DNA of 56,285 nucleotides from positions 1-56,285 of the forward strand of contig JBJFGS010000027.1 in NCBI GenBank assembly GCA_051892935.1, given 5' to 3'. Shown in pieces: positions 1 through 56,285 of this stretch; the stretch's first letter is position 1; each line of letters begins with the position of its first letter. A program made the translations under genes and the position numbers. This DNA comes from Candidatus Coprovivens sp. Lineage in GTDB: Bacteria; Bacillota_I; Bacilli_A; RF39; UBA660. The notes below the pieces were generated by a model that was not told the DNA's origin, did no database searches, and saw nothing but the letters and a program-made list of their open reading frames with translations.

Positions 1-197
1 AAGGTTTAGGAGAAATGGATGCTGAAGAATTAAATGAAACAACTATGGATATTGAGAAACGTGTATTAAGACAGATAACTGTTGAAGATACGAGAGCAGC
101 AGATGAAGTTTTTTCTAAGCTTATGGGTGATGAAGTTGAGCCTAGAAGACAATTTATTGAAGAAAATGCTGTATTTGTTCAAAATTTGGATGCTTAG
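1..197 (+). CDS. gyrB: DNA gyrase subunit B, C-terminal fragment (runs in from window edge)
   Basis: [14 protein letters not shown]...[17 protein letters not shown] is the GyrB C-terminus; directly upstream of gyrA. Confidence 0.97.
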
Positions 198-209
198 GAG
201 GTGTTGGTT

Positions 210-2753
210 GTGGATAGATTAGAACAAAACAATATAGTTAAAGAGGTTAGAGATTCATTCTTAGATTATTCTATGAGTGTTATTGTGGCTCGTGCATTAC
301 CTGATTTAAGGGATGGTTTAAAGCCTGTTCATAGAAGAATATTATATTCTATGTATGAATCTGGATATACTCCAGATAAACCTCATAAGAAGAGTGCTAG
401 AATAGTTGGAGATGTAATGGGTAAATATCATCCACATGGTGATTCTTCGATTTATGAAGCTATGGTTAGAATGGCTCAAGATTTTAGTTATAGATATATG
501 TTAGTAGATGGTCATGGTAACTTTGGAAATATAGAAGGTTACGGAGCTGCTGCTATGCGTTATACAGAATCAAGATTGTCAAAAATGTCTTTAGAATTGT
601 TAAGAGATATTAATAAAGATACTGTTGATATGGTTCCAAATTTTGATGATTCAGAAAGAGAACCAGCTATTTTGCCAAGTAGATTTCCTAATATTTTAGT
701 AAATGGTACTATGGGTATAGCAGTTGGAATGGCAACTAATATTCCTCCACACAATCTTGGTGAAGTCATTGATGGTTGTATTGCTGTAATAGATAATCCT
801 GATATAGAACTTGATGAATTAATGACTATAGTAAAAGGGCCTGATTTTCCAACTGGTGCTATAATACTTGGTAATTCTGGAATAAAAAAAGCTTATGAGA
901 CAGGAAGAGGGTCTATTACGATTCGTAGTAAAGCTACTATAGAAGAGAAAAATGGTAGACATTATATTGTTGTTGATGAAGTTCCTTATGGAGTTAATAC
1001 TTTAGATTTAAAAAATAAAGTAGCTGATTTAGTACATAATAAGGTTATTGATGGAATTACTGATTATCATACAGATTTAAAAAATGGTATAAAGATTACT
1101 ATTACATTAAAGAAAGATGCTAATGCTCAAGTTGTATTAAATCAACTATATAAGCATACTGAATTTCAAACTAATTATGGTATTATTTTCTTGATGTTAG
1201 ATCAAGGTGTACCAAAAACTTTAGGACTAAAAGATATATTGGTTAAGTATATTGATTATCAAAAGGAAGTTATTATAAGAAGAACTAGATTTAACTTAGA
1301 TAAAGCTGAAAAAAGAGCTCATATTTTAGAAGGCTTGAAGATTGCTTTAGATAATATTGATGAAGTTGTTAAGTTAATTAGAGCTGCTGAGAGTGATCAG
1401 GAAGCATTAAGTGGTTTAATGACAAGATTTGGCTTGACTGAAATCCAAGCACAAGCTATACTTGATATGAGGCTAAGAAGATTAACAGGCTTAGAAAGAG
1501 ATAAAATTGAAGCCGAATTAGCTGAATTATTGAAAGAAATTGATGAATTACGTTCAATTTTAGCAAGTGAAGAAAAAGTTCTTAATATTATTAAAGAAGA
1601 AATGACAGAGATTAAGAATAAATTTGGTGATGAAAGACGTACTAAGATTGATATGACAGCTATTGATTATATTGAGGATGAATCTTTAATACCAAATGAG
1701 GATGTTATTATTGCTTTAACTAATAAAGGATATATTAAGAGAACTACTTCTGATACGTTTAAGTCTCAAAATCGTGGTGGTGTTGGTATTAAAGGAATGT
1801 CAACAAATGAAGAAGATTTTGTTGAGCATATGATTAATATTCAAACTCATGATGATGTATTATTCTTTACTAATAAAGGTAAGGTTTATAGATTAAGAGG
1901 CTATGAAATCCCTGAATATAGTAGACAATCTAAGGGAATACCTGTTGTTAATTTGATTCAGGTTGATAAAGATGAGATGGTTAATTCAATTGTAAAGGTA
2001 ACTAAAGATGAAATTGGAGTTGTGGATAACTTGATTTTTGTTACTAAGTCTGGTTTGGTTAAACGTACATCTTTAGAAGAGTTTAAAAATATCCGTCAAA
2101 GTGGCAAGATTTGTATTACTTTAAAAGAGGATGATGAATTAATTGCTGTTAAGAAGACAACTGGTAATGATTTTGTATTATTAGGTTCTAGTAATGGTCG
2201 TATGGTTAAATTTAATGAAAATGACGTCCGTATAATGGGTAGAACTGCTTCAGGTGTTAAAGGTATTGAACTTGATGATTCGACTTGTATTGGAGCTGAA
2301 ATTGCTTCAGAAGATGATGTTGTTATCATTGTAACTAAGAAAGGTTACGGTAAACAAACAACTGTTCGTGATTATCGAGAGACTAAACGTGGTTCTAAAG
2401 GTGTTAAAGCATTAAGTATTACAGAAAAGAATGGAGATATTGCTTCATTTAAGATTGCAAGACCAGATACTGATATTGTTATTATTACTGATGCTGGTAT
2501 GGTTATGAGGATGCCTTTAGATCAAATATCTGTATTAGGTCGTGTTACTCAGGGTGTTAGATTAATTAATTTAAAAGATGATCATACTGTTGCTACTATT
2601 AGTTTAGTAGATAAAGAGAAAGAAGATGAAGTATCTGAAAATGTTTCTGTTGATAAATCTGAATTAGTAAACAATGAAACTATTACTGATAGCGGTTCTT
2701 CTATAGTTAGTAATTTAGAAAACAGTGTACCTGTTGAAGATGTTGAAAACTAA
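210..2753 (+). CDS. gyrA: DNA gyrase subunit A
   Basis: [23 protein letters not shown] (catalytic Tyr), GyrA-box QNRGGVG, beta-pinwheel repeats, acidic tail. GTG at 210 fits RBS AGGAGG (196-201) better than 201. Confidence 0.97.
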
Positions 2754-2768
2754 GTTTCACGTGAAACA
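2753..2768. promoter_or_regulatory. parS site 1 (ParB/Spo0J binding)
   Basis: AGTTTCACGTGAAACA, 1 mismatch to consensus TGTTTCACGTGAAACA. Confidence 0.9.
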
Positions 2769-2866
2769 TATAAAAAAATTTAAAAAATACAATATTTTTA
2801 TATCGTTATTTTTGGGATAAATGGCTTATGTCAGCCAAAAATTAGTAATTATATACTTTTAAAATT

Positions 2867-2920
2867 GGAATTGAAATATAGTAAGGTGATAAATTCTATG
2901 TTTCAATTCCTTTTATTTTT
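2867..2920 (+). terminator. Hairpin/likely rho-independent terminator after gyrA
   Basis: GGAATTGAAATATAG ... CTATGTTTCAATTCC inverted repeat followed by T-rich tract. Confidence 0.6.
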
Positions 2921-2947
2921 CTTTTTTTTACAAAAAAGCTGTGGAAA

Positions 2948-2963
2948 TGTTTCACGTGGAACA
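2948..2963. promoter_or_regulatory. parS site 2
   Basis: TGTTTCACGTGGAACA, matches the parS palindrome consensus. Confidence 0.92.
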
Positions 2964-3006
2964 TCTAATTTTATATCTAATATATTGCACAAAAAATGTT
3001 GATAAA

Positions 3007-3022
3007 TATTTCCTGGGAAATA
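3007..3022. promoter_or_regulatory. Noc-binding-sequence (NBS)-like palindrome
   Basis: TATTTCCTGGGAAATA, 1 mismatch to B. subtilis NBS TATTTCCCGGGAAATA; extra half-sites GGGAAATA at 3037, 3069, 3087. Confidence 0.7.
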
Positions 3023-3113
3023 AAATTCAAAGAATCGGGAAATAATTGTACATAATAATATTTTATTTGGGAAATAAAATAGTTACGGGAAATAATATAG
3101 TTGTTATTTTACA

Positions 3114-3129
3114 TGTTTCACGTGGAACA
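3114..3129. promoter_or_regulatory. parS site 3
   Basis: TGTTTCACGTGGAACA, identical to site 2. Confidence 0.92.
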
Positions 3130-3140
3130 TAAAAAAACAG

Positions 3141-3169
3141 TTGACTATCTAAATCTATTTTGATAATAT
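3141..3169 (+). promoter_or_regulatory. sigma-A promoter of SRP RNA
   Basis: TTGACT-N17-TAATAT ending 6 nt before the RNA hairpin. Confidence 0.65.
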
Positions 3170-3175
3170 ATTTTC

Positions 3176-3246
3176 GTGCAACAAATATATTGTAACCTGG
3201 TCAGAACCGGAAGGTGGCAGCCATATCAATCTCTGTTTGTGTGCAC
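3176..3246 (+). ncRNA. ffs: Small (4.5S-type) signal recognition particle RNA
   Basis: SRP domain IV motif TCAGAACCGGAAGGTGGCAGC (GGAA tetraloop); terminal stem GTGCA...TGCAC followed by T7; next to tadA/dnaX like Bacillus scr. Confidence 0.88.
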
Positions 3247-3265
3247 TTTTTTTATGGTGATGTGT

Positions 3266-3697
3266 ATGAAAGTAGATAAAAAAATTCTGGATTTATTGTT
3301 AAAGAATGCAAAAAAGGCTTTTAATAATGGCGAAATTCCGGTCAGTGCAATTATTGTTGATCATAACGGAAATATTGTTTCTAGTTCTTGTAATAATAGG
3401 CAGAAGAAAAGTAATGTTTTAGGACATGCTGAGATTAATTGTATATTAAGTGCTGAAAAAAAGCTTAAGGATTGGCGTTTAGATAGTTGTTGTATGTTTG
3501 TTACTCTGGAACCATGTGATATGTGTTCTATGATTATTAATGAATCTAGGATTAGTAGTGTTTATTATTTTGTATCTAAAAAAACTGTTGTAAATGATTA
3601 TAATATTGATATAAATAAGTATTTGGTTGAAGAGTATCCTGAGTATACTGATTTATATAGAAGTTTATTAACAAGTTTTTTTGATAATAAGAGGTGA
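3266..3697 (+). CDS. tadA: tRNA adenosine(34) deaminase
   Basis: GEIPVSA, HAE and LEPCDMC zinc motifs; start moved to ATG 3266 because the upstream part of the ORF overlaps the SRP RNA. Confidence 0.9.
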   Translation: MKVDKKILDLLLKNAKKAFNNGEIPVSAIIVDHNGNIVSSSCNNRQKKSNVLGHAEINCILSAEKKLKDWRLDSCCMFVTLEPCDMCSMIINESRISSVYYFVSKKTVVNDYNIDINKYLVEEYPEYTDLYRSLLTSFFDNKR

Positions 3698-3740
3698 AAA
3701 CCTTTTTTTTGTGCTATAATAATCCACAGGAGGTTTTAAT

Positions 3741-5411
3741 ATGAGCTATAAAGTATTGTATAGAAAATATAGACCTAATGATTTTGATAATGTAGTGGGG
3801 CAGGATTATACTGTTTCGATGCTTAAGAATGCGGTTAGTACTGGTAAACATGCTCATGCTTATATTTTTACTGGACCTCGTGGTACTGGAAAGACTAGTA
3901 GTGCAAAGATTTTTGCTAAGGCTTTGAATTGCGATCATCCTATTGAAGGAAATCCTTGTAATGAGTGTCCAAGTTGTTTAGCGTTTAAGAATAGTCCTGA
4001 TATTATTGAAATTGATGCTGCTTCAAATAATGGAGTTGATGAAATTAGGGAACTTATTAACAACGTGAAGTTAGTTCCTACTTCTTTTAAATATAAGGTT
4101 TATATTATTGATGAAGTTCATATGCTAACTGCGAGTGCTTTTAATGCTTTGTTACTTACTTTGGAGGAACCACCTTCTCATGTAGTATTTATTTTGGCTA
4201 CAACTGATATTCAAGATGTTCCTATTACTATATTATCAAGGTGTCAAAGGTTTGATTTTAAACCTGTAAGTATGAAGGCTATCGTGGATCGTTTGAATTA
4301 TGTTTGTAGTGAAGAATCTATTAAGATTTCTTCGGAGGCTTTAGAGGAAATTGCACTTATTTCAGCTGGTGGAATGCGTGATGCATTAGGAATGTTAGAT
4401 CAGTTATCAAGTGATGATTCTGAAATTACTTTGGATATGGTTTCAGATTATTTTGGTAGTGTTTCTGTAAAAAAAATAGATGAGTTATTAACAGCGATTG
4501 AAGATAATAATGTTTCTAGTTTGTTGGATATACTTTCTGTTATTAAGGAAAGTGGTACAAATTATTCAGTTTTTATTGAAAAGTTAATTTCTGAGTTACG
4601 TAGGTATGCTGTTGATGTAAGGTCTGGGAAATATAATCATAGTATTAGTTTTGATGATATTTATGGATTGATTTTTGATTTGAATGAATGTTTATGTAAT
4701 ATTAACATTAATATAGATCCTTATGTTTTAATAGAGGTTGTTTTGTTGAAGTATATTAATGTGGAAAATAATTTATTAAATGAAAATAATACTATAAATA
4801 ATGATTCTATTAAGAATTTAGATTCTTCAAATAAGTTGGGAAATAATAATTTTTCCGATAAATTAGGCAAAAAAAGCAAAAAAAGTATGTTAGATAGTAA
4901 TGTTGATAATTATTCAGTTATCAACAGCAACAATAAAAAGAATATAGATTTAAGTGTTAGAATTAATAATTGTTTTGTTGATGCTTCAAAGTCTATGAAG
5001 GATTCTGTATCTAAGTCATGGGTTGATTTTATGAATTATTTAATGAATAAGGATAGAAGTTTGATTTCTTTGTTAGCAGATACGGTTGTTCTTACTGCTT
5101 CTAGTTCTTATGTATTAATTCAAAGTAGAATTGATAGTACTAATGAGTTAATTAATAGTTCTATTAGTGATTTGGAAAAACATTATTGTAGTTTTTCTGG
5201 TAAAAAATTGAGATTTGCTGCAATAAATGAAGATTTATGGGAAAAAGAGACTGAAAAGTATAGATTTAATTTAAAGAATAAAATAAAATATAGTTATATA
5301 GATGAAGAAGATGATTCTGAGTCTGAAACCGATTTGTCAGTTGCAACTGAGAAGATTGATGATATTGAAGAAGTTGCTAAAGATATTTTTGGTTCATTTG
5401 AAGTTGAATGA
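3741..5411 (+). CDS. dnaX: DNA polymerase III subunit gamma/tau
   Basis: LYRKYRP, GPRGTGKT, Zn finger, EIDAASN, IIDEVHML, SRCQ. Confidence 0.97.
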   Translation: MSYKVLYRKYRPNDFDNVVGQDYTVSMLKNAVSTGKHAHAYIFTGPRGTGKTSSAKIFAKALNCDHPIEGNPCNECPSCLAFKNSPDIIEIDAASNNGVDEIRELINNVKLVPTSFKYKVYIIDEVHMLTASAFNALLLTLEEPPSHVVFILATTDIQDVPITILSRCQRFDFKPVSMKAIVDRLNYVCSEESIKISSEALEEIALISAGGMRDALGMLDQLSSDDSEITLDMVSDYFGSVSVKKIDELLTAIEDNNVSSLLDILSVIKESGTNYSVFIEKLISELRRYAVDVRSGKYNHSISFDDIYGLIFDLNECLCNININIDPYVLIEVVLLKYINVENNLLNENNTINNDSIKNLDSSNKLGNNNFSDKLGKKSKKSMLDSNVDNYSVINSNNKKNIDLSVRINNCFVDASKSMKDSVSKSWVDFMNYLMNKDRSLISLLADTVVLTASSSYVLIQSRIDSTNELINSSISDLEKHYCSFSGKKLRFAAINEDLWEKETEKYRFNLKNKIKYSYIDEEDDSESETDLSVATEKIDDIEEVAKDIFGSFEVE

Positions 5412-5431
5412 TATGAAAGAGGGAAATAAAT

Positions 5432-5725
5432 ATGAATATGCAAGCTTTAATGCAACAAGCACAAAAAATGCAAAGAGATATTACAAAGAAGAAGGATGAA
5501 TTAAATAAGAAGAGTTTTATAGGTTCTTCTGAATTAGTTGAAGTTACTTTTACTGGAGATAAAAAGTTAGTTTCTGTTAGAATTAAAGGTGAAATTGATA
5601 GTGATGATAAGGAAATAATAGAGGATATGTTTGTTATAGCTGTAAATGATGCTATGGTTAAAATAGATAAAGAGACTGAAAGTATGTTAGGTGCATATGG
5701 TGGTCAATTAAGTGGGTTATTTTAA
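5432..5725 (+). CDS. ybaB: YbaB/EbfC nucleoid-associated protein
   Basis: MQALMQQAQKMQ...AVNDAM; between dnaX and recR. Confidence 0.92.
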   Translation: MNMQALMQQAQKMQRDITKKKDELNKKSFIGSSELVEVTFTGDKKLVSVRIKGEIDSDDKEIIEDMFVIAVNDAMVKIDKETESMLGAYGGQLSGLF

Positions 5726-6324
5726 TGGCATATCCTACTGTTTTGTCTGATTTGATTAATTATTTTCGTAAGTTACCAGGAATAGGCGAGAAGAGTGCTG
5801 AAAGAATGGCTCTTTCTTTGTTGGAATTATCTTCTGATGATGTAGATAGTTTTGCTTCTTCGATGGTTGATTGTAAAAATAATTTGCATCCTTGTGAAGT
5901 ATGTGGCCATATTACCGATAAGGATGTTTGTGATATTTGTTCTGATACTCATCGTAATCAGTCTGTAATATGTATTTTAGAGGATTATAAGAGCGTTTTT
6001 GCTTTTGAAAAGGCTGGTAACTATAATGGTGTTTATCATGTCTTAAATGGGCTAATTTCGCCTATAGATGATGTTAATCCTGAGGATATTAATATTTCTG
6101 GTTTGATTGATAGAGTTGAAAAGCTAGAACATCCTGAATTAATTATTGCATTGAAATCAACTATTGAAGGAGAGACAACTACTTTATATCTTAAAAAGAT
6201 TTTTGAAAATAAAAATGTTGAAATATCTAGATTATCTTATGGTATTCCAATGGGAGCTGAGATTGATTATTTGGATGAAATAACATTAGATAGAGCGTTA
6301 GGTGATCGTAAAAAAATATCATAA
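5725..6324 (+). CDS. recR: Recombination mediator RecR
   Basis: KLPGIGEKSAER HhH, C4 zinc finger, YHVLNG, EGETT toprim. Confidence 0.97.
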   Translation: MAYPTVLSDLINYFRKLPGIGEKSAERMALSLLELSSDDVDSFASSMVDCKNNLHPCEVCGHITDKDVCDICSDTHRNQSVICILEDYKSVFAFEKAGNYNGVYHVLNGLISPIDDVNPEDINISGLIDRVEKLEHPELIIALKSTIEGETTTLYLKKIFENKNVEISRLSYGIPMGAEIDYLDEITLDRALGDRKKIS

Positions 6325-6362
6325 TTTTGGATTTTATTTTATATGATTATTTAGGTGATTAT

Positions 6363-6545
6363 ATGAAATTTGTTTTTATGATAATAAAAAAGTTATGTTT
6401 AGGTATATTTGCAATTTATAGTTTTAACGTTTTGTTCAGTGTTATTAATGTTGTAATTCCTATTAATTTGTTTACAATAAGTATGAGTTCTTTTTTAGGA
6501 ATTTTTGGAGTTATTTCAGTTTTGGTTATGAAATATGTAATTTAA
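6363..6545 (+). CDS. bofA: Pro-sigmaK processing inhibitor BofA family
   Basis: Small hydrophobic protein with IPINLFT...LGIFG motif; follows recR as in Bacillus. Confidence 0.7.
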   Translation: MKFVFMIIKKLCLGIFAIYSFNVLFSVINVVIPINLFTISMSSFLGIFGVISVLVMKYVI

Positions 6546-6567
6546 ATATTGTAGTGAAGGTGGTATT

Positions 6568-7407
6568 TTGGTCGAATCTGGTGTATTTAGTGAGATTGTT
6601 AAGAAATATCATGAGGGAAGGTTAGCTCATGCTTTTTTGCTTGAAACAAATGATACGAACAAATGTTATACTGATGTTTTAGATTTTTTAAAGATAATTA
6701 ATTGTCCAAATAATAAGGATGATATTAGTAATTGTAAAGAAAATTGTAATTTATGTAGGTTAATTAGTACTGATTCTTTACCTAGTTTGATTACTATTTC
6801 TCCTGAAGGTCAGTATATTAAAAAAGATCAAATTATTGATATGATGGATAAGTTTAGTACAAAGCCTGTCTTTACTAAATTTAATATGTATGTTATAAGG
6901 GAAGCTGATAGATTTAATTCATCTTCTGCTAATACTTTACTTAAGTTTTTGGAGGAACCAGAAGAAAATATTTTAGGTGTTTTTATTACTAATAATAAAG
7001 AAAATGTTATATCTACTATTAGAAGTAGATGTCAGATATTTAGTTGTATGTATAATTCTAATGTAGCTGATTCTTTAGATGAAGACTTATTAACAGATGT
7101 TAAGTTGTATTTGAACGCTATTTATAAAAATTCTAATGATTTACTTTATAATAAGACTCATATGAGTGGTTATTATAAGGAGAGAATTCAATGGGAAAAT
7201 TTTTTTAGTACGATGTTATATTATCTTAATGATTGTTATTATAGTGAAAGATTGGATAAAATTGAATTAATTAAAAGTGTTTCTAAGAATAATTTGATAA
7301 AAATTATTCTATTAATTGAAACAATTTTGAAGTATATAAAAAGTAATTGTAATATTGATTTGGTTTTAGATAAATTTGTGATAGAAATGAGGTCTTATTA
7401 TGAATAA
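6568..7407 (+). CDS. holB: DNA polymerase III delta-prime subunit
   Basis: LAHAFL, Zn cysteines, SSANTLLKFLEEP, TIRSRCQ; precedes ricT. Confidence 0.9.
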   Translation: MVESGVFSEIVKKYHEGRLAHAFLLETNDTNKCYTDVLDFLKIINCPNNKDDISNCKENCNLCRLISTDSLPSLITISPEGQYIKKDQIIDMMDKFSTKPVFTKFNMYVIREADRFNSSSANTLLKFLEEPEENILGVFITNNKENVISTIRSRCQIFSCMYNSNVADSLDEDLLTDVKLYLNAIYKNSNDLLYNKTHMSGYYKERIQWENFFSTMLYYLNDCYYSERLDKIELIKSVSKNNLIKIILLIETILKYIKSNCNIDLVLDKFVIEMRSYYE

Positions 7408-8203
7408 TATTTATGGTGTAACTTTAAAAACAGAAGGTAAAATATATTATTTTAATGGTGTTGATTTAGATATAGAAAAAGATTCTTATGTTGTTGTTGA
7501 AACAGAAAAAGGTGTTCAAATAGGTAAATTAATGTATAAAGCAGATAATGATAAGGTTAATATTCCTATTGAAGAAATGAAAAAAATATTAAGAATAGCT
7601 ACTGAAGAAGATAACTCTAATTATTTGAAAAATCTAGCTGATGCTGAAAAATGTTTAGTAAAAGCGAGAAGCATTGCTAAAGAATTAGATTTAAACATGA
7701 GTATTTTAGATGCTTGTTATACTTTGGATAGAAAACAATTATTATTTAATTTTATTGCAGATGAAAGAATTGATTTTAGAGAATTGGCTAAAAAGCTGGC
7801 TGCTTCTTATAAAACTAGGATTGAATTGCGTCAGATTGGTGCAAGAGATAAAGCTAGAACTATTTGTGGTATAGGTCAATGTGGAAGAACTTTATGTTGT
7901 TCGACTTTCTTGAATCATATTGATTCAGTTACTATGAATATGGCAAAGAATCAAAATATTGCGCTTAATCCTTCTAAAATTAATGGATTATGTGGAAGAT
8001 TATTATGTTGTTTAACATACGAAGATGATGAATACGTTAGATGTGGCAAAGGATTGCCTAATGTTGGACAAACTGTTAAAACGGATTTTGGTAAAGGTAA
8101 GGTAGTTAGTGTTGATATTTTGAATAGAAAATACAAAGTTGATATTGATGGAGTAATAAAGGAGATTGAGCTTGGTTGTGACGAGTGCGAGTGTAGTAAA
8201 TGA
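7400..8203 (+). CDS. ricT: RicT/YaaT (PSP1 domain) Fe-S regulatory subunit
   Basis: RIDFREL, RIELRQIGARD, CGR.LCC, CGRLLCCL.YE. Confidence 0.95.
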   Translation: MNNIYGVTLKTEGKIYYFNGVDLDIEKDSYVVVETEKGVQIGKLMYKADNDKVNIPIEEMKKILRIATEEDNSNYLKNLADAEKCLVKARSIAKELDLNMSILDACYTLDRKQLLFNFIADERIDFRELAKKLAASYKTRIELRQIGARDKARTICGIGQCGRTLCCSTFLNHIDSVTMNMAKNQNIALNPSKINGLCGRLLCCLTYEDDEYVRCGKGLPNVGQTVKTDFGKGKVVSVDILNRKYKVDIDGVIKEIELGCDECECSK

Positions 8204-8906
8204 TTTATATGATTATGATGGTTTAAAAATATATCAGTATGAAGATAAATTTAAGTTTTCTTTGGATTCTATATTATTGGCTGAATTTGTAGAATTAAAA
8301 GCTAATACTAGAGTAATTGTAGATTTTTGTACGGGAAATGCTCCAGTGCCTTTAATTTTATCTACTAAGACTAATGCAAGATTATATGGTTTTGAAATAC
8401 AGCCTAATATAGCTAAGTTGGCTAAGATGAGTGTTAGGGAGAATAATTTGGATTCTCAAATTAATATTATTAATGCTAATTTGACTGAGTCTTTAGAATA
8501 TATATTACCAGAAAGTGTAGATGCTGTTACTTGTAATCCTCCATACTTTAAATATGATAAGAATAAATCATTAATTAATGAAGATGAAGAAAAAGCTATA
8601 GCTAGACATGAAATAACTATGAATTTGGAAGAACTTATGACAGCTGCTAAATATATTTTGAAAAATAAAGCTCCTCTTTATATTGTACATAGATGTGATA
8701 GATTGGAAGAAATATTAGATTGTTTAAATAAATATAATTTTAAAGTAAAAAAATTACAATTTGTATATGCAGGATATAATAAAGAAGCAATTATGGTATT
8801 AATAAAAGCTACTAAAAATGGCAAGATGGGTAGCTTGAAAGTAATGCCGCCAGTTGATGTTTTGAAACATAAGAGCTATAAAGGAATTTTTGAAAAGGGT
8901 GAGTAA
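8166..8906 (+). CDS. yabB: tRNA1(Val) adenine(37)-N6 methyltransferase
   Basis: FSLDSILL, DFCTGN SAM motif, CNPPY, ARHE; exact start uncertain. Confidence 0.85.
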   Translation: MSLVVTSASVVNDLYDYDGLKIYQYEDKFKFSLDSILLAEFVELKANTRVIVDFCTGNAPVPLILSTKTNARLYGFEIQPNIAKLAKMSVRENNLDSQINIINANLTESLEYILPESVDAVTCNPPYFKYDKNKSLINEDEEKAIARHEITMNLEELMTAAKYILKNKAPLYIVHRCDRLEEILDCLNKYNFKVKKLQFVYAGYNKEAIMVLIKATKNGKMGSLKVMPPVDVLKHKSYKGIFEKGE

Positions 8907-8907
8907 T

Positions 8908-9462
8908 ATGAAGTTAATTGTTGGGCTTGGGAATCCTGGTAAAGATTATAAAAATACTAGACACAATGTTGGTTTTCTAGTGCTTGATGGTTATTTGAAT
9001 ACTAGTGATTGGAAAGAAAAATTTAATGCTTTATATCATGAAGCAAGAATTAATGGTGATAAAATTATTTTTGTTAAACCATTGACATATATGAATTTGT
9101 CTGGTGATTCTGTTGTCAAGTTTGTTAACTATTATAATGTTAATATAGATGATATACTTGTCATTCATGATGATTTAGATTTACCTTTTTCAACATATAA
9201 ATTAAAAAAGAATAGTAGTGCTGGTGGACATAATGGAATTAAATCTATTATAAATAGACTTAATTCACAAGAGTTTGCTAGGCTTAAAGTTGGTGTATCT
9301 CATGATAAGTCTATAGATACTAAAGATTATGTGTTAGGAAATTTTAGTAAAATTGAAATTGAAAAACTTAATGATATGCAAAAAGATTTTAATAATATAA
9401 TAGAATCTTTTATTAAGTTCGGTATTGATAAAACTATGAATATTTATAATACGAAGAAGTAG
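8908..9462 (+). CDS. pth: Peptidyl-tRNA hydrolase
   Basis: LIVGLGNPG, TRHNVGF, KPLTYMNLSG, HDDLD, GGHNG. Confidence 0.97.
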   Translation: MKLIVGLGNPGKDYKNTRHNVGFLVLDGYLNTSDWKEKFNALYHEARINGDKIIFVKPLTYMNLSGDSVVKFVNYYNVNIDDILVIHDDLDLPFSTYKLKKNSSAGGHNGIKSIINRLNSQEFARLKVGVSHDKSIDTKDYVLGNFSKIEIEKLNDMQKDFNNIIESFIKFGIDKTMNIYNTKK

Positions 9463-9469
9463 GGGTTAT

Positions 9470-12400
9470 ATGGATTTTTTGTCTGAATATTTTAAATATG
9501 AAAATGGATTAACTGTAAGTGGTTTAACTAAGGAGTTAAACGTTTTTTACGTGTTAGAATTATTTAATCGTGAAAATAAGAATATATTGGTATTGGCTAA
9601 TACTTTATATGAAGCAAATATGTATTATGATTCTTTGCATACATATACTGATGATGTTTGCTTATTTCCTATGGATGATTTTTTAACTAGTGTTGCCGTT
9701 GCTATTTCCCCTGATTTAAAAATTAAAAGATTAGAGACTTTGGATGTAATTAGAAGTGGAAAAAAGAAAATTGTAGTAACAAATTTAATGGGATATTTAA
9801 GATTTTTGCCTAATAAAAATGATTCTACTAATTTAGAGTTTAATTTAAGTTTGGGAAATAATGTTAAGAGGGATGAAATATTAGACATACTTGGGAAATA
9901 TGGTTATGTAAGAGAAAGTATTGTTACTACTACTGGTGAATTTGCAGTTAGAGGATATATTATTGATGTGTTTATTATAGATGAAGATCATCCTATTAGA
10001 ATTGAATTTTTTGGAGATGAAGTTGATTCCATTAGGTATTTTGATGAGAGTACACAATTATCTATTCGGGAAATAAAAGAAATTAAGATAAAGCCTTATA
10101 CTGAAGTTGAAAGCAATGATAATAGTAGTTTAGTTGATTATATGGAAGATCCTTTGGTAGTAATGATTAATAGAGATCAGATTGATCTAGCTTATGATAA
10201 GTTACTAAATGATATTACTGAATATAATGAAAATGAGAATATTTCCCAAAAACATATGTATGAAATGGATGATATTTCTTATAGTTATGTTATTTATTTA
10301 AATAGTATTGGCGATACTGAATTTGGGAAATATTTAGGTTATAAGTCACAGGAAATAGAGAATTTTAATAGTGATTTTGAACTACTTGGGAAATATTGTG
10401 AAAAACAAATTAGTAATAGAAAAACTGTTATATTATGTTTAACTAGGGATAATCAATTAAGAAGTTTAGAACCATTTTTACCTAGTTATAATATTGTTGA
10501 TAATTATAAAGTTATAAACAATGAAATTAATATTTTGTATAAAAAAATTAATCAGGGATTTGTTTTTGAAAACTATGTTGTTATATCTGATTCTGATATC
10601 GAAAAAGTAAAAAATGCTGTAATTAATTATAAGAATTCTTATCACGTGGGTAAGAAAATTAGAGATTTTGGTCAACTTGCTGTTGGGGATTATGTTGTGC
10701 ATAGTGCTCATGGTATTGGTATTTATAATGGTGTTATTACGTTAACTAAAAATGGATTAAAGAAAGATTATATTCAAATTAATTATGCTGGTAATGATAA
10801 GATTTATATTCCAGTTGAAAATATTAGTACAATATTTAAGTATGCTGGCAAGGAAGGATCAATGCCTAAGTTAGATAAATTAAATAGTACTAGTTGGGTA
10901 AAAAAGAAGAGAGAATTGCGAAATAAGATTAAAGATATTAGCAGTGAATTAATTAAGTTATATGCTGCTCGTAGTAGTGTTAAAGGTACACCATTTAAAG
11001 ATTATGCAGAAGAAGCTGTATTTGGTTCTGAATTTGTTTATCAAGAAACTATTGATCAATTAAAAGCTATAGAAGATATTGATAGAGATTTAAGTAGTGA
11101 AGTTCCAATGGATAGATTGTTATGTGGGGATGTTGGATTTGGTAAGACAGAGGTAGCTTTTAGAGCAATGTTTAAAACAATAGTTAATAATAAGCAGGTT
11201 TTTTATCTATGTCCAACAACAATTCTTTCAAAACAGCAATATGAGAATGCATTAGAGAGATTTAAGAATTATCCAATAGAGATAGCTTTATTAAATAGAT
11301 TTACTACTCCTAAAGAGACTAAGAGAATTTTGGAAGGATTAGAAAAAGGAACAATTGATTTAGTATTTGGTACTCATAGATTGCTATCTTCAGATGTTAA
11401 ATTTTCAAAGTTGGGATTGTTAATAGTAGATGAGGAACAAAGATTTGGTGTTACTCATAAAGAAAAGATAAAAGAATATAAAAATGATGTTAATGTACTT
11501 ACTTTAAGTGCTACTCCTATTCCTAGAACATTAAAAATGGCTTTAAGTGGCTTAAGGGATTTATCTATTATAGATACTCCTCCAACAAATAGGTATCCTG
11601 TGCAAACTTATGTTATTCAAGATAATGATTTAATAGTTAAAGATGCTATTTATAAAGAGTTGTCTAGAAATGGTCAAATATTTGTTTTATATAATAAGGT
11701 TGCTTCAATTGAAAGTAAAAAGGAACAATTGCATAGATTAGTTCCAGAAGCAAGAATTACTATTGCTCATGGTCAAATGAGTAAAAAAGAATTAGAAGAT
11801 GTAATGGAGTCTTTTATTAATTATGAATATGATATATTATTATGTACTACGATAATTGAGACAGGAATTGATATTAGTAACGCAAATACATTGATTATAT
11901 ATGATGCCGATTGTTTTGGTTTGTCGCAGTTGTATCAGTTACGTGGACGTGTAGGTAGAAGTAATAGAATAGCTTATGCATATTTAATGTATGATAAGAG
12001 TAAGATGTTAAACGATGTTGCAGTTAAAAGATTACAAGCTATTAAGGAATTTACTGAATTAGGTAGTGGGTATAGAATTGCTATGAGAGATTTATCTATT
12101 CGTGGAGCAGGAGATTTACTTGGTTCGGAACAAGCTGGTTTTGTTGATACTGTTGGTATTGAGTTATATATGCAGATGATTGAAGAAGAAATGCGTCGTA
12201 TGAAAGGGGAACTAGTTGAGGATGATGATGAAGAAGAAGATAATACTTCAAATAGATCTCTTGTTGAAGTAGAAACTCATATTAGTGATGATTATGTATC
12301 TGATGAAGATATAAAAATTGAAATTCATAAAAAGATTAACGAGATTGATGGTTATAAAAAATTACTTGAGATAAAACATGAATTAGAAGATAGATTTGGA

Positions 12401-12709
12401 AAAATAAGTAAGACTATGGAAATATATATGTTTGAAGAATGGTTTGAGAAACAAGCTAAAGAGTTAGGCATTACTAATGTAAGACAAAATGAAAGAGAAA
12501 TAGAAATTGAATTACCTAAAGAATTGTCTAGTAAGATAGAGGGCGATAAGTTCTTTATTAAAGCTTATAATATAAATCCTAGATTTAGACTTAAATACTT
12601 ACATGAACATGTTATAATAGCTTTAACATTACTTAATCAAAAAGAACATTTCTTATATTATGTAGTTCCACTAATGGAAGAAATTCTAAATGAAGTAAAA
12701 GATAAATAG
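9470..12709 (+). CDS. mfd: Transcription-repair coupling factor
   Basis: UvrB-like N-terminus, CarD-like RID (GDYVVH..HGIG), GDVGFGKT, DEEQRFG, QLRGRVGR, TRCF C-terminus. Confidence 0.97.
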   Translation: MDFLSEYFKYENGLTVSGLTKELNVFYVLELFNRENKNILVLANTLYEANMYYDSLHTYTDDVCLFPMDDFLTSVAVAISPDLKIKRLETLDVIRSGKKKIVVTNLMGYLRFLPNKNDSTNLEFNLSLGNNVKRDEILDILGKYGYVRESIVTTTGEFAVRGYIIDVFIIDEDHPIRIEFFGDEVDSIRYFDESTQLSIREIKEIKIKPYTEVESNDNSSLVDYMEDPLVVMINRDQIDLAYDKLLNDITEYNENENISQKHMYEMDDISYSYVIYLNSIGDTEFGKYLGYKSQEIENFNSDFELLGKYCEKQISNRKTVILCLTRDNQLRSLEPFLPSYNIVDNYKVINNEINILYKKINQGFVFENYVVISDSDIEKVKNAVINYKNSYHVGKKIRDFGQLAVGDYVVHSAHGIGIYNGVITLTKNGLKKDYIQINYAGNDKIYIPVENISTIFKYAGKEGSMPKLDKLNSTSWVKKKRELRNKIKDISSELIKLYAARSSVKGTPFKDYAEEAVFGSEFVYQETIDQLKAIEDIDRDLSSEVPMDRLLCGDVGFGKTEVAFRAMFKTIVNNKQVFYLCPTTILSKQQYENALERFKNYPIEIALLNRFTTPKETKRILEGLEKGTIDLVFGTHRLLSSDVKFSKLGLLIVDEEQRFGVTHKEKIKEYKNDVNVLTLSATPIPRTLKMALSGLRDLSIIDTPPTNRYPVQTYVIQDNDLIVKDAIYKELSRNGQIFVLYNKVASIESKKEQLHRLVPEARITIAHGQMSKKELEDVMESFINYEYDILLCTTIIETGIDISNANTLIIYDADCFGLSQLYQLRGRVGRSNRIAYAYLMYDKSKMLNDVAVKRLQAIKEFTELGSGYRIAMRDLSIRGAGDLLGSEQAGFVDTVGIELYMQMIEEEMRRMKGELVEDDDEEEDNTSNRSLVEVETHISDDYVSDEDIKIEIHKKINEIDGYKKLLEIKHELEDRFGKISKTMEIYMFEEWFEKQAKELGITNVRQNEREIEIELPKELSSKIEGDKFFIKAYNINPRFRLKYLHEHVIIALTLLNQKEHFLYYVVPLMEEILNEVKDK

Positions 12710-12733
12710 GCAACAATATGTTGTCTATTTTTT
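12704..12733 (+). terminator. Rho-independent terminator after mfd
   Basis: AAATAGGCAACA-ata-TGTTGTCTATTT followed by T run. Confidence 0.75.
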
Positions 12734-12808
12734 GATATACTGTGTAAGTATAATCTTGTATTATAATCATTTGTGTGTTATTATTTATTTAATAGAGGAG
12801 TGTGTTTT

Positions 12809-13054
12809 ATGAGTAAAGATGAAAAGTTTGAAAGAGCTGAATATGGTTGGCTTGCAAAATTATGGATGTTTTTAGCAGGTTTTACTAATGTTTTTTTAGG
12901 GTATGCTTTTTATTATGCAATGTATAATACAGATAGAGAAGTAGCTTTAAAATTTAGAGCAGGAGCTAATGCTGCAATTATTTTAGGAATAATTATGTTT
13001 GTTTTGGGTTTTGTTCTTGGAGTTATTGGATACGAAGTGCCAATTTTAAATTAA
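12809..13054 (+). CDS. Small two-TM membrane protein, unknown function
   Basis: RBS GAGGAG before ATG 12809; two hydrophobic helices. Confidence 0.7.
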   Translation: MSKDEKFERAEYGWLAKLWMFLAGFTNVFLGYAFYYAMYNTDREVALKFRAGANAAIILGIIMFVLGFVLGVIGYEVPILN

Positions 13055-13279
13055 TTGTAAATGTTTTTTATTTTTTGATGATAATAATTAGTTATTATTT
13101 GATTGATTTTAGAAAGAAATCTTTATAAAATAAATCTGTATAGGATATATATTCTATATGGATTTTTAATTTTATTTATTATTCTTTTTTATATTTATAA
13201 TAGTTTTTTAATTAGGCATTTATAATTTTTACATAATACTTTTTATTTGGGAAATAATAATAGTGAAATGGAGAGTATT

Positions 13280-13783
13280 ATGAAAGAAATTAATTTTGTA
13301 AAGAATATTGATAATCTAGGTAGAATAGTAATTCCTATGGATATTAGACGTAAGTTACAAATAAATACAGGTGATGTTCTTAGTATTACTTGTAATGATA
13401 AGAATATTATGTTAACTAAATATAGTAATCTAGATAATAATTATAAGATAGTTGAGATACTAAAATGTTTTGTTGAAAATTTTAATATTAAGGTTATATT
13501 AACTAATAAAGAATGTGTTATTTATTCAAATATAGTAAATGTAGGATCAAAATTAGATAATCAAGTTAAACTATTAGTTAAGAATGCCTCAACATTAAAA
13601 AATCAAAATTTAGCTTATGTATTTGGTGAAAATAAAGTATCTGGAATTTATAATATGTTACCTGTTGTAACTAATGAAGGAATAGAAGGAAGTATTATTG
13701 TATTTGGTGATGAATCTGAGAAAGCCTATGAGATATGTATTCTTATTAGTAAGTTAATTATGTTAGAACTTAATATTACTTGA
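13280..13783 (+). CDS. spoVT: SpoVT-like regulator (AbrB DNA-binding domain plus GAF-like C-terminus)
   Basis: VKNIDNLGRIVIPMDIRRKLQI; C-terminal PVVTNEGIEGSIIV resembles SpoVT_C; follows mfd as in Bacillus. Confidence 0.7.
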   Translation: MKEINFVKNIDNLGRIVIPMDIRRKLQINTGDVLSITCNDKNIMLTKYSNLDNNYKIVEILKCFVENFNIKVILTNKECVIYSNIVNVGSKLDNQVKLLVKNASTLKNQNLAYVFGENKVSGIYNMLPVVTNEGIEGSIIVFGDESEKAYEICILISKLIMLELNIT

Positions 13784-13820
13784 TTTAATAAAAAAATTGT
13801 GTTAAATTATCTCTATATTT

Positions 13821-14014
13821 AGCGATGAAGGAAAGAGTACCTTTGATAGTTTGTGTAGAGAGATTCTGTTTGGTGAAAAGAATTCTAAGTATTATTGGGA
13901 ATATGGCTCTGGAGCTGAAGCGTAGGTTTCGCGTTAAGAAATAAAGTGTATGTTAATTCATAAACTAAGGTGGTACCGCGGGTTTTACTCGTCCTTAGAT
14001 TATGAATTTTTTTT
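13821..14014 (+). promoter_or_regulatory. T-box leader RNA with Met (AUG) specifier
   Basis: GCGATGAAG, AGAGA box, GGTGAAA distal loop, GAAT-ATG-GCT specifier (13903-13905), T-box AAGGTGGTACCGCG (13967-13980) pairing with CGTCCTT; metG in downstream operon. Confidence 0.9.
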
Positions 14015-14030
14015 ATTAGGAAGTGATTAG

Positions 14031-14669
14031 ATGATTAAGAGAGTCTTGTTTGATTTAGACAGGACTTTGATTCCTTGGTTAGATGAATGGAATCAAATGG
14101 TAAAAAAGACTTATAATTATTTTGATATTCCTTATGAAGAAAATGAATATGAAAAATTTAACAAGGTTATGTTAAATTATGAAAGGTATCATAAAAGATT
14201 TAATAAAGTTGAAATGTCTAGATATTTTAAAAAAAATTTACAAAAAGATTTTCCTGATAGTTTTGTTGATATTTGGACTGGTTATTTAAAAGAATTGGTG
14301 CCAGAAAGAGATGAAAAGTTAATAAAATTGCTAGAATATTTAAGTAGTAAGTATTCTTTAGTTGTAGTATCTAATTGGTTTTATGATCAACAGGTTCGCA
14401 AACTTGAAAAATTTGGTATTTTAAAATATTTCGATGAAGTATTGACTTGTGATATGTATGATAAAAAGCCAAAACATGAAATGTTTGATAAAGCCTGTGA
14501 TGTTTTTACTAAAGATGAAATTGTAATGGTTGGAGATACTTATAAAACTGATATTAAATCTGCTATGGATTATGGATTGTTTTCTTATTATTTAACTCAG
14601 ACAGATAAGAAGAAAAGTAAGAAAATTCAAGTTATAAAGGATATATATGAATTAGAAAAATATTTATAG
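14031..14669 (+). CDS. HAD-superfamily hydrolase (YjjG-like nucleotidase)
   Basis: FDLDRTL motif I, VSN, KKP, MVGD..TDI. Confidence 0.88.
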   Translation: MIKRVLFDLDRTLIPWLDEWNQMVKKTYNYFDIPYEENEYEKFNKVMLNYERYHKRFNKVEMSRYFKKNLQKDFPDSFVDIWTGYLKELVPERDEKLIKLLEYLSSKYSLVVVSNWFYDQQVRKLEKFGILKYFDEVLTCDMYDKKPKHEMFDKACDVFTKDEIVMVGDTYKTDIKSAMDYGLFSYYLTQTDKKKSKKIQVIKDIYELEKYL

Positions 14670-14680
14670 GAGGTGTTTTT

Positions 14681-15154
14681 ATGAGAAAATTTGAAAAAAT
14701 ATCTTTTGAACAATTTAAGAAAGATATAAAAGATGATAAAATTTTATATGATAATTATAGATTACCTATAAGAAAAACTTCATCTTCCGCTGGATATGAT
14801 TTTTTGGCAATAGAACCAATTATTATTAAGCCAGGAGAGATAATAAAGATACCTACTGGAATAAAAGCCAAATTTCCTAAGAATGAGGCTTTAATGTTAT
14901 TTGTGAGAAGTAGCATGGGATTTAAATATAATGTACGGATGTGCAACCAAGTTGGTATTATAGATTCTGACTATTATAATAATAGTGATAATGAAGGACA
15001 TATGTGGTTTGCGTTACAAAATGAAGGAGATAAAGATTTTGTTTTAAATCCTGGTGATGGATTTGGTCAAGGATTATTTATGAGATATTATACTTGTGGT
15101 GATGAAGTAAATATGGAAAGAAAGGGTGGAATTGGTTCCACTAATAAGGAGTGA
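14681..15154 (+). CDS. dut: Trimeric dUTPase
   Basis: SAGYDF, IPTG, RSS.G, GIIDSDY, R.GGIGST motifs. Confidence 0.93.
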   Translation: MRKFEKISFEQFKKDIKDDKILYDNYRLPIRKTSSSAGYDFLAIEPIIIKPGEIIKIPTGIKAKFPKNEALMLFVRSSMGFKYNVRMCNQVGIIDSDYYNNSDNEGHMWFALQNEGDKDFVLNPGDGFGQGLFMRYYTCGDEVNMERKGGIGSTNKE

Positions 15155-15158
15155 TAAT

Positions 15159-16700
15159 ATGGAAAAAGAAAAATATTATATAAGTACAGCAATAGCTTAT
15201 ACATCTGGTAAGCCTCATATTGGAAATACATATGAAATTGTTTTAGCAGATGCCATAGCTAGATTTAAAAGATTACAAGGGTATGATGTTTATTTTCAGA
15301 CAGGTACTGATGAACATGGTGAAAAAATAGAGATAAAAGCAAAAGAAGCTGGTGTTAGTCCTCAAGAGTTTGTTGATGAAAAAGCAGCTGGAATAAAAGA
15401 AATATGGGATATAATGAATACTTCTTATGATAGATTTGTAAGAACTACAGATCCTCATCATAAAAAGGTAGTACAGCATATCTTTAAGTATATGTATGAT
15501 AAAGGAGATATTTATAAAGGTGAATATAAAGGGCTTTATTGTACTCCTTGTGAAAGTTTTTGGACAGAAAGTCAACTTGTAGATGGTAAGTGTCCTGATT
15601 GTGGAAGAGATGTTCAACCTAAGTGTGAGGAAGCTTATTTCTTTAAATTATCTAAATATCAAGATAGATTAGAAAAATATATAGAAGAACATCCGGAATT
15701 CATTCAACCAGTTGCTAGAAAAAATGAAATGATTAACAATTTTATTAAACCAGGATTGCAGGATTTATGTGTTTCTAGAACATCTTTTGATTGGGGAATA
15801 CCTGTTGATTTTGATGATAAACATGTTGTTTATGTTTGGTTAGATGCATTATCAAATTATATTACTAATATTGGATTTGATTTTGATGAAACAACTGAAG
15901 AATTTAAGTATAAATGGCCAGCTGATTTGCATTTGATTGGTAAAGATATTATTAGATTTCATACCATTTATTGGCCATGTTTCTTAATGAGTTTGGATTT
16001 GCCTTTACCAAAACAAGTATTTGGACATCCTTGGTTAATTATGGCTGATGGTAAAATGAGTAAATCTAAAGGAAATGTAATTTATGCAGATGATTTAGTT
16101 AATGAATTTGGTGTTGATGCAGTAAGATATTATTTATTACACGAGATTCCTTTTGCATCTGATGGAGTATTTACTAGAGATTTACTTATTGAAAGAATAA
16201 ATGGAGATTTAGTAAATATTTTAGGTAATCTTGTTAATAGAACAATAAGTATGGATAAAAAGTATTTTGATAATGTTATTCCAGAACATAATGTATATGA
16301 AGATATAGATAATGATTTAATTGATTCTGTGCTTTCTTTAGGAGAAAAAGTTACTGAAAAAATGAATGAATTAAAAGTTGGTGAATCATTACAAGAAATA
16401 TTTGATGTATTAAGAAAGTGTAATAAATATATAGATGATACAATGCCGTGGGCTTTAGCTAAAGATGAAGCTAAGAGAGAAAGATTGGCTACAGTTCTTT
16501 ATAATTTACTTGAAAGTATTAGAATTTGTGCTGTTTTATTAAGTCCTTTCTTAACAGATACATCTGAGAAAATATTTAGACAATTAAATACCCAAGTCAC
16601 TAGTTTAGAAAGTACTGAGACTTTTGGTGGATTAGAAGTGGGAAATATTTTAAATGATCCAATTCATTTATTTGATAGAATAGAAGTAAAAGAGCAGTAA
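15159..16700 (+). CDS. metG: Methionyl-tRNA synthetase (short form, no C-terminal OB domain)
   Basis: HIGN, GTDEHG, Zn knuckle, YVWLDAL, GKDI, KMSKS; Met T-box upstream. Confidence 0.97.
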   Translation: MEKEKYYISTAIAYTSGKPHIGNTYEIVLADAIARFKRLQGYDVYFQTGTDEHGEKIEIKAKEAGVSPQEFVDEKAAGIKEIWDIMNTSYDRFVRTTDPHHKKVVQHIFKYMYDKGDIYKGEYKGLYCTPCESFWTESQLVDGKCPDCGRDVQPKCEEAYFFKLSKYQDRLEKYIEEHPEFIQPVARKNEMINNFIKPGLQDLCVSRTSFDWGIPVDFDDKHVVYVWLDALSNYITNIGFDFDETTEEFKYKWPADLHLIGKDIIRFHTIYWPCFLMSLDLPLPKQVFGHPWLIMADGKMSKSKGNVIYADDLVNEFGVDAVRYYLLHEIPFASDGVFTRDLLIERINGDLVNILGNLVNRTISMDKKYFDNVIPEHNVYEDIDNDLIDSVLSLGEKVTEKMNELKVGESLQEIFDVLRKCNKYIDDTMPWALAKDEAKRERLATVLYNLLESIRICAVLLSPFLTDTSEKIFRQLNTQVTSLESTETFGGLEVGNILNDPIHLFDRIEVKEQ

Positions 16701-16712
16701 TTGCTCTTTTTT
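16688..16712 (+). terminator. Terminator after metG
   Basis: AAAAGAGCA-gtaat-TGCTCTTTT followed by T run. Confidence 0.7.
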
Positions 16713-16727
16713 ATTTCCTGGGAAATA
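16712..16727. promoter_or_regulatory. NBS-like palindrome, second copy
   Basis: TATTTCCTGGGAAATA, identical to 3007-3022. Confidence 0.7.
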
Positions 16728-16751
16728 ATTTGTTGTTTTATTTAGTTAGTG

Positions 16752-16798
16752 AACTATTATATTTCCCAAGTAAAAAAGATTTGGGAAATATAATAGTT
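16752..16798. repeat. Perfect 18-bp inverted repeat containing NBS half-sites
   Basis: AACTATTATATTTCCCAA-N11-TTGGGAAATATAATAGTT. Confidence 0.85.
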
Positions 16799-16846
16799 GT
16801 ATTTAAGTAAATCTGATAATTTGATATAATTAGTTGGGTGATTATT

Positions 16847-17596
16847 ATGTTTACCGATACGCATTCTCATATATATGGGGAATATTATGATGATTTAGAT
16901 GAAATAATAAAAAAGATTTATGATAATCAAGTAAATCGAGTTATTAATAATGGATGTGATGCTAAATCGAATAAAGAAGTTTTAGAGTTAATTGAGAAGT
17001 ATGATTTAATGTATGGAGCAATAGGAATACATCCTGAAAGTGTTGATTCTTATACGGAAGAAGATTTAAATTTTATAGAAGAACATATTAATGATGATAA
17101 AGTAGTTGCTGTTGGTGAGATAGGATTAGATTATTATTGGACGAAAGATAACAAAGAGAAACAAAAGGAATTATTTGAATATCAACTTAAGCTAGCGGAA
17201 CGTGTTAATAAACCGGTAATTATCCACAGTAGAGAAGCTACTCAAGATACTATCGAAATACTTGGAAAACATAATGTTCGAGGTGTTATACATAGTTTTA
17301 GTGGTAGTTATGAAACTGCTTGTATTTATATTAAGATGGGATTTTTGCTTGGAATAAATGGAGTTATTACTTTTAAAAATTGTAATTTAAAAGAAGTTAT
17401 AAAAAGAATAAATTTGAGTAATATTGTTTTAGAAACTGACTCACCTTATTTAACTCCTGTTCCTTATAGAGGCAAGAAAAATGATTCATCACATATTATT
17501 GATATTGCTCAATTTATTTGTGATTTAAAAGAATGTAGTATGGAAGAATTATCCAAGGAAACTAATGGTAATATAATGAGGTGTTTTGACATTTAG
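16847..17596 (+). CDS. tatD: TatD family DNase
   Basis: DTHSH, GIHP, GEIGLDY, HSREA, HSFSG, ETDSPY. Confidence 0.95.
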   Translation: MFTDTHSHIYGEYYDDLDEIIKKIYDNQVNRVINNGCDAKSNKEVLELIEKYDLMYGAIGIHPESVDSYTEEDLNFIEEHINDDKVVAVGEIGLDYYWTKDNKEKQKELFEYQLKLAERVNKPVIIHSREATQDTIEILGKHNVRGVIHSFSGSYETACIYIKMGFLLGINGVITFKNCNLKEVIKRINLSNIVLETDSPYLTPVPYRGKKNDSSHIIDIAQFICDLKECSMEELSKETNGNIMRCFDI

Positions 17597-17641
17597 GTAT
17601 TCCTGTGCTAGTATAAGTTTCATCTTTTAGAGGTGAAATTT

Positions 17642-18217
17642 ATGAAAAGTGAATCCTGGATAAAGATGGGGTTTAAAATATTGAAATTGATTATATTAAT
17701 ATTATTTATTGGTGTTATGTTTTATTCAAGTTCAAATACTAAGAAATATTATTTATTAGATAATTATGATTTTAGTCAGGAATTAGGTGTGAGTACTGTT
17801 GCTACTAAGAATGAAGAAGAAAAACCAAAACCTGTTGAAGTTTCTAAAGAAAATACTAATGTATTAGGTGCTAATAAATATAAAGGAGATTTAACAGGTT
17901 ATGCAGCTGATTGTCCTGCTTGCAATGGAACTCTTGCTTGTAAACCTAAGTATGATGTATATAAAAACGGAGTTGTGACATATCCTGATACAACTTATGG
18001 TGATGTTAGAATAGTTGCTTCTTCTAAAAATTTGAAATGTGGAAGTATTATTAAATTTAATCTTAAAACGATTTCTAGTGAATCAGTATATGCTATAGTG
18101 TTAGACAGAGGAGTATTGGGTACTGACATAGATTTATTAGTTGAAACAGAGTCTTTAGCTAGTAAAATTGTTGGAAGAAGAACTACTACTTATGAGGTTT
18201 TAAGATCTGGATGGTAA
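17642..18217 (+). CDS. Membrane-anchored 3D-domain protein (YabE-position lytic transglycosylase-like)
   Basis: N-terminal TM; LTGY, RIVA, LDRG, IDLL 3D-domain pattern; between tatD and rsmA like yabE. Confidence 0.7.
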   Translation: MKSESWIKMGFKILKLIILILFIGVMFYSSSNTKKYYLLDNYDFSQELGVSTVATKNEEEKPKPVEVSKENTNVLGANKYKGDLTGYAADCPACNGTLACKPKYDVYKNGVVTYPDTTYGDVRIVASSKNLKCGSIIKFNLKTISSESVYAIVLDRGVLGTDIDLLVETESLASKIVGRRTTTYEVLRSGW

Positions 18218-18237
18218 TTATGTAAGGAGAAAATAAA

Positions 18238-19026
18238 ATGGGTGAATTTAAGCATAAACATAGTTTAGGTCAAAATTTTTTAAAAGATAAAAAAGTATTA
18301 ACTAAAATAATTGATTCTGTTGATGTTAAAGAGAATGATTTAATAATTGAGGTTGGCCCTGGACAAGGAGCTTTAACTAGGTATTTAAAGTTATTTAAAG
18401 CAAATTTAAGATGTTTTGAAGTTGACTATAGAGTAAAGAAGTATTTAGATAATTTTGAAGATAATAAAACTAAAATAATATACAAAGACTTTTTAAAAGT
18501 TGACTTAGCTGATGAAATAAAAGATATTGATTATAATAATTTATATGTAGTAGCTAATTTACCATACTATATTACTACTCCTATAATTGAAAAAATGATT
18601 AATAGTTCTCTTGACGTTAAAGCAATGGTTTTAATGGTTCAAAATGAAGTAGCTGATAGATTAAGTGCAAAATGTGGAAATAGAGAATATGGTGCTATTA
18701 CTGTTTATTTAAATTATTTTTATAATGTGGATAAGTTGTTTTTTGTTCACAGATCTGCTTTTGAGCCAGTACCTAATGTTGATAGTGCTGTAATTAAATT
18801 GGAAAAAAGAGAAAACAATTTTGAATTAATTAATAAAGATTTTTTCTTTAAGTTAGTTAAAGATTCTTTTGCAATGAAACGTAAAAACATTAGAAATAAT
18901 TTAAAGAGTTATGATTTAAATGTTATTAGTAGTGTTTTGGGCAATTATGGATTAGATTTAAGTTGCAGAGCAGAGCAAATTTCTTTAGAATGTTTTGTTG
19001 ATTTAGCTAATGAATTAAGTAAGTAG
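18238..19026 (+). CDS. rsmA: 16S rRNA dimethyladenosine transferase
   Basis: LGQNFL, EVGPGQG, ANLPYYITTP, P.PNVDS. Confidence 0.97.
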   Translation: MGEFKHKHSLGQNFLKDKKVLTKIIDSVDVKENDLIIEVGPGQGALTRYLKLFKANLRCFEVDYRVKKYLDNFEDNKTKIIYKDFLKVDLADEIKDIDYNNLYVVANLPYYITTPIIEKMINSSLDVKAMVLMVQNEVADRLSAKCGNREYGAITVYLNYFYNVDKLFFVHRSAFEPVPNVDSAVIKLEKRENNFELINKDFFFKLVKDSFAMKRKNIRNNLKSYDLNVISSVLGNYGLDLSCRAEQISLECFVDLANELSK

Positions 19027-19088
19027 AAATACTTATTTTTTTTGTAATAAATTTTTGATTGTTGTCATACTTTGTTTTAGGTGATAAT

Positions 19089-19883
19089 ATGACATTTAAA
19101 GTTGGAGATTATGTTACTAGAGATAGTTATAATAACGATATAGTGTTTGTAATTGTTGATATTAAAAATGATGAAGCTATTCTTAAAGGATTTGATTTAA
19201 GACTCATTGCTAATAGTCCTTTATCTGATTTGAGATTATGTACAGAAGAAGAACGACAAGATGATTTTTTTAATCAAATTAACAATGATGCTGATTTTGC
19301 TAATTTAGATAGATGTACAGAAAATGATTTTTTTTATTTACCTCCTAAAATTCTTCATTTAGATGGAGATAATGATTATTTAGATAAATGTTTGGAATTT
19401 TATAAAAAAAATAGAATTATGGCTTTTGGTAAAACAGTAGATGAAAAAGAATTAGAAGAATCTGTTGTTTTACTTTTGAATGAGATTAAACCAGATATTC
19501 TTATTATTACTGGTCATGATTCTTATAATAAAAAAGCTAATGATATTCATAATTTAAATAATTATAAGAATTCTATAAATTTTGTTAAAGCAGTAAAAGC
19601 AGCAAGAAAATATGAAAAAAGCCATGAAAAATTGTTAATAATTGCTGGGGCTTGTCAAAGTAATTATGAAGAATTAATTAAAGCTGGAGCTGATTTTGCT
19701 AGTAGTCCAAAAAGAGTAAATATACATGCATTAGATCCGGCTATTATTGCAACAGCTATTTCACTAACTGAAAAGAATAAGGAAATTGACTTAATAGAAT
19801 TGTTGAAGAAAACTAAATATGGAAAAGATGGAATGGGTGGATTGATTGTTAATGGTTTAATGTATGTGGGGTATCCTAGATGA
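19089..19883 (+). CDS. yabG: Sporulation peptidase YabG (U57)
   Basis: ILHLDGD, PDILIITGHD, AGACQS, FASSP.RVNIHALDP. Confidence 0.95.
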   Translation: MTFKVGDYVTRDSYNNDIVFVIVDIKNDEAILKGFDLRLIANSPLSDLRLCTEEERQDDFFNQINNDADFANLDRCTENDFFYLPPKILHLDGDNDYLDKCLEFYKKNRIMAFGKTVDEKELEESVVLLLNEIKPDILIITGHDSYNKKANDIHNLNNYKNSINFVKAVKAARKYEKSHEKLLIIAGACQSNYEELIKAGADFASSPKRVNIHALDPAIIATAISLTEKNKEIDLIELLKKTKYGKDGMGGLIVNGLMYVGYPR

Positions 19884-20095
19884 GAACTATATATCAAGCA
19901 AAAGAGTTTATTAGAAGTAATTATGGGAAAAAAGTTGTTATAAAAGTCTTAGGACTTAGAAATAAGACAGATTTTATAACTGGCATTATTAGTGAATGTT
20001 ATAAGAATATTTTTGTTGTTACAACGGATTTTGGTAAAAAAAGTTTTACTTATACGGATGTTTTAGTTGGAAATATAGGGATTACTTTAAAATAA
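19880..20095 (+). CDS. veg: Veg family protein
   Basis: G.RNK...G.I.ECY..IF...SFTYTDVL; follows yabG. Confidence 0.85.
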   Translation: MRTIYQAKEFIRSNYGKKVVIKVLGLRNKTDFITGIISECYKNIFVVTTDFGKKSFTYTDVLVGNIGITLK

Positions 20096-20164
20096 TTATT
20101 GCTTTTCTTAATATTTTATTTTAAAATTATCTTAAGTAGACATACTTGGGAGGAGTGTTAATAC

Positions 20165-20455
20165 ATGAAAATTACAAAGGTAGTTCTTAGAAACAAAGAA
20201 AAAGAAGATTCAAGAATGAAGGCAATTGCTACTGTAACATTAGATGAGGCTTTTGTTATTACTGGAATTAGACTAATTCAAGGTGATGATAAAATGTTTA
20301 TTGCAATGCCAAGTAGAAAGGTTTCTGAAGGGGTATATGATGATATAGCTCATCCAGTTAACCAAGAAACTCGTCAAATGTTTGAGGATGCAATTTTCAA
20401 AGCATATGATGAAATGAAGTCTTCTGGTGAAGAATTAGTAAAAATGGAATTTTAA
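20165..20455 (+). CDS. spoVG: SpoVG septation/RNA-binding regulator
   Basis: RMKAIATVTLD, FIAMPSRK, DIAHP. Confidence 0.93.
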   Translation: MKITKVVLRNKEKEDSRMKAIATVTLDEAFVITGIRLIQGDDKMFIAMPSRKVSEGVYDDIAHPVNQETRQMFEDAIFKAYDEMKSSGEELVKMEF

Positions 20456-20459
20456 TAAT

Positions 20460-20484
20460 AACTCAGAGAAATCTGAGTTTTTTT
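20460..20484 (+). terminator. Terminator after spoVG
   Basis: AAACTCAGA-gaaa-TCTGAGTTT followed by T run. Confidence 0.8.
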
Positions 20485-20530
20485 GTGTTATTTTTATATT
20501 TTTATTCATATTATTATTAAGGTGATGATA

Positions 20531-20815
20531 ATGGATAATGCAAAGAATTATGATAGTACTAAACATGAAGTAAAAGTAATTGATAGAAGTCTAATTTATT
20601 TAAGTGGAATAGATAAAATTATTAGTTTTGATAGTGAAGAATTCTTAATGGAAAGTGTAATGGGAATAATTCTTCTTAAAGGAGAAAATTTAGAAATTGT
20701 AAAGCTAGATACACATGATGGAATAGTAAGTATTAAAGGAAATATTAATAGTATGATTTATGATGATGGAAAGAAAAAAGATGGTGAAACTTTATTAGGA
20801 AAGTTGTTTAAGTAA
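20531..20815 (+). CDS. yabP: Sporulation protein YabP
   Basis: H...DR..I.LSGI..I.SFD.EEF, KGENL, GKLFK end. Confidence 0.9.
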   Translation: MDNAKNYDSTKHEVKVIDRSLIYLSGIDKIISFDSEEFLMESVMGIILLKGENLEIVKLDTHDGIVSIKGNINSMIYDDGKKKDGETLLGKLFK

Positions 20816-21078
20816 TGAATTCCTATGTACAACTTTCTTGTTTAATTGTTTCTTTTCTTTATGGAATATTTCTTTATTATTGTAATCAATTTAATATAAT
20901 TATTATAAATAATAAAAGTTTTATACTTAAATTAATAATAAGTATGTTTTATGTATTTGATATAACTTTGTTCTATTTGTTATTTTTATATAAAATAAAT
21001 GGTGGTATTTTACATATTTATTTTATATTACTTATTATTTTAGGTTATATTTTTGTTTGTGTTAAAAAACGTAAATAG
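20815..21078 (+). CDS. yabQ: Spore cortex protein YabQ (short)
   Basis: Hydrophobic, INGG.LH.Y motif; between yabP and divIC. Confidence 0.7.
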   Translation: MNSYVQLSCLIVSFLYGIFLYYCNQFNIIIINNKSFILKLIISMFYVFDITLFYLLFLYKINGGILHIYFILLIILGYIFVCVKKRK

Positions 21079-21142
21079 TGTTTCTCTTATTATTATGTTT
21101 ATATTTTATGTGATATAATTATGATAATAAGGAGGCTTGTAT

Positions 21143-21526
21143 ATGAGTAGCAATAGTAATGTTAAACGCTCTGTTAATAATAAAGTATCTTCAAAGTCTA
21201 ATAAAAAGAAAAAAGATAGCTTTAGTCGTATAGTTTTTTTGATTTCTATGGTTGTTTTATTAATTATTATTCTTATTAGTACAATATTTAGTGATTTGCA
21301 GCAAATAATATATAATAAAAATCAGACAAAGTTATTGAGTGAACATTATGCTGAGTTGTTAGAAGAAGAAGCATCTCTTAATAGTGAAGTTACAAAGTTA
21401 CAAGTGCCTGATTATAAAGCTAGGAGAGTTAGAGAAGACTTAATGTATACAAAAGATGGGGAGATTATACTTAAAATACTAGAAAAAGATAATAAAAAAA
21501 GTGATACTGATAATAAAGGAGATTAA
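21143..21526 (+). CDS. divIC: Septum formation initiator DivIC/FtsB
   Basis: Basic N-terminus, TM, coiled coil, REDLMYTKDGEII. Confidence 0.85.
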   Translation: MSSNSNVKRSVNNKVSSKSNKKKKDSFSRIVFLISMVVLLIIILISTIFSDLQQIIYNKNQTKLLSEHYAELLEEEASLNSEVTKLQVPDYKARRVREDLMYTKDGEIILKILEKDNKKSDTDNKGD

Positions 21527-21568
21527 TATCTTCTTTTTAAATGTTATAATTTATTTAGGAGGTATTAT

Positions 21569-22423
21569 ATGGATGTAATAGTTGGACATCTTGCTGGGTT
21601 TTGTGGAGGAGTTATTACTTCTATAAGGAAATCAGAAGAAATTTTAAATGATTATGGAAGTGTTTATTGTTTAGGAGAATTAGTTCATAATAGACATGCT
21701 GTTTATAAATTAGAAGAAAAAGGTTTAAAAATAATCGATTCTTTGAATGACGTTAATAGTGGAGATAAGGTTATTATTAGGGCACATGGTATTTCAAAAG
21801 ATGTTTATGATATTGCTATAGATAAAGGAATAGAATTGATTGATTTAACTTGTCCAAAAGTTTTGAAGGTTCATGAAGAAGCTTTAAAATTGAAAAGTGA
21901 CGGTTATTTTATTATATTAATTGCAAAAAAAGTTCATCCAGAAACTATTGGTACAATTAGTTTTTGTGGTGAGGATAGTGCTATATTAGAAAGTATGGAT
22001 GAGGTAGAGAGTGTTGTTAATGTTATTTCTGAGTCTGATAGAAATAAAGTTGCTGTAATTGCACAGACTACTTTTTCAGTAGAATTATTTAATAAGTTAG
22101 TTGATGAACTTAAAAAAAATTTGAAAGATTATGATTTTTTTGTTAATAATACTATATGTAATGCTACAGAATTAAGACAAAAGGAAACTATTGAATTAGC
22201 TAATAAGGTTGAAGCGATGGTTATTATTGGAGGCAAAAATAGTTCAAATACGAAAAATCTATATGAATTAGCTATAAAAAATTGCAGCAATTGCTTTATA
22301 ATAGAAGAAGTAAGTGAATTAAAATGTGATTTATCTAATTTTTCTTCTGTGGGTGTTATGGCTGGCGCTTCTACACCTCAAGATATAATAGATGAAGTCG
22401 TTTTGTATTTAAAAAGGTTGTAG
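21569..22423 (+). CDS. ispH: 4-hydroxy-3-methylbut-2-enyl diphosphate reductase
   Basis: GFCGGV, VHN, RAHG, TCPKV, HPE, QTT, ICNAT..RQ, SSN, AGASTP. Confidence 0.96.
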   Translation: MDVIVGHLAGFCGGVITSIRKSEEILNDYGSVYCLGELVHNRHAVYKLEEKGLKIIDSLNDVNSGDKVIIRAHGISKDVYDIAIDKGIELIDLTCPKVLKVHEEALKLKSDGYFIILIAKKVHPETIGTISFCGEDSAILESMDEVESVVNVISESDRNKVAVIAQTTFSVELFNKLVDELKKNLKDYDFFVNNTICNATELRQKETIELANKVEAMVIIGGKNSSNTKNLYELAIKNCSNCFIIEEVSELKCDLSNFSSVGVMAGASTPQDIIDEVVLYLKRL

Positions 22424-22432
22424 GTGGTTGTA

Positions 22433-22921
22433 ATGAAAAAGATGATTATGTTAGGTATAGCAATAATTTTGGCTTTTTTATCAATTGGTTGTAGTAATAA
22501 AGATGATTTAACAGAAATATCATGTAAATATGTAGAAAAGGAAGATGATATGTCTGTTGAAGTGGAAATGTACTTTAAAAGAGATAATAAAGAGAATATT
22601 GTTACTTTAGGACAATTAAAAATGTTTTATGATTTTAGTGGTATTTCCTTTAGTGATGAAAAAGAGGAAGTTTCAATTAGTGAAATAGAAAATATTGTTG
22701 ATTTGTTATTTTCAGGAGTTTGTGATAATTTAGGCGATAATTATTCAGATTGTATAGTAAATAAGAATGAAAAGAGTGCAGAAGTAGTAATGACCTTTAA
22801 TCTATCTAATTTAGCTCAAACTTCATCTGGTAAATTTAATAAAAATATGTCTATTGAACAGATAAGACAATTTATTATTAATAATGATCAAGATACTGAT
22901 ATGATATGTATAACTAAATAA
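22433..22921 (+). CDS. Lipoprotein, unknown function
   Basis: MKK plus hydrophobic stretch plus LSIGC lipobox. Confidence 0.75.
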   Translation: MKKMIMLGIAIILAFLSIGCSNKDDLTEISCKYVEKEDDMSVEVEMYFKRDNKENIVTLGQLKMFYDFSGISFSDEKEEVSISEIENIVDLLFSGVCDNLGDNYSDCIVNKNEKSAEVVMTFNLSNLAQTSSGKFNKNMSIEQIRQFIINNDQDTDMICITK

Positions 22922-22991
22922 AAAAGATAATTGCTATTATCTTTTTTATGTTATAATTTTTGTATATAGTAGTAGGTTAGTAGGTGGTTGT

Positions 22992-23513
22992 ATGCGTAAG
23001 ATATATATAGTTTTAACTTATACTGGTACTATTTTGTCGAAATTAGTTAAAATGTATACTAAAAGAGAATTTTCACATGTTTCTATTGCTTTGGATGAAG
23101 ATTTAAAAGAAATGTATAGTTTTGGAAGAATTAATCCATATAATCCTTTTAAGGCTGGTTTTGTTCACGAAGGAATAAATAGAGGTACGTTTAAAAGGTT
23201 TAAAAAAACAAAAACAAGGATATATTCTTTACAGGTTAAAGATGAACAATTTGATAATGTTGTTAAAGTTATTAATGATATGAAGAATAATAAGTATGAA
23301 TATAGATTTAATATATTGGGGTTGATAGGTGTAGTTGTTCATTTTAGAATTAAGAGAGAAAAACATTTTTATTGTGCTGAATTTGTTAAATATGTTTTAG
23401 AGAAATCTAATATTGTTTATAATCTACCAGAATTGATTAAACCAGAAGATTTTAAAGATATTGATAATTTAAATGTTATATATACTGGAATACTAAAGGA
23501 ATATGGCAGATAA
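22992..23513 (+). CDS. Permuted papain-like (YiiX/YycO-type NlpC/P60) protein
   Basis: FSHVSI (His) precedes FYCAEF (Cys); C-terminal PEDF. Confidence 0.7.
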   Translation: MRKIYIVLTYTGTILSKLVKMYTKREFSHVSIALDEDLKEMYSFGRINPYNPFKAGFVHEGINRGTFKRFKKTKTRIYSLQVKDEQFDNVVKVINDMKNNKYEYRFNILGLIGVVVHFRIKREKHFYCAEFVKYVLEKSNIVYNLPELIKPEDFKDIDNLNVIYTGILKEYGR

Positions 23514-23730
23514 GAAGTAGAACTAATTGAAGTGGTAATATAAATGTAGATACAAAAAGTGTTTACATTTTTATTGACTACTTTAACAAATTCTTCTTTT
23601 TTTATTGTTTTGTAGTAAAATAGAAGGCATTCAGTGAAAATGCAACTTAAAATATACAAAAATCAACCTAAGATTGGTAGTTCGCAACCGGTAGAATTTA
23701 TATAATTAGGCCATGAAAAGAGGAGATATT

Positions 23731-25260
23731 ATGAATTTAGCTGATAATTTAAAAAAGATAAGAAAAGATAATAATTTATCACAAGAACAGTTAGCTGAAA
23801 GGTTAGGAGTATCTAGACAATCTGTTAGTAAATGGGAGTCCGGATTAAGTTATCCTGAAATGGATAAAGTATTACAAATATGTAAGTTATTTAATTTAAA
23901 TATAAATGAATTAATTAATGAAGATATTAAAGAAGTTAATGAATTGAAGGAAGCACAAGTTAGGACAAATAAGTATGTAACGAGTTTTTTTGATTATATT
24001 ACTAAAGTAGTAGATATGTTTAGTAGTATGAAATGGAAAGAAAAGATAAAGTGTTTGTTTGAACAATGCGTTAATGCAATTATTTTAGTAATTATATTTG
24101 CTTTTATAGGAATGATTGGTTCAGAAATTACTTGGTCTTTATTACAATTTTTTCCCGATAAGGTTTATTATCTAATATATAATATGCTTTCTTCTATTTA
24201 TTTAGTAATAGCTATTATAATGAGTGTTGTCGTATTACTTCATATATTTAAAATAAGGTATTTAGACTATTATGAGATAGTTAAAGAAGAAGTTGATAAT
24301 AATGTAGAAGAGTGTGTTACGGAGTTGGATAATACTAATGATAAACAAAATAAGATATTATTAGAGAAAAAGAAAGAAAAAGTAGTTATTAGAGATCCTA
24401 AACATTCTGAGTATAAATTTTTAACTGGCTTAGGTAAGATGTGTTTATGGATAGTTAAAGCGATAGTATCTTGTATACTTTGTGGATTTGCATTATGTTT
24501 AGTATTTTTTGTGCTTTGTATACCAATTGTATTTTTAATTTTTAAAAGTGGTTTCTTATTTATTGGCTTATTAGTATGTTTATTAGGTTTAATAGGTTTT
24601 AATATTATTGTTTTAGAACTATTATATAATTTTATAGTAAATAGAAAATTAAGTAAGACAAGAACATTTATTATAAGTATTCTTTCTATTATATTATTTG
24701 GTTTAGGGATAGGTATGTCTCTTATGTCTTTAAATAGTTTTGAATATTTAGATGAAAAAGATGTAGAAATGGTTAAAGATGTTTATGTTGTGGATATGAA
24801 AGATGATTTATATTTAGATTTCCATTTTGTAACTTATGTAGAAAAAGAGATAGATGATATTGAGATAGAAATAGAACATTCAAAGTATTTTGATGTAGAT
24901 TTTTATGAACATGGTAATTCAATAAGTTCTTGGTCTTATACTAGTTTTGATAGTACGATGACTTTGATTAAAAAGATTATTAAGGATATAAATAATAAAA
25001 TGGTTATTGATTATGATGATAGTTATAATGTAATTGTTTATGCTAGTAAGGAGAATATTGAAAAATTAAATAACTATAAAGAGAAAAGAGATTTAGAAAT
25101 AGCAAATTATGAAAGAATAATAGAAAATCAAAATATGAAGTATTATGAATTAAATAGTAGATATGATGATTTAATAGATTGTATAGATGATAAAGGATAT
25201 CAGATTATTTTTGATTCTAATGGGAATATTATTGGACTAGAAGAAATTATGAGTAAATAG
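23731..25260 (+). CDS. XRE-family HTH membrane-bound regulator
   Basis: LSQEQLAERLGVSRQSVSKWESG HTH, about 5 TM helices, C-terminal soluble domain. Confidence 0.85.
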   Translation: MNLADNLKKIRKDNNLSQEQLAERLGVSRQSVSKWESGLSYPEMDKVLQICKLFNLNINELINEDIKEVNELKEAQVRTNKYVTSFFDYITKVVDMFSSMKWKEKIKCLFEQCVNAIILVIIFAFIGMIGSEITWSLLQFFPDKVYYLIYNMLSSIYLVIAIIMSVVVLLHIFKIRYLDYYEIVKEEVDNNVEECVTELDNTNDKQNKILLEKKKEKVVIRDPKHSEYKFLTGLGKMCLWIVKAIVSCILCGFALCLVFFVLCIPIVFLIFKSGFLFIGLLVCLLGLIGFNIIVLELLYNFIVNRKLSKTRTFIISILSIILFGLGIGMSLMSLNSFEYLDEKDVEMVKDVYVVDMKDDLYLDFHFVTYVEKEIDDIEIEIEHSKYFDVDFYEHGNSISSWSYTSFDSTMTLIKKIIKDINNKMVIDYDDSYNVIVYASKENIEKLNNYKEKRDLEIANYERIIENQNMKYYELNSRYDDLIDCIDDKGYQIIFDSNGNIIGLEEIMSK

Positions 25261-25299
25261 ATTAGTCAACTATAAGAAGATATTTTAAAAAGTTTATTT

Positions 25300-25336
25300 A
25301 ATACCTCAATTCAGTTTTAGATTGAATTGGGGTATT
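25300..25336. terminator. Hairpin downstream of HTH gene
   Basis: AATACCTCAATTCAG ... TTGAATTGGGGTATT inverted repeat. Confidence 0.55.
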
Positions 25337-25573
25337 ATAATTTTGAGTATAACTTAGTTTTTCATTGTTGTAGTATTCAATATATTAAGAGTTTTTCAAA
25401 ATAAAATATTAAAGATTTGCTTACTTAAATGTTCTTAAGAATTATATGTAATGATCTTTAAGAACTTTTGATGTTGTCTTTTTTTTGTGTCTATAGCTTT
25501 TATATTAGTCTAAAATACTACTCTTTTTTATATTTAATGTTATAATTTTGGTATGTAGAGGTAAGTGGTAGAG

Positions 25574-26098
25574 ATGGAAAAAAAATATGCAAGATTTGCA
25601 ACAAAAAATATTCAAACGGATAGTATTGTAGATGGAGAGGGAATTAGGAGTGTAATTTGGTTTCAAGGTTGTTCTCATAATTGCCCTGGTTGTCATAATC
25701 CAGAAACTCATGATTTTAATTCAGGAGAGTTAGTAGATTTAGATGAAATGAAGAAGCAAATAGATGAATTAGAATATCAAGCTGGAGTTACTTTTTCTGG
25801 TGGAGATCCTATGATGCAAGTTGAAGCTTTAACTGAGTTGGCTGCTTATGTCAAAAGTAAAGGTATGAATGTTTGGTGTTATACTGGATATACTTTTGAG
25901 GAAATTATGAAATTGTCAGAGAAAAATGATAATTATAAAAAAGCTTTGGAACAGATAGATGTTTTAGTAGATGGAAGATTTGTGATGGATTTGCGTAGTT
26001 TTGATGTTCAATTTAGGGGTTCTAAGAATCAAAGAATACTTGATGTAGCTAGTAGTTTAAAAGAAGGTAGAGCAGTTAAAATAGATAAATATAAATAG
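25574..26098 (+). CDS. nrdG: Anaerobic ribonucleotide reductase activating protein
   Basis: VDGEGIR, GCSHNCPGCHN radical SAM, SGGDP, YTGY, RGSKNQR. Confidence 0.95.
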   Translation: MEKKYARFATKNIQTDSIVDGEGIRSVIWFQGCSHNCPGCHNPETHDFNSGELVDLDEMKKQIDELEYQAGVTFSGGDPMMQVEALTELAAYVKSKGMNVWCYTGYTFEEIMKLSEKNDNYKKALEQIDVLVDGRFVMDLRSFDVQFRGSKNQRILDVASSLKEGRAVKIDKYK

Positions 26099-26108
26099 AG
26101 GTGTTTTA

Positions 26109-27914
26109 ATGAAAGAAAAAATTAGACTATATATAGAAAGTGTTTGTACATTTTTAGCTCTAAGTATAAATATTGATATATATGAAAAAATAGTTGAATC
26201 TGGTAGTTTTGACTTATCACTTTTTAAATTGGGTTTCATTGGTAGTTTAGCATTTTTATTGTTAATTGTTGTATTTTATAAAAAATATAGTTGTAAGTCT
26301 AATATATATATTAAAGGTATTAGTTTATTATTTTCATTATTTATGATATTTGGTAATAGTTATGCTAATTGTGGAAATACCTCTTTAGTATTTGGAAATG
26401 GATGGTTATTTATTCTATCTATATTAATGGCAATAGGATATTATAGTTTATTTAAATTATGTATTGGATATATCTTTGAATATTTGGATAAACCTAAAAT
26501 AAAAAAAAGTACTAAAAAGGTGATGACATTTTTTGAGGAGCATCCTTTCTTATTTAGTATTACTATAATTTTTATTTGTTGGTTACCATATATAATTGCT
26601 TTTTATCCTATTATATTAAGTCCTGATCCTAGCTATCAAATAAAACAATTTTTTGGTATAAGAACAAAATATGCTGATTATGCTGTTTTATTAGATGAAA
26701 ATGTTGTTTTGACAAATCATCATCCGGTTTTGCATACTTTGTTAATAGGGGGATGTTTAAAAATTGGTACTTTATTAGGAAATGATAATTTAGGTTTATT
26801 TTTTTATTCAATTATTCAAATTACTTTATTTTCTAGTACCCTAGCTTATACAATAAAGTATCTTATTAAAAATTTGAAATTATCCAATAAGATTGGATTA
26901 GTGGTTTTACTTGTATATTCTTTTGTTCCAATGTTTCCTTTTTATGCAATGAGTGGAGTTAAAGATGTAATATTTTCTACTTTTGTAATTCTTTATGTAA
27001 TTATGTTACATAAAATTATTTCTAATAATGGTAATGGTTTTAAAAAATGGCATTATGTAATTATGGTTTTATTAATGCTATTAGTTATACTTTTTAGAAA
27101 TAACGGCTTATATGTTATATTATTATCATTTCCATTTTTAATTTTAGTGGTTAGAAAAAAATGGAAAACTTATTTAATTATTTTTATTATTACTATAGGA
27201 TTATCAACATGTTATAGTAAAGTATTATTACCAGCTTTTAAAATCACTTCAGGAAGTATTAGAGAAGTTTTATCTATTCCTTTTCAACAGACGGCGAGAT
27301 ATGTTAAATATCATAGTGATGAATTGTCTAAGAGCGATATTGAAATAATAGATAATGTTTTGGTTTATGAAGATTTAGCTACAAGATATAAACCTGAAAT
27401 ATCTGATCCTGTTAAGAATAAATATAATAAGTATACTACTAGTGATGAATTAAAAGATTATTTTAAAGTATGGTTAAAGGGATTAGTTAAACATCCTGTT
27501 ACTTATATTGATGCTACTATTGAAAATGTGTATGGCTATTTTTATCCAGAGAAAACTAATTGGTATATCTATTATAAGTTTGATTCAAGAATAACTAGTG
27601 ATGGATTTGATTATCATTATAATTCTTTAGATAATTTAAGAGAGTCGTTAGTTTTATGGGCAAATGTTTTTGTTGGTATTCCTATTATTGGTCTATTATC
27701 TAATATTGGGTTTTCAACTTGGATTGTATTGTTACTAGTTTGTTATATATTATATAAGAAGGAATATAAAAAGATAGTTTTATACTTACCTGCTTTAATT
27801 TCAATATTAGTATGTGTTGCTAGTCCTGTTAATACTTATTTTAGATATGCTATTCCTTATATTTTTTGTTTGCCATTGATGATAGGATTTGTTTTAGAAA
27901 AAGAAAAATATTAA
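26109..27914 (+). CDS. Multi-pass membrane protein, DUF6020-like (putative GT-C glycosyltransferase)
   Basis: Many TM helices; SPD..YQ, NHHPVLHT, KD, FRNNG, SIPFQQTAR, SPV..FRY. Confidence 0.7.
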   Translation: MKEKIRLYIESVCTFLALSINIDIYEKIVESGSFDLSLFKLGFIGSLAFLLLIVVFYKKYSCKSNIYIKGISLLFSLFMIFGNSYANCGNTSLVFGNGWLFILSILMAIGYYSLFKLCIGYIFEYLDKPKIKKSTKKVMTFFEEHPFLFSITIIFICWLPYIIAFYPIILSPDPSYQIKQFFGIRTKYADYAVLLDENVVLTNHHPVLHTLLIGGCLKIGTLLGNDNLGLFFYSIIQITLFSSTLAYTIKYLIKNLKLSNKIGLVVLLVYSFVPMFPFYAMSGVKDVIFSTFVILYVIMLHKIISNNGNGFKKWHYVIMVLLMLLVILFRNNGLYVILLSFPFLILVVRKKWKTYLIIFIITIGLSTCYSKVLLPAFKITSGSIREVLSIPFQQTARYVKYHSDELSKSDIEIIDNVLVYEDLATRYKPEISDPVKNKYNKYTTSDELKDYFKVWLKGLVKHPVTYIDATIENVYGYFYPEKTNWYIYYKFDSRITSDGFDYHYNSLDNLRESLVLWANVFVGIPIIGLLSNIGFSTWIVLLLVCYILYKKEYKKIVLYLPALISILVCVASPVNTYFRYAIPYIFCLPLMIGFVLEKEKY

Positions 27915-27957
27915 TTAATGCATTATTGTTGTATAATATGGTTACTGAGGTGTTCAT

Positions 27958-28893
27958 ATGAAAGAAATAGAAAAAAAGATTGCAGTTTTAATTCCTTGCT
28001 ATAATGAAGCTAAAACTATAGAGAAAGTAATTAATGATTATAAAGAAGCTTTACCAAATGCTGACATTTATGTTTATGATAATAATTCAATAGATGGTAC
28101 TGATGAGATTGCTAGAACAGCTGGTGCTATTGTTAGATATGAATATAAGCAAGGGAAAGGGAATGTTATTAGATCTATGTTTAGAGACATTGATGCTGAT
28201 TGCTATCTTATGATTGATGGTGATGATACATATCCAGCAGAAAATGCTAAGGAGATGTGTGATTTAATCCTTGATGGTAAAGCAGATATGGTAATTGGAG
28301 ATAGACTTTCTTCAACATATTTTTCTGAAAATAAAAGACCATTTCATAATTTTGGTAATAGAATAGTTAGATGGTTAATTAATACATTATTTAAAAATAA
28401 TGTGAAAGATATTATGACAGGCTATAGAGCTTTTAGTTATGAATTTGTAAAGGGGTTCCCTGTTTTGTCTAAAGGGTTTGAAATAGAGACAGAAATGACT
28501 ATTCATGCTGTAGATAAAAATTTTAAATTAATTGAAGTTCCTGTTTCTTATAGGGATAGACCAGAAGGGTCTGTATCAAAGTTAAGTACTTATAGTGATG
28601 GCTTTAAAGTATTAAAAACTATTGCTACTTTGTTTAAAGAATATAAGCCTGCTATGTTTTTTAACTTGTGGTCCTTATTGTTTTTAATAGTTGGAATCCT
28701 TATTGGAATACCTGCATATATAGGGTATTTTGATACTGGATTAGTTGAAAAGTTCCCTAGTTTAATTGTTAGTTGTTTTTCTATAATGATAGCTTTATTG
28801 TTTTGGGTAACAGGTATTATCTTACAAGTAATTGCTAAAAAGCATAAACAAGACTATGAATTATATCTTAATTTATTAAGAAATAGAAAATAA
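27958..28893 (+). CDS. GT2 polyprenol-phosphate glycosyltransferase (GtrB/DPM1-like)
   Basis: LIPCYNE, DNNS.D, IDGDDTY, two C-terminal TM helices. Confidence 0.9.
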   Translation: MKEIEKKIAVLIPCYNEAKTIEKVINDYKEALPNADIYVYDNNSIDGTDEIARTAGAIVRYEYKQGKGNVIRSMFRDIDADCYLMIDGDDTYPAENAKEMCDLILDGKADMVIGDRLSSTYFSENKRPFHNFGNRIVRWLINTLFKNNVKDIMTGYRAFSYEFVKGFPVLSKGFEIETEMTIHAVDKNFKLIEVPVSYRDRPEGSVSKLSTYSDGFKVLKTIATLFKEYKPAMFFNLWSLLFLIVGILIGIPAYIGYFDTGLVEKFPSLIVSCFSIMIALLFWVTGIILQVIAKKHKQDYELYLNLLRNRK

Positions 28894-28999
28894 TATAAGA
28901 ATTATTTATATAATTATAAGAAAATAAAAGAAAAAGTTTTTTAAAACCTTTTCTTTTTTTAGTTTTAATGTATAATAAACAAGCAAGTGGGTGACTATT

Positions 29000-29791
29000 A
29001 TGGGCAATATAAAATTTAAAAATTTAAAGTTCTCCTATGATGATCAACATGAAGTATTTAAAGATTTAAACTTTCTTTTAAGGAAAGGAAAAACTTTAAG
29101 TATTATTGGAACGCCTGGTAGTGGAAAAACTACTTTACTTAGAATTCTTAATGGTGAATTATCTTACGAAGGTGAAGTTTTCATTAACGGAATTGAAGTT
29201 AATTCTAATAATTTTAATGCTTTAAGAAAATGTATTGCTGTTGTATATAGAGAAACTAATTTTATAACAGAATTGGTTAAAGATGAATTGAGGTATTCTT
29301 TAGAAAATCTAAATATTGATCCTAATGTTATAAAAGAAAAAATTAGGGAATTAAATGATTTTTTTGGTATAAATAAAATATTTAATAAATCTATTAATAA
29401 TTTATCTTTAAATGATAGAACCTTAATAAAAATTCTTTCTTATGCAATAACTGAACCTACTTATATTGCAATTGATGATTTACTTATAGATTTAGATATA
29501 AGAACTAAAATATTACTTTTAAATTATTTAAATAGTAAGAATATAATGCTAATAAATGTTACTACAAATATGGAAGATGTTTTATATACTGATTATACTA
29601 TTTGTTTATATAATGGTATTAGTGCTATAGATGGAAGAACTTTGGAAGTATTAAAAAATGAAATAATATTGAAAAGACTGGGTCTTTCGTTACCCTTTAT
29701 AATGGATTTATCTATTCAATTAGAATTATATGGTTTAATAAATAAGACTTATTTAAATAAAGAGGGGTTGGTGAAGAATTTATGGAAATAA
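29000..29791 (+). CDS. ecfA1: ECF transporter ATPase A1 (degenerate)
   Basis: Walker A GTPGSGKT; signature LSLNDR and Walker B IAIDDL are degenerate; ecfA-ecfA-ecfT-truA synteny. Confidence 0.75.
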   Translation: MGNIKFKNLKFSYDDQHEVFKDLNFLLRKGKTLSIIGTPGSGKTTLLRILNGELSYEGEVFINGIEVNSNNFNALRKCIAVVYRETNFITELVKDELRYSLENLNIDPNVIKEKIRELNDFFGINKIFNKSINNLSLNDRTLIKILSYAITEPTYIAIDDLLIDLDIRTKILLLNYLNSKNIMLINVTTNMEDVLYTDYTICLYNGISAIDGRTLEVLKNEIILKRLGLSLPFIMDLSIQLELYGLINKTYLNKEGLVKNLWK

Positions 29792-30609
29792 TTTTTAATA
29801 AATTGTCTTATATTGAAAATAAGAATTCTTCATCAGAAATAAAATATTTAGATGAAGTTAATTTGGTTATTAATCAAGGTAGTATTATTTGTTTTATAAA
29901 TGAAGATTTGAGTATTATTGCTAAATTAATAATGGCTATTAAGAGACCTACTAAGGGTGAAATAAAAATTGATGATATGATTATTAAAAGGACTAGTCAT
30001 ATTAATAATGTTAATGAATTACGTAATAAAATAGGATTTGTATATACATCAAATAATGAATTTATTGGTAAGACTGTTAAGGAAGAAATAAAGCTTACAA
30101 TGAAGAATTATAATCATAAAGTATCTAATATTAGTAAGCATATTGCAGATTCTTTGAAAATTGTTGGCTTATCAGAAGATTATTTAGATAGAAAAACTGA
30201 TACATTGTCTTTTACCGAAAAGAAAAAAGTAATGTTAGCTTGTGCTATGAGTTATAATCCAAGTGTCTTGATTTTAGAAAATTTTGAAAAAGGATTAGTT
30301 TTTAGGGATAGGGAATATTTTAGAAAATTATTTTTAAAATTAAAGAATAAATTTAATAAAACTATTATACTTATTAGTACAGATATTACTTTTATGTTTG
30401 AACTTGTTGATAAAGTATATGTTATTAACAAGGGTAAAATAGTATTAAGTGGTGGTAAAGAGATTTACTATGATGATAAATTATATAAATATATAGAAAT
30501 GCCTAGAATTGTTGAATTTACTAAATATGCTCATGAATGTGGACATAATATATTAGAATATACTGATATTAAAGAATTAATAAAGGAATTGTATAGAAAT
30601 GTTAAGTAG
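29782..30609 (+). CDS. ecfA2: ECF transporter ATPase A2 (degenerate, no Walker A)
   Basis: PTKGEI, TVKEEI, VGLSEDYLDR, LSFTEKK; P-loop absent. Confidence 0.72.
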   Translation: MEIIFNKLSYIENKNSSSEIKYLDEVNLVINQGSIICFINEDLSIIAKLIMAIKRPTKGEIKIDDMIIKRTSHINNVNELRNKIGFVYTSNNEFIGKTVKEEIKLTMKNYNHKVSNISKHIADSLKIVGLSEDYLDRKTDTLSFTEKKKVMLACAMSYNPSVLILENFEKGLVFRDREYFRKLFLKLKNKFNKTIILISTDITFMFELVDKVYVINKGKIVLSGGKEIYYDDKLYKYIEMPRIVEFTKYAHECGHNILEYTDIKELIKELYRNVK

Positions 30610-31345
30610 GTTGGATTATTCATATAATAATGAAGAATCTATTATACATAGATTGAATCCTGTAGTTAAGATATTTGGATTATTTATCTATGTACTTATT
30701 TGTATGCTTAAATATGATAATATTCTATTTATATTTAATATTAGCATTGTATTTTTATTGTTGTTATTAAGTAATATAAATATGTTTAAGTATTTAAAGA
30801 TAATATGGAAATTAAAATATATTTTAATTGTTATGTATGCTTATATGTATCATAAAGAAATGACTTTGATAGATATGAATATAATGGCTTTTAAGTTTAT
30901 TTTTTTGATACTTTATTGTGTTTTGTTGGTTTATACTACTACTAAAGAAGACTTTGGTAAAGGTATAGCTAGAGTATTAGATGTGTTTAATATAATTAAT
31001 ATTAATTTAAAAAAGATATCTTGTTGTATTACTAATATATTTACTTTTTTTCAAGTATGGATTGATACTTATAATGAAGTATTTACAAATCTTGAAATAA
31101 AAGGAGTGGTGTATTCTCATATAGATTTAATAAGTAAATTTAAAATTATTTTAAAAAATATTAAGTTGATTTTTATGAAGAGTAGAGAAAACATGAAAAT
31201 AAGAAAGAATGATATGAAATATAGATTTTATAATGGAAATGTAAAGAGCAAGTATAAATACAGAAAGAAGTTATGTATTTTTGATTATATATTTATTATA
31301 TTAAATGTAGGTATGGTAGTATTTTATATATTGAAGGTGAGATAA
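30599..31345 (+). CDS. ecfT: ECF transmembrane component T (divergent)
   Basis: SIIHRLNPVVK N-terminal motif, TT motif, TM helices, synteny. Confidence 0.75.
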   Translation: MLSRLDYSYNNEESIIHRLNPVVKIFGLFIYVLICMLKYDNILFIFNISIVFLLLLLSNINMFKYLKIIWKLKYILIVMYAYMYHKEMTLIDMNIMAFKFIFLILYCVLLVYTTTKEDFGKGIARVLDVFNIININLKKISCCITNIFTFFQVWIDTYNEVFTNLEIKGVVYSHIDLISKFKIILKNIKLIFMKSRENMKIRKNDMKYRFYNGNVKSKYKYRKKLCIFDYIFIILNVGMVVFYILKVR

Positions 31346-31346
31346 A

Positions 31347-32066
31347 GTGAATTACGTTATTGAAGTTTCTTATGATGGTAGTAAATTTTATGGTTTTCAA
31401 AGATTAAATGATGAACCAAGTGTTCAAAAGTATATAGAAGAAGCTTTAGGTAAAATAAATAAAAATCCTGTTTCAATTAAAGGAGCGGGAAGGACTGATA
31501 GAGGTGTCCATGCTAATGGTCAATGTGTTTCTTTTAAATTAGATATTAATATAGATGAAATGGGGTTGAAGAAAGCACTTAATTCGTTGTTAAAACCTTA
31601 TATTTATGTTAAGAATGTTAAAGTTGTAGATAATGATTTTCATGCTAGATTTAGTGTTAAAAAAAAGCAATATGTTTATAAAATTAATTTAGGAGAATTC
31701 AATCCTCAATTAGAAGATTATGTTTATCAAAGTGAATATATATTGGATGTAGAAAAGATGAAAGAAGTTTCTAAGTTGTATTTGGGAATACATGATTTTC
31801 ATAATTTTGTTTCTGGGGAGAGAGATGAATATACTTGTATAATTCAAAATATTGAATTTAAGTGTGATGGAGATATTTTAAATATAGTCTTTGAAGGCAA
31901 AAGTTTTTATCGCTATATGGTTAGAAATTTAGTTGGTATGATGATAGAAGTTGGAAGAGGAAAAGATAATATTAATAAGGTTAAAGAAATGATAGAAAGT
32001 GATGAAAATATAACAGGATATACTGCTCCAGCAAGTGGTTTATATTTAGATAAAATAGAATATTAG
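31347..32066 (+). CDS. truA: tRNA pseudouridine(38-40) synthase
   Basis: YDGS.FYGFQ, AGRTDRGVHA, FHARF, YMVR, APASGL. Confidence 0.96.
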   Translation: MNYVIEVSYDGSKFYGFQRLNDEPSVQKYIEEALGKINKNPVSIKGAGRTDRGVHANGQCVSFKLDINIDEMGLKKALNSLLKPYIYVKNVKVVDNDFHARFSVKKKQYVYKINLGEFNPQLEDYVYQSEYILDVEKMKEVSKLYLGIHDFHNFVSGERDEYTCIIQNIEFKCDGDILNIVFEGKSFYRYMVRNLVGMMIEVGRGKDNINKVKEMIESDENITGYTAPASGLYLDKIEY

Positions 32067-32106
32067 TAAAATAGAATAGAAAATGAGCTGAAATTGAAGA
32101 TTTTAT

Positions 32107-32135
32107 TTGACTTTTTAAGTTTAATCTCATATAAT
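32107..32135 (+). promoter_or_regulatory. sigma-A promoter of rplM-rpsI
   Basis: TTGACT-N17-TATAAT. Confidence 0.8.
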
Positions 32136-32216
32136 TTTAATCGGTACATTTTATTTGTTGGATTTTGTTAGCCTTGGGAAAGCGAAGCAGATGAAAGCAG
32201 TGAAAGGAAATTTGAT

Positions 32217-32648
32217 ATGAATACATTTATGGAAAAGAAAGAAACTGTAGAACGTAAATGGTATGTTATTGATGCTGAAGGTGTTGCTTTAGGTAGACTT
32301 GCTTCTAAAGTTGCTTACATATTAAAAGGTAAGCATAAACCTACTTATACACCACACATCGATTGTGGAGACTACGTTATTGTAGTAAATGCAGACAAGG
32401 TTAAACTAACTGGAAATAAACTAGAAGATAAGAAATATTACGATCATAGTGGACATCCAGGAGGATTAAGAGAAAGAAACGCTAAAACAATGATCGAAAA
32501 ATATCCAGAAGAAATGATTGAAAGAGCTGTTAAAGGAATGCTTCCAAAAGGAAGACTAGGAAGAGCTATGAATAAAAAATTATTTGTATATGCTGGACCT
32601 GAACATAAACAACAAGCTCAACAACCAATTGAAATGAAAGTTAACTAG
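32217..32648 (+). CDS. rplM: 50S ribosomal protein L13
   Basis: [32 protein letters not shown]. Confidence 0.98.
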
Positions 32649-32661
32649 GAGGTTTTAATTT

Positions 32662-33078
32662 ATGGCTAAACAAGTATGGACTGCTACTGGACGTAGAAAA
32701 CGTTCTGTTGCTCAAGTTAGAATGACAGCTGGAAAAGGAAATATTACTGTTAATGGAAAAGATGTTAATGAATATATGCCTTTTGCAGTATTAGTAATGG
32801 ATTTAAAACAACCATTAGTTGCTACTGGAAATGAAGATAAATTCGATATTGATGTTACAGTTAAAGGCGGAGGTTTCTCAGGACAAACTGGTGCTATTAG
32901 ATTAGGTATTACTCGTGCTTTATTAGCATTTGATGCAGATGCTGATCAAACTAGAGAAGATTCTTATAGAAAGGTTCTTAAAGCTCAAGGATTTGTTACT
33001 AGAGATCCAAGAAGTAAAGAACGTAAAAAACCAGGTCTTAAAAAAGCTCGTCGTGCTCCACAATTTAGTAAACGTTAA
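32662..33078 (+). CDS. rpsI: 30S ribosomal protein S9
   Basis: [30 protein letters not shown]. Confidence 0.98.
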
Positions 33079-33101
33079 GATTTACTTATTACGATGTTTC
33101 G

Positions 33102-33128
33102 AAAAGTCAGTATTTTACTGGCTTTTTT
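33102..33128 (+). terminator. Terminator after rpsI
   Basis: AAAAGTCAGTA-ttt-TACTGGCTTTT followed by T run. Confidence 0.75.
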
Positions 33129-33175
33129 CTTTTTTTAATTATTGTAGTATAATTAATGTGTAAAGTTGTGGAATA

Positions 33176-33661
33176 ATGAGAATAATTGAATATGAAGATA
33201 AATATTTGGAAGATGTTAAGGATTTACTTGTAGAATTAGAAGAATATATTTTGACAATTGATCAAGATGATTTAGATCAACTACATCCTGATTATCGTGA
33301 AAAAATGGCTTTATTAGATTTACAAGAGGTAAAAGATAATGATGGTAAGTGTTTCTTGGCTATAGAAAATGATAAAGCTATAGGATTGATTATGGGGACT
33401 ATAGTTGTATTTGATGAATATGATTATTTAGATTATAAATGCCCTAAAGAAGGAGAAATTACTGAGTTAATTGTTACATCTAAAATAAGAAGTAAAGGTG
33501 TTGGACAGGCACTAATGAATAGGATGGAAGAATATTTTAAATCACTTGGTTGTGAGTATATTTTAGTAGATGTTTTTGCTTATAATGAAAATGGTATAAA
33601 ATTTTATGATAAACAAGGTTATCATCCAAGAATGCATACAGGAATTAAAAAAATTAAATGA
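33176..33661 (+). CDS. GNAT family N-acetyltransferase
   Basis: LIV...RSKGVG acetyl-CoA motif, NENGIKFYDKQGY. Confidence 0.9.
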   Translation: MRIIEYEDKYLEDVKDLLVELEEYILTIDQDDLDQLHPDYREKMALLDLQEVKDNDGKCFLAIENDKAIGLIMGTIVVFDEYDYLDYKCPKEGEITELIVTSKIRSKGVGQALMNRMEEYFKSLGCEYILVDVFAYNENGIKFYDKQGYHPRMHTGIKKIK

Positions 33662-33804
33662 TATATATTGGAGAAGTTCAAACTATGGAACCTGAAACTA
33701 TTTTAGAATGGAAATGGTTTGATATGGATGATTTACCAATTAATCTTTATAAACCTAGTGAAGTTTGTATAAGAAGATATAAAGAAAAAGTAATTTATAT
33801 GTAA
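33658..33804 (+). pseudogene. Nudix hydrolase C-terminal remnant (48 codons)
   Basis: MIYIGEVQTMEPETILEWKWFDMDDLP resembles NUDT15/MutT-like C-termini; Nudix box absent; ATGA overlap with GNAT stop. Confidence 0.6.
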
Positions 33805-33920
33805 TCACACTTTGTGTGATTTTTTGTAAAGTTTTGAATATGTAGATGCATATTTATAAAATGCTTGTTGATATATTCTTTGATTTTTTTTATAATGGTG
33901 CTAAGAATGGAAGGGTGTTT

Positions 33921-34808
33921 ATGAGTAAAAACAATGGTTCTTCAAAAGAAAGTAAAGAAAAGAATGAAAAGCATATATTAAGATATGTTTTGATTGTATT
34001 TTTATTTATATTAGGTTTTATTTTAGGATTTTATTTTACTACTAGATATTTAGAATCTCGTGATAATGAAGAAACTCCTATAATTGAAGATGATGGAATA
34101 ATTGATATTACTGAAGATAAAGATTCTGTTGAATTAATAGAAAGTTTGTTAGGTATTTTAGATAAAAATCCTATGTTTTATTCAACTCAAGGAATAAGTT
34201 CAAGTACTATGGATAACACTTCTAAGTTAATTTTGATATATAATAAAATAATAAATAAAAATTTAGGTACTAGTGAGGAATTGCCATCTTTATATTATGG
34301 TAGTTCAAATTGTGCTAATAATTTTATTACTGATCCTAGTGATAATGCATTTGTTTATAGCAATAAGTGTACTACTATGCGTATAAATAAATCATCATTT
34401 GTTGATATTAATAAACAATTATTTAATGATGATATTTTAGATGTTAGTGTTAACTTTAATCCTGTGGATGGAGTAAGTTGTGTTGTTGATGGTGAAACTT
34501 ATATTTGTGGTAATGTTACTAAAACATCTGATGTTACTGGTGAATTAGTTAGTGTATTTTGTGTGGTTAAAGCTACAAAGGATACAGATGGTACGATTGT
34601 CATTTATGAAAAAGGTTATTTAAATGATAAGAGAAGTAATGTTAATAATCTTAATGATCAGTATGACAATTATTATTTACATTCTTCTGATAGTAAAGAT
34701 TACTATTATGAATTAAAAAGTGCTGATAATTTGACATTTAAACATACTTTTAAAACTATTGATAGACAAAATTATTATTATGTAAGTACAGAATTAGTGA
34801 AAGAATAA
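33921..34808 (+). CDS. Membrane-anchored extracytoplasmic protein, unknown function
   Basis: Basic N-terminus, single TM, large Cys-containing soluble domain. Confidence 0.75.
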   Translation: MSKNNGSSKESKEKNEKHILRYVLIVFLFILGFILGFYFTTRYLESRDNEETPIIEDDGIIDITEDKDSVELIESLLGILDKNPMFYSTQGISSSTMDNTSKLILIYNKIINKNLGTSEELPSLYYGSSNCANNFITDPSDNAFVYSNKCTTMRINKSSFVDINKQLFNDDILDVSVNFNPVDGVSCVVDGETYICGNVTKTSDVTGELVSVFCVVKATKDTDGTIVIYEKGYLNDKRSNVNNLNDQYDNYYLHSSDSKDYYYELKSADNLTFKHTFKTIDRQNYYYVSTELVKE

Positions 34809-34858
34809 TTGTAAGTTATTCTTTTTTTATGATATCATTTATTATAGAGTGTGATCTT

Positions 34859-36325
34859 ATGAATAAGAATGAAAAAACTAGTATTGAATTACCGGCTTTA
34901 AAAAAAACTGTTTCTTTAGATGATACAATTATAAGAAGTGAAATTTTTGTTGATAATATATCTGATACTTATGTAATTAGAGATAAAAATAATATCTTTT
35001 TTGTTATTGTATTAGTAGTTATATTATTAATTCTATTAGTTATATTGTATATTGGATTAAATAAAGTATTTACTATTAGGAGAGATAATGTTGTTTCAAT
35101 AAAAGATATAGAAATAGTAAACTATTTTGTTGGTTCAGATGTTGTTGATATAGCTGTTGTACCAAGTTCTTCGCAAAAATATTGTGCAATAGATAATGGG
35201 AATGATAAATTAGAATTTCGACAAATTGTAAATGATCGATGTTATCTTACTGTTGATTTAAATAAACAATATGTTTATTTTAAAAATTCTGTTGGTATTT
35301 TAAGTGAAAAGTTATTATTAGATGATTATGTTGTTTATATAGATGCATTAGATAAACAATATGTACCTTTGGATTCTACTAATAGTTTGTATAATAATAT
35401 GGTTGTTGTTGGTGAACCAACTATAAAGTGGGTAACTTTAGAAGATGTTATTCAAATAAATGATAATATATTTTATTCAAAAAATATTGGGAGAACTAAT
35501 ATACAAGCTATATTTAATAATAGAGTTGTAGCTAATACTGAGGTTATTGTTACTGATGTAATTGTTTCTAAACCAAAGATTTTTGATAATAATAAAAAGT
35601 TTTTAACTTGTGAAGCTTTTAGTTATGAAGAAGCGATGTTACTTGATGAAATACTGGCTTATAGGATTGAACAAGCTGGATATGGAACTAGAGCTGGTGC
35701 TGTAGAGGCGGCGAGATTTTTGACTCTTGAATTCCCATATAGAATTTCTTATTATTGGGAAAGTGGTCGTTTAAATAATACTGGTAGACATTATGTAGAT
35801 GGAGAAGGAAGATACTATCATAAAGGATTATATTTGGATTCATCTAAATATGATAGTATTGAGGCTTCTTTGTTTGGGCCAGCTATGTGGGGTTGTAAGT
35901 TAATGAGTTATGAAGATGACCCTCCTAATTTTGTCCCTGGTGTTAAATATCCTAATGGTTTAGATTGTTCAGGATTTGTAACATGGTCTTTATTAAATGG
36001 TGGTTTTGATGTAGGTGATAGAGGAGCTGGAGAATCTCCTAGTGAAGGTCAACTTACAGATTTAGGAGAATTTAAGTTATTAACAAATGAATTAATTAAT
36101 TCTGGTAAGATTAAAGTAGGAGATTTATTTAATTTTTGGGGACATATTGCAATTTTAATTGGTCAAGATGAAGATAACTATTATATTGCGGAGTCTTTAA
36201 ATAATTATAAAGGTGTAGTTGTTAAAACTTATTCAAAAAAGAAAGTTAAAAATACATTTAAATATGTTGTTCTAATGGATGAGGTTTATAACAGGGATGG
36301 AAATCTTACAGATTTATGGTATTAG
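34859..36325 (+). CDS. Membrane-anchored protein with C-terminal NlpC/P60-like domain
   Basis: Single TM; YYWESG...GLDCSGFVTW...GDLF..GHIAI...IAES. Confidence 0.75.
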   Translation: MNKNEKTSIELPALKKTVSLDDTIIRSEIFVDNISDTYVIRDKNNIFFVIVLVVILLILLVILYIGLNKVFTIRRDNVVSIKDIEIVNYFVGSDVVDIAVVPSSSQKYCAIDNGNDKLEFRQIVNDRCYLTVDLNKQYVYFKNSVGILSEKLLLDDYVVYIDALDKQYVPLDSTNSLYNNMVVVGEPTIKWVTLEDVIQINDNIFYSKNIGRTNIQAIFNNRVVANTEVIVTDVIVSKPKIFDNNKKFLTCEAFSYEEAMLLDEILAYRIEQAGYGTRAGAVEAARFLTLEFPYRISYYWESGRLNNTGRHYVDGEGRYYHKGLYLDSSKYDSIEASLFGPAMWGCKLMSYEDDPPNFVPGVKYPNGLDCSGFVTWSLLNGGFDVGDRGAGESPSEGQLTDLGEFKLLTNELINSGKIKVGDLFNFWGHIAILIGQDEDNYYIAESLNNYKGVVVKTYSKKKVKNTFKYVVLMDEVYNRDGNLTDLWY

Positions 36326-36337
36326 AAAGGGTTAACA

Positions 36338-37030
36338 ATGGATATTAATGAGTTATATTATGCTATACAAGAAGTTAATAATGATTCTAGTTTAGATGAA
36401 GAACGTAGAAATATAAGATTAACTATTTATCAAGCTTTACTATGTTTTATTAAAGAAAAAAATAATTTAACTTCTTTAATAAATGAAATATTAAGTGAAG
36501 GTCATAAATTAGAAAAGTTATCTGATTATAATTTTTTTCTTAATGAAGATTTGGAAAAAACTAGAATATTTGTTAAAGGATATATACTAAATTCATCTTT
36601 TATTCTAAAGTTGAATGAAAAGGGAATAGATAAGTTCACTTTTGAAGAAATAGAAAAGTATTTAAAGCAGTATATTATATCAACTGGAGATACACTTGAC
36701 GATGTAAGTACGGCTGTTTCTTTATATCCTAAATTAATTGAGTATAAGAGTGAATATGATAGTTTATATAAAAAGATATCTAACTATTTATCTAAAATCT
36801 TTGGAGAAGAAATGTTAACAAATTCTGGAGATATTAAATTAAAATATGAACGTATTAATGAAAGAATTGATAGAATGATAGGAAGAAATTTATTTAGTGA
36901 ACAAACAAAAGAGTGGTTAGAAGAATTGATTAATGATTTGTTTGCTTATTATATAAATAATACTGTTATTATTCCAATTGAAAATCAGGTTGATGTAAGT
37001 GGAGCAAAGGAGTTGAAATTTGATGAATAA
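36338..37030 (+). CDS. Hypothetical helical protein
   Basis: 230-aa ORF with RBS; no recognisable motif. Confidence 0.65.
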   Translation: MDINELYYAIQEVNNDSSLDEERRNIRLTIYQALLCFIKEKNNLTSLINEILSEGHKLEKLSDYNFFLNEDLEKTRIFVKGYILNSSFILKLNEKGIDKFTFEEIEKYLKQYIISTGDTLDDVSTAVSLYPKLIEYKSEYDSLYKKISNYLSKIFGEEMLTNSGDIKLKYERINERIDRMIGRNLFSEQTKEWLEELINDLFAYYINNTVIIPIENQVDVSGAKELKFDE

Positions 37031-37475
37031 TGAAATTAGAGATAAAAAAATAATATCTTATGTAGATTTATTAATTAATGAATTGAATGGTAAATATCCT
37101 AATATGGATTTTAATAATGTAAGAAATAATGCTATTTCGACTTTTTTGAAGATGAGTGGTTCTTTCGAAGATATTAAGACTATGATTGATGAAGCGTTTG
37201 TTAATGCAGTTCAAAAAATGAAAGCTTCAGAAGAAGCTGTTCAATCTATTTCTAATAGTTTTGAAATGACTCCAGAAGAAGAAGCTGTATATCAACAATT
37301 AAAACAAGATTCTTTGGTAAAAAGAAATAACTTGGGATTGAATAACTCTAAGAAACTTGTACTAAAAAATGATAATAGTTTTAATAATGGTTACATTAGT
37401 TTTTTGATAGTACTTATTGTTGTTTTAGTAGTAGTTGTTTCTTTGATTGTAATAATTTGTAATGTTTTATTTTAA
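37023..37475 (+). CDS. Hypothetical tail-anchored membrane protein
   Basis: Overlaps upstream stop; single C-terminal TM. Confidence 0.65.
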   Translation: MNNEIRDKKIISYVDLLINELNGKYPNMDFNNVRNNAISTFLKMSGSFEDIKTMIDEAFVNAVQKMKASEEAVQSISNSFEMTPEEEAVYQQLKQDSLVKRNNLGLNNSKKLVLKNDNSFNNGYISFLIVLIVVLVVVVSLIVIICNVLF

Positions 37476-37530
37476 ATAAGAATAGAGATTTATGTTAGTA
37501 TATCTCTTTTTTTTATGAATAATATTTATT

Positions 37531-38181
37531 ATGAAAAAAATATTTTTTTTAATGTGTATAACTTTAGTGTTATTAACAAGTAATATTGTATATTCTGATA
37601 ATAATAGTTCTATATTAAAAGGGAAGTCGATAGTATTAGATGCTGGGCATGGTGGAAAAGATGGAGGAACATCCGTTAACGGAATTTCTGAAAAAAATAT
37701 CAATTTACAGATTGTTTTAAAATTGCAGAAAGCATTAAATAAACATGGTGTTGATGTTATTTTAACTAGGGATGGAGATTTTGATTTGAGTAGTCCTAAT
37801 GTTAGTAGAAGAAAGAAAAGTGATTTTGATAATAGAATTAGTTTAATTAATAATAGTGATTCTGATTTGTATTTAAGTATTCATGTTAATTATTTAGAAG
37901 ATAGTAGGTTTTATGGGGCACAAACTTTTTATACTATAGATAATGAGGAGTTAGCTCAGGTTATTCAAGGAGAACTAAAGAAAAATTTAAAATCTCCTAT
38001 GAATGTGAAAAAAATAAGTAATTCAATTTATATGTATAAACAACTTACTATACCTGGAGTATTGATTGAAGTGGGATTTTTATCTAATTTTAAAGAAAGA
38101 GATTTATTAATTGATGAAAATTATCAAGATAAGATAGTAGATTCTATTATTAAGGGTTTAATTAATTATTTTTATATATGA
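37531..38181 (+). CDS. cwlD: N-acetylmuramoyl-L-alanine amidase, CwlD-like
   Basis: Signal peptide, LDAGHGG.DGG, EK.INL, LTR, SIHVN, GAQTFY, IEVGFLSN; near rpsI like Bacillus cwlD. Confidence 0.75.
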   Translation: MKKIFFLMCITLVLLTSNIVYSDNNSSILKGKSIVLDAGHGGKDGGTSVNGISEKNINLQIVLKLQKALNKHGVDVILTRDGDFDLSSPNVSRRKKSDFDNRISLINNSDSDLYLSIHVNYLEDSRFYGAQTFYTIDNEELAQVIQGELKKNLKSPMNVKKISNSIYMYKQLTIPGVLIEVGFLSNFKERDLLIDENYQDKIVDSIIKGLINYFYI

Positions 38182-38203
38182 TATAATTAATATGGTGGTA
38201 TTA

Positions 38204-39007
38204 ATGGATAAGAAAATATATTTGGATAAAGTTTTGGAATTTCTGGTTAAAGATAAAAATATAGATATTCCTGATTCATTAAGGAGTAAAGTGAATTTAT
38301 GGGAAGATTTAGTATCTAAGTTAGATGTAGATGATATACCTGATGAAGTATTACTTAATGAAGATAAGTATTTAAGATTAGAACTACTTAATAAAAGATT
38401 AACTGATGGAGAAAAAGTTAAAACTATTAGTGATACTTTAAATAGTAATCTTAAATATAGTACAAAAATCTCTTTATGGAAAGGTGATATTACAACAATA
38501 TATGCTGATGTATTAGTAAATTCTACTACTAGTGATATGATAGGTTGTAGAGAGGGAATTAAAGGTACACTTGATAATGCAATATTTACACGTAGTGGAA
38601 TGAGACTTCGCATGAAATGTAGAGATATAATGAGGGGAGAAACATTAAATAATTCTGAAATATTAGTTACTAGAGCGTATAATTTACCTAGTGATTATAT
38701 AATTCATGTAGTAGTTCCTGTTGTTAGTGATGTTTTAGGTGAACAAGAAAAAATTGAATTAAAAATGTGTTATTTAAACGTTCTGGAGTGTGCAAGAAAT
38801 AATATGGCTAAAACGATTGTTTTTCCTTGTTTAGGTACTGGAACTAATAGATTTTCAAAGAAAGAGGCAGCCATTATTGCAATTAATGCTGTTAATGAAT
38901 TTTTAGATAAGCATAATGATGAAATAGAAAAGATTATTTTTGATGTGTTAGATGATGAATCTTATAGTATATATAGTGATTTATTAATTGGTGAAGATAA
39001 TGCATGA
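38204..39007 (+). CDS. Macro-domain protein (ADP-ribose hydrolase-like, divergent)
   Basis: LWKGDIT, VN....MIGC, DNAI, TRAYNLP..YIIH, FPCLGTG. Confidence 0.85.
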   Translation: MDKKIYLDKVLEFLVKDKNIDIPDSLRSKVNLWEDLVSKLDVDDIPDEVLLNEDKYLRLELLNKRLTDGEKVKTISDTLNSNLKYSTKISLWKGDITTIYADVLVNSTTSDMIGCREGIKGTLDNAIFTRSGMRLRMKCRDIMRGETLNNSEILVTRAYNLPSDYIIHVVVPVVSDVLGEQEKIELKMCYLNVLECARNNMAKTIVFPCLGTGTNRFSKKEAAIIAINAVNEFLDKHNDEIEKIIFDVLDDESYSIYSDLLIGEDNA

Positions 39008-39875
39008 TATTTGGAATCCATGGCACGGTTGTAGAAAGAAGAGCGAGGGATGTCAACATTGTTATATGTTTTATTTAGATAGTAAACATGATAATAAGAT
39101 TCCAAGTGACAAAGTATATCGTACTAATAATTTTAATTATCCTTTGCAAAGAAATAGAAATGGTGAATTTAAAGTAAAATCTGGTGAGCAATTAAGAGTT
39201 TGTATGACTAGTGATTTTTTTATTGAGGAAGCCGATGAGTGGAGAATGGAAGCTTGGGATATAATAAGACAAAGAAAAGATGTTGTATTTTTTATTCTTA
39301 CCAAGAGACCAGAGAGGGTTAGAGATTTACTTCCAAGTGATTGGGATGATGGATATGAAAATGTCTTATTTAATGTTACGTGTGAAAATCAGGAGCGTGC
39401 TGATGAAAGAATACCTATTTTATTAGAATTGCCTTTTAAGCATAAGGGAATTATGTGTGCTCCATTTATTGGAGAAGTTAAGATAGATAAGTATCTTGAT
39501 ACTGGAAAAATAGAGCAAGTCATTGTGGGTGGTGAAAACTATGATGGGGCTAGACCATGTAATTTTGACTGGGTTGTCTCTTTATATCTATCTTGTAAAA
39601 AAAGAGATATTACTTTTGCATTTATTGAAACTGGTAGTGTTTTTATAAAGGATGAGAAAACTTATAATCTTCCTAATAAGGATATTCAAAGTATAATGGC
39701 ATTTAAATCTGGATTAAATTTCGAAGGAAAGAAGATAGATTTTAAGTTATATGATGAGTTTTATAATTTAATAAGTGAAGAATTATTATATAAACCGACA
39801 TTTAGAGATAAGTGTGCTAGTTGTGGAAGTAAGATTATTTGTAACGGATGTAGTAGTTGTGGTAAATGTAAATAA
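39000..39875 (+). CDS. DUF5131 (Gp37Gp68-like, radical-SAM-related) protein
   Basis: WNPWHGC.K.SEGC.HCY, SDFF, LTKRPER, GGE, C-terminal CxxC/CxxC. Confidence 0.85.
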   Translation: MHDIWNPWHGCRKKSEGCQHCYMFYLDSKHDNKIPSDKVYRTNNFNYPLQRNRNGEFKVKSGEQLRVCMTSDFFIEEADEWRMEAWDIIRQRKDVVFFILTKRPERVRDLLPSDWDDGYENVLFNVTCENQERADERIPILLELPFKHKGIMCAPFIGEVKIDKYLDTGKIEQVIVGGENYDGARPCNFDWVVSLYLSCKKRDITFAFIETGSVFIKDEKTYNLPNKDIQSIMAFKSGLNFEGKKIDFKLYDEFYNLISEELLYKPTFRDKCASCGSKIICNGCSSCGKCK

Positions 39876-39903
39876 AAATAGCTTTTTATAAAAAGCTATT
39901 TTT
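39874..39903. terminator. Bidirectional terminator between convergent genes
   Basis: Perfect palindrome AAAAATAGCTTTTT-AT-AAAAAGCTATTTTT. Confidence 0.8.
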
Positions 39904-40880
39904 TAATATTCAAAGTATCTCATTATTTTGGAATTTTTAATTAATAATCCTGTTGAATAATCAAGATCTGGTATATATTTATATAAACTATCAATTGATT
40001 GATTTTCATATAAAACCTGATTTATTTTATTAATAATAATTAATGTAGTGTATAAGGATTTATTATATAATTCTTCAAAAGAATAGTTATACTTTAATTC
40101 TGGTAAACTCGGATGATTCCATTCTTTTTTTTCTATATTTAGGTATTTTAAGTTTGGGTGTTTCCGATATGTACTATATGCTGCTATATATCCGAAATGA
40201 TTGAATGATATAAAGTCTAAAAAACTATAAATTAATTTTTTTATACCAAGATAATCATTTATAAATATATTATAAATTATTTTTGCATGTTTTATTGATT
40301 TTTTGTAGTATAATCCTATGTTTTTTTTATTATACGTTTTTTCATAAACGCTATTTATAGTATTTATTAATTCTTGAGATAAAATAGGATTACTTATTAT
40401 TTCTTTTGATACATTGCATTGATTTAGTTTTTTATTTGTATATTTTTCATAGTATATTGCATCTAAATCTTTTTCTATTCTATTATGTTCCCCATGGTAT
40501 TTTTTTGTATCTTTTTCTTTTTTTCTATAGACACCTGTTTTGTAAAAAATATATGGATGGCATGTTGAGTCTAGTACATAATGAGTTATGCTTCCATATA
40601 GATAAGCTATTATCTGGTGATTATTTTCTAAATGGTTGTTTTTTATTTCTTTTACAATATTAATTAAATATTCTTGAGTTTTATTTCTATGTGCATAGTG
40701 ACCAAAATCTTTTATTCTTTTAAAATTTTTTATGTCAAATGTATAATAAAATAGATAATCGTGACTTTGAGCAAATGTATGATATATAGTTAGTTCTTGA
40801 TTGAATTTGTTTAATTCATCGTTTTTTAGATGTTTTAGTACTTCTTTAGAAAACATATGATGTGTAATTAATGATGGCAT
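39903..40880 (-). CDS. Zinc-dependent phospholipase C family protein
   Basis: MP..TH N-terminus, AQSHD, THYVLDSTCHPY, HNRIE..D metal ligands; the only well-supported minus-strand gene. Confidence 0.8.
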   Translation of the reverse strand: MPSLITHHMFSKEVLKHLKNDELNKFNQELTIYHTFAQSHDYLFYYTFDIKNFKRIKDFGHYAHRNKTQEYLINIVKEIKNNHLENNHQIIAYLYGSITHYVLDSTCHPYIFYKTGVYRKKEKDTKKYHGEHNRIEKDLDAIYYEKYTNKKLNQCNVSKEIISNPILSQELINTINSVYEKTYNKKNIGLYYKKSIKHAKIIYNIFINDYLGIKKLIYSFLDFISFNHFGYIAAYSTYRKHPNLKYLNIEKKEWNHPSLPELKYNYSFEELYNKSLYTTLIIINKINQVLYENQSIDSLYKYIPDLDYSTGLLIKNSKIMRYFEY

Positions 40881-40987
40881 TTTATCACCCCTCTTTTTTA
40901 TTATATCATAATGTTAAATTGATAAATATATCGTTTAAATAACTTTTTTTCTATGTTATAATGTTATAGATAATAGGGTGATGCTAA

Positions 40988-41917
40988 GTGATAAAGACAT
41001 TTAAAACTATAGATGAACAAATTGAGATACTGAAAAGTAAAGGTTTAAATATTGATGATATCGATTATGCTAAGAGTGTTCTTTTAAGAGAAAATTATTT
41101 TTTTATAAGTGGCTATAGACATTTGTTTTTAAAATCACCTAAAGATAGAATGTTTATTCCTGGTACAGATTTTAAAGAATTATATGCTTTATTTAATTTT
41201 GATAGACAAATAAGAAATATTTTTTTTAAGAATATATTAATTGTTGAAAACAATGCTAAGAGTATTTTTTCGTATCAGTTATCTAGAAAGTATGGTATTA
41301 AAGAAAAGGATTATTTAAATCCTTCAAATTTTGATAGATCTAGCGATAAATCAAGACAAGTTAATGATTTACTTAAGAAGATTAAAAGACAGATAAGAGT
41401 AAATGGTGGTCAACATTCTGCAACAATGCACTATATGACTAATTATGGCTATGTACCTTTTTGGGTTGTTGTTAAAGTTTTGTCATTTGGTCTTATTTCA
41501 GAATTGTTTACAATTATGAAAAGGGAAGATCAAAAAGATATTGCTGAATTATATGGAATATCTGTTGAATCACTTTTAGTTTATTTACCTATATTAGCTA
41601 ATTTTAGAAATTTGTGTGCTCATGAAGATATTATGTATGATCATAGAACGCAAAGATGTATTGATGATACTAAGTATCATGCTTATTTAAATATTCCTAG
41701 GACTGATGGTGAATATATATATGGAAAAGATGATTTATTTGCTTTAGTTATAATATTAAAACAATTACTGAGTAAAGAAGATTTTACTTTATTAATTAAT
41801 GAATTATCATACGAATTGGATATATTAGATGGTAAGGTTAATACTATAGAGATGGATAAGATACTTGACAGAATGGGAATGCCTAGTAATTTTAGAGAGA
41901 TTGCGAGGTTAGATTGA
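40988..41917 (+). CDS. Abi family (Abi_2/AbiD-AbiF) HEPN RNase-like protein
   Basis: KT.DEQI..L..KGL, NYF...GY, FD..IR, P.W....SFG, HEPN RNLCAH. Confidence 0.85.
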   Translation: MIKTFKTIDEQIEILKSKGLNIDDIDYAKSVLLRENYFFISGYRHLFLKSPKDRMFIPGTDFKELYALFNFDRQIRNIFFKNILIVENNAKSIFSYQLSRKYGIKEKDYLNPSNFDRSSDKSRQVNDLLKKIKRQIRVNGGQHSATMHYMTNYGYVPFWVVVKVLSFGLISELFTIMKREDQKDIAELYGISVESLLVYLPILANFRNLCAHEDIMYDHRTQRCIDDTKYHAYLNIPRTDGEYIYGKDDLFALVIILKQLLSKEDFTLLINELSYELDILDGKVNTIEMDKILDRMGMPSNFREIARLD

Positions 41918-41918
41918 G

Positions 41919-43088
41919 ATGAACTATAATAATCAATTTGATTTCAATTCTTTTTATAATAATAACTCTGTAGCGAATGAATCACAAAAAAATAAAGGGT
42001 CAGTACAATTAGTTGTGATTTTTGTTGTAACAATAGTTATATCTATGATGTTTGGAGCTGGAGGTTTATTTATTGTCTATAAAATTAATCCTGATTTTAT
42101 AAAAACAACTTCTTCAAATGTTACAAAGATGGAAAAAGAAGTAACTGTTACTGATAATGGAATTGCTGATGCTGTAGAAAAGATATATGATTCAGTGGTA
42201 GTTGTTAAGACGTATGTTAGAAATCAAATATATTCTACTGGTACAGGTTTTGTATATAAAAAAAATAATAATCAGTATTATTTATTGACAAATTATCATG
42301 TTATTCAAGATAGTGAAAAAGTTAATGTTGTATTTACTGATGGAAGTGAAGTTACTGTTTCAGTGGCTGGAGGCGACAAATATTCTGATATTGCAGTGTT
42401 AGCTTATAATTCTCCTAAAAGTATTAAAGTTTCAGAAATAGGTAGTAGTGTAGATATGAGAGTTGGAGATACGGTATTTGCTATAGGAGCTCCTTTGGAT
42501 TCGACTGTCTATTCTTGGAGTGTTACTAGAGGAGTATTATCTGGAAAAGATAGAGAAGTTGAAGTTAGTGTAACTAATAGTTATACAACTGATTGGATTA
42601 TGCAAGTATTACAAACAGATGCAGCAATTAATAGTGGTAACTCTGGTGGTCCATTATGTAATAGTAATGGGGAAGTAATAGGTATTACAAATATGAAATT
42701 AATCACTAGTGGAGTAGAAGGTATGGGCTTTGCTATACCAATTGAAGATGCTACTACATATGCAGATAGAATTATTAATGGAGAGGATATGAGCCGTCCT
42801 TATTTAGGTGTTTCAATGGTAGATGCTTCTGTAGAAGCTTATGCAAGACAATTTGGTATATCGCCAACCGAAGGTGTTTTAATTGGTTCTGTTGAAAGTG
42901 GTTCTCCTTCTTCAAAAGCTGGATTAAGGGCTGGAGATGTAATTATTAAAATGGGAGATTCTAAGGTTACTAGTGTTGCTTCTTTAAGGTATGAATTATA
43001 TAAATATAAATCTGGAGATGTAGTAAATGTTACATATTTAAGAAATGGAAGAACGTATGTAACAAGTTTGACTTTAGTTTCAAAATAA
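41919..43088 (+). CDS. htrA: HtrA-like serine protease (TM, trypsin, PDZ)
   Basis: GTG, TNYHV, DIAV, QTDAAINSGNSGG, PDZ domain. Confidence 0.93.
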   Translation: MNYNNQFDFNSFYNNNSVANESQKNKGSVQLVVIFVVTIVISMMFGAGGLFIVYKINPDFIKTTSSNVTKMEKEVTVTDNGIADAVEKIYDSVVVVKTYVRNQIYSTGTGFVYKKNNNQYYLLTNYHVIQDSEKVNVVFTDGSEVTVSVAGGDKYSDIAVLAYNSPKSIKVSEIGSSVDMRVGDTVFAIGAPLDSTVYSWSVTRGVLSGKDREVEVSVTNSYTTDWIMQVLQTDAAINSGNSGGPLCNSNGEVIGITNMKLITSGVEGMGFAIPIEDATTYADRIINGEDMSRPYLGVSMVDASVEAYARQFGISPTEGVLIGSVESGSPSSKAGLRAGDVIIKMGDSKVTSVASLRYELYKYKSGDVVNVTYLRNGRTYVTSLTLVSK

Positions 43089-43114
43089 AAACTGATAAAT
43101 TTTTATCAGTTTTT
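43087..43114 (+). terminator. Terminator after htrA
   Basis: AAAAACTGATAAA-tt-TTTATCAGTTTTT. Confidence 0.7.
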
Positions 43115-43155
43115 ATTATTTATGATATAATACGTTTGAATTTGGGGTGAAAGTT

Positions 43156-44457
43156 ATGAAAATAGGTTTTATTTCTTTGGGGTGTTCAAAAAATTTAGTT
43201 GTTACAGAAGAAATAATAGGATTATTTAAAAAACATAATTATGAGATTGTTGGGGATCCTAGTGAAGCAGAGATAATATTAATTAATACATGTGGATTCA
43301 TCGAAATAGCTAAAGATGAGGGAATTCAAACAATTTTGGAAATGGCTGATTACAAGAAGGATAAATGTAAATATTTGATTGTTACAGGTTGTTTAGTTGA
43401 AAGATATGAGGAAGAACTAAAAAGGGAAATACCAGAAGTTGATTTATTTGTTAGTATTAAAGATTATGATAGTTTATGGGAAAAAGTTGATTCTTTAATT
43501 AATAACGAAAAAATTAGTGATAGTTTTTCTTATAAAAATAGAATTCTTACTACTGGAGATGTTATGGCATATTTGAAGATAGCTGAAGGATGTAGTAATT
43601 ATTGTACTTATTGTGCCATTCCTTATATACAAGGTAAATATATATCTAGAAAATATGAAGATATAATAGATGAAGCTAATTTATTGGCTAAAAAAGGTAT
43701 TCAGGAATTAGTAGTTATTGCACAAGATACTACTAAATATGGTATTGATTTATATGGTAAAAGTAGGTTGGCAGAATTACTTGAAGATTTATGTAAAATA
43801 GATGGTATTAAATGGATAAGATTTTTATATAGTTATCCAGAATCTATTGATGATGAATTAATTAGAGTAGTAAAAGAAAATGAGAAAATATGTAAATATT
43901 TTGATCTACCTATTCAACATATTTCTGATAAAGTTTTAAAGAGAATGAATCGTAAAAGTGATTCCAAAACAATCAAAAAACTAATAAAAAAACTAAGAGA
44001 TGAAATTCCTGATGTAATATTAAGAACAACTTTAATAGTTGGTTTTCCAGGTGAATCTATTGAGGATTTTTATGAATTAGTTGAATTTGTTAAAGAAAGT
44101 AAATTTGACAGATTGGGTGCTTTCGCTTATAGTGCAGAAGATGGAACTCCGGCTGCTAAGTTTGATAATCAAATTGATGAAAGTGTAAAAGAATCCAGAA
44201 GAAAAATTATTATGGAAACTCAACAGAGTGTTAGTTTAAAAAAATTAAAAAGTAAAATAGGAAAGGTATATGAGTGTTTAATAGAAAATATTACAGAAGA
44301 TGGAAAGTTTTATATAGCTAGAAGTTATATGGATGTTCCTTCTGAAGATGGAGTAATATATGTAAAATATGATTCAGAATATATGATTAATGAATTTGTA
44401 AATGTCAAAATAGTTGATTCTAATGAATATGATTTATTTGGCGAATTTTTTGATTAG
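43156..44457 (+). CDS. rimO: Ribosomal protein S12 methylthiotransferase
   Basis: SLGCSKN, NTCGFI, KIAEGCSNYCTYC, TRAM domain. Confidence 0.93.
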   Translation: MKIGFISLGCSKNLVVTEEIIGLFKKHNYEIVGDPSEAEIILINTCGFIEIAKDEGIQTILEMADYKKDKCKYLIVTGCLVERYEEELKREIPEVDLFVSIKDYDSLWEKVDSLINNEKISDSFSYKNRILTTGDVMAYLKIAEGCSNYCTYCAIPYIQGKYISRKYEDIIDEANLLAKKGIQELVVIAQDTTKYGIDLYGKSRLAELLEDLCKIDGIKWIRFLYSYPESIDDELIRVVKENEKICKYFDLPIQHISDKVLKRMNRKSDSKTIKKLIKKLRDEIPDVILRTTLIVGFPGESIEDFYELVEFVKESKFDRLGAFAYSAEDGTPAAKFDNQIDESVKESRRKIIMETQQSVSLKKLKSKIGKVYECLIENITEDGKFYIARSYMDVPSEDGVIYVKYDSEYMINEFVNVKIVDSNEYDLFGEFFD

Positions 44458-44460
44458 TAT

Positions 44461-44514
44461 TTTATGTAAAAAAAAACAAGATTATATTAAGTTCTTGTTT
44501 TTTTGTGCTATAAT
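44461..44514 (+). promoter_or_regulatory. Promoter with TTTATGTAA box and extended -10 (copy 1), overlapping a terminator-like hairpin
   Basis: TTTATGTAA 44461-44469; TGCTATAAT with TATAAT at 44509. Confidence 0.55.
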
Positions 44515-44535
44515 TATAAAAATAGAGGTGAGTTT

Positions 44536-45654
44536 ATGGCAACTGAAGTAACTAGTAAAACACAATTGCAAACAATATCTGGAGATTTAGCGACAAAAAT
44601 AGGATCTTTTAAAAGTGATGTAGATTCTATGAAGTCTACTTTGGATAGTGCTACTGATTATGATGGTATAAATGTAACTGGTCCTGCTAATATATTAAAA
44701 GGTAATTTAGATGCTATAGTAGAAGATTTGAATGCGGTTTCAACTAATATTACAAACTATGCTAATGCAATAGCTGAGTTTGATGTAGATGATTTTGCTG
44801 AAACTATTTTTAGTCAAGATATTATAAAAGATAGTGAAGAGGAAATTCCAGATACGAGTACGGCTACAGATAAAGTTACTACTCTTGAATGGACTGATAA
44901 TCCTACTAATAATTATGGTACTTATAATTTGAATTCAGGTAGTTATTCTAGTGGAGGAAGTTATTCTAGTGGAGGAAGTTATTCTGGTTCTAGCGGTGGT
45001 TCTAGTAGTTCATCATCTTTTGTTACTATAGGTGGTGCGGTAGCTGGAAGTACTGCTGGTAATTCTTATGGTGTTTGGGATCCATCTGAATATGTTGGAG
45101 ATAGCAGGGATATTAGTGGCTCAATGCTTGTTACCCCTAGTGGTAAGACTAGTGTAAATGGAAGAACGCAGCGTTCTGCTTTAAAAAGTTTTACTATAAA
45201 GCCTGGAAAAGCTGATGATCCAAAGATTGATATTTCAAAATATACTAATAATGAAGCAAATGGGTTTAAAGTTACTACCGGTAATTTAACATATGACTTA
45301 TGTGATGAAGATATAGAATTATTATGTGCAATAGTTGCTGCTGAAAGTGATAAGTCATATGATGATGCATTGGCTGTAATGTCGACCATATTAAATAGAT
45401 GTGAAACTTCTAACTGGATTAACTCTCATGGTAGGGATCCAATTGCTCAAGTGACAGCGCCTAATCAATATGTTGTTTATCAACATGGAACTTATGAAAA
45501 ATATATGAATGGAAATGTTCCAGAGGAAGTTAAACAAGCTGTTGCAGATGCATTAGCAGGTGTAAGAAACCATAATTATACTAGTTTTAGATCTAATGGA
45601 TCGACAAGTTATAGTGATAATATGATTACTGAGACTGGTAATAGATATTTATAG
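44536..45654 (+). CDS. WXG-like N-terminal domain, Ser/Gly linker, SleB/Hydrolase_2 cell-wall hydrolase domain
   Basis: About 85-aa two-helix N-terminus with central YDG and IAEFD; C-terminus LLCAIVAAES...AV..TILNR...PNQY matches the SleB pattern with catalytic Glu; no signal peptide. Confidence 0.75.
   Translation: MATEVTSKTQLQTISGDLATKIGSFKSDVDSMKSTLDSATDYDGINVTGPANILKGNLDAIVEDLNAVSTNITNYANAIAEFDVDDFAETIFSQDIIKDSEEEIPDTSTATDKVTTLEWTDNPTNNYGTYNLNSGSYSSGGSYSSGGSYSGSSGGSSSSSSFVTIGGAVAGSTAGNSYGVWDPSEYVGDSRDISGSMLVTPSGKTSVNGRTQRSALKSFTIKPGKADDPKIDISKYTNNEANGFKVTTGNLTYDLCDEDIELLCAIVAAESDKSYDDALAVMSTILNRCETSNWINSHGRDPIAQVTAPNQYVVYQHGTYEKYMNGNVPEEVKQAVADALAGVRNHNYTSFRSNGSTSYSDNMITETGNRYL
44941..44988 (+). 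repeat. 18-bp in-frame tandem repeat (SYSSGG)
   Basis: AGTTATTCTAGTGGAGGA twice plus a partial third copy. Confidence 0.9.
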
Positions 45655-45708
45655 TTTATGTAAAATAAGAATACTGTTATATTCTTATTTTTTTTTGTGT
45701 GTTATAAT
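45655..45708 (+). promoter_or_regulatory. Promoter with TTTATGTAA box and extended -10 (copy 2)
   Basis: TTTATGTAA 45655-45663; TGTTATAAT with TATAAT at 45703. Confidence 0.55.
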
Positions 45709-45731
45709 TAATCTATAATAGAGGTGGTATA

Positions 45732-47132
45732 ATGGCTACGGAAATAACAAGCAAAAGTGAACTAGCTAATTTAACGGTTAAATTAAGCGGTGAATCTACA
45801 GAATTAATTGATTCAAATAATGATTTGAAAGATTCTTTAAGTGGCATATCTAACTATGATGGTATAGATGTTGCTAGTGCTGCAAGTGTATTATCAAATA
45901 ATCTAGCTAATGTATCAAAAGATTTAGAAACAGTTGTTAATAATATAAAAAATTATGTTACGCAAATAACGGGTTTCGATATAGATGATTTTAATGTTAC
46001 TGATATTGAAGATTATTTGTCTGGTGTAGAAGGTGAAACTATTACATTACCTGAAGGATTAGGAGATGTTCATTCATATATGGGATGGCAATGTATTACT
46101 GCCACAAGTTCTAATCAATATAAATTACGTGAAGCAGCTGGAATGAATTTTGATTCTGAAGGTTTTGCAAAAATTGGTGATAGATATGTCGTTGCTACTA
46201 CTACGACATTCGGTAATGTAGGAGACTATATAGATGTTTATCAAGAAGATGGTTCTGTAATAAAATGTATTATAGGCGATATTAAAAATCAGAATGATGC
46301 TGGTTGTACTAAATGGGGACATAATAATGGAGATTGTGTTGTAGAGTTTGTTGTTGATAAAGATTCTTGGTATGGAACAGATAAAACTCCTAATGGGTTA
46401 CATCCTGAGTGGAATCAAAATATTACAAAGATTATTAATAAAGGAAATTATTTTAATTTAATGGATGGTAAAACTAGTACAACTGAAAGTGCTGCTGCTT
46501 CTTTTGATAAGAGTATTAATAAAATAGCTGGAGCTACAGCAGCAACTGCGGCTGCTGCACAAACTGGGGCTTCTCTTTCTGGTTATAGAAATACTAGTAA
46601 TAATAATTATTCTGGGTATTCTTCATCTGGAGAATCTTCATCAGGTGGTGGTTATCAAAGAGTTTCAACTACACCTGTTACTATTACATCAGGTGATCCT
46701 AATATAGATGTTAGTAAGTATCATAATAATATTGAAGCTGGTTTTGAAGTCACTGTTGGTAACTTGGCTTATGATTTAAGTGATGAAGATATAGAATTGC
46801 TTTGCGCAATTGTTGCAGCAGAGAGTGATAAGACTTATGATGATGCGTTAGCTGTTATTACGACAATACTAAATAGATGTGAAGCACCAAATTGGATTAG
46901 AAGTCATGGAACGGATCCAATTGCTCAAGCAACAGCACCAAATCAATTTGTCGTTTATCAACATGGTAGTTATAAAGCATATATGAATGGTAAAGCTCCT
47001 AATACTGTAAAAGAAGCAGTAGCTGATGCATTAGCTGGAGTTAGAAATCATAAATATTTGAGCTTTAGGTCAAATGGTACTACTAGTTATAGTAATAATA
47101 TGATTTCACCGACTGGAAATAGGTATAAATAG
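45732..47132 (+). CDS. WXG-like N-terminal domain, 3D/DPBB-like domain, SleB/Hydrolase_2 domain (paralog of 44536)
   Basis: N-terminus MATEITSK...YDG...ITGFD and C-terminal domain highly similar to upstream gene; extra middle domain GDRYVVA..GDYIDV..CIIGDIK..VEFVVD; no signal peptide. Confidence 0.75.
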   Translation: MATEITSKSELANLTVKLSGESTELIDSNNDLKDSLSGISNYDGIDVASAASVLSNNLANVSKDLETVVNNIKNYVTQITGFDIDDFNVTDIEDYLSGVEGETITLPEGLGDVHSYMGWQCITATSSNQYKLREAAGMNFDSEGFAKIGDRYVVATTTTFGNVGDYIDVYQEDGSVIKCIIGDIKNQNDAGCTKWGHNNGDCVVEFVVDKDSWYGTDKTPNGLHPEWNQNITKIINKGNYFNLMDGKTSTTESAAASFDKSINKIAGATAATAAAAQTGASLSGYRNTSNNNYSGYSSSGESSSGGGYQRVSTTPVTITSGDPNIDVSKYHNNIEAGFEVTVGNLAYDLSDEDIELLCAIVAAESDKTYDDALAVITTILNRCEAPNWIRSHGTDPIAQATAPNQFVVYQHGSYKAYMNGKAPNTVKEAVADALAGVRNHKYLSFRSNGTTSYSNNMISPTGNRYK

Positions 47133-47137
47133 TAAAG

Positions 47138-47191
47138 TTTATGTAAGATTTTATAAAAAAAGATTATTATGTAAAAAGTTAATGATATAAT
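47138..47191 (+). promoter_or_regulatory. Promoter with TTTATGTAA box and extended -10 (copy 3)
   Basis: TTTATGTAA 47138-47146; TGATATAAT with TATAAT at 47186. Confidence 0.55.
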
Positions 47192-47216
47192 GTGGATAGT
47201 AGAGGAGGAAAATTTT

Positions 47217-47528
47217 ATGGCAATAGTTAGTCACAATACTGATTTAATGAGAGATTGGTCTACTAATATGGATGATAAAGCTAGTAATTATGATGAATTA
47301 GTTTCTAGTCTTTATAACCTAGTAAATCAATTCGTAGGTTCTGAAGAATTTAAAGGAGGTTTATCTACTGATTTTGAAGAAAAAGTAGTTAGTCAAAGAC
47401 CTGCTTTCGAAAGGTATTCTTCAACATTTGCTGAATGTACTGAATTAATTCGTAAGACAGCAACTAATATTGATTCTGATGAAGCAGAATTAAAGAGTGC
47501 TATTAATAGTGCTAACCCATTAGGGTAG
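47217..47528 (+). CDS. WXG100-like protein 1 (FKG variant)
   Basis: 103 aa, helix-FKG-helix, C-terminal IDSDE (hxxxE); RBS GAGGAGG. Confidence 0.7.
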   Translation: MAIVSHNTDLMRDWSTNMDDKASNYDELVSSLYNLVNQFVGSEEFKGGLSTDFEEKVVSQRPAFERYSSTFAECTELIRKTATNIDSDEAELKSAINSANPLG

Positions 47529-47557
47529 TTTTATTCGTAAAGTAAGGAGGAATTTAA

Positions 47558-47839
47558 ATGGCAGATGGTATTTTAAAATTAAGTCCAGCTGAGGCTAGAG
47601 CAAAAGCTCAAGAAATGAAAAAGATTGCAGATGAAATGCAAACATTGTTAGAGGATGTTTCTAAGCGTATGGAAGAAGTAGACAATGTTGAAACTGGTAT
47701 GTATCAAGGCGATAATAGACCAGCTCAATTAAGAGCAGAATTAGATGAATTTAGATCTATTTTTAATAATGCTTATGAACAAATTACTAAGTCTTCAAAT
47801 GATATAATTGCAATTGCAAATGTTTCTGAAGCACAATAA
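47558..47839 (+). CDS. WXG100-like protein 2, EsxA-like (YQG variant)
   Basis: 93 aa; LKLSPAEARAKAQ closely resembles S. aureus EsxA IKMSPEEIRAKSQ; central YQG; RBS AAGGAGG. Confidence 0.78.
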   Translation: MADGILKLSPAEARAKAQEMKKIADEMQTLLEDVSKRMEEVDNVETGMYQGDNRPAQLRAELDEFRSIFNNAYEQITKSSNDIIAIANVSEAQ

Positions 47840-47840
47840 T

Positions 47841-47882
47841 AAAAAAAGACTTTTTATAACTTGTTTATAAAAAGATTTTTTT
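47841..47882 (+). terminator. Hairpin/attenuator between the two WXG pairs
   Basis: CTTTTTATAA-cttgt-TTATAAAAAG followed by T7. Confidence 0.55.
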
Positions 47883-47898
47883 CTAGGAGATGAGTTTT

Positions 47899-48189
47899 AT
47901 GGCAGATAAATATGTTCATAGACCAGATGGAGTTGCAGCTGCTGTAACTAAAATGAGATCTTTAATAAGTGATTATAAAGATAAAATAGTAGAAATTACT
48001 AATTTAGTAAATACTATTGAAGGTAGTACATCTTGGAAAGATGCTATAGTTAAAACAGAATTTATAGCAACGTGTAATTCCTATATTCTGGTATATAAAA
48101 ATCTTGCTACTTCGATGGAAAATTATGTAAATTATTTGAGTAGTAAGTCAAGTAGTGGCGAAGAGCTAGAAAGAGCATTTTCGGGGTAA
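47899..48189 (+). CDS. WXG100-like protein 3 (WKD variant)
   Basis: 96 aa, amphipathic helices around central SWKD, C-terminal EELERAFS. Confidence 0.68.
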   Translation: MADKYVHRPDGVAAAVTKMRSLISDYKDKIVEITNLVNTIEGSTSWKDAIVKTEFIATCNSYILVYKNLATSMENYVNYLSSKSSSGEELERAFSG

Positions 48190-48195
48190 TTGATT

Positions 48196-48477
48196 ATGAG
48201 TAATACAAATTATACTGATACAGCTGTTTATGTAGAAACAGAATCATTAACAGGATGGAGTACAAAAATGAGTGAAATTAATACTGCATCCGAAGAAATT
48301 CTTTCCGAATTTGAATCTTCTGTAGTATCATTAAAAGATGATTGGAAAGGTAATTCTGCTGATGGTTTTGAATCGTCTTTAAATAGTTGTTTAAAATCAG
48401 CAAAATCGAAACATAATGAAATGGGAGACGTTGAAAAATTCTTATTAAAGGTTATTGATACGATGCAAAAGCAATAA
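48196..48477 (+). CDS. WXG100 protein 4 (canonical WKG)
   Basis: 93 aa, central DWKGNSADGF, typical of WXG100. Confidence 0.82.
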   Translation: MSNTNYTDTAVYVETESLTGWSTKMSEINTASEEILSEFESSVVSLKDDWKGNSADGFESSLNSCLKSAKSKHNEMGDVEKFLLKVIDTMQKQ

Positions 48478-48575
48478 TTATTAGTAGGAAATAAATTTTA
48501 TATATTTCCGTTTTATATAAAAAATTAAGGTAATATTGTTAAATATTATGATAAAAAAGAATAGAGGCGTTGTGT

Positions 48576-49610
48576 ATGGGATATAGTAGTATAGCTAGCT
48601 CCATTAGAAATAAAGTAAAAAGTGTGGATACTGCTCTTTCTTCTGTAAAAGGTATTTCTTTTACTGGAGTTTGGAGTGGAGATGCATATAATACACAGTC
48701 TTCTAATTTAAATGATAGTCTTAATAATATAAGTGCTCAAAGAGATTTAGCTATTAAATTGGCTGATGCTCTAGATAAATTACAGCAATATAAAGATAAT
48801 AAAGAAAAGATTGAATCTTTACAAAGTCAGTTAAATAGTTTAGCTAATACTGAAGAAAATGCTTCATTAATTAGTAGTTTGAGAAATCAGATAAGTCAAT
48901 TACAATCGGCTAATAATACATTGCGTTCTGATATCGGTGCAATTGTTAGTGGTTTTTCTTCTGTTAGTACAAAGTATGAAGAAGTGAAGTATGAAGCTAA
49001 TACTGACTATATGGATTATGTTGTTGATTTAGCTGATATGTTAACTTTATTTAATTCTGGTAGTTTAACGAAAATACCTGATAGTGGAAAGAATAGTCTT
49101 TATGATTATTATTCAGAAGAAGAAGTTGATGCCAAGTTAAATGAAATTAGAAGTAAATATTCAGGTCGTGAGGCGGCTGTTAATTGTGCTTTAGGTATAA
49201 TGGAAATGGCAGCTTCTGTTGGTTTAAAACTCGATTATGATTGGGGTGGAGGTCACACCACAGTCACAGATGTTGATCATGTTGCAACTGGAACAGATTG
49301 CAGTGCTTTTGCTTCATGGGCAATAAATCAAGGTGCAAGTTCAACATTTAATACTAAGACTACTGCAGGATTAATAAATGTTGGAACACAAGTTTCATAT
49401 GAAGATGCCCAAAAAGGAGATATTCTTGTATATAATTCTGGTGGTAATGGCCATGTTGTTATGATAGTTGATAATGATCCAGATACACAACAATTCTTAG
49501 TTGTAGAGGCTTCTGGTAGTAATTCTGGAGTTATTATGCAGACTAGATCATATGCATCCTTATCGGGAACATACCAAGCGAGAGATTTATCAAGTATTTA
49601 CAATAATTAA
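48576..49610 (+). CDS. WXG-like N-terminal domain, coiled coil, NlpC/P60 peptidoglycan endopeptidase
   Basis: VWSGDAY; YDWGG...DCSAFASW...GDILV..GHV...EAS catalytic pattern; no signal peptide. Confidence 0.8.
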   Translation: MGYSSIASSIRNKVKSVDTALSSVKGISFTGVWSGDAYNTQSSNLNDSLNNISAQRDLAIKLADALDKLQQYKDNKEKIESLQSQLNSLANTEENASLISSLRNQISQLQSANNTLRSDIGAIVSGFSSVSTKYEEVKYEANTDYMDYVVDLADMLTLFNSGSLTKIPDSGKNSLYDYYSEEEVDAKLNEIRSKYSGREAAVNCALGIMEMAASVGLKLDYDWGGGHTTVTDVDHVATGTDCSAFASWAINQGASSTFNTKTTAGLINVGTQVSYEDAQKGDILVYNSGGNGHVVMIVDNDPDTQQFLVVEASGSNSGVIMQTRSYASLSGTYQARDLSSIYNN

Positions 49611-49634
49611 AGTCTTTTGTAAGACTTTTTTTTT
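49609..49634 (+). terminator. Terminator closing the WXG cluster
   Basis: AAAGTCTT-ttgt-AAGACTTT followed by long T run. Confidence 0.7.
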
Positions 49635-49678
49635 ATATAATGATATAATAATTTTAAGAATAGATAAGGGTGAAGCTT

Positions 49679-51223
49679 ATGAAAAATATCGAAGGATTAT
49701 TAGGTAGACAATTAAATGCGTTATTTAATAAGGACTTTTCTAATACTGAATTTTCTGATGAAGAATTAAATATGGTTAAATCTATAAATATTTCTAAAAG
49801 AGATTTATCATATTTGGAGTTATTTAATAATTTAGAAGAGTTAGAAATAGATTCTTTTCCTTCTGTTAATAATGAAGATATTCTATATATTGGTAGAAAG
49901 CAACCTTTTCTTAAAAAGTTAAAGATTAAGGAGCAAAATGCCTTATTTCTATTAAATTTGTCATTATTTAAAAATTTGGAGGAATTATGTTTAATTCATA
50001 ATGATAATATTATAGATATTTCCGGTTTAAATAGAATAAAAAGATTTACCTTTTATGATAATAAAGATTACAATAATATTAGACAGATTGTTGATTTATT
50101 ACTAAAGAATAAAGATTCTATTATTACTTTAGATATTACTTATTATATTAATATAGTTAAAGTATTATTTGATATGAAAGTTGATATCGATATTTTAAAT
50201 GGTGTTAGTTGGATAGAATCTATTGGCTTAAGAAGATATAATACTTATCAATATTCTAATTCTGAGATAGATTCATTATTTAAATGTATTTCATACATTT
50301 CTTCGAAGTATGTTTATTCTAATGATGATGATATAACTAAGTTTAGTGTATTATATACATGGATGGTTAATAATATTAAATTTATTAATGAGGATGATTC
50401 AGAAGGTGAAAATCTAAGTTTAATTAGTAATGTTAATAAGGTTTTCAGTTATGGAAGAGGTGGCCGATTAACACTTGCTAAAGCTTTTCAGCTATTATTA
50501 AGTTTTGTTGGAATTAAGTCGTCTGTTGTCTATTCAATGGGAGCAAATGAAGTTATTGGATATTACAATGGAGAAAAAGTGTGTTCTTTGCTTGGCGAAT
50601 CTGATTATGCTGTGCTAAGAGTTACTTTAGATAATAAAGATTATTATTGTGATATTGCTTGGGATACATTAATTAACTTTCATGGATTTTTCGAACAATT
50701 AAGGTTTTTCTTATTTTCTAAAACAGAATTAAAAACAAGACATAGATTTGTAGGAGAAGGTAATATTGTTAAAACGTATTCTTATCATGGTGATGATTGT
50801 GATGAAGTAATTAAAAAGGCTAGAGAAAGAATTAAAGAAGTTGATGAGATTTTTTCTGATATAGAGAGATTGGATCCTAAGATATTAGGTAGTGAATTCA
50901 ATATATCTCTAATAAAGATAGATATTAACGATATAAAGAATGAATTAGATAATTTGGAGATAGGATCTCAAGAATATAAAAATAAAATGGCGGAAATGAT
51001 AGATTTAGAAGATAAAATTGATAATATTAGTAATGAATTGATAAGATTTGAAAATAGTAGAGATGGTATAATAAAAAACTATGCTAATTTGTTGCTAAGT
51101 AGATATTTGCCAGGAAATGACAAACTGGATAAACAGAATATTATTGAATTATTGGATAAAAAGAAACATATGTTACTTATTTCTGAATATATTGTTGAAT
51201 TATTAAAAAAATGTTTAAAGTAA
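49679..51223 (+). CDS. LRR, inactive transglutaminase-like domain and coiled-coil protein
   Basis: LxxLxI repeats (FNNLEELEI, FLKKLKI, FKNLEELCL); LYTWMVNNIKF...LAKAFQLLL..GI.S...YYCDIAWD. Confidence 0.65.
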   Translation: MKNIEGLLGRQLNALFNKDFSNTEFSDEELNMVKSINISKRDLSYLELFNNLEELEIDSFPSVNNEDILYIGRKQPFLKKLKIKEQNALFLLNLSLFKNLEELCLIHNDNIIDISGLNRIKRFTFYDNKDYNNIRQIVDLLLKNKDSIITLDITYYINIVKVLFDMKVDIDILNGVSWIESIGLRRYNTYQYSNSEIDSLFKCISYISSKYVYSNDDDITKFSVLYTWMVNNIKFINEDDSEGENLSLISNVNKVFSYGRGGRLTLAKAFQLLLSFVGIKSSVVYSMGANEVIGYYNGEKVCSLLGESDYAVLRVTLDNKDYYCDIAWDTLINFHGFFEQLRFFLFSKTELKTRHRFVGEGNIVKTYSYHGDDCDEVIKKARERIKEVDEIFSDIERLDPKILGSEFNISLIKIDINDIKNELDNLEIGSQEYKNKMAEMIDLEDKIDNISNELIRFENSRDGIIKNYANLLLSRYLPGNDKLDKQNIIELLDKKKHMLLISEYIVELLKKCLK

Positions 51224-51285
51224 AATAGTTGTGCTATTTTATTTTTTTTATGTACTTATGATATAATTAAAATATGGTGGATTAT

Positions 51286-52734
51286 ATGAAGAATATGTTA
51301 ATAAAAATAAGTATAATAATTACTTTAATATTAATTGTTTCTTTGGGTGTTATATATTATTCTAGTGAAAGAGTTATATTAACTATTAATGGTGAAGAAA
51401 AAATTTTTTTGAATCTAGAAGATGAATATAATGAAAAAGGAGTAATTGCTAAGGTATGTAGGTTTAATAAATGTAAAGATATTACTAATCGAGTAAGTAT
51501 TATTGGTAGTATTGATACAAAAGTTATTGGAGATTATATAGTAAAATATGAAATTGAGTATAATAATAAAAAGTATATTCAAGAAAGAACTGTATCTGTT
51601 GTTGATAGTGTTGCACCTATTATTTATTTACAGGGTAGTAAGAATATTCAAATATGTCCTAATGAAGAATATATAGAAGAAGGCATTGTTGCTGTAGATA
51701 ATTATGATGGTGATATAAGTAATAGAGTTGAAGTTAAAGAAAATAATAGTGGTATTTCATATAATGTTGCAGATTCGTCTAATAATATTTCTGAAGATTA
51801 TAGAGTTGTAAATAAAATAGATGTAGAGAAACCTATAATTACATTAAATGGTCCTAAGACGATTAATTTAAAATTGAATGATAAGTATATAGAGTATGGT
51901 GTAATAGTAACGGATAATTGTGATGAGATTTCTCAAGAAAATGTAGTAATAACTAATAATGTAGATACTTCTAAAGAAGGAACTTATAATGTAAACTATT
52001 CTGTAAAAGATAATTCTGGTAATATAGGTACAGTTAATAGGATTGTTGTTGTTAGAAATCCAGTAACATTTGATACGGATGCTAAAGAAGAATATATAGA
52101 AAATCTTGAAAAATATATAAAAGATAAGAATTATAATATTAGTTTGGGATATGTTAATTTAAATACAGGATATACTTATATGTATAACGAAAAGGTAATT
52201 TATTATGGAGCTAGTCTGGTAAAAACCGTTGATGCATTATATGTTTATGAGAAAATGAATTTTGATGAAAATACTAGAAAAAATGTTGAGCAGGCTATTT
52301 CCATTAGTGACAATGATGCTCATAGAATGTTAGTAGATAAAATTGGGATAGAAAACTTAAGAAGTTATGGAAGAAGTATAGGAGCTATTAATTTTTTAAC
52401 TCGTTCAAATAATGATTATTTTGGGAATACTACTGTTAAGGATCAAATTTCTATTTGGAAGCATTTATATAATTTTATAAATACTAGTAATAAAGGTATT
52501 GAGTTGAAAAATTATTTTGTTAATACTTATGCTAATTTTTTATTATTTGACGGAATTCCTATTACTATGCATAAATATGGTTATTATGATGTTTATTATC
52601 ATGATGTTGGAATAGTGTTTTCAGATAATCCTTATATAATAGTTGTTTTGACGAAACATGGTAAGGGAGATTATAAAAATATAGTTAGTGATTTATCTAA
52701 GAAAATATATGAATTGAATAAAATTGATAATTAG
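51286..52734 (+). CDS. Membrane-anchored Ig-like (DUF5011) repeats plus class A beta-lactamase-like serine hydrolase
   Basis: TM; P.I.L.G...Y.E.G..A.DN.D repeats; ASLVK (SxxK), SDN, HKYG. Confidence 0.82.
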   Translation: MKNMLIKISIIITLILIVSLGVIYYSSERVILTINGEEKIFLNLEDEYNEKGVIAKVCRFNKCKDITNRVSIIGSIDTKVIGDYIVKYEIEYNNKKYIQERTVSVVDSVAPIIYLQGSKNIQICPNEEYIEEGIVAVDNYDGDISNRVEVKENNSGISYNVADSSNNISEDYRVVNKIDVEKPIITLNGPKTINLKLNDKYIEYGVIVTDNCDEISQENVVITNNVDTSKEGTYNVNYSVKDNSGNIGTVNRIVVVRNPVTFDTDAKEEYIENLEKYIKDKNYNISLGYVNLNTGYTYMYNEKVIYYGASLVKTVDALYVYEKMNFDENTRKNVEQAISISDNDAHRMLVDKIGIENLRSYGRSIGAINFLTRSNNDYFGNTTVKDQISIWKHLYNFINTSNKGIELKNYFVNTYANFLLFDGIPITMHKYGYYDVYYHDVGIVFSDNPYIIVVLTKHGKGDYKNIVSDLSKKIYELNKIDN

Positions 52735-52747
52735 GTGGGTGTTTATT

Positions 52748-53530
52748 ATGCAAAAGTTTATTGCTCGTAAAGGTTATGTTTTAATAGTAGTGTTGCTTGT
52801 TATAGGTGTAGTATTATTTAATATTAATGAAACTTATAGTGATAAAGGTACTGAACTTAAATATGTACTTTATAATGAAATATTGAGAAATAATACTATT
52901 TTATTAGAAAATGATAGTGATGGTCTTATTTACGATAGTAATGATAATTATTATTATTTTAATGGTAATGTTGAAAATAATTATATTGTGGTAAATAATG
53001 AATTATGGAGGATTGTTGCTATAAACAATGATAGAAGTATAAGGATTATTAAAAATTATGGTATAAGTGATAATAAATTATATACTTTTAATAATGATTA
53101 TACTAATTATAAGTACCAAGAGAGTAATATTATGAATGAATTATTGCTATGGTATGATAATAACTTTATTAATGCTGATAAATATGTTGTTGAAAGCGAG
53201 TATTGTGTTTTATATCAGAGTAATACTTGTTTAGAAAAAAAATATTATAAAGTTGGTTTATTGAATATTGAAGAAGTTATGAGAGCTGGTGGTAGTATAA
53301 GTAACAATGAATCATATTATTTATATAATTATTATGATTGGTGGATTATTAATAATGACTATGATGATGTTATTGATAGTGCTTATGCAGGATTTGTTAA
53401 TTCTTTAGGTAGTATTGATAAAGGATTTGTTGATGAAACTAAAACTATTAGACCAGTTATTAATTTAAAGAAAGATACTTATATTAATGGTATTGGTACG
53501 ATAGATGATCCTTATATAATAGTTAGTTAA
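52748..53530 (+). CDS. Membrane-anchored protein with pilin-like N-terminus and WRI/VGL/RPVI.L/GT..DPY domain
   Basis: RKG-YVLIVVLLVI; NNY...WRIV, KVGLL..E, WW, IRPVINLK, G.GT.DDPY. Confidence 0.65.
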   Translation: MQKFIARKGYVLIVVLLVIGVVLFNINETYSDKGTELKYVLYNEILRNNTILLENDSDGLIYDSNDNYYYFNGNVENNYIVVNNELWRIVAINNDRSIRIIKNYGISDNKLYTFNNDYTNYKYQESNIMNELLLWYDNNFINADKYVVESEYCVLYQSNTCLEKKYYKVGLLNIEEVMRAGGSISNNESYYLYNYYDWWIINNDYDDVIDSAYAGFVNSLGSIDKGFVDETKTIRPVINLKKDTYINGIGTIDDPYIIVS

Positions 53531-53800
53531 AATAGTTTAAAAAAGCAACTTATGTTGTTTTTTTGTTAATAAGAATATATATATTGATATTGTTTATTTT
53601 ATGTTAAAATGACTAACTTTATTATTAAAGAATAATATTTTAAAGTGAGTATACTATTAGATTAATACTTAATAAATCATTTAAAGAATGTGATTATTAT
53701 ATTTTATATTGTATTTTATGTGTAAACTATTTAATTTTAAGATTGACTAAATTTTGAGGTTCATGTTAGCATATTTTTCATTAATTAAAGGGGGAAAAAT

Positions 53801-55855
53801 ATGTTTAAGTTTAATAATTTGTGGAATAAGGTTCCTAGAAAAGGTAAAGCTATATCTTTATTAGCTTTAACTGCTTTGTTAGCATTACCAATATCTAAAT
53901 GCGGTGCTACAACTGGTGAGGCTGTATATTTAGTAGATTTAGAAGATAAATATCAAAACGAAGTTGTATTATTAGATGAAGATGGTAATGAATTAGTAAT
54001 TGACTCTGATGATAGAAGTCAATTGGTTGCAATTGTTGATAGTAAGAGTACTAAAAAAGGTAAAGATTATCCTGTAGTCTTGATTAATGAGGATGGTGAA
54101 TATACTAGGGGTTACATGGATGGTAAATATTTAGATGATGATGTTATTGACTCTGTATCAGTTAAACATGATTTATTTAAAGAAACTAGTGTAGTCATTC
54201 CTGAATCAGGTTTATGGTTGAGAGATAATGAAGATAAAGTTATTGATCATTATACTGATGATGCTTATTTATTAAGTCAAGGTGATAATGTTATGACTTC
54301 TACTATTTATGAGACTTCTAAGGATAACTCATATAAATGGAAAGAAGCTGTATACTATAATAGAGAAGATAATTCTTTAGAGAGAGGTTATTTAGTAGGA
54401 GATTATGTTTATAATTCAAATTATAATCAAATACAAGGAAAGAGATTTGTAGTTTCAAATACTAATGGAGATAATTTAAAATTAAGAAGTGTAGCTTCTA
54501 TTGATTCTGATAAGATAGGAGAATTCCCAGAGGGTACAGAAGTTATTTTATTACCTGGGATATCTTCAGTATCTCATGATAATAGAGATTGGTTTTATGT
54601 AGCTGTACAAACTTCAGAAGGGGTAAAAACTGGTTATATGGCTGCTTCTTGGTATAGAGATGATGAAGTTGTTAGTTACTTAGTTGAAGTTGGAAAAGAA
54701 GAAATAGTAGATGCTAATTCAACTGCTACTAATAAAATTATTATGAAAGTGGTAGATACTAAAAGTGCTAGTTATGTACCTTTAAAATTAAGATCTAAAC
54801 CTACTAAAGATGGAGAGATAATTTCGGAGTTAGATCATGGTACAATTGTTTATACTTATCAAAAATATCTGGATGATGCTGTATCAGCTGATGGATATAA
54901 TTGGGTAAAAGTAAGCTTGACTAATGGAGATGTTGGATACGTTGCTGATACTTATATTAAAGATAGAGTAGAAAATGATAAAGTGGAGATATCTCAATAT
55001 GTAGATATTGTTGATTTTGGAAATGAAGGTAATGTTGAAGGTTACTATGGGATAGATGTTAAGAATACAGCTGATTATAATGGATTTGAAAAACTAATAA
55101 CTGGTAAAATTGATTTTGATTGTGAGTATAATATTGGTAGGAATTTGAGCTCTATGCAAAAACCTCAATTTGTTATTTTTAAATTAGGTGCTTCTTATAC
55201 TAATAGAAGTCATGAAAATGCTGTACTAGTAGATAATGTTTATGTTCAGTTGGATAATTTAAAAAAATTAACAGCTTTATGTGAAAAATATCAAATACCT
55301 TATGGTTTCTATTTTTATTCTCAAGCTACTAGTGAAATAGATGTTCAAACTGAAACAGAGTTTATTAAATATGCCTTAGATGCTGTTGGTGGTTCTACCT
55401 ATAATATTTTACCTTTTGCTTATGATGTTGAAGAATATATATATTATAATGGTCAAAATATTCCTACTAGGGCTAAAGTTTTTGCTGATAATTATGGTAG
55501 ATCAGCTTTAACAGAAATTAGTAATAAATGGATGAATAAAGTAAGAGAAGACAATGGTGTTGATGTTGTAGTTTATGCCGCTCATTCTTGCTTTGGTAAT
55601 ATGATTAAATATAGTGAACTTGATGAAGTTAATCAACAAAATGTTTGGGCAGTAGATCCAAGTAATGTTCATTCAGATTATTTATTGGAATACGATAGTG
55701 TAGTAGAAAATATATCTATGAGACAGATTGCTCTTGATTCAGCTGGTTCTCAAAATATATCTTGGGATGTTGACTTTATTAATAAGGAATATTTAGAAAG
55801 TTTATTAAAAGAAAATGGTTTATTAGAAAGTAATGAACGTGTATTAACACCATAG
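53801..55855 (+). CDS. SH3b-repeat GH25 muramidase (lysozyme-like autolysin)
   Basis: N-terminal hydrophobic segment; three LxLR...W..V...GY SH3b units; GIDV, PYGFYFYSQA, AYDVE (DxE) GH25 motifs. Confidence 0.8.
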   Translation: MFKFNNLWNKVPRKGKAISLLALTALLALPISKCGATTGEAVYLVDLEDKYQNEVVLLDEDGNELVIDSDDRSQLVAIVDSKSTKKGKDYPVVLINEDGEYTRGYMDGKYLDDDVIDSVSVKHDLFKETSVVIPESGLWLRDNEDKVIDHYTDDAYLLSQGDNVMTSTIYETSKDNSYKWKEAVYYNREDNSLERGYLVGDYVYNSNYNQIQGKRFVVSNTNGDNLKLRSVASIDSDKIGEFPEGTEVILLPGISSVSHDNRDWFYVAVQTSEGVKTGYMAASWYRDDEVVSYLVEVGKEEIVDANSTATNKIIMKVVDTKSASYVPLKLRSKPTKDGEIISELDHGTIVYTYQKYLDDAVSADGYNWVKVSLTNGDVGYVADTYIKDRVENDKVEISQYVDIVDFGNEGNVEGYYGIDVKNTADYNGFEKLITGKIDFDCEYNIGRNLSSMQKPQFVIFKLGASYTNRSHENAVLVDNVYVQLDNLKKLTALCEKYQIPYGFYFYSQATSEIDVQTETEFIKYALDAVGGSTYNILPFAYDVEEYIYYNGQNIPTRAKVFADNYGRSALTEISNKWMNKVREDNGVDVVVYAAHSCFGNMIKYSELDEVNQQNVWAVDPSNVHSDYLLEYDSVVENISMRQIALDSAGSQNISWDVDFINKEYLESLLKENGLLESNERVLTP

Positions 55856-56026
55856 AATTAAAAGATATTGTTAAATAATTTAAATACAATATCTTTTTTT
55901 TGATAAAAAGTATTTTTTAGTAAAAATGGTATTTTGGGATGATAATATATATTTTTGTAGTAACTGAAATTATTTTTTTAGTGTCTTAATTTGAATTTAT
56001 ACATAAAATGTATTGAGGTGAACGTT

Positions 56027-56285
56027 ATGAAGAAGGTTGTTATAGATGCTGGACATGGAGGAACAGATGGAGGAGCTACAGGTAATGGTATAGTGGAAAA
56101 GGACTTAACTTTAGAAATCTCTCAATATATACATAATAGGTTAGATGAGTTAGGAATTGAGAATACTCTTATAAGAGAAACAGATGAAACTATTGAACCA
56201 AATGATAGGATTGCAAGAATTGTTGCACCTTATGGGAGTGGTAGTGATGTTATTGTTGTGAGTAATCACATAAATGCGGGAGGTG
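56027..56285 (+). CDS. N-acetylmuramoyl-L-alanine amidase (Amidase_3), runs off window end
   Basis: MKKVVIDAGHGGTDGGA.GNG..EKD...SNHINAGG; RBS GAGGTG; not in the ORF track. Confidence 0.9.
   Translation, partial: MKKVVIDAGHGGTDGGATGNGIVEKDLTLEISQYIHNRLDELGIENTLIRETDETIEPNDRIARIVAPYGSGSDVIVVSNHINAGG

Follow-up and report, generated by a model that had tools for sequence, protein, structure and literature searches.

How would enzymes that appear built to cut peptidoglycan reach the cell wall when none of them carries a secretion signal? This question is raised by seven co-oriented, adjacent open reading frames on the plus strand (genes A-G, 44536-49610, Table 1) in a 56,285-nucleotide stretch of DNA from an uncultured gut bacterium, Candidatus Coprovivens sp. 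(GCA_051892935.1, contig JBJFGS010000027.1), hereafter the window. The original prediction, made from the letters of the sequence alone, described seven such genes with a central W/Y/F-x-G(D) motif in every N-terminus, and both the reading frames and the motifs are found as described, with a GGAGG-like site 6-10 nt 5' of every preferred start and intergenic gaps of 0-98 nt. It also divided the set into four stand-alone proteins and three wall-lytic fusions (two SleB/Hydrolase_2, one NlpC/P60), which Pfam and domain evidence bears out, and held that Sec-type signals are absent; indeed, no 19-residue window in any of the seven proteins has a Kyte-Doolittle mean of at least 1.6, and no longer upstream ORF could hide a signal peptide. 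In metatranscriptome contigs from two runs of two studies, in which DNA carry-over is possible, the locus is recovered across both the C-D and the F-G junction and over a portion of G, at 98-100% identity.

Table 1. Genes of the cluster and its downstream neighbour. Residue numbers given for G in the text follow the 346-aa ORF starting at 48570.
Gene	Position in window	Strand	Length (aa)	Central motif	Description
A	44536-45654	+	372	Y-D-G	N-terminal hairpin leader, Ser/Gly-rich disordered linker, SleB/CwlJ-type Hydrolase_2
B	45732-47132	+	466	Y-D-G	A-type leader 1-91, lytic-type module 92-243, linker, Hydrolase_2 303-466
C	47217-47528	+	103	F-K-G	WXG100-like; longer ORF from 47190
D	47558-47839	+	93	Y-Q-G	WXG100-like
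E	47890/47899-48189	+	96-99	W-K-D	Small helical protein; conserved S-x-x-W-K-D
F	48190/48196-48477	+	93-95	W-K-G	WXG100 family
G	48576-49610	+	344	W-S-G	Three-helix LXG-like leader, disordered stretch, NlpC/P60 endopeptidase domain
H517	49670-51223	+	517		Conserved downstream neighbour; context, no proven part of the cluster

The catalytic portions of the three larger proteins are recognizable by sequence, by structure, or by both. Pfam Hydrolase_2 (cut-off 27 bits) is matched by B at 29.9 bits and, below the cut-off, by A at 23.3 bits. In the AF2 model of A the leader (residues 1-88) forms helices 2-37 and 48-80 with Y42-D43-G44 in the loop between them, the linker (~88-190) is modelled at pLDDT below 50 over residues 87-189, and the C-terminal domain (Hydrolase_2, ~205-372) is folded; Foldseek places the model closest to the catalytic domain of SleB (4fet; TMt 0.68, prob 0.97, E 0.31), and E270-S271-D272 is invariant across 18 sequences. 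The original prediction was correct about the Hydrolase_2 fusion in B and omitted the module that precedes it; a protein annotated as 'tail lysin' in Eggerthella phage LE1-1 shares 46% identity (E 4e-29) with residues 113-243 of B. At the same position PF18013 (Phage tail lysozyme) scores 117-123 bits in four of four scanned orthologues from other species. G matches NLPC_P60 at 35.2 bits (cut-off 23) and CHAP at 28.3 bits, and its AF2 model (mean pLDDT 87.2; helices 5-27, 38-89 and 95-127; residues 140-147 below 50) aligns with the NlpC/P60 domain of SagA (VIA-align Z 12.9, rmsd 2.3, 116 residues). Conservation of W35, G37, C244 and H295 is at least 90% among 24 G sequences.

As had been anticipated, the N-termini of A and G, the two enzymes modelled, come out as helical hairpins whose loop holds the W/Y-x-G motif, with WXG100 proteins among the solved structures closest to them. 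The best Foldseek rows for A, with SleB 4fet and 4f55 set aside, are mostly Esx/ESAT-6/CFP10 (TMt 0.60-0.72, rmsd 2.5-2.9), CFP10/ESAT-6 and EsxB being listed after 4fet for the hairpin itself, and the G leader aligns with EsxEF 4i0x (VIA-align Z 9.3, rmsd 1.7 over 73, W35-S-G37 in the first loop); statistically these fold matches are weak, with Foldseek E values of at least 0.9 and VIA Z of 8-9 where chance Z is often 13 for helical models. The Pfam LXG model matches none of the A, B and G leaders. The leaders of A and B are related, the latter scoring 103 bits with a local HMM built on the former, and hhalign joins the A-type and G-type families at 92.8% probability (E 3.9e-7). Three proteins of the genome bear the A-type leader and five the G-type (two NlpC/P60, one CHAP, one GDPD at 44 bits, one unknown). 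A search of 1.84 billion representatives matched the A-type leader in 119 clusters, N-terminally in the great majority. When 50 longer members were scanned, 20 had a Pfam family, wall-lytic or wall-binding in 18 cases: Phage_lysozyme2 in ten (one also with CHAP), Hydrolase_2 and LysM in two each, and CHAP alone, Glucosaminidase, CW_7 and choline-binding in one each; no nuclease or NADase partner appeared among the 50. The short A-type leader family is lineage-restricted, and its partners are almost solely wall-lytic or wall-binding, phage-tail-lysin types included.

The four small proteins resemble WXG100 proteins to differing degrees. F exceeds the Pfam WXG100 cut-off (28.5 against 27.3 bits; NCBIfam TIGR03930, 30.1 bits), whereas C (WXG100 19.6 bits, E 1.1e-3; TIGR03930 22.8 bits) and D (18.6 bits for both WXG100 and ESAT6_2) fall below theirs; TIGR03930 ranks the small proteins as Pfam WXG100 does. 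E matches no Pfam or NCBIfam family and is tied to the WXG100-like set via C only (hhalign 88.6% for C-E; C-F, 63%). A paralogue of E (91.5 bits; G000:C36:91471-91770) adjoins a G-like CHAP protein elsewhere in the genome, and a paralogue of F (83.6 bits) flanks that same protein.

Type VII export would need a multi-domain FtsK-type ATPase, and the genome encodes two EssC proteins above the TIGR03928 cut-off, along with 12 WXG100 matches genome-wide. All 15 of the 15 related genomes holding G-family loci have EssC, against 78 of the 151 genomes of our order sample, and so do all four of the sample's genomes with a full-length G; this co-occurrence is among close kin and non-independent. The models for EssB/YukC, EsaA and YukD, a search for which had been proposed, match nothing in this genome (92% complete), and the machine is therefore not a canonical T7SSb. 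Of the T7SS-like export module originally envisaged, the substrate cluster survives and the export module does not: the cluster does not adjoin essC, and the ATPase genes lie on other contigs.

We consider it probable that A, B and G are type VII substrates with peptidoglycan hydrolase cargo, co-exported with Lap-like helpers, and the cluster is best read as an 'orphan' type VII substrate operon. The earlier interpretation is to that extent retained as regards substrates, whereas export itself is something we infer. A WXG100-like hairpin of ~85 residues in A and B, and a three-helix LXG-like leader of ~130 residues in G, would stand in place of a Sec signal; the Lap/Esx-like C, D, E and F may pack on these leaders, forming helical bundles that the EssC ATPases would recognize and export. 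Once across the membrane, the enzymes would cut glycan strands and peptide stems by means of the SleB-type lytic transglycosylase domains of A and B, the tail-lysin-type module of B and the NlpC/P60 domain of G. The targets could be the walls of other cells, either to kill them or to breach the wall for the genome's other type VII toxins, a role we propose tentatively. A self-directed role, in which the producer's own wall is opened (no EsaA is recognizable) or a sporulation or germination task is served, is in our view somewhat less likely.

The setting of the cluster is stable. It lies downstream of HtrA-MiaB at a fixed place in at least nine related species, and occupies the same slot between MiaB and H517 even in species whose proteins are just 40-50% identical. 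Across 17 related loci, C is found in 12, D in 11, and C, D, E and F together in 10, while H517 directly follows the G gene(s) in eight (29-74% identity); H517 has no Pfam match at E <=0.01, a weak resemblance to Transglut_core (E 0.03) and no hydrophobic segment. Catalytic domains are better conserved than leaders (78-92% for the C-terminus of B against 56-86% for its N-terminus), which is the reverse of the pattern in polymorphic toxins. No obvious immunity gene candidate lies in or beside the cluster and, together with the fixed, conserved synteny, this makes a poor fit to a classical polymorphic toxin island. The original remark that the region bears no mobile-element marks is right about the cluster but needs correcting for its surroundings, where Macro, DUF5131, phospholipase C and Abi_2 genes are found 2.6-6 kb upstream.

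The host forms spores: its genome has a SpoIVA above cut-off, as do 127-130 of the 151 genomes of the order, and SpoVT-like, YabG, SpoVG, YabP and CwlD-like Amidase_3 genes lie in the window. Sporulation offers an alternative natural substrate for SleB-type domains that had not been considered, and because Hydrolase_2 is the SleB/CwlJ cortex-lytic family, a non-secretory, sporulation-linked role becomes possible. In that case A and B would act in cortex lysis or mother-cell lysis as SleB/CwlJ-like enzymes, G would be a DL-endopeptidase, and none of them would be a type VII substrate; made in the mother cell without signal peptides, which B. subtilis CwlC, CwlH and CwlJ are likewise not known to have, they would reach their substrate by spore deposition or membrane rupture, with the helical N-termini as localization or auto-inhibition domains and C-F as unrelated WXG100 genes. 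We judge this unlikely. The top fold match of the A C-domain is indeed a germination enzyme, yet the SleB equivalog TIGR02869 gives 23 bits against a cut-off of 236.5; a 143-aa CwlJ-like protein (C36:99709-100140) is directly followed by a G-type-leader protein, yet the partners of these leaders (tail-lysin types, CHAP, GDPD, LysM, choline-binding) are not cortex-specific. The fixed housekeeping position and missing immunity gene would suit such enzymes, whereas EssC in all 15 carriers would not, nor would four WXG100-like genes that lie within the operon and are retained together with it. Moreover, 4 of 151 genomes have a full-length G and 3 of 399 an A-type leader; the family is much less widespread than sporulation and therefore lies outside the core germination set of the lineage.

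It is very improbable that G is instead an FtsEX-controlled division hydrolase of the CwlO, PcsB or RipC/Cg1735 kind (a coiled coil plus NlpC/P60 or CHAP) whose WXG resemblance is incidental. Its whole architecture matches Cg1735 (8aud_B, Foldseek E 3.8e-5, 360 columns), further matches of this kind are 8auc_B (Z 12.2) and PcsB 4cgk_B (Z 8.4), and its sequence matches the CwlO catalytic domain (E 2.2e-4), but the Cg1735 and PcsB alignments have rmsd of 10-40 Å, so that domains match and their arrangement does not. G lacks both a signal peptide and a membrane anchor, at least 90% of its 24 homologues conserve W35-x-G37, and its leader recurs in front of CHAP, GDPD and other domains; the genome also has its own ftsE-ftsX operon, followed by a 402-aa protein that begins with a hydrophobic leader and a Glu/Lys/Ala-rich, helical-looking stretch (operon and protein, C24:112352-115198). 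Finally, we give almost no credence to a prophage or conjugative-element remnant, its virion- or mating-associated lysins having lost mobility, which the phage-like middle domain of B and its orthologues and a match of G to PHROG 1015 ('tail protein with lysin activity', E 4e-6) would favor, but against which stand the absence of PHROG matches for the other six cluster genes and H517, the absence of integrase, capsid, tail and transfer genes in or next to the cluster, the conserved MiaB-H517 slot, and a cluster GC of 0.29-0.32, close to that of the flanks.

Known systems share parts of the type VII substrate arrangement that we favor. A and B have the C-terminal catalytic fold and family of SleB/CwlJ, likewise in a spore-forming host; they differ in having neither a PG-binding domain nor a signal peptide and in carrying a WXG-like leader, to which B adds a tail-lysin-type module. 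That module resembles phage tail-associated lysins, enzymes for cutting the wall from outside, but is chromosomal and fused to the leader and a second lytic domain. T6SS effectors (Tae amidases, Tge glycoside hydrolases) are also wall-degrading enzymes delivered by a specialized system rather than Sec; they differ in machine and leader and are paired with periplasmic immunity proteins. In the available text of Zhang et al. 2012 (PMC3482391), Tox-NlpC/P60 and Tox-Glucosaminidase are placed under T6SS/PVC, not T7SS. In Staphylococcus aureus, T7SSb secretion requires the CHAP peptidoglycan hydrolase EssH, similarly a murein hydrolase tied to type VII secretion; the accessible portion of its report (PMC13059805) proposes that it opens the wall locally, acting with EsaA, which was not found in the Coprovivens genome. 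Unlike A, B and G, EssH is made with a canonical Sec signal peptide, and the same text explicitly denies that it is a T7 substrate.

The closest comparison is with LXG toxins and their Lap1/Lap2 partners (DUF3130/DUF3958) in T7SSb, such as S. intermedius TelA/TelC, S. aureus EsaD/TspA and B. subtilis YxiD, and with the Lap-flanked substrates of T7SSc-j, where one or two small WXG100-related 'Lap' genes flank the substrate genes according to the available text of Garrett et al. 2024 (PMC11217815). As in those systems, a helical domain at the N-terminus, here with a putative targeting role, takes the place of the signal peptide and is shared by different C-terminal domains, small WXG100-related genes adjoin the substrate genes, and the genome encodes an EssC-type ATPase. 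Here, however, the leaders escape the Pfam LXG model, that of A and B is a short hairpin of ~85 residues, three putative substrates share four helpers, no immunity gene is recognized, and the catalytic domains show conservation instead of polymorphism at a fixed chromosomal locus. Above all, LXG/Lap cargo consists of nucleases, NADases, a lipid II phosphatase, lipases and pore formers, whereas the predicted cargo here is peptidoglycan hydrolases, which suggests that wall-cutting enzymes with a type VII-style leader form a further, as yet hypothetical, class of type VII cargo.

Seven adjacent genes on the + strand make up the cluster, as the original prediction had stated, with intergenic gaps of 0-98 nt and a GGAGG-like site upstream of each: two Hydrolase_2 enzymes (A and B), four small WXG100-like proteins (C, D, E and F) and an NlpC/P60 enzyme (G). 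All seven have orthologues in related species, at 27-96% identity, which rules out chance open reading frames. The predicted absence of Sec and Tat signal peptides also held, with no 19-residue window of mean hydropathy ≥1.6 in any of the seven proteins, and because the reading frames cannot be extended upstream there is no hidden Sec or Tat leader. Scans of positions 43000-53800 returned 84 promoter-like sites (80.7 expected) and 2 terminator-like sites (1.4 expected), both uninformative for operon limits. Contigs from the RNA libraries of two metatranscriptome studies span the C-D and F-G junctions and part of G; these are compatible with expression of the cluster in the animal gut, and DNA carry-over may contribute to them. 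RNA cover was judged from contigs only, and the gaps over A, B and most of E carry no meaning.

Locations and sizes of the cluster genes and of other features discussed (positions without a contig name are in the window; G000 is the window's own genome, G027 and G038 are related genomes)
Feature	Location	Strand	Size	Description
Cluster	44536-49610	+		Seven genes
A		+	372 aa	C-terminal Hydrolase_2 (SleB/CwlJ) domain
B		+	466 aa	C-terminal Hydrolase_2 (SleB/CwlJ) domain and middle module
C, D, E, F	Between B and G	+	93-103 aa each	Small WXG100-like proteins
G		+	344 aa	C-terminal NlpC/P60 domain
H517	49670-51223	+	517 aa	Neighbour gene downstream of G
Ig-like/Beta-lactamase2 protein	51274-52734			Two genes downstream of G
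Sporulation genes	13247-13783, 19059-20815, 37531-38181			SpoVT-like, YabG, SpoVG, YabP and, after rplM-rpsI, CwlD-like Amidase_3
Islet	38192-41917			Macro-domain, DUF5131, Zn-dependent phospholipase C (- strand), Abi_2
essC genes	G000:C14:40855-45522 and G000:C24:144157-148755			967 and 912 bits
essC loci	G000:C14:30000-49100 and G000:C24:132000-149000 (L021, L023)
CwlJ-like gene and next gene	G000:C36:99709-101143 (L025:11710-13144)		143 aa (CwlJ-like)	Hydrolase_2 (66 bits), then G-type-leader protein
GDPD protein	G000:C17:10276-12150 (L028:277-2151)		624 aa	G-type leader, GDPD (44 bits), further C-terminal domain
Split spoIVA	G038:C2:72632-73003 and 75618-76745			2.6 kb apart, one contig
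Split spoIVA	G027:C9 and G027:C2

All four small proteins have the length (~100 residues) and the central motif of WXG100 proteins. F exceeds the cut-off of the Pfam WXG100 model (PF06013, 28.5 bits against 27.3), C and D score under it (19.6 and 18.6 bits), E has no family match in Pfam or NCBIfam, and all four fall under the TIGR03930 cut-off of 44.85. The central motif is W-K-G in F, the only canonical W-x-G of the four, F-K-G in C, Y-Q-G in D and W-K-D in E, each conserved in 11-13 orthologues, and in profile comparison C is related to both E (88.6%) and F (63%). E and F are independently tied to G-type proteins, because a CHAP paralogue of G on contig C36 of the same genome has E and F paralogues (91.5 and 83.6 bits) as its neighbours. 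A complex prediction of E and F with residues 1-135 of G scored 0.00 ('no answer'), which counts neither way on binding.

The helical N-termini of the three enzymes, hereafter the A-type leader (A and B) and the G-type leader (G), had been proposed to be WXG hairpins, and AlphaFold2 models of A (18 homologues) and G (24 homologues) do predict hairpins. In the G model (mean pLDDT 87.2) helices span residues 5-27, 38-89 and 95-127, with W35-S-G37 in the loop between the first two, and a disordered stretch after the third leads to the NlpC/P60 fold. The A model (mean pLDDT 63.4) has helices 2-37 and 48-80 joined by a loop with Y42-D-G44, a hairpin at pLDDT 73-84, followed by a Ser/Gly-rich linker (87-189, pLDDT <50) and a folded C-domain. 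Both models thus have the LXG-type layout of an N-terminal helical domain and a separate C-terminal effector domain, and the two leader families align as profiles with 92.8% probability (E 3.9e-7). No Foldseek match of the A model reaches E 0.001; the top one is SleB (4fet, TMt 0.68), beneath which the list is mostly CFP10/ESAT-6, B. anthracis EsxB, Geobacillus EsxA, EsxGH and EsxEF (TMt 0.60-0.72, rmsd 2.5-2.9) and also includes one chain of the TelA-LXG/LapA3/LapA4 complex. In VIA-align the G leader matches EsxEF (Z 9.3), a PE/PPE complex (9.1) and EsxA (8.1), but also unrelated bMERB helices (10.3), and helical models reach such Z by chance. At the level of sequence, the LXG model (PF04740), which at ~200 residues exceeds the leaders in length, matches none of the three enzymes at E ≤1 and has a single match in the whole genome, to a 108-aa protein on contig C24 (16.8 bits). 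PDB sequence searches with the A and G profiles gave only coiled-coil noise for the leaders, at E >0.03, and a homologue search with residues 1-140 of G returned only the same family again (20 proteins). These results are consistent with a WXG100/LXG-like hairpin fold of the leaders, on fold statistics that are weak and a fold search that falls short of proof. The gene order is LXG-like in that small WXG100-like genes, resembling Lap partner genes, adjoin those of the putative substrates.

Fusion of the leaders to three wall-lytic enzymes was correctly anticipated, except that a further lytic-type module in the middle of B had been overlooked. B exceeds the Hydrolase_2 cut-off (PF07486, 29.9 bits against 27), and A (23.3 bits) falls under it with a domain 73% identical to that of B; these values and the match to 4fet place both in the Hydrolase_2 domain and fold. 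Neither belongs to the SleB equivalog TIGR02869 (A 23 bits against a cut-off of 236.5, B no match). E270-S-D is invariant in 18 A-type sequences, and E270 is presumably the catalytic Glu of SleB. G matches NLPC_P60 (PF00877, 35.2 bits, cut-off 23) and CHAP (28.3 bits), and its NlpC/P60 domain aligns to SagA at Z 12.9 (rmsd 2.3 over 116 residues) and to many NlpC/P60 domains at Z 11-13 (VIA-align). C244 and H295, which we take to be the catalytic Cys and His of NlpC/P60, are conserved in ≥90% of 24 G-type sequences, and E313 would, by analogy with RipA, be the third catalytic residue. Judging from this conservation, the catalytic residues of both enzyme types look intact. The middle module of B (residues 113-243) is 46% identical (E 4e-29) to an annotated tail lysin of Eggerthella phage LE1-1, and all four scanned orthologues from other species carry PF18013 ('Phage tail lysozyme') at this position (117-123 bits). 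In the ESM Atlas, the best scores of residues 92-250 are 0.89 to unnamed, partly viral clusters and 0.81 to the nearest named cluster, a 3D domain, both below trust level and usable only as leads.

Type VII secretion (T7SS) machinery elsewhere in the genome (1.81 Mb, 53 contigs, 92% complete) was found in part. Two EssC proteins, the FtsK-type ATPase of these systems, exceed the TIGR03928 cut-off, both encoded on contigs other than that of the cluster, and each essC is followed by an 85-91-aa ORF, one with a weak ubiquitin-like match, and by WXG100-like genes; WXG100 matches number 12 genome-wide. EssB/YukC, EsaA/YueB and EsaB/YukD have no match at E ≤0.01 in this 92%-complete genome (PF10140, TIGR03929, PF08817), and since these models match nothing, the system falls outside canonical T7SSb. 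The apparatus looks like one of the reduced T7SS variants; the available part of Garrett et al. (2024, PMC11217815) describes eight further subtypes built around TsxA/B/C. The essC loci, both devoid of recognisable EssB, EsaA and YukD, also encode an RHS-repeat protein, DUF4176 and large proteins of 794, 803 and 2397 aa that start with helices and belong to no family, and may represent an undescribed reduced layout. The RHS protein, DUF4176 and an ADP-ribosyltransferase beside a WXG100 pair are likely other substrates in this genome.

Conservation of the cluster in related genomes was confirmed. The related loci belong to uncultured Bacilli of the gut, in part under the title Candidatus Coprovivens; in 10 of 17, C, D, E and F keep their order and one or two G genes come next. 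MiaB lies directly upstream in nine, seven of which also have HtrA, and the same 517-aa gene (H517), which has neither a hydrophobic segment nor a family, lies downstream in eight; the A/B genes differ between loci in their number of copies and in their middle modules. Two genes downstream of G, a membrane-anchored protein is encoded that has a Beta-lactamase2 domain and three Ig-like domains of bacterial type; it keeps that place in 3 of the 17 and is a conceivable wall-side partner or protector. The G profile (E ≤1e-10) finds 12 of 151 genomes of the order, the leader being included in only four (G000, G013, G027 and G105), and a class-wide sample of 399 genomes has the A-type leader in 3. 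EssC is present in 78 of the 151, including all four with full-length G, and in 15 of 15 genomes reached via G-family loci; because the carrier genomes are kin, this association is suggestive and not statistical. Polymorphic toxin islands differ from the cluster, which has a fixed locus, catalytic domains more conserved than the leaders, and no evident immunity gene, with A, B and C following directly on one another.

Beyond these loci, the A-type leader matches 119 clusters among 1.84 billion representatives, N-terminally in the great majority. We scanned 50 of them, setting aside 61 of <~250 aa, 4 scanned earlier and 4 giants whose matches are internal and repeat-like. Twenty of the 50 carry a Pfam family (E ≤1e-4): Phage_lysozyme2 (10, one also with CHAP), Hydrolase_2 (2), CHAP alone (1), Glucosaminidase (1), LysM (2), CW_7 (1), choline-binding (1) and Peptidase_C39-like (2); no nuclease, NADase or deaminase was seen among the 50. 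In the window's own genome, three proteins bear the A-type leader and five the G-type leader (two NlpC/P60, one CHAP, one GDPD and one family-less). The GDPD protein, whose gene is followed by those of two YibE/F membrane proteins, combines a T7-type leader with a putative teichoic-acid or glycerophosphodiester hydrolase. The family-less one is encoded directly after a CwlJ-like gene and might be the leader-bearing partner of a lysin that has no leader itself.

Since the lineage sporulates, the SleB-type enzymes A and B could act on the spore cortex. SpoIVA scores over its cut-off in this genome and in 127 of 151 sampled genomes, Mur ligases are present, the window itself holds sporulation genes (Table), and lysins without signal peptides are known in mother cells. 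However, the A/B/G family is much rarer than sporulation, and four WXG100-type genes in the cluster speak against such a role. The window's sporulation genes also mark this 1.8-Mb 'reduced' genome as that of a spore former. The spoIVA gene is split in some ten related genomes, at residue ~121-124, with its parts at contig ends or close together, which looks like an element intervening within the gene.

A second possibility, that G is an FtsEX-coupled coiled-coil division hydrolase of the CwlO, PcsB or RipC/Cg1735 kind, is weakened by its N-terminus, which is not hydrophobic, and by a separate ftsE-ftsX operon. The operon is followed by its own 402-aa protein, which begins with a hydrophobic leader and has a start that looks helical and is rich in Glu, Lys and Ala. 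A prophage or ICE remnant is unlikely and was rejected, G being the only gene with PHROG matches (to a family of tail lysins and, weakly, to an SbcC-like coiled-coil one) and mobile genes being absent from the cluster. The lack of mobile-element marks in the original description holds for the cluster itself; the neighbourhood is not purely housekeeping, because a small defence-like or variable islet lies just upstream of HtrA.

We hypothesize that the helpers C-F, likened here to Lap partners, would bundle with the leaders of A, B and G, that EssC would export these complexes, and that the exported enzymes would cut peptidoglycan. T7-type export of wall hydrolases, the core of the original prediction, is in our judgement the somewhat more probable reading, favoured by the Lap-like layout and by EssC and disfavoured by the unmatched LXG, EssB, EsaA and YukD models. 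Considerably more speculative, and on balance doubtful, is a wider proposal: that in spore-forming, small-genome gut Bacilli a stripped-down T7SS (EssC, ubiquitin-like protein and WXG100, without recognisable EssB/EsaA) exports, by way of dedicated WXG-type leaders, murein hydrolases that resemble phage tail lysins and also a putative teichoic-acid phosphodiesterase, and that these are the first T7SS effector class made up of peptidoglycan hydrolases and the missing 'wall-breaching' factor for T7 toxins.

How T7SSb effectors cross the thick Gram-positive wall is treated as an open question in the available parts of a 2023 and a 2026 review of that system (PMC10765036; PMC13492133), which describe the lipid II phosphatase TelC as the cell-wall-directed T7 toxin and report no established link to secretion for the CHAP proteins of some (streptococcal) T7 loci. 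EssH is exported by Sec (PMC13059805, in its available part), and the accessible text of Zhang et al. 2012 (PMC3482391) places NlpC/P60 and glucosaminidase toxin domains under T6SS/PVC. No peptidoglycan hydrolase shown to be a T7 substrate was found in the open full-text literature, represented by accessible portions of sources including these four, a GBS T7SS preprint (10.1101/2023.01.25.525443), Whitney et al. 2017 (PMC5555719) and PMC12116727; subscription papers and supplements are outside this scope. Murein hydrolases bearing a T7-type leader in a conserved operon make the wall-crossing question testable. If the proposal is true, autolysin-like enzymes would have a further way out of the cell that does not use Sec, and the leaders would constitute a new family, narrow in distribution and linked almost only to wall-active domains. 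The hydrolases would then be a Gram-positive counterpart of the T6SS Tae/Tge effectors, and a 'wall-breaching' factor would let T7 toxins across the thick wall of producer or prey. The anatomy of the cluster follows the rule for type VII substrates given in the available part of PMC11217815, a helical targeting domain with small adjacent WXG100-related partners, and differs from published T7 substrates in its cargo of wall hydrolases.
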